A stretch of 63,911 nt of DNA, the filler included, from Bacteroidales bacterium (GTDB lineage Bacteria > Bacteroidota > Bacteroidia > Bacteroidales > CAIWKO01): NCBI GenBank assembly GCA_035389045.1. It is 3 parts of 3 records of this genome, joined end to end, with 100 filler letters (N's around TTAATTAATTAA, not from the genome) between each part and the next. Parts side by side here need not be neighbours in the genome. Positions count along the whole stretch, not along the records: positions 1 to 26,800 come from DAOORA010000005.1; 2 more parts are not named here. One strand, 5' to 3'. The notes beneath the pieces were generated by a model. That model worked only from the letters and a program-made list of their open reading frames with translations. It was not told the DNA's origin and searched no databases. Below are positions 1 through 63,911 of this stretch, piece after piece; positions within the stretch are counted from its first letter, which is position 1; every line of letters begins with the position of its first letter. A program made the translations under genes and the position numbers.

Positions 1-116
1 CAAAAGATGATGTATTGATTAGCTGATGTGCTAATGTGATGATTACAATTGCTGCCAATTTCAGAATGAGTGTTTTCATTTTTTTAGATTTATATTTTCT
101 TTTTTATATATGTTTT

Positions 117-1679
117 TTATGGTTTGTTTATCATTTTTAAAATGGCCTGTTCGTTCTTTTGAGTTCCTGCAAATTCAAGTTTGAAGGTGTACATCCCAGC
201 CGGCAGCGCATTCGCTGAAAATAACAAGGTGTGTTTGCCGGCAGCGCTGGTTTCATTCACCAGAACGGACACCAACTCACCGATAGCATTGTAAACATTG
301 ATCTTCACCATTCCACCTTCAGGAAGGGTATAGACCAGTGTGGCCTCACCGTCAAACGGGTTGGGATAGCCCACAAACTCAAAGCCAGTCACTGATTGAT
401 CACCCTGCACAAAAACTTTAGGCATCAGCAGGTAGGCATCTTCATCCTCTTCCCCGTAACGGTTGCCGATCACACCCGTACCGGAAAGTTCAAAATCCAA
501 TACACCCTTTCCCGGATCTCTCTTCGCACGGAAGCCCAGGCGGATAAGCTCTGCGTCCGCAGCTACATCGTAATAGCCGGTGGTAGCATACACCACCCTG
601 ATCACGCCTTCCTCGTCGGTAACCAGCAGATCGTCATCCGATGCGATGATCTCTTCCAGAGTTGGATTGATGGTCACGGCGCTGCTTTTATCGCCGGCAC
701 CCGGCATCGAAACACTTACCAGTTCATAATCTTTATGAGGATAACTCAGTTCAAGCCCCAGTGCCGAAAATTCTTTCATGCCGGCACTGATACGCAGCGG
801 CAGCTCAAAATACGACGGATCACTCGTCATCAGGTATTCGTCAGTAACACTTATGATGTTTTTATCAACAGATTTGACCTGGCTCCAGGTGACCGTCGAG
901 TCACGGTATTTACTGCTGGATGCATTATAATCCCCGTAGCAGATCGTTTTCAGCGTCACATTCAGGTCGCTGCCACCCACGCTGACCAACGTATCGAGGG
1001 CCACCCAGTTGCCTTTGGGAAAATTCTTCGCCGTATTGTACGGAGCCCCGATTTTGGCCTTGATACGCGAAATATCTATCGCATTGATCGCCAAATTATT
1101 ATCTACATTGGCGGCTTTTTTATAACGGATCGTGAAATTACGCGAGGGGTCTACCGTAGTGTCTATGCCTATATAATATTTCAATATGGTCACATCTATT
1201 GCATCTACGCCATTGCCCGATTGCATAGTATCTGGGGTGTATTTGTCATAACACAGCAGGTAATTACCGGGGGAAACACTGCTTAACTGGTAATTTCCCG
1301 AATTGTCACTGGTATCGCGGGCTATTTCCTCGCCGTTGGACTGCAGTTTCAGAATCACAACCACATTGTCGATGTTGTAGATCGCCTGATTATACGAGGG
1401 CGGATTGGGCGCCGGACTACCCGGAATGGCCCTACCGGCATACTTTACTTTTCCGCAGATCATAAACTTTAATAGATCGTTCTGCTGAAAGCCCTGTGTA
1501 AGATCGATATTGGCAGTTTCGAAGGTTTCAACCACCGTTTCACCTATGGTGAAACTCAATGACCCTGAACTGTTTTGCTGAAAATCCCCGCCGGTGGATA
1601 TCACTTCGCGTGTGAGTGTCTGGGAATATCCGATGGAAACTGCTAACCATAAAACCATAAGTAATAATAATTTTTTCAT
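117..1679 (-). CDS. T9SS-secreted protein with dockerin-like repeats, a cohesin-like domain and a type A C-terminal sorting domain
   Basis: 520-aa ORF with signal peptide; paired motifs NGVDAIDVTILKYYIG and NVDNNLAINAIDISRIKAKIG; beta-rich FELPLRIS..SALGLELSY..GVIRVVY..LIRLGFRAK segment; C-terminal YPNPF..VYNAIGE..LPAGMYTFKL..KMINK. Confidence 0.75.
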   Translation of the reverse strand: MKKLLLLMVLWLAVSIGYSQTLTREVISTGGDFQQNSSGSLSFTIGETVVETFETANIDLTQGFQQNDLLKFMICGKVKYAGRAIPGSPAPNPPSYNQAIYNIDNVVVILKLQSNGEEIARDTSDNSGNYQLSSVSPGNYLLCYDKYTPDTMQSGNGVDAIDVTILKYYIGIDTTVDPSRNFTIRYKKAANVDNNLAINAIDISRIKAKIGAPYNTAKNFPKGNWVALDTLVSVGGSDLNVTLKTICYGDYNASSSKYRDSTVTWSQVKSVDKNIISVTDEYLMTSDPSYFELPLRISAGMKEFSALGLELSYPHKDYELVSVSMPGAGDKSSAVTINPTLEEIIASDDDLLVTDEEGVIRVVYATTGYYDVAADAELIRLGFRAKRDPGKGVLDFELSGTGVIGNRYGEEDEDAYLLMPKVFVQGDQSVTGFEFVGYPNPFDGEATLVYTLPEGGMVKINVYNAIGELVSVLVNETSAAGKHTLLFSANALPAGMYTFKLEFAGTQKNEQAILKMINKP

Positions 1680-1728
1680 GTTAAATTTTTTTTGTTAATA
1701 AATCAATAATTGTCACCAAAGACCCAAA

Positions 1729-1736
1729 CAAATATA
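1729..1736 (-). promoter_or_regulatory. Bacteroidota -7 promoter box (TATATTTG)
   Basis: caaatata on + strand, about 50 nt upstream of the 1679 start; matches TAnnTTTG. Confidence 0.5.
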
Positions 1737-1977
1737 TAAATTTATTTTAATAAAAAAAAATAATAAAATGATTATGATATTAACATTTTAACATGTATCA
1801 CTATTACCCGGGAAGATCCTTGAAACTCTTATGAATCAAAATTATATACAAAACAACAAGGGTGTATCAACGGCACACCCTTGTTCTTATATGTTTTTAC
1901 CTGTTATTTTGTGCCTGCAGTACAAGGTTTTAATCAGGTTAAATTTTTTTAAAATAAAAACTGTTTCCAAATGTTTT

Positions 1978-1985
1978 TATCTTTG
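1978..1985 (+). promoter_or_regulatory. Bacteroidota -7 promoter box (TATCTTTG)
   Basis: Matches TAnnTTTG 30 nt upstream of ATG 2016. Confidence 0.55.
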
Positions 1986-2015
1986 TATCACGTATCACAA
2001 TAATCCCATTCTTTT

Positions 2016-5000
2016 ATGAAAAATTTTAAGTTATGCCTTTTTGCAGTTGTATTTTTCATAACTGCGAGCCTTTCATACGGGCAAATCAGTAAAACTATCC
2101 TCAAAATTGCCACTATTAAAGACAAAACAGGCTGGGTTGAGTTTAAAAGCAAGCTGGACGCTGATCCTGCTCAGATATTTAATCTGTACCAAAGCGAATT
2201 TGGCCTGAACCCGGACGATCAGATGCAGATAGTACGGACGGTGACCGACAAAACAGGATATACTCACTACCGGTATCAGCAATATCACCAGGGAATTCCG
2301 GTTGAAGGAGCTGTATACCTCATACACAGCTTCGAAGGAAAAGCTGTCATGGGTAACGGAACCATTATTACAGGGAAGTATGTGCCGGTCGCACCTGCCC
2401 TGTCCCCGGCTGATGCTGTTGAAAAAGCCATTTCTTATACCCATGCCGGGCGCTATATGTGGGAAAATCCCGGTAATGAAGCGTTTATAAAAAAGATGAA
2501 AAAAGATCCCGCTGCCACCTTCTATCCTCAAGCCCAACTGGTGCTTTTCGACAAGCATTTCGGGAAGGATGCTGCGAAATATGTATTGGCCTACAAGGTG
2601 AATGTTTATGCTGTTAAGCCGTTATCCTATAAAAATATTTATATAGATGCCCTCACCGGCAAAGTTCTTCGTACCCTTGATCTGATCCGTGTGAGCGATG
2701 TTCCCGGCACGGCACATACCAAATACAGCGGCATCAGAACCATCACCGTGGATTCTACAGGCCCCGGCGCTTATCGTCTGAGGGAATCCGGGCGCTGTGG
2801 TATCGAAACCTATGATATGAACACTTCTACGGATTATAATACGGCTGTTGATTTTACAGATACCGACAATATCTGGAATAACGTGAATGCACAACAGGAT
2901 GAGATAGCCACCGATGCCCATTTTGGCGCTGAAGTCACCTATGATTATTATATGGATAAATTTAGCCGGGACAGCTATGATGACCTGGGTTCACCCCTGA
3001 TCAGTTATGTTCATTACGATGTGGATTATGCCAATGCTTTCTGGAACGGATTATGTATGACGTATGGCGACGGCGACGGCGCTCAGGAAGGCCCGTTCAC
3101 GGCTCTGGACGTTTGCGCTCATGAGCTTACCCACGGTGTTACAGAATATACCGCCAATCTTATTTACCAGGATGAGCCCGGGGCTTTGAACGAGGCTTTC
3201 AGCGATATATTCGGCACAGCAGTGGAGTTTTACGCCACTCCTTCCCTGGCCGACTGGTTTGTGGGTGAAGATTTCGATCTTACCGGCGGTAATGGTTTCC
3301 GCAATATGTCGGATCCTAACGAAGACGGGCAGCCCGATACCTACCTGGGCACAAATTGGTATACCGGCACCCTGGACAATGGCGGAGTGCACCGAAACAG
3401 CGGTGTGGCAAATTATTGGTTTTACCTGCTCTCGGAAGGCGGCAGCGGCACCAATGACAACGGCAGAGTTTATCTTGTTGACAGCATCGGTATTGAAAAA
3501 GCAGCACAGATAGCTTACCGAGCACTATCCGTATACCTGACGCCGGCATCCAACTTTTATGATATGCGCATAGCCAGCATACAGGCAGCGACAGACCTTT
3601 ACGGCAGCTGCTCCAACGAAATGGCCCAGACCGCCAACGCCTGGTTTGCCGTGGGTGTGGGTATGGGCATTTCTGATAACGACGTTTATATCAACAAGGT
3701 GGTCACACCTCAAACGGCTTGTGGCATGTCCAGCGAAGTTGTCAAAGTGAGGATGTTTTACAATGGATGCAATCTGCCGATAAATGCCGGCGACAGCATT
3801 TATTTCTTCTACCAGGCCGACGGAGGGCCTATAGTAAATGATACGCTTATCCTCACTTCCCCCATAAATGGCGGCGACTCCCTCGATTTCACTTTTTCTG
3901 TTACGGCCGATGTTCACACCCTGGGATATCATACGGTGGATTGCTGGGTAAAGTATGTCAATGATACGGTTGCATACAATGATACACTGGCCACCTATAC
4001 CTTCGAAAACAAATTATATCAGAACAGCGATGTCGGGGTAACAGGTTTTGCCTCACCGGTCACCGAATGTAATCTGAGCCATGCGGAAGATGTGACCATA
4101 AAAATAGGATTCTTTGGCTGTGAATACCTGCCTGCAGGCCATGAAATCCCGGTAGGCTACAGTATTAACAACGGGTCTTATATTTATGACACCTTAACAA
4201 CAGCTTATGATATGTATCCGGATTCGGTTTTTTATTTCACCTTCTCCACTCCTGCCGACCTGTCCGGTTCCGGAGCCAGCTATACCTTCAAAGCCAAAAC
4301 CTTCTTCGACATCGACAGCCTGAATACCAATGATGAGTTTGTAAGTTATGCAGTCAAAAATCCTCTTAGCCTGACGGATACCATCGTAACTTTTGAGCAA
4401 AGCAATGCAAGCAATATGTATATGGTGAGCCTGGCGCCCTATGCCAATGCGTCTATTACTTCTGCCGCCCATAACACCGGGGCCAAAGGTTTCCAGATGA
4501 CCGGCGGCAATGCTTTTGCATATTACACCATGCTCGAATTTCCTGATGGTTCAAATACGTGGACCATCAACGATTTTCTGTCTGCAAAAATAACCTTTTG
4601 CGTTGATGCAACCAACTGGACCACAGCCCACATGCGATACGACCTGAAGCAAACCTTTGGTAAACAGGGCTACGAAATGGTGCTGGGCAGCAGCTACGAT
4701 TATTCAGTAGCAAGCAATTTCAGGGTGCTGGTCAACGGCATTCAGGTAGGCGGCACCTACAACCCCGTAACGGCATATTCCGATCCTTTTGTCACGCATT
4801 TTATTGACCTGAGCGCTCATGCCGGAACTAAATTCAATGTTACTTTTGAAACAAGGAATATTTGTAAGGACACGCTGATCTTAATTATGGATAACGCCTA
4901 TGTGGACAATGTAAAATTCATGCAGATATCAGATGTAGGTATCGAAGCAGAAGACCTGAGCGGAAATCTCGAAATTTTCCCTAATCCGGTCAATGAAATT

Positions 5001-5210
5001 CTTTATATCAACCTGTTTTCAAATGAGTTGCAGAAAGTAAATATGGAACTTATGGATGTTCAGGGCAAACTGCTTGAAAGCAAAACGGAACACTCTTCCA
5101 TTGGCCCGAATGTCTTTCAGATGGATATGACGGGGAGAGCGCCGGGGATTTATTTCATCAGGATGAGCACCGGCAAAGGCATATATAACAATAAGATAAT
5201 AAAGAAATGA
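2016..5210 (+). CDS. M4 (thermolysin-family) metallopeptidase with propeptide, Ig/CARDB-like repeats and T9SS CTD
   Basis: NAFWNG, HELTH (3120-3134), NEAFSD and GGVHRNSG motifs; FTP/PepSY-like propeptide (HYRYQQYHQGIPV); C-terminal IFPNPV..GIYFIRM..KIIKK. Confidence 0.93.
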   Translation: MKNFKLCLFAVVFFITASLSYGQISKTILKIATIKDKTGWVEFKSKLDADPAQIFNLYQSEFGLNPDDQMQIVRTVTDKTGYTHYRYQQYHQGIPVEGAVYLIHSFEGKAVMGNGTIITGKYVPVAPALSPADAVEKAISYTHAGRYMWENPGNEAFIKKMKKDPAATFYPQAQLVLFDKHFGKDAAKYVLAYKVNVYAVKPLSYKNIYIDALTGKVLRTLDLIRVSDVPGTAHTKYSGIRTITVDSTGPGAYRLRESGRCGIETYDMNTSTDYNTAVDFTDTDNIWNNVNAQQDEIATDAHFGAEVTYDYYMDKFSRDSYDDLGSPLISYVHYDVDYANAFWNGLCMTYGDGDGAQEGPFTALDVCAHELTHGVTEYTANLIYQDEPGALNEAFSDIFGTAVEFYATPSLADWFVGEDFDLTGGNGFRNMSDPNEDGQPDTYLGTNWYTGTLDNGGVHRNSGVANYWFYLLSEGGSGTNDNGRVYLVDSIGIEKAAQIAYRALSVYLTPASNFYDMRIASIQAATDLYGSCSNEMAQTANAWFAVGVGMGISDNDVYINKVVTPQTACGMSSEVVKVRMFYNGCNLPINAGDSIYFFYQADGGPIVNDTLILTSPINGGDSLDFTFSVTADVHTLGYHTVDCWVKYVNDTVAYNDTLATYTFENKLYQNSDVGVTGFASPVTECNLSHAEDVTIKIGFFGCEYLPAGHEIPVGYSINNGSYIYDTLTTAYDMYPDSVFYFTFSTPADLSGSGASYTFKAKTFFDIDSLNTNDEFVSYAVKNPLSLTDTIVTFEQSNASNMYMVSLAPYANASITSAAHNTGAKGFQMTGGNAFAYYTMLEFPDGSNTWTINDFLSAKITFCVDATNWTTAHMRYDLKQTFGKQGYEMVLGSSYDYSVASNFRVLVNGIQVGGTYNPVTAYSDPFVTHFIDLSAHAGTKFNVTFETRNICKDTLILIMDNAYVDNVKFMQISDVGIEAEDLSGNLEIFPNPVNEILYINLFSNELQKVNMELMDVQGKLLESKTEHSSIGPNVFQMDMTGRAPGIYFIRMSTGKGIYNNKIIKK

Positions 5211-5213
5211 TGA

Positions 5214-5630
5214 TTATTTTCTTCTGATAAGGCTCCAGACCTTATCGAAAAAATCCACATATTGTTGGGGAGGCTTCGCATTGGGGCTTCCCCATTTTAT
5301 TTCATAGGTTTTACCATCAAGCGTATAAAGGATAAATGACGTCATGTTGCCCGGATGTGAAAATGTAGTTCCTGTGATGTTCAGCTTATCAAACTGACAA
5401 AAAATACCTGCGATTTCCTTTTTTCCGGCTTTCATAAGCAGTTCTTCGGTCATATCATCCCTGACCAGGTATACAGACCCGTTTTCACATACCCTGTATA
5501 TGTCGTAACGGCCTGTAAACCCACCTCCTTTGCCAATGGTAAACGATCGGCTGGTCTTTGTCGTATTACAAGAATAATTCATCAATAACATAATGATTAA
5601 CAGTAATATATTTATGTTTATTTTAAGCAT
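5214..5630 (-). CDS. hypothetical lipoprotein
   Basis: 138-aa ORF, hydrophobic N-terminus ending NYS-C (lipobox-like), GGGFTG motif. Confidence 0.65.
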   Translation of the reverse strand: MLKININILLLIIMLLMNYSCNTTKTSRSFTIGKGGGFTGRYDIYRVCENGSVYLVRDDMTEELLMKAGKKEIAGIFCQFDKLNITGTTFSHPGNMTSFILYTLDGKTYEIKWGSPNAKPPQQYVDFFDKVWSLIRRK

Positions 5631-5713
5631 TAGTTTAACTAATAATTTATGGTTTTCCGGTTAATACATCAATGGATTATAAGGTTAATCTGTTTCATGT
5701 TCAGAATATTCTT

Positions 5714-7504
5714 TCACATTCTTTCGGGGACATCAATGCCCAGCAGCTCCATAGAGTTTTTAATAATTATACCTGTAAAACAGGACAATGCGAGTCTGAA
5801 ATTTACGAGATTATGATCTTCATCTTTCAGTACCGGTATCCGCTGGTAAAACTGATTGTATTGTTTTGCCAGATCATAAACATAATTGGCGATGCGGGCA
5901 GGGCTAAGTTCTTCAGCAGCAAGCGATAAGGTTCGCCTGAAATTATAGCACAGAAACAGCAATTCCCGTTCTTCTTCCAATAATACAGGGAAATCAGAAA
6001 ATACCAGATCTCCAGAATTTTTACCCGACCGGCGCAACAGGGATTGGATTCTGGCATAGGTATATTGAATGAAAGGCCCTGTATTTCCGTCAAAATCAAT
6101 AGATTCTCTAGGATTGAACATCATATTTTTGACCGGATCCACTTTCAGGATAAAATATTTCAATCCACCGAGACCAATCATTCGAAATAATTGGTTCGCT
6201 TCTTCCGAATCAAAACTTTCCAGTTTTCCCAGTTCCGTGGTGATCTGCCTTGCCGTTCCGGTAACTTCATCGATGAGGTCATCGGCATCCACCACGGTTC
6301 CTTCACGTGATTTCATTTTACCTTCGGGCAGTTCGACCATGCCATAGGAAAAATGGATAATATTTCCGGCCCAGGCATATCCGGCTTTTATCAGGACTTT
6401 CTTCAGCACGTCGAAATGATAATTCTGTTCATTACCAACGACATAGATCATTTTTTCGGGTAAAAACTCATCCTGCCGCATAATGGCCGTCCCAATATCC
6501 TGTGTCATATACACCGAAGTTCCATCGGCACGTAACAGCAACTTTTCATCCAGGCCATCCGCAGTAAGGTCAACCCAAACCGAGCCGTCGTCTTTTTTAA
6601 TAAAGACGTTTTTTTTAAGGCCTTCATTCACAACATCTTTCCCTGATAAATACGTCTGCGACTCGTAATAGGTTTTTTCGAAAGTGATGCCGAGATTTTT
6701 ATAGGTCAGGTCAAATCCTTGGTAAACCCATGAATTCATCTGAGCCCAGAGTTCGCGTGTTTCCTGATCGCCCTGCTCCCACTTCAACAGCATCTCCTGG
6801 GCTTCCCGTATCAGCGGGGCATTTTTTGCAGCGTCCTCTTCGGTGGCTCCGTCACGGATCATGGCCTGAATTTCAGCTTTATAGTGTTTGTCAAACTCTA
6901 CGTAATATTTTCCAACCAGTTTGTCGCCTTTTAGTCCTGAAGTTTCCGGAGTCTCACTCCCGCCCCATTTCTGCCAGGCAAGCATGGATTTGCAGATGTG
7001 TATGCCACGGTCGTTCACCAGGTTTACCCGTATCACTTTTTTACCATTGGCCATTAATATGCGTGACAGCGAATCGCCTAAAAGATTGTTACGGATATGT
7101 CCGAGATGCAGGGGTTTGTTCGTGTTTGGGGATGAATATTCTACGATTACCGGCTTTTGATTTTCCTCCGGTTTCCTTATTCCATAATTGCAGACGCAAA
7201 AATTGTTTCTTAAAAAATCCATCCAGTAATTTCCGGCGATGCGAAGATTAAGGAATCCCTTAACTACACTAAAACCTTCGACGAATCCCAGATTTTGTTT
7301 CAGAAAGGCTCCGAGTTCATTAGCAGTTTGTTCGGGTGATTTTTTCGAGTATCGTATCAGTGGGAAAACCATCAGGGTAAAATCGGCCTCATTCCTGTAT
7401 TGAATATTGGTCTTCTGAACACTCACCAAGGAAGCGTTAATATCCTGATTATAAAGTTTTTTGACTGCTTCAACCACATGGTGGATCAGCTCTGTTTCCA
7501 GCAT
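5714..7504 (-). CDS. argS: arginine--tRNA ligase
   Basis: VEYSSPNTNKPLHLGHIRN (HIGH), KMKSREG (KMSKS), GNTGPFIQYTYARI, C-terminal LLGIDVPERM. Confidence 0.98.
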   Translation of the reverse strand: MLETELIHHVVEAVKKLYNQDINASLVSVQKTNIQYRNEADFTLMVFPLIRYSKKSPEQTANELGAFLKQNLGFVEGFSVVKGFLNLRIAGNYWMDFLRNNFCVCNYGIRKPEENQKPVIVEYSSPNTNKPLHLGHIRNNLLGDSLSRILMANGKKVIRVNLVNDRGIHICKSMLAWQKWGGSETPETSGLKGDKLVGKYYVEFDKHYKAEIQAMIRDGATEEDAAKNAPLIREAQEMLLKWEQGDQETRELWAQMNSWVYQGFDLTYKNLGITFEKTYYESQTYLSGKDVVNEGLKKNVFIKKDDGSVWVDLTADGLDEKLLLRADGTSVYMTQDIGTAIMRQDEFLPEKMIYVVGNEQNYHFDVLKKVLIKAGYAWAGNIIHFSYGMVELPEGKMKSREGTVVDADDLIDEVTGTARQITTELGKLESFDSEEANQLFRMIGLGGLKYFILKVDPVKNMMFNPRESIDFDGNTGPFIQYTYARIQSLLRRSGKNSGDLVFSDFPVLLEEERELLFLCYNFRRTLSLAAEELSPARIANYVYDLAKQYNQFYQRIPVLKDEDHNLVNFRLALSCFTGIIIKNSMELLGIDVPERM

Positions 7505-7620
7505 AATATTTTTTTACAAACTTACAAAAAAATTTATATGTCATGCGATTAGCCCAAAAATGAACGCTGTCAGGTCAAATTATTTGTTATATCTTTCTTG
7601 TATAGTTTTTCCGATGGAAT

Positions 7621-7628
7621 TATATTTG
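7621..7628 (+). promoter_or_regulatory. Bacteroidota -7 promoter box (TATATTTG) upstream of the TMTC-like array
   Basis: Matches TAnnTTTG about 70 nt before ATG 7701. Confidence 0.5.
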
Positions 7629-7700
7629 TCAAAAAATGTACACGGAAAATTGCTCCTGCCCTTTTGGTATCTGCTGAAATTATAGTAGAAACATACATAA

Positions 7701-9923
7701 ATGACCGAGAAAAACAAAAGCAAAAAAAATACCCGGAAAACCGGTTCAGGGAAAAAGACAACTGAAAAGCCAGTTGCCATCAGGCATAAATGGGTTTGGA
7801 CCGCTTTACTGCTTGTCCTGCTTACCACTTTTGCTGTTTATTTTAATGCCATAAAATTTGATTTTCTGCGAAACTGGGATGACAATCAATATATTTATGA
7901 GAACGCTCATATCATGGGTTTGCAGTGGGAAAACATCAAATTGTTTTTCACCAGTTTCTATGTAGGTAATTATCAACCGGTAACCATGTTATTTTTTGCA
8001 ATAGAATATAAAATCGGCGCAGGACATGCTTCAGTGTTCCATCTGACGAATATCTTACTGCATCTGTTCAATACTTTATTTGTTTTTATTTTTATACGGA
8101 AAATAGTTCCGAAAGGAAACGCTGTTGCCCTGATCACGGCTGCTTTTTTTGCTGTTCACCCTATGCATGTTGAATCTGTAGCCTGGATCTCGGAACGAAA
8201 AGATGTGCTGTATTCCTTTTTTTTCATGATTTCACTGATATTGTATGCAGAATATATCAAAAGACCGAGAGTATTGCTCCTGGTGTCAGCGGCTATCCTG
8301 CACATACTTTCCTGTATGAGTAAGTCGGCAGCGGTTATTCTGCCCTTAGTGATGCTTCTTATTGATTATTACACCGGACGTAAATTCAGGTGGGCCATCA
8401 TTATAGAAAAAATTCCTTTTTTTGTAATTTCACTTGTTTTCGGCTATGTCGCCACACTGTCGCAAAAAGGCGCCATGGAATATATATTGCCTGACATTTC
8501 ATTAATCAACCGCATTTCACTGGTATCTTATTCTGTTTTTAGTTATATTTATAAAGCATTCATACCTGTTCATCTGTCGGCCATTCACCCTTATCCGCAT
8601 GAAACCGGAGGGATGCTGCCGCTGATATTCTATTTCTCTGTGCTCTTCACAGGGATAATACTCTTTGCCGTATGGTTCTCGCGCAGGTGGGGTAAAGACG
8701 GTATTTTCGGATTTCTTTTTTTTCTTATCACGATCATCCTGGTACTTCAGTTTTTGCCTTTCGGGGCTGCAATCATGGCTGACCGTTATACCTATATCCC
8801 TTACATTGGGTTGTTTTTCATTACAGGCAAAATCTATGAATACGTTGTAAGGCATTTGGATAAAAATCATAAAAAATTCAATAAAGTACCTTTTGGCCTG
8901 ATGATATTGTGTTTTATTATTTTTTCAGCAATCAGTTTTGCAAGGGTGCAAAAATGGAAAAATGATGAAATACTTTTTACTGATGCCATGAAAAAATACC
9001 CGGATTGCTGTGTCCCTTATTTCAACCGGGGACACTATTACTCAAATTATTATGCCAAAACAATGTTTGCGAACGATAGCAGAAACAGAGAGAACTATTT
9101 TAATAAAGCCATCTCGGATTATGAAAATGCATTGAAATTTGGTTTGAATAAAGCGGATACCGCTATCGCCTACCTCAGCATGGGAAATGTAAGAAGTGAT
9201 CTCGGAGATTACTATGGCGCTATATATGATTACGATAAGGTAATAAAAACAGATTCCAAATATTTAAATGCTTATATTAACAGAGGTAACGCCAGAAGTA
9301 AGCTTATGGATTTTAAAGGCGCTCTTGAAGATTTTAATAAAACCCTTGAAATCGATTCCAATAATTTAATTGCTTTGATAAACCGGGGTATCACAAAAAA
9401 TAATCTGAACGATTACACAGGAGCTTTGTCGGATTTTGATAAAGCAGCCTCTATCGATAAGAACAACTATAATGTTTATAACAACCGGGGATTCAGCAGG
9501 TTCATGATGAAGGATTATGCCAATGCGATACTTGATTATGACAGAGCTATCAATATCGATAAGAATAATCCTTCAGCCTACATCAACAGAAGTTATGCAA
9601 AACGCGAGGCAAAGGATTACCGGGGCGAACTTGAAGATTTGGATAACATCATTGCATTGGATCCGCAAAATCCTTATTCATACAGTAACAGAGGTGTCGC
9701 AAAATTTCGCATTAATGATTATCAGGGCGCTATGGATGATTTTACAAAAGCCATTGAAATTGATGAACGTTTTGCAAAAGCATACAACGACAGAGGGTCT
9801 GCAAGGTATATGCTAAAAGATTATAAAGGCGCACTGGAAGATTACAACAAGGCTATAGAGAATGACCCTCAGCTGGTGGAAGCGGTCGAAAACAGAAACA
9901 AGGTATTAAAGATGCTGAAATAA
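7701..9923 (+). CDS. TMTC-like multi-pass GT-C glycosyltransferase with C-terminal TPR repeats (paralog 1)
   Basis: Many TM helices; NWDD, YQP, HLTNILLH, FAVHPMHVESVAWISERKD, SKS, ADRYTY motifs; long TPR tail (AYxNRG..A..DF/YxKAIE). Confidence 0.85.
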   Translation: MTEKNKSKKNTRKTGSGKKTTEKPVAIRHKWVWTALLLVLLTTFAVYFNAIKFDFLRNWDDNQYIYENAHIMGLQWENIKLFFTSFYVGNYQPVTMLFFAIEYKIGAGHASVFHLTNILLHLFNTLFVFIFIRKIVPKGNAVALITAAFFAVHPMHVESVAWISERKDVLYSFFFMISLILYAEYIKRPRVLLLVSAAILHILSCMSKSAAVILPLVMLLIDYYTGRKFRWAIIIEKIPFFVISLVFGYVATLSQKGAMEYILPDISLINRISLVSYSVFSYIYKAFIPVHLSAIHPYPHETGGMLPLIFYFSVLFTGIILFAVWFSRRWGKDGIFGFLFFLITIILVLQFLPFGAAIMADRYTYIPYIGLFFITGKIYEYVVRHLDKNHKKFNKVPFGLMILCFIIFSAISFARVQKWKNDEILFTDAMKKYPDCCVPYFNRGHYYSNYYAKTMFANDSRNRENYFNKAISDYENALKFGLNKADTAIAYLSMGNVRSDLGDYYGAIYDYDKVIKTDSKYLNAYINRGNARSKLMDFKGALEDFNKTLEIDSNNLIALINRGITKNNLNDYTGALSDFDKAASIDKNNYNVYNNRGFSRFMMKDYANAILDYDRAINIDKNNPSAYINRSYAKREAKDYRGELEDLDNIIALDPQNPYSYSNRGVAKFRINDYQGAMDDFTKAIEIDERFAKAYNDRGSARYMLKDYKGALEDYNKAIENDPQLVEAVENRNKVLKMLK

Positions 9924-10029
9924 GAAAGGAAAAACATATGAATTTTGTTGCAGTTTCCGTGAACTTAAACTGGTTGACCTGCCCGAACAGTATAATCTAT
10001 TGTTGCACCCAGGCGGCAAATAAATCATC

Positions 10030-11952
10030 ATGAACCCCAAAGAAAAAATATCAAAACCCGGGCAAAAAACGGGCAAGCCTAAAAAAGCAAACGACAGATC
10101 AAAAAGAAAATATAGCAATGTATTGATCTGGTCAGGCATAGCCATCATTATTCTCACCACTTTCTTTATCTATCTGAAAGCGGTGAATTACAGGTTCCTG
10201 TTCAACTGGGATGATGACAGTTACATTATTGACAATGTTGACATCAAAGATCTCAAATGGGCCAATATCAAACTATTCTTCACAAGCTTTTATGTAGGGA
10301 ACTATCAGCCTCTGACCATGTTGTTTTATGCTCTGGAGTACAAGTTAGCCGGGTTGAACGCATCTTTATTTCATTTTAATAATATACTGTTGCACCTGAT
10401 AAATACGTATCTGGTCTTTGTATTAATTAAAAAAATTTCACCGGAAAATATCATTGTTCCATTGATAACCGCCTCTTTATTTGCGGTACACCCTATGCAT
10501 GTCGAATCAGTAGCATGGGTCTCTGAGCGCAAAGATTTGCTCTATTCCTTTTTCTTTCTGCTTTCGCTTATAATGTATATAAAATATCTTAAGGAGGGAG
10601 ATCTAAAATACCTGACCGTGGCCGGGTTGTGTTTCATTTGCTCTTGTCTGAGTAAATCTGCCGCGGTTATTCTGCCCCTGGTCATGCTTCTTTTTGATTA
10701 TTATACCAACAGGAAATACTCATGGAAGATGTTCCTTGAAAAAATTCCTTTCTTAGCTGTTTCTGTAATTACGGGCATCGTGGCGATATATTCGCAGCAG
10801 GACGCCATCAGGGATATGCCCCCTCAAATGTCATTCATTGAGCAGGTTGCAGTGGTTTCTCATTCATTTATCAGTTATATTGTCAGGGCTTTTGTGCCGG
10901 TGAACCTTGCAGTAATCTATCCCTACCCGAAAGAGATCGGCAGTGTCCTGCCGGTATTGTATTATCTGGCCATTCCCTGTGTGGCAGGTCTGATAATTTT
11001 AGTTTGGTATTCTCGTAAATGGGGAAAAGATGGCGTCTTCGGCACTTTGTTTTTTCTGATAAACATTATTCTCGTGCTTCAGTTTTTGCCTGTCGGGGCT
11101 GCTGCCCTGGCCGACAGATACACCTATATGTCCTATACCGGCATTTTCTTCATCATTGGAAAACTAACAGCCTATATGACGAGTAACACTAATGCTTTTT
11201 TCAGAAAATATAAAAACAGCGTCATAATTGCTTTCCTGCTTGTTTTCATAGTATTTTCGGTCATAAGCCATCAGCGGGTAAAGCAATGGACCGATGTTGA
11301 TACGCTTTTTTCGGATGGCATTGAAAAATACCCGCACAGTTATTTATCACATTATATCCGGGGTGTTTGTTACCTAAAATACCATGCCTTGATTTTAAAT
11401 GCCAGTGACCCTGTAAAAAAAGAAATGTATGTGAAAAAATCCATGGACGACTTTAGTAAGGCTATATTATTTCGCAGAAATTATCCGGATGCGTACTCCA
11501 ACAGAGGTTATGCCAAAGGTTTATTAAATAATTATCCGGCTGCCATCAATGATTACGACAGCGCACTTTTGCTTGATCCCAAATATACTAATGCATTAAT
11601 CAACCGCGGTGAAGCAAAACGTGAGCTGAAAGATTATAATGGTGCTCTTGAAGATTTTACCAAAGCCATTGAAGTAAGCCCGCAAAGCGCTATTGCTTAT
11701 CATACAAGAGGTTCAGCAAAATTTTTTCTGGAAGATTACAAAGGCGCTCTTGAAGATTACGACAGCGCGCTGAAAATTGACACTCTTTTTACAATGGCTT
11801 ATAATAACAGAGGCTCAACAAAATTCTTGCTGCAGGATTACGAAGGCGCTCTCGCAGATTACAATATTTCTATTAAATTAGATCCACAAAATGCAGAAGC
11901 GTTGAAAAACAGGGAAGTAGTTCTGGCGAAATTAATGAATACAGTTAAATAA
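10030..11952 (+). CDS. TMTC-like GT-C glycosyltransferase + TPR (paralog 2)
   Basis: NWDD, YQP, FAVHPMHVESVAWVSERKD, ADRYTY; shorter TPR tail. Confidence 0.85.
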   Translation: MNPKEKISKPGQKTGKPKKANDRSKRKYSNVLIWSGIAIIILTTFFIYLKAVNYRFLFNWDDDSYIIDNVDIKDLKWANIKLFFTSFYVGNYQPLTMLFYALEYKLAGLNASLFHFNNILLHLINTYLVFVLIKKISPENIIVPLITASLFAVHPMHVESVAWVSERKDLLYSFFFLLSLIMYIKYLKEGDLKYLTVAGLCFICSCLSKSAAVILPLVMLLFDYYTNRKYSWKMFLEKIPFLAVSVITGIVAIYSQQDAIRDMPPQMSFIEQVAVVSHSFISYIVRAFVPVNLAVIYPYPKEIGSVLPVLYYLAIPCVAGLIILVWYSRKWGKDGVFGTLFFLINIILVLQFLPVGAAALADRYTYMSYTGIFFIIGKLTAYMTSNTNAFFRKYKNSVIIAFLLVFIVFSVISHQRVKQWTDVDTLFSDGIEKYPHSYLSHYIRGVCYLKYHALILNASDPVKKEMYVKKSMDDFSKAILFRRNYPDAYSNRGYAKGLLNNYPAAINDYDSALLLDPKYTNALINRGEAKRELKDYNGALEDFTKAIEVSPQSAIAYHTRGSAKFFLEDYKGALEDYDSALKIDTLFTMAYNNRGSTKFLLQDYEGALADYNISIKLDPQNAEALKNREVVLAKLMNTVK

Positions 11953-12003
11953 CTTATGGCTGAAGGGTAATTAAATATATGTTCTTTCGTAATAATTTAA
12001 AAA

Positions 12004-13926
12004 GTGAAAACAAAAGACAAGGATAAAAGAATAAATAAATATCAAGTACAACAGAAGAAAGCCACTCAGGCGTCCGGCACTAAGTTCATCAGCACATGGG
12101 CGTGGGCTGCTTTAGGGATTGTTTTACTGACAACATTGGTGATCTATGTCAGGGCTATAGGCTTCGACTTTCTTCAGAACTGGGATGACCAGGCATATAT
12201 ACGTGAAAACGAACACATTAAAAATCTGAATCCGGACAGCATCAAGCTGTTTTTCACCGAATTTTATGTGCAGAATTACCAGCCGTTTACCATGCTTACC
12301 TATGCCATTGACTATAAGATCGGCGGCGGCGATGCTTCGCTGTTTCACTTCAACAACATCTTACTGCATCTGCTGAATACAATACTGGTATTTCTGCTGA
12401 TCAAAAAGATCATTCCCCAAAACGACCGTGTGGCCATAATTACCGCTGCCTTTTTTGCTGTACACCCTATGCACATCGAATCGGTGGCATGGGTGGCTGA
12501 GAGAAAAGACGTACTGTATTCCTTTTTCTTTATACTCGCACTACTAATGTATACAACTTACCTTAAATCTCAAAAAATCAAACACTTGTCTGTTGCCTTT
12601 CTATTTTTTGTCCTCTCCTGTTTAAGCAAGTCTGCAGCTGTAATATTACCGTTGGTGATGCTGCTTTTTGATTACTACCTGAAACGGGAATTTAAAATAA
12701 AAATCATCCTTGAAAAGCTGCCTTTCTTTGCCGTATCACTCGTATTCGGGATTATTGCCATGTACTCCCAGAAAGGTGCTATTCAGTATCTGGCGCCTGA
12801 AATGACCTTTATGGAACATATTTCTGTGTTTTCGTTTTCCTTTTTATCATATATAATCAAAGCTTTTGTCCCTGTAAATCTTTCGGCTATATACCCCTAT
12901 CCCGCTGAACTGGGTGGAATGCTGCCCCTGTGGTATTACCTTTCGATACCATGCATTATCCTGTTGCTCCTGTTTGTATGGTATTCGCTGAGGTGGGGAA
13001 AAGACATCGTTTTCGGATTCCTCTTCTTTTTAATTACCATCATCCTTGTGCTTCAGTTTATCCCTGTCGGAGCTGCATCCATGGCCGACCGTTATACATA
13101 TATTCCTTATATAGGTATTTTTTTCCTTACCGGCAAGTTGTTTGAATATGTTTCTTACGGTACCCATAAAAAAATTAATAAAGCGAAAAACTATTTTATT
13201 GCAGCATTAGCACTGGCTTTTATCCTGTTTTCCGTCATCAGCTTCGGCAGGGTAAAAAAATGGGAAAATGATGAAATACTGTTTTCCGATGTTAAGAAAA
13301 AATATCCCGGGGCTGCCCTGCCCTATTTTATTACCGGGGATTATTACCTGGCCTATTACCGTGCTTATGCGGATGACAAAAATAAAAGGGATGCTTATCT
13401 GAAGAAAGCCTATCAGGAATATGCAAATGCCCTGAAACGTTCAGTAAAAAAGACGGATAAAATAAAAGCATATAAGAATATGGGAAGCGCTGTCTATAAT
13501 ATGGGGATTTTTCCCCATGCCATAAGTATTTACGACAGCGTCATCGCTCTGGATGAAAATAATGCTGATGCCTATTCCGGCCGGGGCAATGCTAAACGTG
13601 AACTAAAAAAATATGACGCAGCCCTTACCGACCTGAATCATGCGCTGACACTGGATCCGGACAATGCGCTGATATACAGCAACAGAGGCATTACAAAATA
13701 TAATATGAATGATTTTCAGGGTGCCTTTGAAGATTTTGACCAGGCCATAAAAAGAAACAGCAATTATGCCAAAGCCTATAACGACAGAGGCTCTGCAAGG
13801 TTTATGCTGAAAGATTATGACGGAGCGCTGAAAGATTACAGTAAGGCTGTGGAATTAAATCCTAAATATGCCGAAGCCATCAATAACCGGAATATGGTTC
13901 TGACACTTATGGAGAATTCAAAATAA
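12004..13926 (+). CDS. TMTC-like GT-C glycosyltransferase + TPR (paralog 3)
   Basis: GTG start; NWDD, YQP, FAVHPMHIESVAWVAERKD, ADRYTY; TPR tail. Confidence 0.85.
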   Translation: MKTKDKDKRINKYQVQQKKATQASGTKFISTWAWAALGIVLLTTLVIYVRAIGFDFLQNWDDQAYIRENEHIKNLNPDSIKLFFTEFYVQNYQPFTMLTYAIDYKIGGGDASLFHFNNILLHLLNTILVFLLIKKIIPQNDRVAIITAAFFAVHPMHIESVAWVAERKDVLYSFFFILALLMYTTYLKSQKIKHLSVAFLFFVLSCLSKSAAVILPLVMLLFDYYLKREFKIKIILEKLPFFAVSLVFGIIAMYSQKGAIQYLAPEMTFMEHISVFSFSFLSYIIKAFVPVNLSAIYPYPAELGGMLPLWYYLSIPCIILLLLFVWYSLRWGKDIVFGFLFFLITIILVLQFIPVGAASMADRYTYIPYIGIFFLTGKLFEYVSYGTHKKINKAKNYFIAALALAFILFSVISFGRVKKWENDEILFSDVKKKYPGAALPYFITGDYYLAYYRAYADDKNKRDAYLKKAYQEYANALKRSVKKTDKIKAYKNMGSAVYNMGIFPHAISIYDSVIALDENNADAYSGRGNAKRELKKYDAALTDLNHALTLDPDNALIYSNRGITKYNMNDFQGAFEDFDQAIKRNSNYAKAYNDRGSARFMLKDYDGALKDYSKAVELNPKYAEAINNRNMVLTLMENSK

Positions 13927-14003
13927 CCCTGAACATAACACCCCATCAGGCAAAGACAGCAGGAACTTAAAGAATATATTGCTGAGGCAAATATCGTTCA
14001 CAG

Positions 14004-16106
14004 ATGCAAAAAGACAAGTGTCAGAAAAATAACAAACAAAAAGCCACCCCGGGAAATGCAGCCCCCATTGCTGACAGATGGCTATGGATTGCCATAGCGC
14101 TTGTTTTATTTACCGTGGTTGCCATTTATTTTAAAGCCTTGTCATTTGATTTTCTGCATACCTGGGATGATAATTATTATATAAGCGGGAACAGTCATAT
14201 AAAAAATATGGGCTGGATAAATATAAAACGCTTTTTTACAGAGTTTTATGTCGGCAATTACCATCCTCTCACCATGCTGATGTATGCTGCCGAATATAAG
14301 GTAGCCGGAGATTCAGCATTATTATTTCGACTAAGCAATATATTGCTTCATATGGCCAATACGGTGCTGGTTTTTGTTGTAATCAGAAAAATATATACCG
14401 GGAATGTGCTGGTTGCATTGATTACTGCTGCTTTTTTTGGCGTTCATCCAATGCATGTCGAATCGGTTGCCTGGATATCCGAAAGAAAAGATGTGCTATA
14501 CGCATTTTTCTTTCTTCTTTCGCTGATCATGTATACCAACTACCTTCAAACCAAGCGGTTAAACCAAATAATTTCAGCTTTAGTTTTTTTTCTGTTTTCG
14601 TGCCTGAGCAAGCCGGCGGCGGTTATTATACCTTTAGTAATGCTTCTTTTTGATTATTACACCAACCGAAAATACGAAAAGAAATTACTGCTTGAAAAAA
14701 TCCCTTTTTTTGTGATTTCTATACTTTTCGGAGTCATTGCGCTTTTTTCACAGCAGGATGCCGTCAGGGAAATACCCTCTGACATCCCTTTCATGCAGCA
14801 CATTGCGATAATTTCATTTTCATTTGTGAGCTACCTGTATAAAGCATTGCTGCCTGTGAAATTATCTGCAGTTTATCCCTATCCCACTGAAGGTGGAAGC
14901 GCACCCTTAATAATATATTATATTTCTATATTACTTGTTTTGCTTATACTTTGGGGGGTATGGTATTCGCGCAAATGGGGAAAAGATACGGTATTTGGTT
15001 TTCTGTTCTTTGTCATAACCATAATACTGGTCTTGCAGTTTATTCCGATAGGTACGGCCTCTATGGCCGAAAGGTATACGTATATTCCTTACATAGGCTT
15101 GTTTTTTGTGGCAGGCCGCTTTTTTGAGTTTCTGCAGAAAAATATGACAGGAAAATTTTCCGGGTATAAAATTTACCTCTCCCTGATATTTATTCTGGGG
15201 TTCATTATTTTTTCAATTATATCAGGCCAGCGTGTAAAAACCTGGAAAAACGATGACATTCTCTTCTCGGATGTTATAGCAAAATACCCCGGATGTAAAC
15301 TTGCTTATCTGAACCGGGGATCATATTATTATCAGGTATATGCTTCTATTACAGACGGAAGCTATAATCCGGAGAAAGACAAGTATTTGAAAATGGCGCT
15401 ACAGGATTTTGATAAGGCCATTGCGATAGATAACAATTATTGTAAAGCTTATTCCAACAGGGGCCTGGCGAGGTACAATTTAAATGACTATAAAGGCGCC
15501 ATACAGGATCTGGACAAAGCCATTGAAATAAATCCCGATATTGCAGTACAGTATTATTACCGGGGTAATGCCAGAAAAGCGCTTCATAATTATGCCGGAG
15601 CCATTAAAGATTACGACCTGGCTATTAAATTGGATACCTTGTTTATTGACGCATACAACAACCGGGGTTCTGCAAAAAACATCACAGGTGATTATCGCGG
15701 CGCTATTGGAGATTTCAGCATGTTAATCCGATTATCCCCGGGTAATTCCATAGCATATTTCAACAGGGGGCTCAATGAAAATGCCATCAGCGATTATAAA
15801 AACGCCATAAAGGATTTTAACAAGGCCATTGAAATAGATACCGGTTTTGCCATGTCCTATTATCACCGGGGCAAAGCCAAATACCTGTCGGAAGATTACG
15901 AAGGCGCCATCTGGGATTTCGGCGCAGTGATCAGGAGAAACCCGCAGGATGCCGTGCCATATAATCAAAGAGGCAACGCACGCTACCAGCTGAAAGATTA
16001 CCGGGGCGCCCTGGAAGAATACAGCAAGGCCATTGAACGGCACCCTCAATATACCGAAGCCATTTATAACAGGGATATGGTTTTAAGGATATTGAAGAAT
16101 CAATAA
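14004..16106 (+). CDS. TMTC-like GT-C glycosyltransferase + TPR (paralog 4)
   Basis: TWDD, YHP, FGVHPMHVESVAWISERKD, SKP, AERYTY; long TPR tail. Confidence 0.85.
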   Translation: MQKDKCQKNNKQKATPGNAAPIADRWLWIAIALVLFTVVAIYFKALSFDFLHTWDDNYYISGNSHIKNMGWINIKRFFTEFYVGNYHPLTMLMYAAEYKVAGDSALLFRLSNILLHMANTVLVFVVIRKIYTGNVLVALITAAFFGVHPMHVESVAWISERKDVLYAFFFLLSLIMYTNYLQTKRLNQIISALVFFLFSCLSKPAAVIIPLVMLLFDYYTNRKYEKKLLLEKIPFFVISILFGVIALFSQQDAVREIPSDIPFMQHIAIISFSFVSYLYKALLPVKLSAVYPYPTEGGSAPLIIYYISILLVLLILWGVWYSRKWGKDTVFGFLFFVITIILVLQFIPIGTASMAERYTYIPYIGLFFVAGRFFEFLQKNMTGKFSGYKIYLSLIFILGFIIFSIISGQRVKTWKNDDILFSDVIAKYPGCKLAYLNRGSYYYQVYASITDGSYNPEKDKYLKMALQDFDKAIAIDNNYCKAYSNRGLARYNLNDYKGAIQDLDKAIEINPDIAVQYYYRGNARKALHNYAGAIKDYDLAIKLDTLFIDAYNNRGSAKNITGDYRGAIGDFSMLIRLSPGNSIAYFNRGLNENAISDYKNAIKDFNKAIEIDTGFAMSYYHRGKAKYLSEDYEGAIWDFGAVIRRNPQDAVPYNQRGNARYQLKDYRGALEEYSKAIERHPQYTEAIYNRDMVLRILKNQ

Positions 16107-16360
16107 TACAGGGTTGGCAAAAGTATTAACAACGGACCGATATTCTTTGATAATAAATGCGCCATGAGTCAATAAATACATGACCTTTAATCTGTCACAG
16201 CGGTTCGCATATTTTTTTTATATTCTCTGCTTCAATCTGTTTTGTCCGCAGGAAACAATTTTCATTGTCTTAAGCAAAGGTCGGGAGAAAACATGCTCTC
16301 TGAAAATTTTACCCTGCCTTGCAAGAAAAAAATATTTACCTTCGCCGAAAATTACACTTG

Positions 16361-17335
16361 ATGAAAGTTGCCGTCACAGGCGCAAGCGGACATGTCGGGG
16401 CCAATTTGTGTCCGTTGCTTATAGAAAAAGGGTTTGAAGTCAACGTATTATCATTCAGAGATGACAGAGCTTTTCGCCATCTTCCGCTTACGATTTTCAA
16501 AGGAGATTTAAATGATCCGTCAACACTCGATGCCTTTCTAGAAGGTGCCGATGTGGTTATCAACACTGCGGCATACATTTCGGTAAATCTCAACGATGAC
16601 AATACGGTATACAGCACCAATGTAAACGGTACCCGCAACCTGGTCAGCAAATGCATGGAGCATCATGTAAAAAGGCTGATCCATTTCAGTTCCATACATG
16701 CTTTCAATCCTTTTCCGCTGAATGAATCTCTTGATGAAGAACGTCCTCTGGCTGTCGAACCTGAATTTATCTATGACCGCAGCAAAGCCGATTCTGAAAA
16801 GATCATAAGAAAAGCGAACTGTAAAACGCTGGAAACAGTGGTACTGAACCCGACGTCTATTATTGGTCCCGGCGACCATAAACCTTCACTCATCGGCCGT
16901 ACCCTCCTGAACCTGTACCATAAGAAACTTCCTGCCCTGGTCCGTGGTGGTTACGATTTTGTGGACGTACGTGACGTAGCTCAGGCTGCTGTGAATGCAA
17001 TAACCCTGGCCAGAGCCGGCGAAAAATACCTGTTGTCGGGAAAATGGCATAGCATAAGGGAGTTCGGTGATACCTTCAGCACGATAAGCGGGATAAAACG
17101 TCCGTGGTTTATATGCCCGCTATGGCTTGCCAAAGCCGCCTTACCTGTAGTCAGACCATTCCTGAACAAAGAGATACGGGTGGTCTTTAACAGACAAACC
17201 ATTACCATTCTGGCTGAAAGCAACAGGAACATCTCGTCAGCGAAAGCCCGAAAAGAACTGGAATTTAAAAACAGAAATATCAGTGAGAGCATCGGCGATG
17301 CCCTGCACTGGTTCAAAGAAAACAGCTATTTATAG
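16361..17335 (+). CDS. NAD-dependent epimerase/dehydratase (extended SDR; dihydroflavonol reductase/3-beta-HSD/HpnA-like)
   Basis: MKVAVTGASGHVG Rossmann motif, YDRSK (YxxxK), FVDVRDVA; ATG at 16361 preferred over TTG 16319, with a TACCTTCG promoter-like box at 16337-16344. Confidence 0.85.
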   Translation: MKVAVTGASGHVGANLCPLLIEKGFEVNVLSFRDDRAFRHLPLTIFKGDLNDPSTLDAFLEGADVVINTAAYISVNLNDDNTVYSTNVNGTRNLVSKCMEHHVKRLIHFSSIHAFNPFPLNESLDEERPLAVEPEFIYDRSKADSEKIIRKANCKTLETVVLNPTSIIGPGDHKPSLIGRTLLNLYHKKLPALVRGGYDFVDVRDVAQAAVNAITLARAGEKYLLSGKWHSIREFGDTFSTISGIKRPWFICPLWLAKAALPVVRPFLNKEIRVVFNRQTITILAESNRNISSAKARKELEFKNRNISESIGDALHWFKENSYL

Positions 17336-17345
17336 CCCATCGACG

Positions 17346-18101
17346 ATGATATCTGAATATACTTTTAATATAATATTAATTTGCTGGATTTTATTTGGCC
17401 TCATCATTTTCGGGGTTCTTTTTAAAATTACGGCGCCTTACGGCAAATTTTTAAGCAATAAATGGGGCGCCCTGATCAACAACCGTCTGGGATGGATCAT
17501 CATGGAATCTCCGCCGCTGATCCTGTTTTCATTCTTTTTTTTCCGCGGCGACAATACCACAAATCCGGTATGTCTGGTTATTTATTTGATATGGATGCTG
17601 CATTATGTCAACCGCGACCTCATTTTTCCTTTCAGACTGAAGACAAATGGCAAAAAAATGCCTGCTGTGATCATGAGTTTCGGCTTGATATACAATACGT
17701 TCAATGCTTTTTTCAACGGGTATTATCTTGGTTTTTTTGCCAATTATCAAAACTCCTGGTTCACCGATTACCGCTTTGTTGCCGGAGTGATCATCTTTAT
17801 TGCCGGTTTTATCATCAACATAAGTTCCGATAATATCCTTTTCAAACTCCGTAAACATTCGTTCGATTATAAGATTCCTCAGGGAGGGCTGTTTCGTTTT
17901 GTTTCCTGTCCGAATTACCTGGGCGAGATCATGGAATGGATGGGTTTTGCCATTCTATCCTGGTCACTCGCCGGTTTTTCATTTTTTGTGTGGACTATGG
18001 TAAACCTTCTGCCAAGGGCTTTTTCGCACCATGATTGGTACAGGAAACACTTCAGCGAATACCCGGCAACCCGTAAAGCGCTGATACCCTTTATCATCTG
18101 A
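17346..18101 (+). CDS. 3-oxo-5-alpha-steroid 4-dehydrogenase (steroid 5-alpha-reductase family)
   Basis: APYGK, WIIMESP, HYVNRDLIFPF, YKIPQGGLFRFVSCPNYLGEIMEW, NLLPRA..HHDWY, RKALIPFI; ATG 17346 lies 10 nt after the SDR stop. Confidence 0.92.
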   Translation: MISEYTFNIILICWILFGLIIFGVLFKITAPYGKFLSNKWGALINNRLGWIIMESPPLILFSFFFFRGDNTTNPVCLVIYLIWMLHYVNRDLIFPFRLKTNGKKMPAVIMSFGLIYNTFNAFFNGYYLGFFANYQNSWFTDYRFVAGVIIFIAGFIINISSDNILFKLRKHSFDYKIPQGGLFRFVSCPNYLGEIMEWMGFAILSWSLAGFSFFVWTMVNLLPRAFSHHDWYRKHFSEYPATRKALIPFII

Positions 18102-18200
18102 TCTGGCTTTTCTCCCCTGGATCATTGATACCTGACTGCCGGTTGAAGTATTGTTTCTTTGTCCTGACACTACGAAAAACTGATGATACCGTCATTCGGA

Positions 18201-18500
18201 TCACATCACCTCCTCGGCGCCGAAAAATTTGTTCAGCACTTCATAGAAATAATTGACCAGCGAGTTTTCTTTTGGCTGGGCCGGCTTCTTTTTGGGAACC
18301 CTGGGTTCTTCGGTTTTCTTACTTTCTCCGGAATTACCGGCTTCTCCGACCTTCTCAAATTTAATTATTAATCCCGGCTGTTCAGGATTTGCTTTCTTAA
18401 GCGTTTCTGATTTTAATACATTTTGACTGAACCTGGTAGCATTACCATGTTTGGGGCTGTATATTTCCATTGTTGTACGATTTAATTGGTTTTTAAGCAT
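18201..18500 (-). CDS. small hypothetical protein (start may be 18470)
   Basis: 99-aa ORF filling the intergenic space; basic low-complexity middle, amphipathic C-terminus. Confidence 0.45.
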   Translation of the reverse strand: MLKNQLNRTTMEIYSPKHGNATRFSQNVLKSETLKKANPEQPGLIIKFEKVGEAGNSGESKKTEEPRVPKKKPAQPKENSLVNYFYEVLNKFFGAEEVM

Positions 18501-18703
18501 TGCTATTTTTTTATTGTTTTACTTTTTCAAATAAACAAATTTTCGTACAAAAATATTGTTTTAAAATGTTGAAATAAAGCTTTTTAATTATAATTCAAGT
18601 TAAATGTAAGCAATTTTTCAAGGCTGAAAATTTAAACTTTAATGTTTAAGTTTTAAAGTTTTTTTTTATAAAAATTTGCATTATCTGAAATTAATCTGTA
18701 TAT

Positions 18704-19903
18704 TTGTTGATTATTTTTGAGACATTGACTGAAAACTTTTCATTTTCTGTTAGCGATATTGAATATATAATCAGCAATACCGACAAGATTGTCAAAGGTA
18801 TTTCCAAGGTTATGGCTATATTCTATTCCGCAAAAGCCAATGCTGTGAAAGCAATAGAAATTGAAAAACCGTTTATGCCCCGAAACTTTTCTGATATTCC
18901 TTTTGATGAGGCAAAGACCATGGAAGAGATTGAGACTTTAAGGAATGATCAGCCTATGGAATATTTCTGGTATACCTCGCAGGATGTCCCTCTGGAGCAG
19001 AAAACCACAAACATTAAACAGCTGGATGTATTTGATGAGAATGACCGGCATATACTGTTGGTAACCGTGAAAAATGAAAATGACAAAAAAAACGACCTGA
19101 TCTATTATTATTTCAATAAAAACCTGGGCAATTTCATGCCAAGTGATACTGAAACGCCTATGGATCAAAACAATAAGACCATTATCGGAATTATGATGTA
19201 CCGGGTCGTGAATATGATGGCCGAAAAATGCAGAAACGACAGGAAGGTTTTAATATCAATGAATAAGGATGTCCGAAAGATTGTTTCATCTCTAAGAAAC
19301 AAAGAAGAAATGAATGAAAAACATTTAAATCTCATAACCAATCATGTTGCTGATATTCTGGCAGAGCTGTCTTTGAAATCCGAAAGATATTCATATATGC
19401 TCTCAGAGAAGGCCATAAACAAACTGAAAAATTATAAAGGCGATCTGAAATCGCTGAACAAAATTGTAAGACATGCGGTACGCTTTGCCACCAACTTAAA
19501 CGTAGATATTACCGATGAACCTATCAGGATACAGGATTTTCATCTGGACTTTGATATGATGGATTCGGAAGGAGGATTGCCTCAGCCGAGTGTCAAAATG
19601 GAAGAGTCCAAATACAATAAGCCTATCGCATGGCTGGACCGCCTTGAAGCAGCAGCACAGATACTTACGAAAAGCAAACTTCCGGTGACCGGTCCGAACC
19701 TCGGAAAAAACTGCCAGCCTTCAATCACAGCGGCAGCTATATCAGAATTTATGCATAAAAACTATTCGAAAATTAAAACCGTGCTGGAAACTAATCCTGA
19801 CAACTGGCCAATAGTAAGGTACGAATTCAAACCGCTTACGGTCTTTCTCATTCCTACCAAAAAAGAAACGAACCGCGAAGGGACAAAGGAACAACAAGCC
19901 TGA
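18704..19903 (+). CDS. hypothetical protein, possibly a regulator (start uncertain; ATG 18812 possible)
   Basis: 399-aa ORF; LSEKAINKLKNYKGDLKSLNKIVRHAV resembles the lid region of sigma54-activator AAA+ domains; helical C-terminus. Confidence 0.7.
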   Translation: MLIIFETLTENFSFSVSDIEYIISNTDKIVKGISKVMAIFYSAKANAVKAIEIEKPFMPRNFSDIPFDEAKTMEEIETLRNDQPMEYFWYTSQDVPLEQKTTNIKQLDVFDENDRHILLVTVKNENDKKNDLIYYYFNKNLGNFMPSDTETPMDQNNKTIIGIMMYRVVNMMAEKCRNDRKVLISMNKDVRKIVSSLRNKEEMNEKHLNLITNHVADILAELSLKSERYSYMLSEKAINKLKNYKGDLKSLNKIVRHAVRFATNLNVDITDEPIRIQDFHLDFDMMDSEGGLPQPSVKMEESKYNKPIAWLDRLEAAAQILTKSKLPVTGPNLGKNCQPSITAAAISEFMHKNYSKIKTVLETNPDNWPIVRYEFKPLTVFLIPTKKETNREGTKEQQA

Positions 19904-19904
19904 G

Positions 19905-21011
19905 CTATACCTTGAAAACCAATAAGGGTGTATTTACCTTGAAAAGTATGTCTTTAACGATGCTTTTGCTGAAGATCTTCATCAGGAAGTTTCTTTTCCG
20001 GTCATTAAGAGTGACCAGGTTGATTTTATTGGTTTTTACAAAGTCTGCAACACTTTTCGAGATATCTTTACTGCTGATCAACTTGCAACTGATGTCATAT
20101 TCGCTGTAAACATTTTTGATATGTCCGGTGAGTTCATCGAGCATAATTTTATTAATAGCATTTTTTTCCTGCTGAATATGAATGCAGTGGACATTTACCC
20201 CAAAAACACTGATAATGCTCATCAACCTCCGGAAGGAACTGAAATCCCTGTCGTCGAAATCGGTCAGGTACATGGCATTAAAGTTTTCTATTGTTGCAAA
20301 AGCATATTCCCGTGGAACAACCAACACCGGAATGGAAACATTCTCAATCGTGTTCAGCGCTACGCTGCCTGCCTGGTAATTCCTTGATTTACCCAAGCCC
20401 TTGGTGCCCATCACCACCATAGCCGATTTGTATTTTTTACAAAGACGCGGGATGGCCGTTATCGGATCTCCGAAAATAATGCTGGCGGAATATCTGATTT
20501 CAGGCAAATTCTTTTCTTTAATATATTTGGTGAGGGTGGCTTTGAATTTTTTCATGCCCTCTTTAGCATCCATCTTTTCATCATTAAAGATGTTTCCCAT
20601 ACCGATCTGATAACTGAATGCATCAGGAAAGGGATTGGCCATGGGTTGCATACTATAACAGGCATAAACAAACTTAACATCAGCTTTTATTTTGGCTGCC
20701 AGCTGAAGGGCATAATATGAGGCGTTGAGTGAATCTTCGGAAAAATCCACCGGACAAATGATTTTGCTGATACTTTGCCTGATGGGGATATCTTCCTTTT
20801 TTGAGTCTATAATTTCTATTTCGTTAACGATCTGCAGCGCTTTTTTGACATCGGTATCTTTAACCAGCAGTTTTACACCCGATGCTACGTCAGACTGTAT
20901 CAGGTTTACATTTGCGAGGTAGGCCTCAATACCTTCAAATTCCAGCCGGCTTTTCAGCAACAGGGCTTTTGAATATTTTGCCGTAGTCAGGGTTACCAAT
21001 TTTGTTTTCAT
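19905..21011 (-). CDS. universal stress protein with N-terminal DUF2007-like domain
   Basis: IICPVDFSEDS, MVVMGTKG, GSVA..IPVLVVP; second USP domain; N-terminal ALLLKSRLEFEGI..GVKLLV. Confidence 0.88.
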   Translation of the reverse strand: MKTKLVTLTTAKYSKALLLKSRLEFEGIEAYLANVNLIQSDVASGVKLLVKDTDVKKALQIVNEIEIIDSKKEDIPIRQSISKIICPVDFSEDSLNASYYALQLAAKIKADVKFVYACYSMQPMANPFPDAFSYQIGMGNIFNDEKMDAKEGMKKFKATLTKYIKEKNLPEIRYSASIIFGDPITAIPRLCKKYKSAMVVMGTKGLGKSRNYQAGSVALNTIENVSIPVLVVPREYAFATIENFNAMYLTDFDDRDFSSFRRLMSIISVFGVNVHCIHIQQEKNAINKIMLDELTGHIKNVYSEYDISCKLISSKDISKSVADFVKTNKINLVTLNDRKRNFLMKIFSKSIVKDILFKVNTPLLVFKV

Positions 21012-21072
21012 AACACAATTTTTTTATAAAAATACGGTATTTTTGTTCAAATATCAAGATATTTTTTTAATT

Positions 21073-22263
21073 ATGATAAATGAACGACAAATTTTCTACG
21101 AAATTCTTGCGCAAACATCTGATAACCCGATAGGTATAGAGTTATGTAGCGCCGAAGGAGTTTTTTTATTCGATAGTGACGGAAAAAAATATTATGACCT
21201 GATATCGGGTGTTTCAGTGAGCAATGCCGGCCATAAAAACAAAGAAATAATGCAGGCTATAACCCTGCAACTTGAAAAATACTCACATCTTATGGTTTAT
21301 GGCGAAATTATTCAATCGCCACAAGTAAGTTATGCTGAGTTACTGGTTTCCTTATTGCCTGAAAATCTGAACAATGTGTATTTTGTAAATTCCGGCTCCG
21401 AAGCCATCGAAGGCGCTATGAAGCTGGCCAAACGATATACAGGAAGAACAGAGATCATCGCTTTTGAAAATGCATACCACGGCAGCACTCAGGGCGCTAT
21501 GAGCGTTTTGGGAAGTGCTGAACTCAAAAGAGCTTTCCGCCCTTTGTTACCGGATGTAAGCTTTTTGAAGTTTAATGATGCCGGAGGGTTGTGTCGTATC
21601 ACCGGGAAAACTGCCTGTGTCATTGCCGAGCCTGTGCAGGGCGAAGCAGGTATTGTGCTGCCTGAGCATGATTTTTTAGAAAAACTCTCTCAGCGATGTA
21701 AGGAAACAGGGGCCTTATTGATTTTTGATGAGGTTCAGACCGGCATAGGCCGTACCGGGCGAAATTTTGCTTTTGAACATTATAATGTCACACCCGACAT
21801 CCTGGTTCTGGCCAAAGCTCTGGGAGGCGGCATGCCGCTGGGCGCTTTTATCGCTTCAAAAAAAATCATGCATTCGCTCACTCACAATCCGGCCCTCGGA
21901 CATATCACCACTTTTGGCGGACATCCGGTGTGCTGTGCTGCAGGGCTGGCTGCATTTATCTATATTCAAAAAAATATAAAACATTCAGAAACAGAATATA
22001 AAGCAGAATTATTTTATTCATTACTTAAAGATGCAAAACACGTCAGGGAAATACGATACAAAGGTTTACTGATGGCAATTGAGCTGGGTTCTGCTGACAA
22101 ATTGAAACAATTTATGCGTGTGGCAGCAGAAAATGGGATCATCTCTGACTGGTTTTTGTTTTGCGATACAGCTTTCAGAATTTCTCCACCATTGATTATT
22201 ACGGAGGATGAGATCAGAGATGTGTGCCGGATCATAAAAGAGTGCCTTGAACTAGTCAGATGA
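21073..22263 (+). CDS. class III PLP aminotransferase (acetylornithine aminotransferase-like)
   Basis: NSGSEAIEGAMK, EPVQGEAG, LIFDEVQTGIGRTG, AKALGGGMPLGA, TTFGGHP; ATG at 21073. Confidence 0.9.
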   Translation: MINERQIFYEILAQTSDNPIGIELCSAEGVFLFDSDGKKYYDLISGVSVSNAGHKNKEIMQAITLQLEKYSHLMVYGEIIQSPQVSYAELLVSLLPENLNNVYFVNSGSEAIEGAMKLAKRYTGRTEIIAFENAYHGSTQGAMSVLGSAELKRAFRPLLPDVSFLKFNDAGGLCRITGKTACVIAEPVQGEAGIVLPEHDFLEKLSQRCKETGALLIFDEVQTGIGRTGRNFAFEHYNVTPDILVLAKALGGGMPLGAFIASKKIMHSLTHNPALGHITTFGGHPVCCAAGLAAFIYIQKNIKHSETEYKAELFYSLLKDAKHVREIRYKGLLMAIELGSADKLKQFMRVAAENGIISDWFLFCDTAFRISPPLIITEDEIRDVCRIIKECLELVR

Positions 22264-22330
22264 TGATATCTGCCGGTGGATGACTGTTTCGTATTGCCCT
22301 TATAAATTGGCTATTTATCGGTAGGCGCAC

Positions 22331-22368
22331 CATCAACCCTGTGAGGTAAGAGGATTGATGAAAAAAAA
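22331..22368 (-). terminator. probable intrinsic terminator
   Basis: catcaaccct / aggattgatg inverted repeat (one G-U pair on minus strand) followed by A8 on + (U8 on minus), just past the 22374 stop. Confidence 0.5.
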
Positions 22369-22373
22369 GTCAC

Positions 22374-22892
22374 CTATTTCATAATGCAGCGGATTATTCC
22401 CTTCAGCTTTTCCACGTCATTCTTATTAAGTACCCTGTTAAATGGCTCAATACCGACATTTAAAGCCATAGTGAGGGGTTTCATTTCAATCATTTTTTCA
22501 AGGTCTTCCGAACGTATGGGGTAGTCGACCATGTACTCGGTCCAGGCCTGATCGCCGTAATGAGGGATGGGCTTAGAACGTGCCACTGAACATAGCAACA
22601 GTGTTTCTCCTCCGGACAGGGCAATAGAAGCGGTATCATTCTTTTCAATAACCTCCCTAAGCGCCCCGCTGATCCAGAAATTCAGTGTCAAAACATAAGA
22701 AGTGTCATTTCGGCTGATGATGACATAAAAGATATCGGTTCCGGTGAGTTTGGTTTTAATCTTTTTTATAGGCGCAGCGGTAACGGGGTCTGTTTTGTTG
22801 GTTTCAAATTTACACTCTGAACTTTGGCTAAACCCTGAGAATACCATTGTATTACAACAGATTAACAAAAAAAATATTTTCAGTGATCTCAT
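22374..22892 (-). CDS. hypothetical secreted protein
   Basis: 172 aa, signal peptide ending GFS-Q; caaatata promoter box at 22913-22920. Confidence 0.7.
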   Translation of the reverse strand: MRSLKIFFLLICCNTMVFSGFSQSSECKFETNKTDPVTAAPIKKIKTKLTGTDIFYVIISRNDTSYVLTLNFWISGALREVIEKNDTASIALSGGETLLLCSVARSKPIPHYGDQAWTEYMVDYPIRSEDLEKMIEMKPLTMALNVGIEPFNRVLNKNDVEKLKGIIRCIMK

Positions 22893-23069
22893 AATTTTAT
22901 TTTTTGGCTAAACAAATATACAATAATTGTGCAATTTCCGAAATACATAAAAGAAAGTAAATGACTAATAAGAGTTTTATTGTTTTTGATACAATTAATA
23001 AATACATTTGGTGTCCCGATAAAAAATAACCTATTAAAAAACAAAAAACAGGATTAAAAAGGCATTTTA

Positions 23070-23417
23070 ATGAAAAAAAATACTTTCGCAATCGTCATAA
23101 TTATTATAGGATTATTTTTGGTTTCCTGTGAGGGGCCGAAAACTTTTTCGGTGACTGTTGTCGACAAAGTAACACAGCAGCCTGTTGATAGCGTATTAGT
23201 TATTGTGAAAGTGAAGGCCGGTAACAAAGAGAAAAGCGCTTACAATTTAGAAGGTTTTACAGATGCATCCGGGAATTTCACCAGGGAAGAAATGATCGGC
23301 TATGGCCTGAGCCTGAAGCGCTGGCATTTTTATATGGAATATGATAAAAAAGGTTATATTCATAAAACAGAATCAGACCGTACCGAAGGTGTGGTTGAGT
23401 TAGAGCCTTCACGCTAA
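23070..23417 (+). CDS. hypothetical lipoprotein (carboxypeptidase-regulatory/transthyretin-like fold possible)
   Basis: LVS-C lipobox; VTVVDKVTQQPVDSVLV..FTDASGNF..YDKKGY. Confidence 0.7.
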   Translation: MKKNTFAIVIIIIGLFLVSCEGPKTFSVTVVDKVTQQPVDSVLVIVKVKAGNKEKSAYNLEGFTDASGNFTREEMIGYGLSLKRWHFYMEYDKKGYIHKTESDRTEGVVELEPSR

Positions 23418-23460
23418 GATTCATACATGGAGTTTTCGAACAGGCACTAAACAGAAATCA

Positions 23461-24072
23461 TCACCTGATATTACAAGTCAGCATTTTCTTGTCTTCCAGG
23501 TAGGCGGTAAGCCTGTCCCCTATTTTCACAGGCCCAACGCCTGCTGGCGTCCCCGTAAAAAACAGGTCGCCGGTTTTCAGGGTGATGAATTGTGAAACAT
23601 GGGCAATGATCTGGTCGATGCTGAAAATCATGTGAGACGTGTTTCCCGACTGTACTGTTTCTCTATTTTTTTTCAATGAAAAGTTAAGGTTTTTTATGTC
23701 GGGAAACTCAGCGAGGGGCACAAAACTGCTGATGGGTGCGGAACCGTCGAAGCCTTTGGTTTTTTCCCATGGAAGTCCCTTGTGTATGGCCTCCGATTGC
23801 AGATCGCGGGCAGTCATGTCGAGGCCTACAGCAATTTCATCATAGTAGGTATGTGCAAATTTTTCCTGAATATACTTCCCTACTTTGCAGATACGAAATA
23901 CGATTTCGACTTCGTACTGAACATCATTTGAAAAATCGGGGTAAAAGAAAGGCCGGTTGCGCGTAACCAGCGCAGTATCAGGTTTCAGGAAAAACAAAGG
24001 CTCTTTGGGCAAATCGTTTTTCATCTCCCGGATATGATCTGAATAGTTTCGCCCGATACAGATGATCTTCAT
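23461..24072 (-). CDS. fumarylacetoacetate hydrolase family protein
   Basis: KIICIGRNY, FLKPDTAL, YEVE, DMTARDLQ, GDLFFTGTPAGVG. Confidence 0.93.
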   Translation of the reverse strand: MKIICIGRNYSDHIREMKNDLPKEPLFFLKPDTALVTRNRPFFYPDFSNDVQYEVEIVFRICKVGKYIQEKFAHTYYDEIAVGLDMTARDLQSEAIHKGLPWEKTKGFDGSAPISSFVPLAEFPDIKNLNFSLKKNRETVQSGNTSHMIFSIDQIIAHVSQFITLKTGDLFFTGTPAGVGPVKIGDRLTAYLEDKKMLTCNIR

Positions 24073-24129
24073 AGTTTATATCATTAAAATGAGAAATTTT
24101 TTGTTGTACTCCTGAGTAAAAAAAATATT

Positions 24130-24196
24130 CGACCCCGCCGGGGTCGCAAGTTCTTTGTGTTTTGTTTTTTACGACTATTTGAATCCTCCGGATTCA
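24130..24196. repeat. pair of short REP-like hairpins
   Basis: CGACCCC-gcc-GGGGTCG (24130-24146) and TGAATCC-tcc-GGATTCA (24180-24196), each 7-bp stem/3-nt loop preceded by TATT. Confidence 0.55.
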
Positions 24197-24231
24197 GTTT
24201 TATGCTATTATTGGGAGTTTTTTTAAAAAAA

Positions 24232-25056
24232 TTATTTAATTTTTACTGACGAATTATTAAACCCGCGCAGTTTTATAGCATTGATCACACGTTTGGTGGA
24301 GAGTGGAAAATCGGCTTTCGACATCCAGTCGTAATAGGAAGGTTCTTTCTTAAAGACCTCTTCTACCGATTTTCCTTTGTGTTTGCCGAAATTAAACACT
24401 TCCACATTGTTTTCATTATAGACAATATGCCCTACCATGTCTACATTCTTTGATTTGAAAGAAAAGTCATGCAGCGCCTGTACATCGTTGACAATAGGTT
24501 TGCTCGTACTGCCGTTGTTATCGGTAAATTCCGCATCTTTATAAAGATCGAGCTGGGCTAAAAGCACTTCATAGGTGGCCAGGGTGTCTGCTTCGGCAGA
24601 GTGGGCATTTTGTATTTCTTTATTGCAATAAAACTTGTAAGCTCCTTTTAAGGTGCGGGGTTCCATACGGTGAAAAATATTCTGTACATCAATAAACCGT
24701 CTACCGGAGAGGTTAAACTCTATACCTGCACGCATAAATTCTTCGATGAGCAGAGGGATATCGTATTTATTGGAGTTATATCCTGCCAGATCACAGTTGT
24801 CGAGGTAACGGTTCAATTCGGGTGCTATATCTGCAAAGGTTGGACAATCTTTTACATCATCATCTGATATACCGTGTATGGCTGTGACCAATGGAGGTAT
24901 CGGGATGGTGGGATTGATACGCAGGGTTTTTATATCACGGCTGCCATCCGGATCTTCGCGGAGTATGCATATTTCAACAATACGGTCTGTAACAACATTC
25001 AGTCCTGTGGTTTCGATATCGAGAACTGCCAGTGGCCTGTTAAGTTTAAGTTTCAT
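24232..25056 (-). CDS. dnaQ: 3'-5' exonuclease, DNA polymerase III epsilon-like (DEDDh)
   Basis: LDIETTG, AGYNSNKYD, AHSAEAD; C-terminal FNFGKHKG. Confidence 0.85.
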   Translation of the reverse strand: MKLKLNRPLAVLDIETTGLNVVTDRIVEICILREDPDGSRDIKTLRINPTIPIPPLVTAIHGISDDDVKDCPTFADIAPELNRYLDNCDLAGYNSNKYDIPLLIEEFMRAGIEFNLSGRRFIDVQNIFHRMEPRTLKGAYKFYCNKEIQNAHSAEADTLATYEVLLAQLDLYKDAEFTDNNGSTSKPIVNDVQALHDFSFKSKNVDMVGHIVYNENNVEVFNFGKHKGKSVEEVFKKEPSYYDWMSKADFPLSTKRVINAIKLRGFNNSSVKIK

Positions 25057-25059
25057 GAT

Positions 25060-26799
25060 TTATTTTTTGGTAAGCCTGAATGTTTTTGAAATTTGTGCCA
25101 CCGGTGTTTCCCTGTCTTCTATTTTTATTATTTCTGTAAGCTCCTGATATCCTTCACAGGATATTTCAATACGAAACTCACCCGGTGGCAACACCATGAT
25201 AAATTTCCCGTTATGGCGGTTGGGCTTATAGATACCCTTCAGTTTATTGGATGCCAGGTCGATGGCTTTGATGGTCACCAGCGGGCCGTTGTCGTATTTT
25301 TCTTCGGTGGCCTTGAGCGCTGTCGCATAACTCCTGGCAAGCGAATCCGTGACTTTATTCTGTGTCAGATAGGCCTCCACGGTAAACTGCTTCAGACTGT
25401 CGATGGTGTTCTTCATGGATTCACTGAAACTTTTAAAAATATCAAGGGAATCCATTTCTGTCAGGTTACCTACTATGGTCGTATGTCCGGCTTTTACATT
25501 ATTGAAGATCACCCTGTAAATATCGAGGTTTCCGTAGGTGTCATCGCGCAGGGCGGAAACATAGGCATATCTTCCCGAACCGGTAAATGATATGGTATTA
25601 TTGTCTTCGGGTGTGTTTACCGGGTACCCGATATTGACGGCCTCGGTGAAGGTGTTATCCTCTTTATTCCATGTGGTTCTGAAGATATCGAATCCCCCCA
25701 TGCTGTTATGGCCTGTTGAAGCAAAATATAAAGTTTTTCCGTCGGGCGCCAGGTATGGGAATTCCTCATCATACGTCGTATTGATCTCATCGCCGGCGTT
25801 TTCGGGGGTACCCCATTGTCCCGAAGGAAGCAACTTGGATATATAAATGTCACTGCCGCCCTGCCCGTCTTCGCGGGCAGCTGAAAAGATAATCATTTTC
25901 TTGTCCGGGGTTATAGTAACCGATGAAATACCTGACTTGGAATTATTAACATTACCCGCTATGGCATTGAGCTTCTGGAAACTTTTTCCTTCTTTTACCG
26001 ACATACATGTCTGCATTTTATATTCAAGGTTGTCGACAAAGGCAAACAGATACGAACCATCAGACGACAGTCCACAGGATTCTTCCACCAGGGGGCTATT
26101 AATGGCCGGAACCAGTCTTTTGCATTTTTCCCATACGCCGTATTTGTTTTCAGAAACAAAAATATCTGCGGTATAATACCCGTCATAATCGATCAGGTTA
26201 CCTGTGTTTCCCGAACGTTTTGAGGTATAATACAACACGGTTTCTTTTTTATTTACATATGGATTATAATCGGGTGAGGGTGAATTTATGCGGGAACCCA
26301 CATTCTCGAAGGTGACATTTAAAGGATTCTTAATCAACTCCATAGCGTTTTCACACATTTCAATCTGCCGGTCGGCGGAAATATAATTAAGGTCTTTATC
26401 CCCGGAAATCAGTTTTTTAAATTTTTCAAAACATTCCATAGCTTCTTCAAAGCGGTAGGTAATCTGATAAGCCACGCCAAGCTCGTACATGGCTTCCGGA
26501 TCGTAATCTTTCTGCCTCGTGACTTCTTCAAGAAACGGAATAGCTTTCTTTTTATCAATATTGGTGTTCAGGTAACAGATACCCAGCGGATACCAGTAAT
26601 CCTTGTTATTGGAATCCCTGGCGTAGAGAAACTGATATTCTTTTAAAGCAGTAGCATAGTCGTTGAACAAAAAAAACTGTTTGGCGATTTTTTCATCGCC
26701 CGAAGCTTCAATATTTTTCTGAGAAAAGGCAATTTCTGATAAAAGAAGAAAAAGAATAATCAAGCCCCGGTAGTATATCATTCCTCTTTTAGATGACAT
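25060..26799 (-). CDS. TPR + PD40 beta-propeller protein (PorE-like but without OmpA domain); start at contig edge
   Basis: N-terminal TPRs; PD40 repeats (GGSDIY, DEEFPYLAPDGKTLYFASTGHNSMGGFDIF, NIGYPVNTPED); C-terminal carboxypeptidase-regulatory-like segment. Confidence 0.82.
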   Translation of the reverse strand: MSSKRGMIYYRGLIILFLLLSEIAFSQKNIEASGDEKIAKQFFLFNDYATALKEYQFLYARDSNNKDYWYPLGICYLNTNIDKKKAIPFLEEVTRQKDYDPEAMYELGVAYQITYRFEEAMECFEKFKKLISGDKDLNYISADRQIEMCENAMELIKNPLNVTFENVGSRINSPSPDYNPYVNKKETVLYYTSKRSGNTGNLIDYDGYYTADIFVSENKYGVWEKCKRLVPAINSPLVEESCGLSSDGSYLFAFVDNLEYKMQTCMSVKEGKSFQKLNAIAGNVNNSKSGISSVTITPDKKMIIFSAAREDGQGGSDIYISKLLPSGQWGTPENAGDEINTTYDEEFPYLAPDGKTLYFASTGHNSMGGFDIFRTTWNKEDNTFTEAVNIGYPVNTPEDNNTISFTGSGRYAYVSALRDDTYGNLDIYRVIFNNVKAGHTTIVGNLTEMDSLDIFKSFSESMKNTIDSLKQFTVEAYLTQNKVTDSLARSYATALKATEEKYDNGPLVTIKAIDLASNKLKGIYKPNRHNGKFIMVLPPGEFRIEISCEGYQELTEIIKIEDRETPVAQISKTFRLTKK

Positions 26800-26800
26800 T

Positions 26801-26900
26801 NNNNNNNNNNNNNNNNNNNNNNNNNNNNNNNNNNNNNNNNNNNNTTAATTAATTAANNNNNNNNNNNNNNNNNNNNNNNNNNNNNNNNNNNNNNNNNNNN
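26801..26900. other. artificial contig linker
   Basis: 44 N + TTAATTAATTAA (stops in all six frames) + 44 N. Confidence 0.97.
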
Positions 26901-27590
26901 GTAGCCATAAGTTCGAGCGGGTTATCAATATTTATGAAATATATACCCGGCAAGATAATGGTTGTTTTAGGCAGGGCAGCCTATGTTTCATCAAAAATGA
27001 ACGTACCCATAAGTAAGACTACCACATCATCTTTTTTAAATCAGATCATCATTTTATGGACAGGTTTATTTTTAGGGGGTATCATCTTATTTACTATCAA
27101 TATTCCGCACATTTGGAATATTATAAGTATATTAGTTTTTTTGTTTCTTACCCTGATTCTAATTTTCAATAAATATTTTTTTTCAATACTTAAAAAACTA
27201 TTTATAAAATTAGGGAAAAATCTAACTATTGAGGAATTCAAAATCAAGGACGTAATTAATATCTGCCCTTCTTTTTTTCTGAACTGGATTTTCTGGTCAA
27301 TAGGCTTCTATCTATTAATAAAATCAGCTTATTTTGGGGATGTTTCTTTATTTTTAATTTTTGCTTTTCCATTATCAGCAACACTTGCAATTATTGTTTT
27401 GTTTGCTCCTGGCGGACTTGGCATAAGAGAGGGCATAATAGTTGCCTGCCTGGTTCTTTTTAATGTGCCGTTAGATATTGCAACAGGTATATCCGTATTA
27501 AGCAGGTTGTGGTTTTTATTAGGAGAGCTTTTTATTTTTATCTTTGCTTTAGTGCTTGATAAGATTTTAAAAAAACAAAAATTTTATTAA
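26901..27590 (+). CDS. lysylphosphatidylglycerol-synthase-TM/flippase-like membrane protein, 5'-truncated
   Basis: Frame open from the contig start; KYIPGK, APGGLGIREG, SRLW motifs; multi-TM. Confidence 0.8.
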   Translation, partial: VAISSSGLSIFMKYIPGKIMVVLGRAAYVSSKMNVPISKTTTSSFLNQIIILWTGLFLGGIILFTINIPHIWNIISILVFLFLTLILIFNKYFFSILKKLFIKLGKNLTIEEFKIKDVINICPSFFLNWIFWSIGFYLLIKSAYFGDVSLFLIFAFPLSATLAIIVLFAPGGLGIREGIIVACLVLFNVPLDIATGISVLSRLWFLLGELFIFIFALVLDKILKKQKFY

Positions 27591-27650
27591 ACATAATAGA
27601 ATCCTTATAAAAATTTAAACCGAAATGTAGTTTTTAATCATAAAAAGATT

Positions 27651-27658
27651 TATCTTTG
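27651..27658 (+). promoter_or_regulatory. Bacteroidota -7 promoter box (TATCTTTG)
   Basis: TAnnTTTG 28 nt before ATG 27687. Confidence 0.55.
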
Positions 27659-27686
27659 TTATACAACTGCCTTAAATAAATAAGAA

Positions 27687-30600
27687 ATGAATTACTTCAA
27701 ATATTTATTCATATTTTTTTTAGCTGTATTGACCTTCACCAAAGTTGTATCTCAAATTTCCACTCAACATCTTCAATTGTGGTTAGCAGCAGATACCGGA
27801 GTTATTATTACAGCGGGTAAAGTTTCGCAATGGAATGATATAAGTGGGAACAATTTTCATGTAACTCAAACAACAGAAAATGCCCGTCCATTGCAAATTG
27901 AAAATTCACTTGGCGGAAAACCCGTTATCAGATTTGATGGTGTTGATGATAATATGATTGTGAATTTCTCTTCGACCTACATTCAACCAAATACGTTCTT
28001 TATTGTCTGGAAGTCTTTAAAGCCAATTACAAGTTCAAGCACAGCGTTTTCTATCAATAGCACTAATTCCAATGGCTTGTATGCCGCTACAAACAATAGA
28101 ACAGTTGTCAATGCCGGAACCAACCTAATTGGTACAAGTAGTTTAATATCCAGCAACTATGTTGTGCACTCTTGGAATATGAACGGAAGCACTTCAAAAA
28201 TTTATGAAAATAATCAATTAAAAATATCTGGAAATTGTGGTTCCAATGGTGTTTCCAGATTGTGGATCGGCGAATTAACCGGATTTGCTTCCTATAGATT
28301 TAAAGGTGATATTGCAGAAATAATTTTTTACGATACTATACTTGCAGACACAAACAGGGTAAAAGTTGAGAATTATTTGATGGATAAATATGCAAATATT
28401 TATTTGGGCGAAGATATATGTGCAAATACAACAGACACAATATTGCGTATAGATGCGTTGTTTACTGATATTTTATGGTCAACAGGTGATACAACAAACA
28501 GTATAACAATAAATCAAAGTGGCAGATACTGGGTGAGAGCAACAGATGTTTTTGGCCGGATACAATCAGACACCATAAATGTTGGGCTTATTGCTTTTGC
28601 AATTGGAGACAAGAATATATGTTTTGGCGATACGGCAATTTTTAGTGTAAATCTTTCCGGAGCATATAATTATCTTTGGTCAACACTGTCAATCAACGAC
28701 TCCATATCTCTCACTCAGGATGGCGAATATTGGCTGAAAGTATCAGACACCATTGGATGTTCGTATACTAAATATTTTAACTTAGCTATTGATAGTTTTC
28801 CGGTAAATGTTTCTCTTGGCAATGACACCGTAATTTGCATCGGAAATAAAATTGGATTAGTGCAAGGAGCTGACCAGGTTGTGTCTTATGAATGGCTTCC
28901 GGGCAGTTACAATGGCCCGGAGTTATATATTTATAGTAGTGGGCAATACCGTGTTAATGTTATGAATGGAAATTCGTGTGAGGGTTCTGATTCAATATAT
29001 ATCAGCATTAAAGGCGTTGCCCCAACACCACACTTTTCAGTACAAAATTTCTGCCTTGGTGACTCAACATTTTTTACCGATTTTTCACAACACCCCGACA
29101 GTATCGCTTTATATAACTGGATTTTTCCTGGAAACGACACCATCAACACACCAAGTCCAGCGTACAAGTTTGGTAATTATGGTACGCAAAACATAAGTCT
29201 GCTATTAGAGTCGCATGGAGGGTGCATAAAAGACACATCTTTTTCCATTGAAATTCTTGAGACTCCTTTGCTTATTTTTACTACTAACCCCGCATGTTCA
29301 AACACAACTATTGAATTTATTCCAGAAATTATTACTCCCACAGGGCAATACTTAACAAATAAGGCATGGTACATTGACAATTCGTTTGTTTCGGATGATG
29401 ATACACTACGACACATATTCAACGACGTAGAAAATTATTTGCTAACATTTGAAGTCACCAGTAATAATTCATGCGTTGTCAGATTTTCTGACACCCTTGT
29501 AATTAAAGGAATAACTCCCTCACCAAACTTCCTGGTTGAAAATTTTTGCCTTGGGGATTCCACGGCCTTTACGAATTTATCCTTACCAATAGATAGTATT
29601 GTATCAAATAAATGGCTTATCTCCGGCCAGGACACATTATCTGTTCAAAATCCCCAATATTTATTTGACAGTTTTGGTTTAAAAAATATAAAATTAATAG
29701 TGGAAACCTATAGCGGTTGTATTAAAGACACTTCTTTTACCATTGAAATTTATGACATACCATCAGTTGAAATTACAAATACGCTGCCTGTTTGTACAAA
29801 TATTTTATCAGAATATATTGCTGATATTAATATTCCTCAAGGTCAAAACATAATGCAACAATCGTGGTTTATCAATAACATTTTTTATTCAGATTCAGAC
29901 ACCATAAATTATCTTTTTAATATATCAGGCGACTATGAAATAAAACTGGAGGTCGTCAGTGACAAGAATTGTATCGCTTTTACCCAAGACACCATTACTG
30001 TAATGGATAATTACCCATCTCCTTCGCAATTTTCATTGGAATACCCTTTTAATAATGATGTTTTGATTAATAGTATTGTTAATTTTCAATGGTCATTATC
30101 ACAAAATGCTTATTATTATGAAATTATACTTTCCAATAATACTGATTTTAGCGATACTATTTTTACCAAAAACAAAATATTCAGTAATAACATAGATATT
30201 TCTTTACCAAACGATATCAGTTCTGCATTCTGGAAAGTTAATGCTTATAATCCTTGTGTAATATTTAATAGTTCAGACATTAACTATTTTAGCATTTTTC
30301 AGCCTTCTGATTTGTCAAATTTACATGTTTGGTATTGTGCAGATACTGGTATTGTTGAAACAAACGGCAAAATATCAAAATGGAGTGACCGGAGTGGAAA
30401 TAGTATAGATGCTTTGCAAAACACAATAGCTAACAGCCCCGTATTTCTTGAAAACGAATTAAACAATCTGCCTGTAGTTTATTTTAATGGGAATCAATAT
30501 TTGACAGCTTTCTTTAATGATACTATAATTCGTCCCAACACTTTTTTTGTTGTCTGGAAACCTGATGTTATTCAAACAACCAATATAGTTTTTGACGGAG

Positions 30601-33395
30601 TCGAATCTTCCTTTAGAAATTGGTATGGTTATAATACTTCTAATACTTATTTAAATAATACTGTAACTAACAGCATTGTACCATTACAATATAACATTGC
30701 AACTTGCATATACAATGGTGCCAACTCCAGTTATTATGAAAATAGTATTTTAATAAGGCAAGGATTCAGTACCGGTACATCACAATTAAGTGGATTAACA
30801 ATAGGGGCAAGACAGGGCGGAACACTACGGATGGTTGGTAAAATTGCTGAGTTAATAATGTACGATTCTTTGCTATCCGCATCAGACAGAATTAAAGTTG
30901 AGGATTATCTCAGAAGAAAATACGCACCTCCTGTATATCTTGGAAGAGACATTGAAGTACTTTACGGTTTTTGTGATGTGTTATTAGATGCCGGATCCCG
31001 ATTTACAAACTATTTATGGAATACCGGAGACACCACACAAACACTGAATGTCACTCAAAGCGGAAACTACTCTGTTACAGTTACTGATATATTTGGTTAC
31101 CAAAGCAGTGATACTCTCATGGTTGACATACCTGCCATCGCAAATCAAAACACTCAATACTGTCTAGGTGACACGCTCAACTTTTCAGTCAATCTTGGCA
31201 ATGACTATACGTATTTATGGCTGCCTGACAGTATTACTACAGCTGATTTTTCCGTCACCCAACCAGGCACTTATTCATTGACCGTATATGATACTATTGG
31301 ATGCCAACGTACCCAAATTTATAACGTTGTGGCTGATTCCTTCCCTGTCCTGGCCGGTTTAGGTCCCGACCGAAGCATCTGCCAGGGCGATCATATCGGC
31401 CTGGTGAACGGGGCACAACAGGCTATCAGTTATCTGTGGTCGGACAACTCCGGCAACAGCTTCCTGCCCATTAACTCTCCTCCGGGAACCACGCCTGTAT
31501 ACGCCGTTACAGTAACCAATATCAACGGCTGTATTGCCCGCGACACCATTGTCCTGACGGTAAACGGCGTGATGCCGGTGGTGTCTTTTACCTATGATTC
31601 CGCATGTTTTGGAAACGAAACCCATTTTACGGATCTTTCATCAGTGCCGCCACCTTTCTCCATTGCAACAAGACTCTGGGACTTTGGAGATTCTGCATCA
31701 TCCATGATACAAAATCCTGCCCACGTTTATCCGGACGACGGCATTTTCAATGTACAACTTACCGTCGTGACCGACTCCGGCTGTACTAAAACCATTCAAA
31801 AAGATGTGACAGTCTTTTCAGTGCCGGACGTTAGTTTTCTGCCCTTTATGGGTTGCAGCGGGGTTACCGTATCCTTTGAGGATAACACCTTATGTCCATA
31901 CGGAAACCTGACGGAATGGCACTGGGATTTTGGCGACACCTATGGTTCGGGAAATGACACTTCGGGAATTCAAAACCCGGTTTATACCTATGACTCTTCC
32001 GGATCCTACACGGTAAAGCTTTTTACGGTGTCTGATGCCGGCTGCAGCGATTCGGCAGCACAAAGCATTACCATAAGACAATCAGCTGCGGTTAATTTCC
32101 AGTATACTACTGCCTGTGCCGGTCATCTGGTGTATTTTACCGACCAGACCGTCCTGCCTCCCTGGGAAACCATCACTGAGTTTGAATGGCAGTTTGGCGA
32201 CGGGACATCTTCTTCTATTTCCAATCCTTCGCACCCATACGACACCGAGGGAATATATAATGTGACACTGACCATTAAAACCCTGAACGGGTGCAAAGTT
32301 ACGCTTACCAAACCGGTGATCATAGGAGCGATACCCGAAGCATCGTTCGGATATACCGGAAGTTGCATATATACGACTGCACAGTTTGCGGATAGCAGCA
32401 CCAGCACACTGGGAAACATTGACCACTGGAGTTGGAATTTCGGCGGCATAGGAGCCTCCACAGACCAGCACCCTGCTTTTGTATTTCCGGACACCGGAAT
32501 TTATAATGTCACTTTGAAAATCAACACGGAATATGGGTGTTCAGACAGCGCTGTCGTTCCTGTCCGGGTATATCCTGCTCCCGTTGCCGGGTTTTCGCTG
32601 ACACCTGAATATGGTATCCCTCCCCTGCCGGTCAGTTTTACCAACCTGAGCACCGGCGCAAACACTTATCTGTGGAACTTTGGTGACGGAGATACGGATT
32701 TTTCAACGGATCCGGTACATACGTATCTGTCTCAGGGCATTTTTGATGTCCTTCTGACAGCATACAATATTACAGGTTGTTACGACACGGTTTCTCACAA
32801 GGTTTATGTGTTGCCGACCACTGTAGATATCGAGGTGTTAAACACTTCCTGCGTAATAGACGGAAATATCCTTCGCCTATCTGCTGATCTGCTGAATTCC
32901 GGAAGCCGGAAAATAGAGCACATCGATGTGTCCATGCAGCTGGAGAACGGAAATATCATGCACGAACACTGGTATGGAGCCTTAATGCAGGGACAGATTA
33001 TACACTATATTTTTAACGCACAGCCTGAAGTCCCGGCCGGACAAAATGTGGATTATGTTTGCGTCACGGCTTCACTTGCCCCTGAACTGGAAGAGGACGA
33101 CCTCTCTGATAATAAAAACTGTGCAGTATTAAATGGTAATTTTACCTTTTCTGATCCTTATCCCAATCCCGTAATCAATAATCTGGTTTTGGAGTATGTG
33201 CTGCCTTTTACCGATGTTGTAGCTATTGAGTTATTCACTGAAATGGGTGAAAAAGTAAAGGAATTGTATCGTGGCGAGCAGCCGGAAGGTTATAATGCAC
33301 ATACATTCGATTTGTCTGCCCTCAATGCCGGTGTTTATATCGTCAAAATCACTTTTCACGATAATGTTTTGAGAAAGAAGTTTGTAAAAATGTAA
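27687..33395 (+). CDS. large T9SS-secreted surface protein with two LamG/ConA-like domains, many PKD/Ig repeats and a CTD
   Basis: 1902 aa; two LxxWxxADTG..W.D.SGN..GxIAExIxYD modules; repeated WDFGD..NP.H.Y PKD motifs; C-terminal YPNPV..GVYIVKI..KKFVKM. Confidence 0.9.
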   Translation: MNYFKYLFIFFLAVLTFTKVVSQISTQHLQLWLAADTGVIITAGKVSQWNDISGNNFHVTQTTENARPLQIENSLGGKPVIRFDGVDDNMIVNFSSTYIQPNTFFIVWKSLKPITSSSTAFSINSTNSNGLYAATNNRTVVNAGTNLIGTSSLISSNYVVHSWNMNGSTSKIYENNQLKISGNCGSNGVSRLWIGELTGFASYRFKGDIAEIIFYDTILADTNRVKVENYLMDKYANIYLGEDICANTTDTILRIDALFTDILWSTGDTTNSITINQSGRYWVRATDVFGRIQSDTINVGLIAFAIGDKNICFGDTAIFSVNLSGAYNYLWSTLSINDSISLTQDGEYWLKVSDTIGCSYTKYFNLAIDSFPVNVSLGNDTVICIGNKIGLVQGADQVVSYEWLPGSYNGPELYIYSSGQYRVNVMNGNSCEGSDSIYISIKGVAPTPHFSVQNFCLGDSTFFTDFSQHPDSIALYNWIFPGNDTINTPSPAYKFGNYGTQNISLLLESHGGCIKDTSFSIEILETPLLIFTTNPACSNTTIEFIPEIITPTGQYLTNKAWYIDNSFVSDDDTLRHIFNDVENYLLTFEVTSNNSCVVRFSDTLVIKGITPSPNFLVENFCLGDSTAFTNLSLPIDSIVSNKWLISGQDTLSVQNPQYLFDSFGLKNIKLIVETYSGCIKDTSFTIEIYDIPSVEITNTLPVCTNILSEYIADINIPQGQNIMQQSWFINNIFYSDSDTINYLFNISGDYEIKLEVVSDKNCIAFTQDTITVMDNYPSPSQFSLEYPFNNDVLINSIVNFQWSLSQNAYYYEIILSNNTDFSDTIFTKNKIFSNNIDISLPNDISSAFWKVNAYNPCVIFNSSDINYFSIFQPSDLSNLHVWYCADTGIVETNGKISKWSDRSGNSIDALQNTIANSPVFLENELNNLPVVYFNGNQYLTAFFNDTIIRPNTFFVVWKPDVIQTTNIVFDGVESSFRNWYGYNTSNTYLNNTVTNSIVPLQYNIATCIYNGANSSYYENSILIRQGFSTGTSQLSGLTIGARQGGTLRMVGKIAELIMYDSLLSASDRIKVEDYLRRKYAPPVYLGRDIEVLYGFCDVLLDAGSRFTNYLWNTGDTTQTLNVTQSGNYSVTVTDIFGYQSSDTLMVDIPAIANQNTQYCLGDTLNFSVNLGNDYTYLWLPDSITTADFSVTQPGTYSLTVYDTIGCQRTQIYNVVADSFPVLAGLGPDRSICQGDHIGLVNGAQQAISYLWSDNSGNSFLPINSPPGTTPVYAVTVTNINGCIARDTIVLTVNGVMPVVSFTYDSACFGNETHFTDLSSVPPPFSIATRLWDFGDSASSMIQNPAHVYPDDGIFNVQLTVVTDSGCTKTIQKDVTVFSVPDVSFLPFMGCSGVTVSFEDNTLCPYGNLTEWHWDFGDTYGSGNDTSGIQNPVYTYDSSGSYTVKLFTVSDAGCSDSAAQSITIRQSAAVNFQYTTACAGHLVYFTDQTVLPPWETITEFEWQFGDGTSSSISNPSHPYDTEGIYNVTLTIKTLNGCKVTLTKPVIIGAIPEASFGYTGSCIYTTAQFADSSTSTLGNIDHWSWNFGGIGASTDQHPAFVFPDTGIYNVTLKINTEYGCSDSAVVPVRVYPAPVAGFSLTPEYGIPPLPVSFTNLSTGANTYLWNFGDGDTDFSTDPVHTYLSQGIFDVLLTAYNITGCYDTVSHKVYVLPTTVDIEVLNTSCVIDGNILRLSADLLNSGSRKIEHIDVSMQLENGNIMHEHWYGALMQGQIIHYIFNAQPEVPAGQNVDYVCVTASLAPELEEDDLSDNKNCAVLNGNFTFSDPYPNPVINNLVLEYVLPFTDVVAIELFTEMGEKVKELYRGEQPEGYNAHTFDLSALNAGVYIVKITFHDNVLRKKFVKM

Positions 33396-33461
33396 GAAAA
33401 GGTTTTTACCTGATTAACTCATAAACTTTGATAATCCTGGTGCACCCTTTGTGGTTATAAA

Positions 33462-33900
33462 TTTTAGTAACTATTCACCCCATTGAAGTACTTGAAAAAA
33501 AAGAGATTCCTCATTTCGCTTCGCTACATTGGAATGACACTCACAGCCTGTCATTCCGAGCCGTAGCCCTCCGGGACTCAGTTAAAGAAAGAACTGCGAG
33601 GAATCTTTTTATTATTTGCAGAAAGTTTTATATATTGTTTTTAGTAACTATATACCCCATTGAAGCACCTGAAAACAAAGAGATTCCTCATTTCGTACCG
33701 ATAGTTCCGATAGTACCCATAGATATCGGAATCGGTACTTCATTTGGAATGACAGTATGGTTTGTTTTTTGGGAGGAGGAAAGCAGCGGGGCGCTTTGCG
33801 CCCCGCTGCTTTCCTCCTCCCATACCCACCAAAATTGAAATGTCATTCCGAACCTGCGTGCCGCAACGATAGTGAAGGCAGGCAGGTGAGGAATCTTTTT
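33462..33900. repeat. two tandem units of inverted REP-like doublets (AGATTCCTC..GGAATGACA / TGTCATTCC..GAGGAATCT) with nested palindromes
   Basis: Unit 1 about 33462-33610, unit 2 about 33639-33900; both start TTTTAGTAACTAT..ACCCCATTGAAG.AC.TGAAAA.AAAGAGATTCCTCATTTCG and end GAGGAATCTTTTT; perfect 24-bp hairpin at 33771-33821. Confidence 0.85.
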
Positions 33901-33917
33901 TCTTTACATATTCGTTT

Positions 33918-34235
33918 TTAGTGTTTTTGTATACCCCAATCAATTTTTCCTTCACTGTACAAGTTATTCCACTTTGGATTTAATGTATTAATTAGTGCAA
34001 GTTTTTTCATTCTCGAGTAGCCCTTAATCTGTTTCTCTCTTTTTATTGCTAAATCAATAAAATCAAATATTTCAAAATATAATAACTTATCGACATTATA
34101 TTTGGAAGTAAATCCTTTAAAAATTTTCTTTTCGCGCTCAAAAACTCTTCTAACCAAATCATTAGTAACTCCGGTGTAAAGAACTGTATGATTAGTGTTC
34201 GTTAGAATATAGACGTAATAACAATAAATTTTCAT
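33918..34235 (-). CDS. stand-alone GIY-YIG nuclease family protein
   Basis: YYVYIL..LYTGVTNDLVRR, GFTSKYNVDKLLYFE, AIKREKQIKG, NPKW. Confidence 0.9.
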   Translation of the reverse strand: MKIYCYYVYILTNTNHTVLYTGVTNDLVRRVFEREKKIFKGFTSKYNVDKLLYFEIFDFIDLAIKREKQIKGYSRMKKLALINTLNPKWNNLYSEGKIDWGIQKH

Positions 34236-34360
34236 AAAAAGGATTTACTCAAATTTCAGGACTCCTGATTTGGTGATTGAATGTAAGGATCATCCAGCAA
34301 AAACTTGTGGTGTATCAAAATCCACACTATACCATAGGTTTGTTATGACAACACAAGGAT

Positions 34361-34397
34361 AAAAAAAAGTCCCGGATTTCTCCGGGACTTTTTTTTT
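34361..34397. terminator. intrinsic (bidirectional-type) terminator downstream of hup
   Basis: A8-GTCCCGGA-tttc-TCCGGGAC-T9. Confidence 0.85.
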
Positions 34398-34410
34398 GTT
34401 TTCTTAGTTG

Positions 34411-34677
34411 TTATTTTGTAACAAGGCCTGCGCCCGGTCTGAATTTAACAACCTTTTTAGCGGCGATCTTGATTTTAGCACCGGTCTGAGGGTTACGGCC
34501 TGTCCTGGCGCTTCTTTTTGCGACATAGAACGATCCGAAACCAACTAAACCAACCCTGTCACCTTTTTTCATTGCAACGCCAATTGATTTTGTCAAAGCT
34601 TCCAAAGCTTTTTTTGAAGCGGCTTTGCTTAATTTGCTTTCTTTAGCAATTGCATCAATTAATTCTTGTTTGTTCAT
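34411..34677 (-). CDS. hup: DNA-binding protein HU
   Basis: MNKQELIDAIA, LVGFGSF, RSARTGRNPQTG, VKFRPG. Confidence 0.96.
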   Translation of the reverse strand: MNKQELIDAIAKESKLSKAASKKALEALTKSIGVAMKKGDRVGLVGFGSFYVAKRSARTGRNPQTGAKIKIAAKKVVKFRPGAGLVTK

Positions 34678-35043
34678 GTTGTCAATTTTTAATTTAACGT
34701 TAAATAATTAATTATTTGATGTAAAAATAAATTATAAAAACAAATGATTTACAATATTTTTTTTGATTTTATCATCATACTATTGTTAATAACTTGTGTT
34801 TCGCATTATTTATTTATATATCGCAGAGCCGGACACAGCAAGGAATTGAAGATGGAGTTCGTATCGGAGCATGGGTAAAAGTGGCGGTACGGCTGCTCCG
34901 CAGGAGCTTCTGCGGATCGCAAAAGGCATACGCTGCAGGCGGTCGTTGAGTTAGTATCGGGGTGACTGCGCGTATGGCTTAACACTTGCCAATCACCCCG
35001 ACACTTTCCACACAACATATCAGGGCATTTCGTGTTTTTGTTG

Positions 35044-35051
35044 TAATTTTG
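35044..35051 (+). promoter_or_regulatory. Bacteroidota -7 promoter box (TAATTTTG) for queD-folE
   Basis: TAnnTTTG 13 nt before ATG 35065. Confidence 0.55.
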
Positions 35052-35064
35052 CAAAAAACAAAAA

Positions 35065-35478
35065 ATGGTTTTTCTTACGCGCCGTGAACGGTTTAATGCA
35101 GCCCACAGGCTGTTTCGCACCGATTTTTCAAACGAAAAAAACCTGGTAGTTTTTGGCAAATGTTCTAATCCCAACTGGCACGGACACAATTATGAGCTTT
35201 TTATTACAGTCTGCGGGCCTGTAAATCCTGAAACAGGGTTTGTCATCAATATAAAAATCCTGAGTGAAATCATCAATGAACAAGTCATCGAAAAAATGGA
35301 TCATAAGAACATCAATCTGGAAGTAGATTTTATGAATGGCCGGCAGCCATCCACCGAAAATATTGCCATTGCTATTTGGGAACAGCTTGCGGCGCAGATT
35401 GCAAAACATAATGCCAAACTTCATTGTGTGAAAGTATGCGAAACAGAAAACAATTTTGTTGAATATTATGGCGAATAA
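35065..35478 (+). CDS. queD: 6-carboxytetrahydropterin / 6-pyruvoyl-tetrahydropterin synthase
   Basis: FNAAHRL, CSNPNWHGHNY, STENIA, ETENN; directly upstream of folE. Confidence 0.9.
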   Translation: MVFLTRRERFNAAHRLFRTDFSNEKNLVVFGKCSNPNWHGHNYELFITVCGPVNPETGFVINIKILSEIINEQVIEKMDHKNINLEVDFMNGRQPSTENIAIAIWEQLAAQIAKHNAKLHCVKVCETENNFVEYYGE

Positions 35479-35493
35479 CAAAATGATATCTTT

Positions 35494-36135
35494 ATGAAAG
35501 CAATAGACAAAGAGATGCTCAATGAAAATGAAATGGATGACGTACCGGGGATTGTAGTAAAGGAAAAGCCCGAAAACACCGTGGAATTATGTTCTCATTA
35601 CCGGGATATTCTCAAACTGATAGGTGAAGACCCCGACAGGGAAGGTTTACTTAAAACCCCCGAACGTGTAGCCAAAGCCATGCAGTACCTTCTGCACGGA
35701 TACGATCTTAATCCAGGGGAAATCCTCCGGTCTGCCATGTTTAAAGAAGATTATAAGCAGATGGTCATTGTGAAAGATATTGAAATCTATTCCCTATGCG
35801 AACATCACATGCTGCCTTTTGTGGGGAAAGCCCATGTTGCATACATACCCAATGGATATATTGTCGGGTTAAGTAAGATACCCCGTGTGGTAGATGCGTT
35901 TGCCCGCCGTCTTCAGGTACAGGAACGCCTCACCTCGCAGATCAAGGAGTGCATACAGGAAACCCTGAAACCTTTGGGAGTGGCGGTGGTTATTGAAGCC
36001 AACCACCTTTGCATGATGATGCGAGGCATACAGAAACAGAACTCTGTTACGACCACCTCCGATTTTACGGGGGCTTTCCTTATCGAAAAGACACGTGCGG
36101 AGTTTTTGACACTGATCAGTTCTAAGCTACATTGA
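35494..36135 (+). CDS. folE: GTP cyclohydrolase I
   Basis: [48 protein letters not shown]. Confidence 0.97.
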
Positions 36136-36166
36136 TTTTTATTAATTTTGCAAAAAAAATTTTGAA

Positions 36167-36892
36167 ATGTACAACGAAGAAAATGTAACCATAGGATACC
36201 GGGATACTGCAGAAATAACTGCCAATACCCGTGTATTTATGTCGAGAGTTTTTTCATGGATGTTCCTTGCCCTGACCATTACCGCCGTCACATCTTTCAT
36301 CTGGGCAGCCTCCCCGTCTTTAATGGGTTATTTAGTAAAACCCGAAGGGGGTTTGTCTGTGTTGGGTTGGATCGTTATGCTGGCGCCGCTGGGGTTTGTC
36401 CTGTTGATGTCTTTCGGATATCAGAAGCTGTCGGCACCGGTGATGGCCATACTGTTTGTTGTTTATTCCGTTCTGATGGGCATGAGTTTCAGCTTTATCT
36501 TTTTAGCTTACAGCCTTGGAACCATTGGAATTACGTTTGCAATAACGGCCGGAATGTTTGGTGTAATGGCTGTAGCAGGCTATGTGACCAAAACAGATCT
36601 TACGCGCTTCGGCTCTCTGTTAATGATGGGAGTCATTGGAATTGTGATTGCCATGATTGTAAATTTCTTTCTGAAAAGCGATACGATGGGGTATATCATC
36701 AGCATCATCGGTGTTCTGGTTTTTACCGGGTTGACGGCCTATGATGTTCAGAAACTGAAAAGAATAGGAAGCGGCGCGGTAAGCGGAGCGGAAGCATTTA
36801 GGAAAATGGCTATCATGGGTGCGCTTACCTTATATCTTGATTTTATTAATCTTTTTTTATTTCTTCTCCGCCTGATGGGTGGCAGAAAATAG
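36167..36892 (+). CDS. Bax inhibitor-1/YccA family membrane protein
   Basis: About 7 TM helices; FTGLTAYDVQKLK, GALTLYLDFINLF. Confidence 0.92.
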   Translation: MYNEENVTIGYRDTAEITANTRVFMSRVFSWMFLALTITAVTSFIWAASPSLMGYLVKPEGGLSVLGWIVMLAPLGFVLLMSFGYQKLSAPVMAILFVVYSVLMGMSFSFIFLAYSLGTIGITFAITAGMFGVMAVAGYVTKTDLTRFGSLLMMGVIGIVIAMIVNFFLKSDTMGYIISIIGVLVFTGLTAYDVQKLKRIGSGAVSGAEAFRKMAIMGALTLYLDFINLFLFLLRLMGGRK

Positions 36893-36903
36893 CCTGAAAA
36901 ATT

Positions 36904-37785
36904 ATGAAAGCATACGTTTTTCCGGGGCAGGGAGCCCAGTACGCGGGAATGGGTAAGGATTTGTTTGAAAAATTTCCGGCAGCAAGAGCATTGTTTGAAA
37001 AAGCTGATGAAATATTAGGTTTCCGGATCACAGATTATATGTTTGACGGAACCGACGAAGATCTTCGTCAGACCAGGGTTACCCAACCGGCTATATTTCT
37101 TCATTCTGTGATCCTTTCGGTAATTCTGGGGGATCAGTTCAAACCGGACATGGTTGCGGGACACTCCCTGGGTGAGTTTTCTGCCCTGGTGGCAGCAAAA
37201 GCCTTGTCGTTTGAAGACGGGTTGATATTAGTATCGAAACGTGCACAGGCCATGCAAAAAGCATGTGAAAAATCACCGTCGGCGATGGCAGCCATTATTG
37301 GACTTACCGATGAAAAAGCAGAAGAGATCCTCAAGGGAATTGATGATGTGGTGGTTGCCGCCAATTATAACTGTCCGGGACAACTTGTTATTTCGGGAAG
37401 TATAAGCGGAGTTCATACGGCCTGTGAACTCATCAAAGCCGCTGGTGCACGGCGGGCTTTGCCATTGAATGTGGGAGGGGCTTTTCATTCTCCGCTGATG
37501 GAGCCTGCCCGTACTGACCTTGCCAGCGCCATTGAACATACCGTATTTTGCGAACCGGTATGCCCGGTTTATCAGAACGTAACAGCAAAACCGGCAACAG
37601 ACCCTGTCCTGATCAAAGAGAATCTTAACAAGCAGCTGACCGCACCGGTGTTATGGTCGCAAAGCGTTACCCGCATGGTTAATGATGGGGCAAAGACATT
37701 TTATGAATTAGGCCCCGGTACGGTTTTACAGGGATTGATACGAAAGATCGCTCCGACAGTAACGATAGAGGATATCGTTCTCTAA
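36904..37785 (+). CDS. fabD: malonyl-CoA-ACP transacylase
   Basis: FPGQGAQ, TQPAIF, GHSLGE, ANYNCPGQ, GAFHS, ELGPG. Confidence 0.97.
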   Translation: MKAYVFPGQGAQYAGMGKDLFEKFPAARALFEKADEILGFRITDYMFDGTDEDLRQTRVTQPAIFLHSVILSVILGDQFKPDMVAGHSLGEFSALVAAKALSFEDGLILVSKRAQAMQKACEKSPSAMAAIIGLTDEKAEEILKGIDDVVVAANYNCPGQLVISGSISGVHTACELIKAAGARRALPLNVGGAFHSPLMEPARTDLASAIEHTVFCEPVCPVYQNVTAKPATDPVLIKENLNKQLTAPVLWSQSVTRMVNDGAKTFYELGPGTVLQGLIRKIAPTVTIEDIVL

Positions 37786-38528
37786 GCAAACAACATATTG
37801 TTCTTGATCTGGCCGGTACGGGCAAGTTCCTGAAACAGTTTACCCGTCAGTGTTTCTTTTATCAAAGGTATCTGAGCAGGTTTGTGGATATCTGTGCCTA
37901 TGACATCAATCAGCCCTTCTCTGATAAGTTTCAATGCCAGTTTATGGGTCTGTGCGGAATAATTTTTTGTCAGGGAGAGAATATTTAACTGGAAAACTAT
38001 TTCACGGTCTTTTAATTTATAAAAAGCCCCCAGGTCATTTTGCCAGTAAAGATAGCGTTCGGGATGAGCGAGAACGACATTATAGCCTCTGCTCTGCATC
38101 TCAAACAACATATCGGAAAGACCGGAAAACGGATAGAGTAAAGGAAGTTCAATCAGGACGTATTTGTTTCCGAAAGTCATCAGTCGGCCACTTTCCAGTA
38201 TTTGCTGAAACCCTTCATCCACCAGGTATTCGGCTGCTACAGCCAGTTCGATGTCCACATTGTTTTCGACAATCCGCTTCTTCAGTTTTTCAAACAAGGG
38301 ATGAATGATTTCCGGACTGTTCCGGAACAACCTTGACATATGAGGAGTGGTGATGATCTTTTTTATTCCTGACTTATTTAGAGAGCTGATGATTTCAAGC
38401 GCCTCTTCAAAACTGCCGGCTCCGTCATCAATACCGGGAATAAGATGAGAATGCAGGTCAATAGTATAGATGTCGGCAATGTCTGGAATTAAGGACTCTT
38501 TATTTCGATGCAGATCAAATATTCCCAT
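37782..38528 (-). CDS. PHP-type tyrosine-protein phosphatase (CpsB/CapC/YwqE family)
   Basis: DLHSHLIPGIDDGA, ITTPH, AHPERY, GTDIH; ATG 38528 preferred. Confidence 0.9.
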   Translation of the reverse strand: MGIFDLHRNKESLIPDIADIYTIDLHSHLIPGIDDGAGSFEEALEIISSLNKSGIKKIITTPHMSRLFRNSPEIIHPLFEKLKKRIVENNVDIELAVAAEYLVDEGFQQILESGRLMTFGNKYVLIELPLLYPFSGLSDMLFEMQSRGYNVVLAHPERYLYWQNDLGAFYKLKDREIVFQLNILSLTKNYSAQTHKLALKLIREGLIDVIGTDIHKPAQIPLIKETLTGKLFQELARTGQIKNNMLFA

Positions 38529-39522
38529 ACAAGCGTTCAAAATTTTGTTTGAACCAGTCAAATGTTATTCTCAGCCCGTCCCAAATTTTCACGGCGGGTT
38601 CATATCCGAGAACCTTGCGGGCATTGGAGATATCTGCCAGAGAGTCGCGAATATCGCCGGGACGTTCCTCGCGGTATGAAGGCATAACAGCAGATCCGGA
38701 GATATCTTTAAGCATATGAAAGAGTTCATTTACAGAAGTTTTGTCTCCGCAAGCAATATTGTATATGTTTCCCCGACACTTTTCACAATCGGAAAAAACG
38801 GCTTTGATATTGGCCTGAACCGCGTTTTCCACAAAAGTGAAATCACGGGTTTGCTCTCCGTCACCGAAAATACCGGGGCTGTTACCCGTGATCAGGGCAT
38901 GAATGAATAAGGGTATTGCAGCTGCATACGCTCCGGCAGGGCTTTGATTGGGCCCGAAAACATTGAAATAACGCAATCCAACAATATCCACATTATAACA
39001 TCTTACGAAAACCTGTGCATATAATTCATTTACATATTTTGATACTGCGTAAGGAGATAAGGGCTTCCCAATGTTTTCTTCTGTTTTCGGCAATTGCGGG
39101 CTGTCGCCATATACGGAGGAGGAGCTGGCATAAACAAAACGCTTAACCTGATTATTTTTTGCAGCCAGCAACATGTTCAGAAATCCATCTACATTGGCCT
39201 GGTTGGTTGCCAGAGGGTCTTTGACCGAACGCGGCACGGAACCGAGGGCTGCCTGATGAAGCACAAAATCCACATTTTTACAAGCTGTTTCGCATACCTC
39301 TTTTTCGCATATATTTCCCCGGATAAAATCCACATTTGGCAAGGCAATGAATGTCTCTATATTATGAAGAAAACCGGTGGATAAATTATCAAGAATAATG
39401 ATTTTTCCGGCATTATATTTAACCAGGTATTCAACGATGTTTGACCCGATAAAGCCGGCGCCACCGGTGACTAAAAAACAATATTTATTGAGTTCTTCGT
39501 TATGAAATATGCTTTCGTACAT
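38515..39522 (-). CDS. UDP-GlcNAc(A) 4-epimerase, WbpP/TviC-like SDR
   Basis: TGGAGFIGS, HQAALGSVPRS, YASSSSVYGD, PLSPYAVSK, LRYFNVFGP. Confidence 0.85.
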   Translation of the reverse strand: MYESIFHNEELNKYCFLVTGGAGFIGSNIVEYLVKYNAGKIIILDNLSTGFLHNIETFIALPNVDFIRGNICEKEVCETACKNVDFVLHQAALGSVPRSVKDPLATNQANVDGFLNMLLAAKNNQVKRFVYASSSSVYGDSPQLPKTEENIGKPLSPYAVSKYVNELYAQVFVRCYNVDIVGLRYFNVFGPNQSPAGAYAAAIPLFIHALITGNSPGIFGDGEQTRDFTFVENAVQANIKAVFSDCEKCRGNIYNIACGDKTSVNELFHMLKDISGSAVMPSYREERPGDIRDSLADISNARKVLGYEPAVKIWDGLRITFDWFKQNFERLYGNI

Positions 39523-39524
39523 GC

Positions 39525-40583
39525 CTATCGGTTGTGATATTGCTGATTATAATAATTTAAGTAATCCCCGCTGGTGATGTTTTTAAGCCAGGTTTCGTTG
39601 GCCAGGTACCAGCCGATGGTTTTTTCGAGTCCTTCTTCAAATTGCAGTGAAGGTTTCCAGCCCAACTCGTTTGTTAGTTTAGCAGAATCAATAGCATAGC
39701 GCAGGTCATGTCCGGCACGGTCTTTTACATAAGTCAGCAGTTTTGCCGATGTTCCCTGCTCGCGGCAAAGTTTTGAATCCATTATTTTACACATCAGAAG
39801 AACGAGGTCAATATTTTTCCATTCGTTGTGGCCGCCTATGTTGTAAGTTTCTCCTGTTTTACCTTTATGGAAGATCAGGTCGATAGCTGCGGCATGATCC
39901 ACCACATACAACCAGTCTCTTACATTTTCCCCCTTGCCGTATACCGGAAGCGGTTTATTATGAATGATGTTGTTAATCATCAGCGGGATAAGCTTTTCGG
40001 GGAACTGGTTCGGTCCATAATTATTGGAACAGTTTGAAATCACAATTGGCAGTCCAAAGGTATGATGATACGCCCGCACTAAGTGGTCGGAGCTGGCTTT
40101 GGATGCAGAATACGGGCTGCGGGGGTCATAGGCAGTGGTTTCGGTAAAGCATCCTTCTGCACCCAGTGAGCCATATACCTCGTCGGTGGAAATATGATAA
40201 AATAATTTTCCTGCCGGATCTTCTTTCCATGAATTACGGGCAACATTCAGGAGTGTTACTGTTCCTATGATATTTGTAATGACAAATTCCAGCGGATTCG
40301 AAATTGACCTATCCACATGTGACTCGGCGGCCAGGTGTATTACTCCGTCAAAAGCATATTGCTGAAAAAGATTCTGTACACAATCACCATCGGTAATATC
40401 TCCTTTGACAAAAACATAATTAGCGGCCTGATCGATGTCGTTCAGGTTTTCGAGGTTTCCTGCATAAGTAAGTTTGTCGAGGTTTACGATACGGTATTCA
40501 GGATATTGGTTCACAAACAAGCGAACGACATGTGACCCTATAAATCCTGCGCCTCCTGTAATCAGAATATTTTTTTTAAACAT
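39525..40583 (-). CDS. rfbB: dTDP-glucose 4,6-dehydratase
   Basis: LDKLTYAGN, AAESHVDRSI, STDEVYG, YSASKASSDH, QFPEKLIP, RAGHDLRY. Confidence 0.96.
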   Translation of the reverse strand: MFKKNILITGGAGFIGSHVVRLFVNQYPEYRIVNLDKLTYAGNLENLNDIDQAANYVFVKGDITDGDCVQNLFQQYAFDGVIHLAAESHVDRSISNPLEFVITNIIGTVTLLNVARNSWKEDPAGKLFYHISTDEVYGSLGAEGCFTETTAYDPRSPYSASKASSDHLVRAYHHTFGLPIVISNCSNNYGPNQFPEKLIPLMINNIIHNKPLPVYGKGENVRDWLYVVDHAAAIDLIFHKGKTGETYNIGGHNEWKNIDLVLLMCKIMDSKLCREQGTSAKLLTYVKDRAGHDLRYAIDSAKLTNELGWKPSLQFEEGLEKTIGWYLANETWLKNITSGDYLNYYNQQYHNR

Positions 40584-40585
40584 AA

Positions 40586-41614
40586 CTATGTGTTTTTAAT
40601 ATTTTCAGCCAGGTGTTTTTCCCAGTTCCATGCTGAAAGCATCATTTCATCAAGATTTTTTTCTGCTTTCCATCCAAGGATTTTATTTGCCCGGGTGCAG
40701 TCAGACCATATTTTCACTATGTCGCCCTGCCTCCGGGGAGCAAACCTGTAATTGAGTTTTTGCCCGGATACACGTTCAAAAGAATGTATAACTTCCAGCA
40801 CAGAATTGCCCCGGCCGGTTCCCAGATTAAATATCTCGTGATCCGTTTCTGTTTTTCTGCCGAGAAGCCTGTCCAGAGCCAGTACATGGGCTTTGGCAAT
40901 ATCGCCCACATAAATATAATCACGGATGCAGGTTCCGTCGGGTGTGTCGTAGTCGTTACCCCATACATTCAGACATTCGCGTTTTCCGATGGCGGTTTGT
41001 GTAATGAATGGCGCCAGGTTGTTGGGTACACCAACAGGCAATTCGCCGATAAGCGCCGATTCGTGAGCTCCTATAGGATTGAAATACCTGAGAATGATCG
41101 ATCTCTGGCTGGTGGTTCTAACCTGTTCCGTAATAATTTTTTCAGCGATCTGCTTGGTTTCACCATAAGCCGAGACAGCCGGCCGTACCGGGGAATTTTC
41201 GTCAACGGGCAAAATGTCGGGCTGCCCGTAAACCGTACAGGAAGAAGAAAAAACCAGGTTGTTGATTTTATAATCCTGCATACTCTTCAACAGATTTATC
41301 AAAGAACACACATTGTTATGATAATATTTCAGCGGAAACTTCTCCGATTCGCCCACAGCCTTAAAGGCGGCAAAGTGTATCACCCCGTCGATATCCCGGT
41401 TGCGGCGGAAAAAACCATCAAGCTGAGAAGTATCACACATTTCAACTTTTTCAAAATCCGGTTTTTTACCAGTAATCTTTTCAATAGAATCAAGGACTTC
41501 AGGAGACGAGTTTGAAAAGTTATCGATAATGATGGTTTCATAACCGTATTGCTGTAATTCAACAACCGTATGTGCGCCAATAAAACCTGTTCCTCCGGTT
41601 ACGAGAATTTTCAT
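40586..41614 (-). CDS. galE: UDP-glucose 4-epimerase
   Basis: HFAAFKAVGES, FSSSCTVYG, LRYFNPIGAH, PNNL, DGTCIRDYI. Confidence 0.96.
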   Translation of the reverse strand: MKILVTGGTGFIGAHTVVELQQYGYETIIIDNFSNSSPEVLDSIEKITGKKPDFEKVEMCDTSQLDGFFRRNRDIDGVIHFAAFKAVGESEKFPLKYYHNNVCSLINLLKSMQDYKINNLVFSSSCTVYGQPDILPVDENSPVRPAVSAYGETKQIAEKIITEQVRTTSQRSIILRYFNPIGAHESALIGELPVGVPNNLAPFITQTAIGKRECLNVWGNDYDTPDGTCIRDYIYVGDIAKAHVLALDRLLGRKTETDHEIFNLGTGRGNSVLEVIHSFERVSGQKLNYRFAPRRQGDIVKIWSDCTRANKILGWKAEKNLDEMMLSAWNWEKHLAENIKNT

Positions 41615-41616
41615 TC

Positions 41617-42912
41617 TTACAGACTCCAGTAAGTTAATTCTTTAATTTTTCCGCGGTACATACCCTTAACATCTACCAGGATACATTTTTCTGCTGCCAG
41701 CTTTTTAAAGAACTCTTCATCAAGCTTTAGATATTCATCATGAGAAACGGCGACTATGATGGCATCATACAAACCGCTTGTTTTTTCTGACATTTCAAAA
41801 CCATATTCGTGTTTAACGTCTTTATCGCAGGCGAAAGGATCGACCACATCCACCAGGACGCCATAAGTTTTCAATTCGCTCACCACATCGGCCACGCGTG
41901 AATTCCTGATATCGCTTACATTTTCCTTAAACGTAACTCCCATTACCAAAGCTTTGGAGTTCAAAACATTTTTTCCTGTAGCGATTATTTTTTTTACCGT
42001 TTGTTTGGCTATGTAAAAACCCATGGAATCATTAACAAAACGTCCCGAATTGATCACCTGAGCGTGATAACGGTATTCTTTGGCTTTGTATGTCAGATAA
42101 TAAGGATCCACGCCGATGCAATGGCCGCCGACAAGCCCGGGATAAAATTTAAGGAAATTCCATTTGGTGCCTGCGGCTTCAAGGACTTCAAAAGTATTGA
42201 TGCCCATGCGGTTAAAGATTATCGAAAGCTCATTCATCAAGGCAATGTTCACATCGCGCTGCGTGTTTTCGATAATTTTTGCCGATTCTGCGACTTTAAT
42301 ACATGAAGCCTTGTGTACACCGGCTTTTACAACAATTTCATACACTTTGGCAACAATATCAAGCGATTCGTCATCACAGCCGGAAACAATCTTTTTTATG
42401 GTCGTTATAGTATGGTCTTTGTCGCCGGGGTTTATACGTTCCGGTGAAAAACCCACCTTAAAGTCTTTGATAAATTTTAGTCCTGACATTTCTTCAAGGA
42501 TAGGAATGCAGTCTTCTTCCGTACAGCCGGGATATACGGTGGACTCGTAAACCACGTAATCGCCTTTTTTCAGCACGGAACCCACAGTCCGTGTGGCTGC
42601 AAGCAAAGGTTTCAGGTCGGGCAACTGATGATTGTCTATTGGTGTGGGGACTGCAACAATATGAAATGTTGCATCTTTAAGATCTTCGGGCCTGGCAGTA
42701 AACGTAATGTCACAACCCTCGAAGGCCGAAGACGGAAGTTCTTCGCTGGGGTCGATCTTGTTTTTCATCATTTCGACACGGTCCTCCCTGATATCGAAGC
42801 CGATGACGCTGATGGTCTTTGCAAATTCCAGGGCAATAGGCAGACCCACGTAGCCCAGACCTATCACTGATAGTTTTGTTTCCTTTGCTAAAAGTTGTTC
42901 GTAAGTATTCAT
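41617..42912 (-). CDS. UDP-N-acetylhexosamine 6-dehydrogenase (WbpO/TviB/WbpA family)
   Basis: GLGYVGLP, ESTVYPG, SPERINPGD, KIIENTQRD, GGHCIGVDPYYL, FKENVSDIRNS; ATG 42912. Confidence 0.92.
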   Translation of the reverse strand: MNTYEQLLAKETKLSVIGLGYVGLPIALEFAKTISVIGFDIREDRVEMMKNKIDPSEELPSSAFEGCDITFTARPEDLKDATFHIVAVPTPIDNHQLPDLKPLLAATRTVGSVLKKGDYVVYESTVYPGCTEEDCIPILEEMSGLKFIKDFKVGFSPERINPGDKDHTITTIKKIVSGCDDESLDIVAKVYEIVVKAGVHKASCIKVAESAKIIENTQRDVNIALMNELSIIFNRMGINTFEVLEAAGTKWNFLKFYPGLVGGHCIGVDPYYLTYKAKEYRYHAQVINSGRFVNDSMGFYIAKQTVKKIIATGKNVLNSKALVMGVTFKENVSDIRNSRVADVVSELKTYGVLVDVVDPFACDKDVKHEYGFEMSEKTSGLYDAIIVAVSHDEYLKLDEEFFKKLAAEKCILVDVKGMYRGKIKELTYWSL

Positions 42913-42928
42913 TTGAGAAATGTTTAAA

Positions 42929-43975
42929 TTATTTTTTTTTATTAAAAGATGTATTCCTGATATTATAAATACGTTCGATGATCTCGACAATTTTAAGTCC
43001 TTCCAGGGCATTGGTTGTCACTGATGTCCGGCCTTTCAATGTGTTGACCACATTCTCAATCACATAGTGATGATTGGCGGCAGAGCCCTTGTATGCTCCG
43101 TAATCATTGGCAGGATTCACCGGATCAAGCACCGGCATGGTATAATCTTTAATATGGCAATATTCAACTTCGTTCATATATTGTCCGCCGATTTTTATAC
43201 TTCCTTTACTTCCGATGACGGTAATGCTGCTTTCCAGATTGGTATCCCATACCGATGTTGAATAATTGATACAGCCCATACCCCCCTGAATGAATTTAAA
43301 ACTAACGATACCGCTGTCTTCAAAATCCGTCAGGCTTTGATGATTATTATCGGCAAAAACGCCCTGTAAATCGGTGATATCGCCGAAAAGCCAGAACATG
43401 ATATCAATAAAATGAGAAAACTGGGTAAACAGGGTTCCGCCATCGAGGTCACGTGTCCCTTTCCAGTTGCCTTTTTTATAATAACGCTCGTCACGGTTCC
43501 AGTAACAGTTTAACTGAACGTGATAAATATCTCCCAGTATTTTTTTATCCACGACATCCTTTATCCATACCGATGGCGGTGAATACCGGTTTTGCATCAC
43601 CAGAAACAGGTAGCGTGATACCAGCAGCGACTTATGAATTACACGTTCAACGGAAGCTTTGGTCAGCCCCATTGGTTTTTCGCAAACCACATGTTTCAAG
43701 ACGCTCAGGGCTTTATAAGAATGATCCACATGGCAGCCGTTGGGCGTGCAGACATTTACCACATCAAAATCAACACCGGAATTCAGCATTTCGTCAATAT
43801 TACTGAAAAAGGGGACATCATAAGATTCGATGCCCAGGGATTCCCTGGGTTTGATATCACACAGAGCCGCGAGTTCTGATTCAGCATTTCTCTCAATCAT
43901 TTCGGCGTGGCGCTTACCTATATGTCCGCAACCAACAACGGCAAACTTTACTTTATCTTTTGAAAATGGTGTCAT
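42929..43975 (-). CDS. wbpB: Gfo/Idh/MocA oxidoreductase, WbpB/WlbA-like UDP-GlcNAcA 3-dehydrogenase
   Basis: GCGHIG, CTPNGCH, CEKPM, QNRY, W.R..YY..WKGT..DGG; clustered with WbpD- and WbpE-like genes. Confidence 0.75.
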   Translation of the reverse strand: MTPFSKDKVKFAVVGCGHIGKRHAEMIERNAESELAALCDIKPRESLGIESYDVPFFSNIDEMLNSGVDFDVVNVCTPNGCHVDHSYKALSVLKHVVCEKPMGLTKASVERVIHKSLLVSRYLFLVMQNRYSPPSVWIKDVVDKKILGDIYHVQLNCYWNRDERYYKKGNWKGTRDLDGGTLFTQFSHFIDIMFWLFGDITDLQGVFADNNHQSLTDFEDSGIVSFKFIQGGMGCINYSTSVWDTNLESSITVIGSKGSIKIGGQYMNEVEYCHIKDYTMPVLDPVNPANDYGAYKGSAANHHYVIENVVNTLKGRTSVTTNALEGLKIVEIIERIYNIRNTSFNKKK

Positions 43976-43984
43976 ATCATTAGT

Positions 43985-44260
43985 TTATTGACAGTCTTCG
44001 TCTTCTTCGGGGCAAATCAGGGTGCCGTTGATACAGCTATCGGTTGTAACCGAAATATAGTTACTTGCCGCTTCCTGCCCGCAGGCATCCACAACATTTA
44101 TGGTATACTCTGTCAGCAGTGCGCTGTTGCAATTGGCCTGCATCATCATAATACAATACTCCCGTTTTTGAAGAGCACAATTATCACAAGCCGTTTTATT
44201 ACATCCGGAAAGCAAAATACATGAACCGACAATTGTCAACACTACTATTACGTATTTCAT
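43985..44260 (-). CDS. small cysteine-rich lipoprotein
   Basis: ATG 44260 immediately after the wbpD stop; LLSG-C lipobox; 8 further Cys in about 70 aa. Confidence 0.7.
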   Translation of the reverse strand: MKYVIVVLTIVGSCILLSGCNKTACDNCALQKREYCIMMMQANCNSALLTEYTINVVDACGQEAASNYISVTTDSCINGTLICPEEDEDCQ

Positions 44261-44261
44261 C

Positions 44262-44840
44262 TCAAATGATTTTTGAAACCATACCGTCCTGAAAACGGTA
44301 TTTTTCGTTACTTTCCGGGCAAACCGCGATGCCCTCTTCGTTGAAACTGAGCCGGTGTCCGTATTCACTGATCCATCCGGTCTGCCGGGCGGGATTACCG
44401 ACTACGAGGGCATAAGCCGGAACTTCTTTGGTGACCACAGCGCCGGCGCCGATGAAAGCGTATTCGCCAATGTTGTGACCACAAACAATAGTGGCATTAG
44501 CCCCGATCGAAGCGCCTTTTTTTACTATGGTTTCAACATATTTATCCTTGCGGTTAACAGCGCTGCGCGGGTTTACAATGTTCGTGAAAACCATTGACGG
44601 GCCAAGGAAAACATCGTCTTCACAGATCACACCGGTATATATAGAAACATTATTCTGTACTTTAACATTACAGCCGAGCCTTACACCGGAAGAAACCACA
44701 ACATTCTGTCCGATATTACAGTTTTCACCTATCTGACAATCCTTCATAATGTGTGAAAAATGCCATATCTTAGTTCCTTTTCCTATACAACATCCTTCAT
44801 CGATAACGGCAGTTTCATGTGCAAAAAATTCCTTTTCCAT
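44262..44840 (-). CDS. wbpD: UDP-2-acetamido-3-amino-2,3-dideoxyglucuronate N-acetyltransferase (hexapeptide repeat)
   Basis: [49 protein letters not shown]. Confidence 0.85.
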
Positions 44841-44843
44841 AGA

Positions 44844-45977
44844 TTAATACTTTTTAAAAAATTCGAGAACCGATGATGTAATATAATTCAGTTGTTCTTC
44901 ATCCAGGTGCGTATGCATCGGCAGTGATATTACGCTTTTGCAGAGCTTCTCGGTAACGGGAAAATCACCTTCCTTATACCGGGGGTCCAGATATGCTTTT
45001 TGCATATGTAAGGGAACCGGATAATATATCATGGCCGGTACACCTTTGGAAGTAAGGTATTCCTGAAGTTTATTACGGTCGGTATCCACCGTGACGAGGG
45101 TATATTGATGAAAGACGTGTGTGGACTTTGCAAACCGGACAGGCGTTTTTAAGTGTGGTTCATCAGCAAAAGCCTTGTCATAATATGCTGCTGCATAGTT
45201 TCTTCTTTGTGCATACTCATCAAGATGTCTGAGTTTGATATCGAGAACAGCAGCCTGAATGCTGTCGAGGCGGGAGTTCACACCGATCATATCGTGATAA
45301 TAACGGACAGTCATACCATGATTTACTATTTGCCTCAGTTTGGTAGCCAGGTCCTCATCATTGGTAAAAACAGCCCCGCCATCGCCATAACATCCGAGGT
45401 TTTTCGAAGGGAAAAATGAAGTACAGCCCACAATACTGATTGATCCGGTTTTTTTCCGGGTTCCGTCAGCAAATAAATAATCAGCGCCGATGGCCTGACA
45501 GTTGTCTTCAATAATGTGCAGCCCGTATTTTTGAGCAATTTCGATAATGGATTCCATATCGGCTGCCTGCCCGAAAAGATGAACAGGCACTATGGCTTTG
45601 GTTTTTGGGGTAATAGCACGTTCAATGGCTTCCGGATCTATATTGAATGTATCAGGATCTACGTCAACAAGAACCGGCGTCAGCCCGAGCAGTGCGATCA
45701 CCTCGGCCGTGGCGATAAACGTAAATGATGTGGTGATGACTTCGTCACCGGGCTTCAGCCCCAGCGCCATCATTGAAACCTGCAGGGCGTCTGTGCCGTT
45801 AGCACAAGGTATCACATGACTGACACCAAGGTATGTTTCAAGATTTTTCTGAAATCTGCTGACGGCAGGACCGTTTATAAACGACGTTGAACCAATAACT
45901 TCATAGATAGCCGCATCGATCTCTTGCTTGATATCTTCATACTGGCTTTTCAGGTCGACCATCATTAATTTACGCAT
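44844..45977 (-). CDS. DegT/DnrJ/EryC1/StrS aminotransferase, WbpE-like
   Basis: ANGTDALQ, PVHLFGQ, EDNCQAIG, SFFPSKNLGCYGDGG, NSRLDSIQAA. Confidence 0.9.
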   Translation of the reverse strand: MRKLMMVDLKSQYEDIKQEIDAAIYEVIGSTSFINGPAVSRFQKNLETYLGVSHVIPCANGTDALQVSMMALGLKPGDEVITTSFTFIATAEVIALLGLTPVLVDVDPDTFNIDPEAIERAITPKTKAIVPVHLFGQAADMESIIEIAQKYGLHIIEDNCQAIGADYLFADGTRKKTGSISIVGCTSFFPSKNLGCYGDGGAVFTNDEDLATKLRQIVNHGMTVRYYHDMIGVNSRLDSIQAAVLDIKLRHLDEYAQRRNYAAAYYDKAFADEPHLKTPVRFAKSTHVFHQYTLVTVDTDRNKLQEYLTSKGVPAMIYYPVPLHMQKAYLDPRYKEGDFPVTEKLCKSVISLPMHTHLDEEQLNYITSSVLEFFKKY

Positions 45978-46016
45978 AAAAATATGTATTTGAAATTATT
46001 TTAAAAATTAAACGTG

Positions 46017-46024
46017 CAAAGATA
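46017..46024 (-). promoter_or_regulatory. Bacteroidota -7 promoter box (TATCTTTG) for the nucleotide-sugar operon
   Basis: caaagata on + strand, 40 nt upstream of 45977. Confidence 0.55.
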
Positions 46025-46156
46025 GGATATTTCACACAACTGCTGACTAAAATGATGAAGTTTAACGAATAAATGTTTATGACTAAATAATTTTTTTAAT
46101 CAAATGATGTTAATAGGTTGGAATATATTTTAGTTAATTTTGTGGAGAAAACAGAA

Positions 46157-46909
46157 ATGAAGAAAATACTCCTCCTTTCACTATTATTTGTCTTGTGCTC
46201 CTATGCCCAATCGCAGGTCAGCATAAAAGATTCCTCGGTTTTTTCGACCATGCTTCATGCAACGTATGCTTACCAGATACCGGGCGGGGATATGGCGAAA
46301 CGTTTTGGAAACAACTCAGCCGTTGGCGGAGGTTTTCAGCTAAAAACCAAAAAAAACTGGTTGTTTGGTGCGGAATGCAATTATTTGTTCGGTGAAAAGG
46401 TAAAAGATGAAATGAATATTGTGTCGCGCATCTCGACCTCTGACGGATTTCTGATAACCGCCGACGGAGAATATGCCGATGTGTTTTTTTCGGAGCAGGG
46501 TTTTATCATCGGCCTGAAGGCCGGAAAGATCATTCCTGTGCTGAATCCCAATCCAAACAGCGGTATTCTTCTCACTGTCCAACCGGGATTTATACAACAT
46601 AAGATAAAGATTACCAATCCCAGCAACACGGTCCCTGCGTTAAGAGGTGATTATAAAAAGGGATACGACGAGATGACCAACGGAGTTGCTCTTACTGAAT
46701 TTATCGGCTATTGGTATATGGGAAACAGGCGTCTTGTTTCATTTTATGCCGGATTTGAGTTTACTCAGGCGTTTACCAAATGCCGCAGGGCATATAATTT
46801 CAATACCATGAGCCGGGATACGGAACAGAAATATGATTTCTTTTATTCCCTCCGCATTGGCTGGCTTATCCCACTCTATAAAAGGGCACCTGCAGGATAT
46901 TATTATTAA
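46157..46909 (+). CDS. hypothetical outer-membrane beta-barrel-like protein
   Basis: Signal peptide MKKILL..AQS-Q; alternating amphipathic strands; aromatic C-terminus; TAATTTTG box at 46135-46142. Confidence 0.7.
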   Translation: MKKILLLSLLFVLCSYAQSQVSIKDSSVFSTMLHATYAYQIPGGDMAKRFGNNSAVGGGFQLKTKKNWLFGAECNYLFGEKVKDEMNIVSRISTSDGFLITADGEYADVFFSEQGFIIGLKAGKIIPVLNPNPNSGILLTVQPGFIQHKIKITNPSNTVPALRGDYKKGYDEMTNGVALTEFIGYWYMGNRRLVSFYAGFEFTQAFTKCRRAYNFNTMSRDTEQKYDFFYSLRIGWLIPLYKRAPAGYYY

Positions 46910-46916
46910 TAAAAAA

Positions 46917-48161
46917 ATGATGTTCTTTTTTTATAATCTGGCTGTTTATGTCTATTCCGGGCTAATAACAATAGCATCCCCGTTCAGCGAAAAAGCCCGG
47001 AAATGGGTAAAAGGACGTAAAAACTGGAAGGGAACACTCTCTGCTGCACTCACAAAGGAGCGGCGCTATGTTTGGTTTCACGCCTCATCCCTGGGCGAGT
47101 TTGAACAGGGAAGGCCTGTCATCGAAGCGTTCAGGAAGAAATACCCGGAGTACGGCATCGTGCTCACATTTTTTTCACCGTCGGGATATGAGGTGCGTAA
47201 AAACTATCCGGGAGCCGATCATATATGCTATTTGCCTGCCGACACATATGCTAACGCAAAAAAATTTATTGACCTCGTGAATCCTGCCATGGTTTTTTTT
47301 ATCAAATATGAGTTTTGGTTTAATTATATACACCGCCTTTACAAAAAAAACATTCCGCTTTATTTCTTCTCCGTGAAATTTCGCCCGGGACAGCATTTTT
47401 TTAAATGGTACGGCGGATGGTTTCGAAAAATGCTCAAAGAGATCCAATGGATATTTGTTCAGGATGCTTCCTCGGAACAACTTCTAAAAAACATTAATAC
47501 CGGAAATAGTTCCGTTTCGGGCGATACGCGCTTCGACAGGGTGCTGGGCGTTACACGGCAAAAACGTTCGTTTCCGATTATCGAACAATTTGCAGAAAAT
47601 TCCCGGATTATGGTGGCCGGCAGTACCTGGCCCCCTGATGAAGAATTAATGGTGGGTTTAATTAATACGTTTTCAGACCGGTTAAAATTTATTATCGCCC
47701 CTCATGAAATTCATCAGGAACGTATTGATACCTTACAACAAAAAATTAAAATCCGGACTGTTCGGCTTTCCGAAGCGGAGAATCATGATCTGAAGGCTGC
47801 ACAGGTGCTCATTATTGACAGCATCGGCATTTTACTGCACCTGTATCAATATGCGCAATTCGCATATATTGGAGGCGGCTTTGGTAAAAATATCCACAAC
47901 ATACTAGAATCGGCGACTTTTGGTGTTCCTGTGATCTTTGGGCCTAATTATCATAAGTTTCAGGAGGCAACAGATCTGATTGGGCTCGGCGGCGCATTTC
48001 CCGTCCATAATTATAAGGAATTAGAAAAAATAGTTCATAAACTTAGCGGGGACAAAAACTTTCATGATAAATGTTCCGGGATTTGCAGCCAATTTGTTTT
48101 GCAAAGAGCCGGCGCTACAGATATGATCATGAAAAAGATTGAAAGCCTGATAAAAAAATGA
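46917..48161 (+). CDS. waaA: 3-deoxy-D-manno-octulosonic acid (Kdo) transferase
   Basis: WFHASSLGEFEQG, TFFSPSGYE, GDTRFD, AGSTW, IIAPHE, HNILE. Confidence 0.92.
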   Translation: MMFFFYNLAVYVYSGLITIASPFSEKARKWVKGRKNWKGTLSAALTKERRYVWFHASSLGEFEQGRPVIEAFRKKYPEYGIVLTFFSPSGYEVRKNYPGADHICYLPADTYANAKKFIDLVNPAMVFFIKYEFWFNYIHRLYKKNIPLYFFSVKFRPGQHFFKWYGGWFRKMLKEIQWIFVQDASSEQLLKNINTGNSSVSGDTRFDRVLGVTRQKRSFPIIEQFAENSRIMVAGSTWPPDEELMVGLINTFSDRLKFIIAPHEIHQERIDTLQQKIKIRTVRLSEAENHDLKAAQVLIIDSIGILLHLYQYAQFAYIGGGFGKNIHNILESATFGVPVIFGPNYHKFQEATDLIGLGGAFPVHNYKELEKIVHKLSGDKNFHDKCSGICSQFVLQRAGATDMIMKKIESLIKK

Positions 48162-48163
48162 AC

Positions 48164-49552
48164 CTATTTTCCGAAGGCTTTTTGTAACCCCTCTGTCATC
48201 TGTTTCGGGGAATAGGGATGTGAGATGATATTTTTTTCGGCATCGAGCAGAAAAAATGTCGGGGTGCTGTATGCATCAAAGGCAGCAACAACAGGACTGG
48301 TAAATCCCTTGAGGTCAGACACGTTTATCCAGGCTGTCCCTTGTCGTTTTATGGCATTTATCCATGTATTTTTATCCGTGTCGACAGAAACCGCAAAAAC
48401 TTCAAGACCCAGGGGATGATACCCGGCATAAATCTGTTGAATCTGAGGTAAAACATCTTCACAATGCTCACATTCTGACGACCAGAACAATAGCAACGTA
48501 ACTCTGGCTTTAACTGAATACAAACTTACAGGCTTCCCGGCGACATCGTTCAGCAATATTTCGGGGGCTTTATTGCCCGGTCTCAGTTTTTTCAATGCGG
48601 CAGACCGCTCCGACAGATTCTTATCATAGCCATCAGACGCACATGTGTTTTTTTCCAGATGTTCATCAACGAGATGAATAAAAGTCCCCTCCCACTCCGT
48701 ATCTTCAAAGGTATTGATAAACAAATTCAGAATGTAATTATAGACCGGAGGGCAGGCCTGTGCTTTACCAAGTATAAAATCCACAGCGGCTATATAATTT
48801 GAATCACTTTCGGGCTCGCAGAATCTTGACAGATAATCGTTACAAAGCACATAAAACACCTCTGAATTCAATAAGGTCGAATCTGAAAAATCGACATTGT
48901 CAAAAAAATGTTCTTTTAAAAATTCATGTTTACTCTTGTAGATTTTTGCGCCGGGTAGTTTTTTATAAGCATACCAGTTGGGCGTTACAAAGGCTTTCAG
49001 CAGTTTGCCAACATAAAGCCCATGGCTTTTTGAGACAAGTTGAAGGGTATATTTATCCAATTTATCTGAAAGTTGATAAACTTTTAGCGCCAGACTGTCC
49101 AGTGCGGGATTCATTTTATGGTTGCTGGCTTCGTATAATGCGTTCCCCAGGGTGGAGATTTGATCAATGGAATCATGAATCTCAGCAGACATCTGCCAGT
49201 ATTCATAATAAATTTTGTTTTCTTCCGAGTGTACAACACTAATACTGCCGGCCAGATTATTTATATCGTTCGTGATGACAATTTGCTCATTATTACAAAT
49301 AATATCGGTAAATAAGCTGTCTCTGAAAGAAATACGGTAAACTCCGGCAGGTAATCCTGTTTTGTTTTTAAATTCTATATGTCCGTTCACCGAAAAACAC
49401 GAATCTACAGGATCGTGGCGGCTGCCATGCACAGCCGAAAGATATACCCTGGTATTTTCCAGCCCCCTGATGGTATAAGAAATGCTGTTCTGGCCATAAG
49501 TAATACCATCGCTTGCCAAAACGAACAAAATTACGATGAGAAACTTTTTCAA
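48164..49552 (-). CDS. TlpA/AhpC-TSA family disulfide reductase (periplasmic)
   Basis: TTG start, signal peptide; C-terminal thioredoxin fold FWSSECEHC, VSVD, TPTFFLLD. Confidence 0.88.
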   Translation of the reverse strand: MKKFLIVILFVLASDGITYGQNSISYTIRGLENTRVYLSAVHGSRHDPVDSCFSVNGHIEFKNKTGLPAGVYRISFRDSLFTDIICNNEQIVITNDINNLAGSISVVHSEENKIYYEYWQMSAEIHDSIDQISTLGNALYEASNHKMNPALDSLALKVYQLSDKLDKYTLQLVSKSHGLYVGKLLKAFVTPNWYAYKKLPGAKIYKSKHEFLKEHFFDNVDFSDSTLLNSEVFYVLCNDYLSRFCEPESDSNYIAAVDFILGKAQACPPVYNYILNLFINTFEDTEWEGTFIHLVDEHLEKNTCASDGYDKNLSERSAALKKLRPGNKAPEILLNDVAGKPVSLYSVKARVTLLLFWSSECEHCEDVLPQIQQIYAGYHPLGLEVFAVSVDTDKNTWINAIKRQGTAWINVSDLKGFTSPVVAAFDAYSTPTFFLLDAEKNIISHPYSPKQMTEGLQKAFGK

Positions 49553-49759
49553 GGTTTTTTTTGCAAAAATATAAAAAGAGCCGGTATGGATCTGCCAGGC
49601 AGCTGTTTCTTTTTATCTTTCTTTGTGCGTTTTTTTTGCTAAAACCTAAGCACCTGATGTTAAGTTACGTTTTTAATTTTCAGCAGAACTAATCAATAAA
49701 GAAAAAAACGAATATTCCCAGGCAAATTGGCGGGTATGTCTGTAAAAACAATAATAATT

Positions 49760-51325
49760 ATGAAGAGATCAGTTAACTTGCTGTTTTTCTTGTCATTGTT
49801 CGTTAATATACATAGTTCATTTGGCCAGGCAGGAAATTTAGATCCAACATTTGGAGACGGAGGAAAGGTCATCACCGATATAGGCAATAAAGATAATTAT
49901 GCCCAATCTTCCTTATTAACTGCGGACGGAAGCATACTCACAGGCGGTTTTTCAGTGCAGAACAATTTGTATAATGGTTTTCTGGTCAAATATAAAAACA
50001 CAGGAAGTATTGACAGCACGTTCGGTAATAACGGGATCGTAACCTGCAATACCGGCACGGAATCAAATTCGTTTTATGCCATAGCCATACAGTCTGACGG
50101 AAAAGTGGTGGCGGCAGGTAAAATTTCAAATGATATAATGCTGCTCAGATATCACGCAAACGGAACGCCGGACAGTAGTTTTGGCAATAATGGACTGGTC
50201 AGGACACATATAATGCCTGACCAGAATGTAGCAGCGATGGAAATATTGTCAGACGGCAAAATGCTGGTTTCTGCCCGGATATATAACGGCGCTAATCAGG
50301 ATTTCGGCCTCCTGAGGTATAATGCTGACGGTACCTTAGATAATTCATTCGGAAATAACGGGGTGGTGATTTCTGATCTGACCAGTGCGTGGGAATTGAC
50401 CTCCGCCATGAAAGTTCAGGCAGACGGGAAAATTGTTATTGCCGGAAGAGTGTATTCAGCATCATACAGCCAGAGCAAATGCATCATTGCCCGATATCAT
50501 GCCAACGGATCCGCAGATTACAGCTTTGGCACAAACGGGATAACGATAACCGATGCAGGACAGGATGGCTTTGGCGCTTTTACCAATCTTGCATTTCAAA
50601 ACGACGGAAAAATAATCGCTGTGGGTTATACCATAGAAGATGCCGGCGGCAGCATTTATGACAATAAAAGCCTTACGGTACGTTACACTGCTGATGGACT
50701 TCCGGACCCTGCTTTCGGCACCGGAGGCATTGTTCTGACCGAGACCATGACCGGTTCAGACATTGCGTGGTCAGTATGCATTCAGACCGACGGGAAAATT
50801 CTGGTCGGAGGCTATGCCAGCGTGGGCTATCCCGACTGGCAATCTTATTTTTCATTGATCCGGTATGATGGGCAGGGCTTGCTGGATCCAACATTCTTCA
50901 TGGTGGGGATTGTTCATACCTATTTCTCGGACAATGAAACAAATGCTGCTTACAGCCTTCTGCTGCAAAACGACGGAAAATTAGTACTGGCAGGGATTAC
51001 CGGTCAGGACTCGGTAGATTCCAAAGATATTGCTTTGGCGCGTTTTGTCAATGATGATGATTATTCTGTTCAAAACAATTTTTCAACAGCATCATGGTCC
51101 ATATATCCGAATCCCTCCGGCGGTTTGTTCACCATTGAGAATTATTCGGTAGCTACCGCCTGCTATACAATAAAAATCTATAACACTCTTGGTATTCAGG
51201 TAGCGGGTATGGATTTACAATCTGAAAAAACATTAATTGATCTGCATGATCTGCCAAAAGGAATTTATTTCATAAAAACCGACCTGCGAAATCAGGGCAT
51301 GACGAAGAAAATTGTTATTGAATAA
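49760..51325 (+). CDS. T9SS-secreted delta-60 repeat (beta-propeller) protein
   Basis: Repeated QxDGKIxxxG..RYxxxGxxDxxFGxxG units; C-terminal IYPNPS..LPKGIYFIK..KKIVIE. Confidence 0.88.
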   Translation: MKRSVNLLFFLSLFVNIHSSFGQAGNLDPTFGDGGKVITDIGNKDNYAQSSLLTADGSILTGGFSVQNNLYNGFLVKYKNTGSIDSTFGNNGIVTCNTGTESNSFYAIAIQSDGKVVAAGKISNDIMLLRYHANGTPDSSFGNNGLVRTHIMPDQNVAAMEILSDGKMLVSARIYNGANQDFGLLRYNADGTLDNSFGNNGVVISDLTSAWELTSAMKVQADGKIVIAGRVYSASYSQSKCIIARYHANGSADYSFGTNGITITDAGQDGFGAFTNLAFQNDGKIIAVGYTIEDAGGSIYDNKSLTVRYTADGLPDPAFGTGGIVLTETMTGSDIAWSVCIQTDGKILVGGYASVGYPDWQSYFSLIRYDGQGLLDPTFFMVGIVHTYFSDNETNAAYSLLLQNDGKLVLAGITGQDSVDSKDIALARFVNDDDYSVQNNFSTASWSIYPNPSGGLFTIENYSVATACYTIKIYNTLGIQVAGMDLQSEKTLIDLHDLPKGIYFIKTDLRNQGMTKKIVIE

Positions 51326-51448
51326 AGGGCATCTCTAATGATTTTGATCGGGCGCTTCTGAAAACTTCAAATTTCCTCGTTCGCATGACAGGTGTTTTTC
51401 GTCAAAAATGAATACTTTTACCTTTAACATATCTATCGACGAAACACA

Positions 51449-53506
51449 ATGAAACATCTGATTACAGCAGGCATGTTGTGGTTATTTTTCACTATAGGAG
51501 CCATTTCGCAGAATACCGGAATGAATGGCAGGTGGAAAATGATCGGTAATAAAAGTTCATTCCTGGATTATTACAAGGAAATGACGCTTGAAATTACAGT
51601 TACCAAAAAGGAAACAGCCATCATGACCAAACTCGGCCCCAAACGGAAATATGAGGAAAAGCTTGTCTTTACCACCGACGGAATGCTCAACGAGGTTGAG
51701 ATCAGGGATGGCACTTTTTCCACTAATATTCACATGGGTATACGACTGCCTGTCGGCTCAAAAAAACAGCTTACTGCTGGCTGGGAAAAAGATTCTTCCC
51801 TGAAAGTGGTTGAAAAATATCAATATTATGCTTCCCAGGGTAAACAGCAGGGCGAGATGACCTATACCTATAAGTTGTCGCCCGCAAAAGACCTGCTGAC
51901 ATGCACGATTACCCGGCCTACCCGTCTGAAGGAACCCTATATGAAATTTGTTTTTAAACGTTTTGAGGAAAACAATGCCTATGTTTTCAACATGAGTGAC
52001 AACTGGGACATAAACGCCCGGCTGCCAGAACAGGCCTGCTGGATATCCGTTCAGGGTGTGGTAAATCAGCATAAACCGCAGTTGTATTTAAGTTTTCAGA
52101 AGGGATATCCTTTTAACTATACGCAGGAACTTGCTGCCTACCTTGATACAGTACGTAATTTTTCATTTACCAGGCTCAGCGGCCTGGAGCAGGCGCTGGC
52201 TGTATTTAAAGGGCAAATCGGCGGATATGTGATCTGGGATAAAAAAGTCCGCACTTCATTAATTGTTGCTTACACGCTTGCGGGGCTGGAGAATGGCATT
52301 GTTGTCAGCGAAGAAATGCTGCCTGTGGTGAAACAGGCCGGATTGAAAGAGATCGGGGATTTCAGGGGAACGTTTGTTGGAAAAACCGATTATGAGATAT
52401 ATTCCTGGGCAAAAGATCAATACTGGAGCCGGTGCTCACGGGATGTTATTGTGTGGCTTGGCGGTGTGGGCGGCAACGAACTCATGCCGGCCTGTGCAGA
52501 TTACGGGATGATGAAAAAAGGTTTCTTTTCCGACCTTTCGGCACGTCCCACCGACGCCCTCGAATATAACCTGACGTGCTCGCTTTTTGCGGACATGAAT
52601 CCCCTGGGCCAGGTTTGGGGCTGGCATTCGTACAAAAAAGACCTGGAAGAACAGATGACAACGCTTTTATCCTCTTATGCCCTAACTTCTGATGGACTCA
52701 ACTCACAACCCAACACCAGCTTTTTGGTTCATATTCCTGTATCTCCCGGTTTCACATTTAAAAACAATCACAATATTATCCCGGGTAAGGAATATGTCCC
52801 TGAAAAGAAGATTTATATCACATTCGTGCAGTCCGACGGGATAGGTATCGGCGCCTGGTTTGAGCCAGGGAGGGGATCGATACCTTATGCCTGGGAGGTT
52901 ACCATGAAAATGTATGACCTTTCGCCGGTTTTGCTTGAATATTATTATAAACAGGCGACGCCGAATGATTTTTTTATTGGTGCGCTCTCCGGTTCATCAT
53001 ACATGTATCCCAGGGTGTTTCCCGAAAAGTGGCTGCCTGCGGAACTGAACAGGGCGGCTGCGCTGATGAAAAACCTTGACCTCAATGTTTTTGAGATCAT
53101 GGATTATTCGGAAGGCGGGACAGAAACCTGCGACAACAATCTTCCCAAAGACCTGGTGGATGAGTACTACCGTTCGATGCCGGATGTCATTGGGTTTATC
53201 AACGGATACCGGGCATCAAACACGTTTACGGTACGTGGAAAACGTCCGTTTATTTCCTTCGATTATTACCTTGCTGCTGAAAAACCCGAAGCGGAGGTTG
53301 TGGCCGACCTGGAAGAGCTGGCGGTCATTAACTCCAAACGGCCTTATTTTCTTCTGGTTCACGTGCGTGAATCCAGTGACATTGCGAGGGTAAAATCGAT
53401 ATGTGACAAACTGAGCGGGGATATTGAAGTTGTCCCTCTTGATATATTTCTCAGGATGGCGGGCGAAAATCCGACTTTTGAGGAATACTATTATCTTGAA
53501 AAATGA
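51449..53506 (+). CDS. GxGYxYP-family putative glycoside hydrolase with extra N-terminal domain
   Basis: Signal peptide; SVQGVVNQHKPQLY, GYVIWD, TLAGL, GQVWGW, YITFVQSDG, RGSIP..W, FIGALSGSSYMYP. Confidence 0.75.
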   Translation: MKHLITAGMLWLFFTIGAISQNTGMNGRWKMIGNKSSFLDYYKEMTLEITVTKKETAIMTKLGPKRKYEEKLVFTTDGMLNEVEIRDGTFSTNIHMGIRLPVGSKKQLTAGWEKDSSLKVVEKYQYYASQGKQQGEMTYTYKLSPAKDLLTCTITRPTRLKEPYMKFVFKRFEENNAYVFNMSDNWDINARLPEQACWISVQGVVNQHKPQLYLSFQKGYPFNYTQELAAYLDTVRNFSFTRLSGLEQALAVFKGQIGGYVIWDKKVRTSLIVAYTLAGLENGIVVSEEMLPVVKQAGLKEIGDFRGTFVGKTDYEIYSWAKDQYWSRCSRDVIVWLGGVGGNELMPACADYGMMKKGFFSDLSARPTDALEYNLTCSLFADMNPLGQVWGWHSYKKDLEEQMTTLLSSYALTSDGLNSQPNTSFLVHIPVSPGFTFKNNHNIIPGKEYVPEKKIYITFVQSDGIGIGAWFEPGRGSIPYAWEVTMKMYDLSPVLLEYYYKQATPNDFFIGALSGSSYMYPRVFPEKWLPAELNRAAALMKNLDLNVFEIMDYSEGGTETCDNNLPKDLVDEYYRSMPDVIGFINGYRASNTFTVRGKRPFISFDYYLAAEKPEAEVVADLEELAVINSKRPYFLLVHVRESSDIARVKSICDKLSGDIEVVPLDIFLRMAGENPTFEEYYYLEK

Positions 53507-53801
53507 TTTCAATGGATTATTTTTTATCGAATAGTAATTATATTATGGGTTAATATAAATTATTTGGTAAAAAACAAAATTTTTTCATACCTATTTTATA
53601 AAATTTTTAATTCTTGACAAGATAATTGTGCTTTATATAACAGAAAAAATTAATTTTACGATATTGAATATGCTTAGAAATTATTTAAAATACTTGTATT
53701 TGAGTATAATACGCTTGTGGCATATAAATTGATTTGAAATTTTTTATTGGCGAAAGCAGAAAAGCCTGAAACAGAGTATGCATAATTAAAAATTAAAAGT
53801 T

Positions 53802-54785
53802 ATGAAAAAGTTATTGATTTTATTGGTGCTTATCGGGCCAGTTCTTATTACAGAGTTGCCGGCTCAAAATCGTTTTAATACCAGCAGGAGAAACATTAAA
53901 AATGTTAATAATGAATTAATTGAGTACCAAAAAGATGGCTTAATAAACTGGACTCAGGGATACCTTGAGGGTGTTGGCAAAGAAAGTGTTACTACCCCGG
54001 ATTATGAAAATATTGCTACTTTATATGCGTATGCAAATTTAGGTGCATTATACGAAAATATATACATTTACGACACGCTCACTCTTACAAAAATGGCTGA
54101 GAAAAACGAAGTTTTCAGAAAAATTATTAAGGCTATGAATGCTGAAATTCGCGGAGCATCAACAAGTCCGGTAGAAATCAAAAATGACACTTGTTATGTT
54201 CGCACCTCTATCGATTTTGAGACATTGCTTATTTTTAAATACAATGATGCTACGCTTCTTCAATGGATTAATAAATTTTACCAGCCAGCAAAAAAGGAAG
54301 AAAATCAAAATGTAGTTGTTAACAATATTAAAGTCCCAGTGCACACAAATGCAGAGCTAAAAATTGTTCAGGACAGTTTAGAAATGATCTCCTCAAAACG
54401 TGAAATTAATTCAGATACTATCACTATTTATAATGATAAAAAAATAGGTGTAATTGCCAACAATAATAGCAACCCCACCATGCTTGCAGGTGTGCAAAAT
54501 ATCTATATCAGACTAAATGGAAAATTATACAATCCCACACCTAATTTTGATTATGGCGAGTTAGTGCCGGTAAAATGGCAGCCATTAGTGAATCTTTCTG
54601 TAAACACCCTGCTTGAAATTACAAGTACAAGTGAAAAAGCACCACGATGGTTAAAAGCCATTCAGATGGAAGATGGTTCTATAGTTTATGACATTGATAA
54701 AATAATTGAAAAAAAAGAAAAGTGGCAAAAGGTTGGAGATTTTGTATTGCAATTAATTGATGTTATAATTGGTATCGTGAAATAA
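53802..54785 (+). CDS. hypothetical exported protein (LPP20-like N-terminal region)
   Basis: Signal peptide; GLINWTQGYLEGVG..AYANL..IRGA pattern recalls LPP20-type domains; AT-rich. Confidence 0.6.
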   Translation: MKKLLILLVLIGPVLITELPAQNRFNTSRRNIKNVNNELIEYQKDGLINWTQGYLEGVGKESVTTPDYENIATLYAYANLGALYENIYIYDTLTLTKMAEKNEVFRKIIKAMNAEIRGASTSPVEIKNDTCYVRTSIDFETLLIFKYNDATLLQWINKFYQPAKKEENQNVVVNNIKVPVHTNAELKIVQDSLEMISSKREINSDTITIYNDKKIGVIANNNSNPTMLAGVQNIYIRLNGKLYNPTPNFDYGELVPVKWQPLVNLSVNTLLEITSTSEKAPRWLKAIQMEDGSIVYDIDKIIEKKEKWQKVGDFVLQLIDVIIGIVK

Positions 54786-54808
54786 ATTATCGTTACAAGA
54801 AATAAGTT

Positions 54809-56818
54809 ATGAAAAAACTAGTTTTAGTTGCTTTTATTTTGTCTGTATTTTTAAATACGAATGCCCAGGTAAAGGCGCCGCTTGACCTTCCCTACTGCTA
54901 TGGTTTTGTAAGACCAAATGATACAAAACAGGATTATGAAAAAATAGTTGGAGATAATTATGGATATTGCGATTCACTGCAAATATCCAATCTTATTGCA
55001 GCTATCAAAAGTAAAAATCAAGCGGTTGACAAAGAATATCAAGATAAGTACAATCAATTCAGTAGTATAAATGACACTCTGATAGCCTTACAGCAAGCTA
55101 ATGACATTGATAGACTGAATAAGCTGATACAGTTTTATACAGAACAACAAAAGTTGGTACTTGAACAATCAATGAAAAATGTGGCAGATATTTATTACAA
55201 TTCTGCTCATATTGTAATTATTTCTTCACCCTTTTCAAAAAAATATAGTGGGGCTAAATTAGACTCTATGGGGTTGTTCAGAGCATTTGAGGATGGAATT
55301 CGTAAATATTGCAATACAACCATTGAAGATACTATTGTTTACACCGAAACAGGAGGTGTTGCCCGGAACAAATCCGTTTACCGTAGTTTAAATATGGTAA
55401 TAAACGGCAGCGGTGAATCTGCACCTGAAGCATTAGCGGTTAATCAGCCTCAGCGGAACTGTAATTTTTGGTTTAAAGTTTACAATGTGCAGGTTTACCC
55501 ATTTAAAGAAAAAATTTCAGCCAGTTCGTCTCAGGAAAAATCAATGATAAACACTAATATGGCTGTCGGCGATTCTATAATCTCTTTTGACGTGCTCTCT
55601 GGCGATTTACAAAAGGTTAAGGATTTTCTTGTTAAGCAAGAAAAAAAATATTATATATCGCCAGACGACATACAGCGCGTTTTAAGTTTTTGTGAGGATC
55701 TTATAAAAGCAATACCTGAAAAAAATAAAGAAACCGTTAGTATTGAAAAACAGAGACTGAATAAAATTATTGCAGATAAAAACAATTATGATAAGAAAAT
55801 TTCGGACCTGAAAGACACTGTAAAAGAACATAAAAGAAAGATCAAGCGAATAATAATGAACCAGACTGAAAATAAATGTAGTTACAATGAAAACAATTTA
55901 AAACAGACATTAGCATGTGCCGAGAAATACTTTGGTGCCAGGCTTGATCAAATTAAATCCGAGCTTATTAAATTAAAACAAAAAAGATATTGCTGGGAGC
56001 AAGTGAAGTTTCTGTCTTCAGGTGTGGGTGAAGAATGGTATGATATTTACCAGGCTTTAAAAGAGGGTAATAAAAGTAACAGCTTTGGAGAAATAGAAAA
56101 ACGTCTTGCAACAGAATTTGATTTGTATAAAAAAATAACTGTAAAAAAGAAAGATGGTGCAACGACAAGCGAAGTAACCATGACTAATAAAATCAATTAT
56201 AAAGGAAAGATTTCGCAATATTGGCTATACCCTGAGTGGACACCACAAAATATTCGTATAACTTTTGTAGGAGTTTGTAGTTTTGATGAGGGCGATGAAA
56301 CACCAGACAATCCTGATACAGATATTATTGATGGCCGACATAATTCTGAGATAAAGGGCAATGAAAAATTGGAGCAGACAGTTGCAATCAATAAAGAGCA
56401 ATCCTCTATAGTTGATGATAATCATAGTTTGAGTAAATTTGGAAATATTTTTTTGATACAGGTTAAAGAGGATATCTTTGGAAAAAAAAGTACAAGTTTT
56501 GAGGAAAAACTCAGCAGTGTTTTAATAAATAATGGTTATAAAATAGTTAAAGAGGAAGCTAAAGCAGGTATGAGTATTATTGTTGAAGCAGTGGCTGCTA
56601 AACTAAGTGAACGTACAACCTCCAATAACAACACTGCCTATTCTGTTAGAGTAAAAGCCAGTGTTAAAATAACTGATAAATCGGGGGAAGTACTGTTTAT
56701 ACCTAAAGAAAATGAAAAAACATCCATCAGTACCATAAGTCCTGAGGCTGCTGCTGAAAAAGCTTACAGAGAACTTGCCGAAGAGGTTGCAAATGAAATT
56801 ATCCGGAAATTCGAATAA
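54809..56818 (+). CDS. hypothetical exported coiled-coil protein
   Basis: 669 aa, signal peptide ending TNA-Q, helical Lys/Glu-rich centre, alpha/beta C-terminal domain. Confidence 0.7.
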   Translation: MKKLVLVAFILSVFLNTNAQVKAPLDLPYCYGFVRPNDTKQDYEKIVGDNYGYCDSLQISNLIAAIKSKNQAVDKEYQDKYNQFSSINDTLIALQQANDIDRLNKLIQFYTEQQKLVLEQSMKNVADIYYNSAHIVIISSPFSKKYSGAKLDSMGLFRAFEDGIRKYCNTTIEDTIVYTETGGVARNKSVYRSLNMVINGSGESAPEALAVNQPQRNCNFWFKVYNVQVYPFKEKISASSSQEKSMINTNMAVGDSIISFDVLSGDLQKVKDFLVKQEKKYYISPDDIQRVLSFCEDLIKAIPEKNKETVSIEKQRLNKIIADKNNYDKKISDLKDTVKEHKRKIKRIIMNQTENKCSYNENNLKQTLACAEKYFGARLDQIKSELIKLKQKRYCWEQVKFLSSGVGEEWYDIYQALKEGNKSNSFGEIEKRLATEFDLYKKITVKKKDGATTSEVTMTNKINYKGKISQYWLYPEWTPQNIRITFVGVCSFDEGDETPDNPDTDIIDGRHNSEIKGNEKLEQTVAINKEQSSIVDDNHSLSKFGNIFLIQVKEDIFGKKSTSFEEKLSSVLINNGYKIVKEEAKAGMSIIVEAVAAKLSERTTSNNNTAYSVRVKASVKITDKSGEVLFIPKENEKTSISTISPEAAAEKAYRELAEEVANEIIRKFE

Positions 56819-56826
56819 CAATAAGT

Positions 56827-57855
56827 ATGAGACACGCCATTTTAATTCTTCTTCTTTTTACATCCGTATCGGTGTTTTCACAGGCAAAAGAAGTAATTTA
56901 CATATTGGAAACCTATGATAAAACAAAAAACATAGATGAACAAAAGGAATTGTACATCAGGGGACAATTGTCCACCGCTTTTGCCAATTCCCCTCTATAT
57001 GAAGCCATTGATTTGCCTGGTATTGATGCAATGATAGACATCAATGCCTTATCAGAAAAAGGATATTTGAGCCCCGAGGCCAAAGCAGCCCTTGGGAAAA
57101 TACCCGGTTGTAAATATTTCCTGTCCACCGAATTGGCTGCATCTGATGGTGAAATTACTATTAGTGTAAAACTTCTTGAGATAGAAACTTTGGTAATGGT
57201 TAAGGGTAAGAGCGCTTCTGAATATATTAAAAACGACAGGGAATCAATTATAGCTGCTTGCAAAAAAATGATCTCCGACTTGTTTGGGACTGGAAGTACA
57301 TCTGGTAATAGTGGCACGAGTATTACTGGGGTTCCAGGCACTTCAAGCACCTTCACCGACCCCCGCGATGGCAAAACCTACAAAACAGTGAAAATTGGCA
57401 ATCAGGTTTGGATGGCCGAAAATCTTAACTACACCACCAACAGCGGCAGTTGGTGTTACGACAACAGTGTATCTAATTGTAATACATACGGCAGATTGTA
57501 CAATTGGGAAACAGCAAAAAATGTATGCCCCTATGGTTGGCATTTGCCTTCAAAAAATGAGTTTGAATCTCTTTTAAAAAATATAGGTATTAACGGAAGC
57601 TATTTCTCCGGTGAAAAGGCTTATATGGAACTTTTAAGTGGCGGCAGCAGTGGATTTAATGCTCTTTTGGGTGGATGGCGTGACGATGATGGTGTTTCTT
57701 TCCGCATAGGAAGTTACGGCAAATGGTGGTCGTATTCGGAGTGGGCAAATGTATACGCCCATGGCCTGTTCCTTTATAACAAGCCCCTTCCGAATGCACA
57801 AGTAAGATACGACGTCAAGAGAATGGGACTTTCAGTACGTTGCATAAAGGACTAA
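56827..57855 (+). CDS. CsgG/FlgO-like N-terminal domain fused to FISUMP (Fibrobacter succinogenes major paralogous) domain
   Basis: FTDPRDGKTYKTVKIGNQVWMAENLNY, YGRLYNW, CPYGWHLPS, GLSVRCIKD; N-domain AIDL..ALGKI..SVKLLEIET. Confidence 0.85.
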   Translation: MRHAILILLLFTSVSVFSQAKEVIYILETYDKTKNIDEQKELYIRGQLSTAFANSPLYEAIDLPGIDAMIDINALSEKGYLSPEAKAALGKIPGCKYFLSTELAASDGEITISVKLLEIETLVMVKGKSASEYIKNDRESIIAACKKMISDLFGTGSTSGNSGTSITGVPGTSSTFTDPRDGKTYKTVKIGNQVWMAENLNYTTNSGSWCYDNSVSNCNTYGRLYNWETAKNVCPYGWHLPSKNEFESLLKNIGINGSYFSGEKAYMELLSGGSSGFNALLGGWRDDDGVSFRIGSYGKWWSYSEWANVYAHGLFLYNKPLPNAQVRYDVKRMGLSVRCIKD

Positions 57856-57881
57856 AAAACAAATAAATAATAACAAACATT

Positions 57882-58348
57882 TTGAAAGTAACACTATCAT
57901 TAATTTTAATAGGACTTACACTATTTGAACAGGAAAAAATATTCGTAATGCCTGCGTATGATACAACCAAATCTGTAAACCTGCCTACTATGCAGTATGT
58001 TCTTGACCAATTTTCAATTTCTTTTGCAAATTCAAAATCTTATCAATCAGTGGATAGGCCAACTATTGAGGCAATGATTGATTCAAAAGCATTCTACGAA
58101 CAAGGATATATTAGTGATAAAGCAAAAATTGAACTTGGAAAAATACGGGATTGTAATAATTATTTACTTGCCCTTATCTCAGGTAATTTAAAAGATATGA
58201 CAATTGATGTCAGTTAAAACCAAATAGAACAGATCGTATAGTAAAAGCTGCAGCACAGTCTGTGTCTAAAAACAAGGATGAAATAAAAGCAGCATATGGG
58301 ATAATTATAAAAGGCCTATTTGGTGGTATACCTGAAGAAACAAAATAA
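57882..58348 (+). pseudogene. disrupted paralog of the CsgG-like N-domain of the upstream gene
   Basis: Aligns with 56827 ORF (YDTTK/YDKTK, SFANS/AFANS, IEAMID/IDAMID, ELGKI/ALGKI); TAA at 58215-58217, then a frameshift continuing DRIVKAAAQSVSKNKDEIKAAYGIIIKGLFG to 58348. Confidence 0.75.
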
Positions 58349-58458
58349 ACAAATACGATAATGCAAAATAAACCTATTGAAAAAAATGGAACACTTTAAA
58401 CGAAGTAAGAAAAGTAGCTCCTTGTTATAAAAAAAAGTTTCCCTTATTAAACAATAAC

Positions 58459-58891
58459 ATGAAAAATATGTACCTCGGCCATATTATTACATTCCAGCTT
58501 TGCTTAAGCAGCTTTTTTGCCTTTTCTCAAATCTCTACCAGGGTGTCTGGTGATCAAATTATTTTGGAATTTGATTTGACAAGATATAATTGTGGTTCCT
58601 CTGAGATTACAGCAAGTATTTCATTTGACGGGGGTAACAACTGGGAGCTTTTGTGCTGTACTACAGGCGATGTAGGTTATGGCGTCAAAGATGGAAAGAA
58701 TAAGAATATTGTATGGAATGTTATGGAATATACCAATGGGAAATCTTTCGTAGAATCGAAAGTAAAGTATTGGATTCATCAAAAAACGTGTTTCTCTACT
58801 TATGCTGATATTAGGAGCTATAGTACAAACGATTTATACTCAACGGTGAAATCCTTTGATATAAAAAAAATAAATGTTGATAATGATGCAA
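58459..58891 (+). CDS. hypothetical exported protein, 3'-truncated by contig end
   Basis: Signal peptide; FDL..SFDGGNNW..GDVG..GKNKNIVWNV domain; frame runs into the linker. Confidence 0.65.
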
Positions 58892-58991
58892 NNNNNNNNN
58901 NNNNNNNNNNNNNNNNNNNNNNNNNNNNNNNNNNNTTAATTAATTAANNNNNNNNNNNNNNNNNNNNNNNNNNNNNNNNNNNNNNNNNNNN
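58892..58991. other. artificial contig linker
   Basis: 44 N + TTAATTAATTAA + 44 N, identical to 26801-26900. Confidence 0.97.
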
Positions 58992-59113
58992 ATGGATTTT
59001 TTAGCGAAACGAGGCAGATTTTGCAGACATAGTTTATCCTATGTCCAAAAACCTAACGAAGTTGCAGCAAAAAAGACGCTTAAAGATATGAAAAGATAAA
59101 ATCAAAACAGTTT

Positions 59114-59533
59114 CTAATAATCCGGAAAATTTATTTCATCTTTCACAACAAAAGCATCCGGGAAATCTCCCAGTATTTTCTGTTTAAACCCCTCGGCATC
59201 CATACGGCTGCGGAAATCGCCGACACGCACCTTGTAATAGGGAGACTGAAATACCAGGTAAACACCGGTTTCGGGATACATGGTCATGAAAAGCCCTTTT
59301 TTGTTGTATGCCCGGCTTTTGGAGTTGTTACCCGATTCGAAGAATATCTGTACACGCCATCCGGTGATTTTTTGTTTTTCGTTGAGATAAATATGCTTTT
59401 CCACCAGCGACACTATCCTCGGATCCTCAATAATGGTGACATTCTGGCGCGATGTGCCGTTTTGTGCGTAGGAGATTTTTGAAACAAATAAAACAAAAAC
59501 CAGAATAAGTATTCTGATAAAATACAGTTTCAT
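59114..59533 (-). CDS. SPOR domain protein
   Basis: Signal peptide; GWRVQIF, PYYKVRVGDFRSRMDAE, FPDAFVV. Confidence 0.88.
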   Translation of the reverse strand: MKLYFIRILILVFVLFVSKISYAQNGTSRQNVTIIEDPRIVSLVEKHIYLNEKQKITGWRVQIFFESGNNSKSRAYNKKGLFMTMYPETGVYLVFQSPYYKVRVGDFRSRMDAEGFKQKILGDFPDAFVVKDEINFPDY

Positions 59534-59549
59534 AAAAGGGTTTTCATTA

Positions 59550-60395
59550 TTATTTTGACAGATAATCCAATTCTTTGGGGTGTACACTCATGACGGGAAT
59601 GGGAGAGTTGTTCACCATTTGCTGGGCGTAAGGCCCCAGCCAGATATTGGATATTTCAAGCTCCTGTTCTGTCATGATGATGATAAGGTCTGCCTTGATT
59701 TCTTCAGCATATTTGATCGTGGCCGTAGTGATATTTTCTGCATCTATTGTTTTTACCTCATGTTTTACATTGTTCTCATCCAGGAACGACGATACCTGGT
59801 TGGCATAACTGGTCACCTTATTACGCACGGCTTTCAAGGATGACGACTGTAACTCAAGTACATGGATCTCGGAGTTGAAACATTTGGCAAACTCCATCGC
59901 AAAAGGCACTTTTTGACGTGTAGATGTAGAATTATCTATGGGTAAAACAATTTTCTGAATGTTCTTTTTCAGGGGAAACGACTCCCGGAGTGTGATAACA
60001 GGGCAGGGAGAATACGTCACTATTTTGGTGGCGTTACTTCCGATCCAGAAAGCCTCAAATCCCGAAACACCATGAGATCCGGCAATGATAAGATAGGCGT
60101 CATTATATTTGGCCTGATTGGCAATTTCTTTGTAGATTTTTCCTTTTCGCAGTTTATAGGACAGCTTGCATTTTTTCAGGTGGGGAGAATACTTTTCAAT
60201 CAATTCTTCAAGCCGTTCTTTGGCTTCCTGGCGATGCTCGTGGTCGGCATTGTTAAAAATTGAATCGTCGCTATCGGGTTTGTCAACCCACACCATCATA
60301 ATATGGGCGTCAACGGCATTGGCAATGGTAATTGCCATTTCCAGTGCATGTATGGAATGTTTTGAAAAGTCAATAGCTACAACAATTTGTTTCAT
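59550..60395 (-). CDS. universal stress protein (tandem USP domains)
   Basis: IVVAIDFSKHS, IIAGSHG..IGSNA..PCPVIT, ADLIIIMT, PIPVMSV. Confidence 0.92.
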   Translation of the reverse strand: MKQIVVAIDFSKHSIHALEMAITIANAVDAHIMMVWVDKPDSDDSIFNNADHEHRQEAKERLEELIEKYSPHLKKCKLSYKLRKGKIYKEIANQAKYNDAYLIIAGSHGVSGFEAFWIGSNATKIVTYSPCPVITLRESFPLKKNIQKIVLPIDNSTSTRQKVPFAMEFAKCFNSEIHVLELQSSSLKAVRNKVTSYANQVSSFLDENNVKHEVKTIDAENITTATIKYAEEIKADLIIIMTEQELEISNIWLGPYAQQMVNNSPIPVMSVHPKELDYLSK

Positions 60396-60746
60396 ATAAC
60401 GTAGTTTTATTGTTTTATTCTGCTAAATTAAATAAAAAATCAGATACAACAAATATCTTTCAGGAAATAAAATTATTTTTTTTGGACTGATATAAAATAC
60501 TGTTGATTGCGGGTTTGTCAAATTTTAATGGCAATTTTTTTTTTTTGAGGTGCCAGCGCGGACTCTCTCCTTAAAACATAGTATTTTGATTCATATAAAA
60601 ATCTTATTATCCATAGTTCGTAGGGCTTAAATATCAATAGAATGATCATGTCAGGATTTTTTTATAGACGTACATTTTATAATACCGGAATCATAAAAAA
60701 GATTTTTCCTTTAATTCCTGATAGGTATTTATATCAGGGATTTTAT

Positions 60747-60754
60747 TAATTTTG
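60747..60754 (+). promoter_or_regulatory. Bacteroidota -7 promoter box (TAATTTTG) for ruvB-queG
   Basis: TAnnTTTG 19 nt before ATG 60774. Confidence 0.55.
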
Positions 60755-60773
60755 TTTAAACAAAAGAACGACA

Positions 60774-61802
60774 ATGACCCAAGGTATACTTGATCCCGGT
60801 AAAGACCATCTTTCTTCCAGCGAACTTGAATTTGAGAAATTTCTTCGTCCATCAACATTCTCCTCTTTTGCCGGCCAGGGTCAGGTCGTTGAGAATCTTA
60901 AGATTTTTGTTGAAGCCGCAAAACTGCGGGGCGAATCGCTGGATCATGTATTGTTGCACGGGCCTCCGGGTCTGGGTAAAACAACCCTGAGTTATATCAT
61001 CGCCAATGAACTCGGCGTAGGGATAAAGGTTACCTCTGGTCCGGTTCTTGACAAACCGGGCGACCTGGCGGGTTTGCTTACCAACCTTGAACCCAACGAC
61101 GTGCTTTTCATCGATGAGATTCACCGTCTGTCGCCCATCATTGAAGAATACCTGTATTCTGCAATGGAAGATTATAAGATAGACATCATGATCGAGAGCG
61201 GGCCCAATGCACGCAGCGTTCAGATTTCACTCAATCCGTTCACACTGATAGGCGCCACTACCCGGTCGGGATTGCTCACGGCCCCGTTGCGGTCGCGTTT
61301 CGGGATCAATACACGCTTGTCATACTATGACGCCGATGTATTAAAGACGATCATCGAACGTTCGGCACGTATTATTAATGTGGACATAGAGCATAACGCA
61401 GCTTTCGAAATTGCACGCCGGAGCCGGGGGACTCCGCGTATTGCCAACCTCCTGCTGCGGCGCATACGTGACTTTGCACAAATAAAAGGTTCAGGCACCA
61501 TTGACCTGAACATCACCAATATTGCGCTTACCGCTTTAAATGTTGATAAAAACGGCCTCGACGAGATGGATATCAAGATACTGACCACCATCATTGATAA
61601 ATTCAAGGGCGGCCCCGTGGGGTTAACAACAATCGCAACGGCAGTGAGCGAAGATGCCGGAACCATAGAGGAAGTTTATGAACCTTTTCTGATCATGGAA
61701 GGATACCTCATGCGCACCCCGCGCGGACGTGAAGCCACCGAAAAAGCATACAAACATCTTGGCCGGATCAATCCTGCGGCTCAGCAGACACTTTTTCAGT
61801 AA
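60774..61802 (+). CDS. ruvB: Holliday junction branch migration helicase RuvB
   Basis: [49 protein letters not shown]. Confidence 0.98.
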
Positions 61803-61810
61803 GCCACCCA

Positions 61811-62764
61811 ATGAAATCCCCTGAACTTTCTTTGGAAATAAAGAAAAAAATCCTGGATACGGGGGCTTCGGACTGCGGATTTGCCAGGGCAGAAAAACTT
61901 CAACGGGAATATGATTTTCTCAAACAATGGCTCGCCAAAGGATTCCATGCAGGAAGAGACTACCTGGAACGAACCGCAGAGTCAAGGGGCAACCCGGAGC
62001 TTGTTGTCCCGGGTGCAAAAACCGTTATCGCAGCCTTGTACAATTATTATTTGCCCGACACCCTTTCGCAAAAACAATGTTACAGGATTTCAAGATATGC
62101 TTTTGGCAGGGATTATCATATGGTCATAAAAGAACGGTTGGAAAGTGTGGCTGTATTTATCAGGCAGGTGACGGAAAGCCATAACACACGTGTTTTTGTG
62201 GATACTGCCGCGGTTTTTGAAAAAGCCTGGGCGCAGCGCGCCGGGCTGGGATGGATAGGCAAAAATTCCCTTCTGGTCAATAAAAAATCCGGGTCTTTTC
62301 ATTTTATCGGACTTATTATCACCGATGCAGAACTGCAATATGATGTACCTGTTGAAGAGCAGTGCGGAAATTGCAATCTGTGTGTGGAGGCTTGCCCTAC
62401 AGGCGCACTGGTCGGTCCGCACGAACTGGATATTCATAAGTGCATAACCGGTATGACTATGGACCAGAAAAATCCTTTGCCTGCTGAACGGAGAAGTCAG
62501 TTTGGCGCCTTTATATACGGTTGTGATATCTGCCAGGAAGCCTGCCCGTGGAATAAAGGTCTGAAACCCAATGATGATAAATATTTTCAGATTTCCGGAT
62601 CATTGAAAAAAATGTCAGCTGCCGAATGGGAAAACCTCAGCGAAGAGAGATTTATTGAAATTACAGAACATTCCGCAATGAAGAAGATCAGCTTTTCCAC
62701 CTTGAAACGGAATATTGATTTTATTCGAATGGGAAAAATCAACCATTCTGATAACACTCCGTGA
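61811..62764 (+). CDS. queG: tRNA epoxyqueuosine(34) reductase
   Basis: SRYAFGRDYH, AGLGWIGKNS, CGNCNLCVEACPTGA, GCDICQEACPWN. Confidence 0.95.
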   Translation: MKSPELSLEIKKKILDTGASDCGFARAEKLQREYDFLKQWLAKGFHAGRDYLERTAESRGNPELVVPGAKTVIAALYNYYLPDTLSQKQCYRISRYAFGRDYHMVIKERLESVAVFIRQVTESHNTRVFVDTAAVFEKAWAQRAGLGWIGKNSLLVNKKSGSFHFIGLIITDAELQYDVPVEEQCGNCNLCVEACPTGALVGPHELDIHKCITGMTMDQKNPLPAERRSQFGAFIYGCDICQEACPWNKGLKPNDDKYFQISGSLKKMSAAEWENLSEERFIEITEHSAMKKISFSTLKRNIDFIRMGKINHSDNTP

Positions 62765-62896
62765 GATCTCATGATGCCAGGCACCAGACCGGCTGAATAT
62801 GGGCTATACGCATAAAAAACGATATTCATATAGTGTCTGCATTATGGAATAGGGTGTTGAAACCATACATGCTCACCGATAGACAGCTTAAACCCT

Positions 62897-63180
62897 TTAT
62901 TTTTCACGATACTGGTAACTTTGAAATCAGTTCTCCGGTTCATCTGGAATTCTTCTTCGGTACACTCCACGCTATTGACGCATTTGTTCACGGGAACGCT
63001 TTGTCCCTAGCCTTTAGCATTTATCCGTGACGCATCCACTACTTTGGAAATGATATAGTTGACAGCTGATTCAGCACGTTTTTGTGAGAGATTCTGTTTG
63101 TATGTGTCTTTTCCCATGGAATCGGTATATGAGTCAGATTCAATGTTGATCTCCGGGTTTTCGACCATGATCTTTACCCT
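62897..63180 (-). pseudogene. decayed OmpA-like peptidoglycan-binding C-terminal domain fragment
   Basis: Minus-strand translation VKIMVENPEINIESDSYTDSMGKDTYKQNLSQKRAESAVNYII..RINAKG*GQSVPVNKC..EFQMNRRTDFKV; in-frame TAG at 63007-63009; no start or N-terminal domains. Confidence 0.85.
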
Positions 63181-63434
63181 ATTGACACGGAATCGGTAGT
63201 GTAAATGTTAATCCCTGATAACCAAAAAATTGTGAGATCAATAAATTACACAAACCAATGGCAAGCTGAGTAAACTGAGCTTGTGAAAGTTAAATATATA
63301 ATCCCTTACCATGAATAAATTACAAATCACATTCATTGGCAAAATCTGAATACCTGAAAATTTATACGAGAAATTATTCTATATTGTAAGAACAAATTTT
63401 GTATTTTCGTGGAGTTGAAAATAAACACTTCATT

Positions 63435-63812
63435 ATGAGGAAATTATTGATTTTGTTGCTATTATTCATTGTAATTCTTAGTTTTATATCCTGCCGCAAA
63501 TGTGAGGTCGTTGGAAGGCGTATTGTGGGTACATGGACTATATCAAAGGATAATGAACCGATAACACTTGATTTTGCAAAAAACGGTAAATTGAGAATTA
63601 CCTCTCTGAATTATAATGCTGACGGGTGGTATACGTTTGAAACACCTGGAAAAAGAACATTTAAAGATGTTCATCTGTTTATCAGGACGTATAATGATAA
63701 TACCATGGATAGTTTCACACCCGACTTTGACGGTGATGTCCTTCTGCTGGAGCCGGATAGCACCAATAGCCCCCACGCTTTTTTGGAGGGGTTTTATGAG
63801 CGGGTGAAATGA
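63435..63812 (+). CDS. hypothetical lipoprotein (lipocalin-like IVGTW motif)
   Basis: MRKLLILLLLFIVILSFIS-C lipobox; IVGTWT..LDFAKNG. Confidence 0.7.
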   Translation: MRKLLILLLLFIVILSFISCRKCEVVGRRIVGTWTISKDNEPITLDFAKNGKLRITSLNYNADGWYTFETPGKRTFKDVHLFIRTYNDNTMDSFTPDFDGDVLLLEPDSTNSPHAFLEGFYERVK

Positions 63813-63856
63813 TACTATCTGATAAGTTTTTGCAGTTATAGGGTTGACAGCTCCCT

Positions 63857-63911
63857 TTATTTTTTCCCGATGCTGGTAACTTTGAACTCGGTTCTTCGGT
63901 TCATCTGGAAT
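63857..63911 (-). CDS. 3' end of an OmpA-domain (PorE-like) gene, partial at window edge
   Basis: Minus strand FQMNRRTEFKVTSIGKK-stop. Confidence 0.75.
   Translation of the reverse strand, partial: FQMNRRTEFKVTSIGKK

Follow-up and report, generated by a model that had tools for sequence, protein, structure and literature searches.

What does a Bacteroidales bacterium (assembly GCA_035389045.1) gain from four consecutive genes of one kind, each coding for a polytopic membrane domain followed by a TPR tail? The initial annotation had read them as TMTC-like protein O-glycosyltransferases. We examined the genes within a window of 63,911 nucleotides, which joins three contigs with N spacers at 26801-26900 and 58892-58991, and followed their relatives across this genome and the phylum.

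The four-gene array beside argS

The array consists of four ORFs in tandem on the + strand, separated by gaps of 106, 51 and 77 nt, and its gene number, orientation, protein lengths and spacing are all as first annotated. Its features are as follows.

7505..7700, + strand: intergenic region upstream of the array, common to the divergently transcribed argS, with TAnnTTTG at 7621
7701..9923, + strand: paralog 1 (P0001), 740 aa; 11-TM GT-C domain at about residues 27-417, then seven TPRs and a capping helix
10030..11952, + strand: paralog 2 (P0002), 640 aa; GT-C domain, then four TPRs and a cap
12004..13926, + strand: paralog 3 (P0003), 640 aa, GTG start; GT-C domain, then four TPRs and a cap
14004..16106, + strand: paralog 4 (P0004), 700 aa; GT-C domain, then six TPRs and a cap

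The other paralogs share 49-55 % identity with paralog 1, and the mutual matches at E values of 1e-150 to 1e-168 exclude chance similarity. The GTG start of paralog 3 is supported by its N-tail, which can be aligned with the N-tails of paralogs 1, 2 and 4. The TAnnTTTG element, which we take to be a -7-like consensus, occurs once in the locus (window background, 0.59 per kb) and is absent from all three gaps between the paralogs. This pattern agrees with transcription of all four genes as one unit, and together they probably make up an operon. Compared with shuffled sequences, neither a sigma-70 promoter scan (40 versus 31.6±6.0), which is ill-suited to Bacteroidota, nor a terminator scan (10 versus 7.8±2.9) rose above background.

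Judged from gene order and the tree, the locus is old, because for two of its four genes a sister genome, G009, has positional orthologs next to argS. Paralog 2 is orthologous to the gene that opens the G009 array (SH-aLRT 100), paralog 3 groups with the second gene there (SH-aLRT 85), and the divergent argS-array junction is kept. Paralogs 1 and 4 each sit on a long branch of their own, paralog 1 with no one-to-one ortholog among the sampled sequences. The tree rules out that the four arose in a recent local burst, since it gives four changes for four rows and pairs P0002 and P0003 with G009 genes. The four-gene locus itself is not unique. Paralog arrays in this genome adjoin unrelated housekeeping genes, such as argS, Rho/AFOR and the kdp operon.

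The four-gene locus contains no donor synthase or candidate acceptor gene. A PKD-rich T9SS protein is encoded at 27687-33395, on a different contig (C55), and is thus unlinked to the array. A downstream gene of the 5-alpha-reductase family was considered as an array-linked polyprenol reductase and ruled out, the neighbourhood not being kept at the orthologous G009 locus.

The membrane domain, the TPR arm and their relatives

All four proteins carry every motif listed for them at the outset: WDD (59-61), NY(Q/H)P (90-93), HPMH(V/I)ESVAW..ERKD (153-168), SK(S/P) (207-209) and A(D/E)RYTY (360-365), with YHP, SKP and AERYTY as the variants in paralog 4. The N-tail is basic, as claimed, with 5-11 Lys and Arg in 21-27 residues. 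AlphaFold2 models combined with the positive-inside rule gave 11 TM helices with the N-terminus inside, arranged in the order of the 11-TM TMTC model. In all four, the 59-65 residues proposed to be cytoplasmic hold 18-26 Lys and Arg, compared with 10-12 per 150 periplasmic residues. The models, among them a full-length one of paralog 2 with a pLDDT of 90.2 and a pTM of 0.86, place the DD, K and R residues and the TPR arm on the predicted periplasmic side, in agreement with the layout originally proposed.

Structure comparison confirmed the GT-C fold suggested by the annotation. The polytopic membrane domain adopts it and holds the acidic dyad of the superfamily, in WDD, within the first extracytoplasmic loop, which is predicted to be periplasmic and not cytoplasmic. 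The best structural matches are AglB, Pmt1/2 and STT3, all of them protein-modifying GT-Cs and none a lipid- or LPS-modifying one; ArnT and ALG12 lie at most 2 Z units below the top match, so the fold cannot tell protein-modifying from lipid- or glycan-modifying GT-Cs. Across 43 aligned membrane domains, D60, D61, K208 and R362 are invariant. According to the motif descriptions in PMC7801869, the TMTC motifs M1, M4 and M7 serve catalysis or acceptor binding, plus donor-phosphate binding, and D60/D61, K208 and R362 correspond to them in position, K208 and R362 falling at the sites given for phosphate binding. Searches of the PDB retrieved TPR proteins only for the whole-protein profile, nothing useful for the membrane domain as a single sequence (best E 1.5, spurious), and no match at E<=10 for the membrane-domain profile of 43 sequences.

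Metazoan TMTC1-4 belong to CAZy family GT105 (Pfam PF08409, TMTC_DUF1736, plus TPRs) and act as ER O-mannosyltransferases for the EC domains of cadherins and protocadherins. They share with the four proteins an N-terminal GT-C domain followed by C-terminal TPRs, 11 TM helices with a cytoplasmic N-terminus and extracytoplasmic TPRs, and the presence of several paralogs per genome with differing TPR arms. The motif order is also common to both: DD and (S/N)Y.P in EL1, FAVHP.H.E at TM3/EL2, K in EL3 and A(E/D)R..Y before TM10. Measured against the descriptions in PMC7801869, M1 (DD), M2 (SYRP-like), M4 (K in EL3) and M7 (AER..Y) are present. The proposed TMTC match therefore holds for architecture and motif order but not for strict membership, as TMTC_DUF1736 gave no match at E<=0.01 in the four proteins, nor for them in a genome-wide search. 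They fall short of this model because the TM7-TM8 loop is shorter and diverged compared with that of TMTC. Moreover, the present proteins are bacterial and periplasmic, so that the carrier lipid would be of the undecaprenyl type rather than dolichol, and they number 42 copies as against four.

Bacterial TPR proteins automatically named 'DUF1736 domain-containing' or 'protein O-mannosyl-transferase' fall within the superfamily of the four and share this architecture. Alignment by hhalign of the clade of the four with the DUF1736-positive clade gave 99.9 % (E 2.1e-34, 383 columns), with the TM7-TM8 loop included. Since the four align with DUF1736-positive paralogs across this loop yet miss the model, we regard them as homologous without the family signature, forming a sister subfamily that is largely confined to Bacteroidota. 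The DUF1736-type paralogs of this genome are L044, L045, L047 and L050; matches to the model in 4/42 paralogs scored 18.9-32.5 bits against a cut-off of 27, with one or two above it depending on the search. A feature match in the ESM Atlas (score 0.92) reached a eukaryotic cluster in which 25 % of the members have TMTC_DUF1736. Among the best 120 matches of the most TMTC-like paralog, every one with a named source is labelled as bacterial or metagenomic, and the name TMTC does not occur. Bacterial homologues are indeed mostly named only 'tetratricopeptide repeat protein', as had been stated.

Pfam PMT_2 (PF13231) was also recognized in part of the family (10/42 paralogs). In hmmscan, P0003 scored 31.2 bits, above the cut-off of 26.1, and P0002 24.6, below it, with no match for P0001 and P0004, while a six-frame genome search gave 35.7, 28.9 and 24.1 bits for three of the four. 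Compared with fungal and actinobacterial PMTs (GT39), the four proteins have no Pfam match to a MIR (β-trefoil) domain, and their soluble part is instead the C-terminal TPR array. They differ from ArnT (GT83) in having no ArnT NCBIfam match. The canonical TPRs, 7, 4, 4 and 6 per tail in paralogs 1-4, keep an exact 34-residue register, with a capping helix in addition. In 6/6 pairs of paralogs the TPR domains are less alike (39-50 % identity) than the TM domains (52-59 %). With no PDB match to the membrane profile and the four below TMTC_DUF1736, the whole mechanism set out below rests on remote analogy.

A 42-member family: retention, candidate donor genes and distribution

The four genes are 4 of 42 intact paralogs, which occupy 1.9 % of the genome and include a 10-gene tandem array; the initial annotation had seen an expanded set but took it for four genes. 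DD, K and R are kept in all 42 paralogs, at identities down to 19 %, and stop codons were found in none of the copies. Among close relatives dN/dS is 0.04-0.26 in both domains (computable for both in 10 of 11 close pairs), purifying selection being of equal strength on the membrane domain and the TPR arm. As a domain average (omega 0.04-0.26), the TPR arms give no sign of positive selection. These values, together with duplications older than the sister-species split, argue for retention rather than decay, as had been suggested.

An active family of this kind might still have another chemistry in view. The proteins could be active GT-C transferases that decorate not a protein but a lipid (lipid A or some other glycolipid) or a polysaccharide of the periplasm or the surface; the TPR arm would then dock on the biosynthetic or export machinery instead of selecting substrates. 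The proximity of ArnT and ALG12 in fold is compatible with this, and we judge it unlikely but deserving of serious attention. To our knowledge, ArnT-type enzymes lack TPR arms, and no NCBIfam model of ArnT or another lipid transferase matches the four. Furthermore, structure comparison ranks protein-modifying enzymes first, the nearest relatives with a name are of the DUF1736/TMTC type, and 42 copies that have diverged in their TPR arms while under purifying selection fit many distinct macromolecular acceptors better than one lipid. Far less probable is a non-catalytic role, in which a leftover GT-C fold would merely anchor TPR scaffolds or chaperones, for example in secretion or envelope assembly: it would explain neither the invariance of the four residues in 43 sequences, and of DD in 42/42 paralogs, nor a constraint on the membrane domain equal to that on the arm.

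Candidates for both donor-side components, a polyprenol-phosphate sugar synthase (GT2) and GtrA, are present in the genome. Two genes belong to the GtrA family. ArnC/PgfS/GtrB-like GT2s gave full-length matches and lie beside a GtrA gene (contig C64), directly downstream of a paralog pair (C11) and 3.4 kb from a paralog (C104); they score below the NCBIfam equivalog cut-offs, and such enzymes also serve other pathways.

The evidence linking the family to T9SS cargo is mixed. Across genera (n=14), copy number follows the number of T9SS-cargo candidates with a rho of 0.82, but within the genus rho is 0.29 (n=18) and the partial correlation -0.02, and two 99 % complete genomes combine about 100 T9SS CTD matches with no TMTC-like gene. 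The T9SS secretome of the present genome is very large. Among the matches listed, there is about one CTD gene per 15-30 kb, so a CTD neighbour within 5 kb of a paralog is unremarkable, and no enrichment is claimed.

The family at large comprises 76,782 clusters at 50 % identity (E<=1e-3) from many phyla. In a survey of Bacteroidota genomes at least 90 % complete, with at most eight candidates scored per genome, it was found in 50 of 201. Two whole families had matches in 0/39 and 1/33 genomes. Within the order of the present organism, 7/12 sampled from other families had one; five 99-100 % complete genomes of that order gave no member, and the control genome of Bacteroides thetaiotaomicron had no PF13231 or PF08409 match. 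Copies number 42 here, compared with 8-31 matches in congeners and 1-6 elsewhere in the phylum (again with at most eight candidates scored per genome). The connection once drawn to the general Bacteroidota O-glycan thus finds no support. TMTC and PMT enzymes, which are the nearest named relatives, use polyprenyl-monophosphate single-sugar donors and are not known to transfer glycans en bloc, and the general system is reportedly phylum-wide. We therefore give almost no credence to the four being its long-sought O-oligosaccharyltransferase(s), which would modify D(S/T)(A/I/L/V/M/T) sites with the glycan or with its first sugar. GT-Cs that face the periplasm, encoded by a Bacteroidota genome, would fit that enzyme, which one account gives as still unidentified as of 2022 (PMC8729774), but a patchy family with 42 copies in one genome is not expected of a single general enzyme.

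Proposed mechanism and significance

Going by the fold and topology described here, by the conserved residues, by the size of the family and the purifying selection on it, and by the presence of Pol-P-sugar synthase-like and GtrA genes, we consider it reasonably probable that the four proteins belong to a panel of acceptor-specific inner-membrane GT-C(A) transferases, since they are part of a 42-member birth-and-death family. The basic N-tail would lie in the cytoplasm and the 11 TM helices in the inner membrane. The putative catalytic DD dyad in the first periplasmic loop, the Lys that ends TM5 and the Arg before TM10 would all face the periplasm, and a rigid TPR superhelix of 4-7 repeats would follow TM11 on the same side. 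Homology with TMTC, PMT, STT3 and ArnT leads us to infer a lipid-linked donor: a polyprenyl-phosphate-sugar would be flipped to the periplasmic face and give up a single sugar. The TPR arm would select and hold the acceptor that receives this sugar; Ser/Thr residues of folded proteins, either periplasmic or secreted, are the likeliest acceptors. With their differing TPR arms, the four genes would contribute one probable operon to a panel that shares one chemistry.

A bolder version of this panel would resemble the domain-specific O-glycosylation by metazoan TMTC/TMEM260. Dozens of GT-Cs might draw on one lipid-linked donor, with each TPR arm recognizing its own class of folded β-sandwich domains (Ig, PKD or CTD-bearing T9SS cargo) on their way through the periplasm, the set expanding with the secretome and its arms being exchanged among paralogs by recombination. 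We regard this combinatorial scheme as speculative and rather doubtful.

Our literature search retrieved no paper that tests a bacterial member, which places the family among the largest bacterial membrane-enzyme families for which no tested member was found. Enzymes that underlie developmental disorders in humans (TMTC3) have their prokaryotic counterpart in this family. Should its members prove to glycosylate proteins, bacterial protein glycosylation would have, next to the general OTase systems, a second layer that is specific to its targets, with the TPR arm serving as a readable "address". With 42 intact copies and its extensive T9SS secretome, the present lineage is well suited to a hunt for the targets.

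The four-gene array and its predicted fold

The window joins three contigs with N spacers at 26801-26900 and 58892-58991, with positions 1-26800 corresponding to contig C5 of this genome (G000) and positions 26901-58891 to contig C55. The four co-oriented genes resembling TMTCs, the metazoan protein O-mannosyltransferases, are located on C5 and separated by 106, 51 and 77 nt in succession.

The four-gene array and its flank (window positions)
7701-9923, + strand: P0001, ORF of 740 aa
10030-11952, + strand: P0002, ORF of 640 aa
12004-13926, + strand: P0003, ORF of 640 aa with a GTG start
14004-16106, + strand: P0004, ORF of 700 aa
16319-18101: HpnA/SdmB-like NAD-dependent dehydrogenase, then an overlapping steroid-5-alpha-reductase-family gene (PF02544)

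The ORFs, their spacing and their motifs are all present as described in the initial annotation. P0002-P0004 share 49-55 % identity with P0001, and WDD, NY(Q/H)P, HPMH(V/I)ESVAW..ERKD, SK(S/P) and A(D/E)RYTY are kept in all four proteins. A single TAnnTTTG (-7-like) element sits 80 nt upstream of P0001, and none occurs in the three gaps inside the array. The four are an intact and real gene set that is probably co-transcribed. Against a Pfam cut-off of 26.1 bits, PMT_2 scores 31.2 bits on P0003 and 24.6 bits on P0002 and has no match in P0001 or P0004; the remaining Pfam matches are to TPR families only, and NCBIfam gave TPR models only, all below threshold.

An AlphaFold2 model of P0001 residues 1-445, computed from 43 membrane domains, reached a pLDDT of 89.0 and a pTM of 0.90. 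This confident model, together with the agreement from Foldseek, assigns the four to the GT-C(A) fold; a modelled fold of this class does not discriminate between protein and lipid or glycan acceptors. The order of the helices is consistent with the 11-TM scheme proposed for TMTCs in PMC7801869. Under this scheme, the cytoplasmic segments of each of the four proteins carry 18-26 Lys and Arg in 59-65 residues, compared to 10-12 in 150 residues of the periplasmic segments. The bias predicts a cytoplasmic N-tail and places the WDD and HP..ERKD loops, residues K208 and R362, and the TPR arm on the periplasmic side, in line with the earlier expectation that the WDD loop and the TPRs share the extracytoplasmic side. 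In the full-length model of P0002 (pLDDT 90.2, pTM 0.86), TM11 passes into a continuous TPR superhelix. The arms of P0001-P0004 contain 7, 4, 4 and 6 canonical TPRs, respectively, in an exact 34-residue register and followed by a capping helix.

Relation to the TMTC enzymes

As described in PMC7801869, TMTC motifs comprise DD and SHKSYRP in EL1, an EL2 Asp that pairs with the KET Lys of EL3, and AER..Y ahead of TM10, which are read as catalytic, sugar-binding and phosphate-binding sites. Compared to this description, the four have equivalent motifs in the same order. Across 43 aligned domains with identity down to 19 %, D60, D61, K208 and R362 are invariant. By contrast, the Pfam DUF1736 signature of the TM7-TM8 loop, a mark of the TMTC family, has no match among the four. 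It is matched by four other paralogs of this genome (18.9-32.5 bits), whose relatives carry the NCBI name “DUF1736 domain-containing protein” or the JGI name “protein O-mannosyl-transferase”. Profile-profile comparison aligned the clade of the four with the DUF1736-matching clade across 383 columns (probability 99.9 %, E 2.1e-34); these columns include the TM7-TM8 loop, which is shorter in the clade of the four. In addition, ESM Atlas features matched a eukaryotic cluster with a score of 0.92, and 25 % of the cluster members have DUF1736.

The TMTC-like identity proposed initially is thus borne out by motif order, GT-C fold and TPR arm, but not by the DUF1736 signature. The four are most suitably classified as a divergent subfamily of bacterial proteins, sister to TMTC-type GT-Cs, rather than as GT105 proper, the family to which PMC11292533 assigns TMTCs, with specificity for Ig-like domains. 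PMC7801869 mentions prokaryotic TMTC homologues in passing, and PMC8724618 discusses TMTC-like genes for protists only. Our literature search found no experimental work on any bacterial TMTC-like protein, and a function more specific than that of a lipid-linked-sugar transferase with a TPR-selected acceptor is one we infer.

Candidate donors and acceptors

General O-glycosylation is reportedly phylum-wide in Bacteroidota, an account attributed to Coyne et al. in 2013. The TMTC-like family was found in 50 of 201 genomes of the phylum (at least 90 % complete, E<=1e-5), with individual families at 0/39 and 1/33 genomes; at most eight candidates were scored per genome, so that per-genome copy numbers are lower bounds. 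Neither PMT_2 nor DUF1736 has a match in the B. thetaiotaomicron control genome. The distribution is far too patchy for the general O-OTase, the transferase of that system, and the link to the general O-glycan drawn at first is not supported. According to PMC8729774, that enzyme was unknown in 2022.

A genome search for donor machinery recovered two GtrA-family genes and several GT2s with full-length matches to ArnC, PgfS and PpgS, all below the equivalog cut-offs. One ArnC/PgfS-like GT2 lies immediately downstream of a paralog pair on C11, and an ArnC-like GT2 lies 3.4 kb downstream of L053, a DUF1736-type paralog on C104.

Donor- and acceptor-related features elsewhere in the genome
C64:3547-10265 (locus L052): GtrA-family gene, PgfS/ArnC-like GT2 (311 aa), two radical-SAM genes (one B12-binding) and a C-methyltransferase
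C104:139-1659 and 1670-3664: T9SS CTD protein (506 aa) and L053, on the same strand, 10 nt apart

The C64 cluster could be the source of a modified lipid-linked sugar donor. Its GT2 gene is next to its GtrA-family gene, and genes for a small TPR protein and a T9SS protein of the CHU_C type adjoin the cluster. The four-gene locus itself has none of these GT2s, and mannose as the sugar would be proposed by analogy. The neighbours of the four are argS and the dehydrogenase with its 5-alpha-reductase-family partner. The dehydrogenase scores 201 bits against HpnA and 189 bits against SdmB, both below cut-off, and the pair, which may act on a sterol, hopanoid or polyprenol to modify it, is not conserved beside the orthologous array of the sister genome G009.

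The T9SS secretome is very large, with at least 150 ORFs bearing the CTD (Por_Secre_tail) from 302 candidates. T9SS-related features of the window lie at 117-1679, 2016-5210 and 27687-33395, including an M4 (thermolysin-like) peptidase adjoining the array. The interval 27687-33395 encodes a 1902-aa PKD-rich T9SS protein on C55, a different contig from that of the four; contigs joined by N spacers provide no physical linkage between features across a spacer. Without phylogenetic correction and with unverified, uncapped first-look T9SS candidate counts, TMTC-like matches correlate with T9SS candidates at a Spearman coefficient of 0.82 taking one genome per genus (n=14; 0.79 with genome size removed) and at 0.29 inside the genus (n=18; -0.02 with genome size removed). 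In two genomes of 99 % completeness, about 100 CTD matches occur alongside zero TMTC-like genes. T9SS cargo as substrate is compatible with the data, and the C104 CTD protein and L053 are a possible enzyme-substrate pair.

Expansion and maintenance of the family

Searching the whole 4.46-Mb genome revealed 42 intact paralogs. They range from 604 to 864 aa, are free of internal stops, and their combined length of 85,164 bp makes up 1.9 % of the genome. The acidic pair D60/D61 is kept in 42/42. The paralogs are grouped into a ten-gene tandem array (C23), a 6+2 array (C11), the four-gene array (C5) and smaller groups, and the contexts of the C23 and C11 arrays are unrelated.

The two largest arrays
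C23:23013-44133: ten genes head to tail, preceded by AFOR/Rho and followed by the kdp operon
C11:38562-51462 plus 63565-67975: 6+2 genes, with LPS-core-type GT genes alongside

Nine more PMT_2-type GT-C ORFs of 491-732 aa were observed (C63:11224-11715, C4:83153-83608, C19:14668-15120, C64:19970-20371, C13:69611-70063, C27:15613-16047, C9:64343-64831, C9:68974-69444 and C3:52998-53426), so the total GT-C complement exceeds the 42.

Matches number 8-31 in each of the other 17 genomes of the genus. Among other families of the order, 7 of 12 have a match, and none was found in five same-order genomes of 99-100 % completeness. In a quick LG+G4 tree of 28 rows, two of them long outgroup rows that were flagged, the four do not form a single clade: P0002 groups with a G009 gene (SH-aLRT 100) and P0003 with its neighbour in G009 (SH-aLRT 85), P0001 and P0004 each stand alone on a long branch, and a pair on C35 is recent. 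The G009 array has the same divergent argS junction and the same adjoining M4 peptidase, indicating that the array locus is old and that members were gained, lost or moved.

Among 11 close pairs examined, dN/dS is 0.04-0.26 in both domains of ten, and the TM-domain dS of the eleventh is saturated. Judged by these ratios, the TMTC-like genes are maintained and not decaying, as the initial annotation had argued. In several pairs (C51:17901-19895 versus 22374-24215, and the loci L059/L060 and L061/L062), dS differs several-fold between the TM domain and the TPR arm, for example 0.28 versus 1.43, which suggests recombination or arm-swapping between paralogs. Moreover, the TPR domains diverge more than the TM domains in all six pairs of the four (39-50 % versus 52-59 % identity).

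The wider family comprises 76,782 clusters at 50 % identity (E<=1e-3), or 14,749 at E<=1e-30. Arrays of this TMTC-like type are common, and public annotation already shows them; what stands out here is the expansion to 42 copies.
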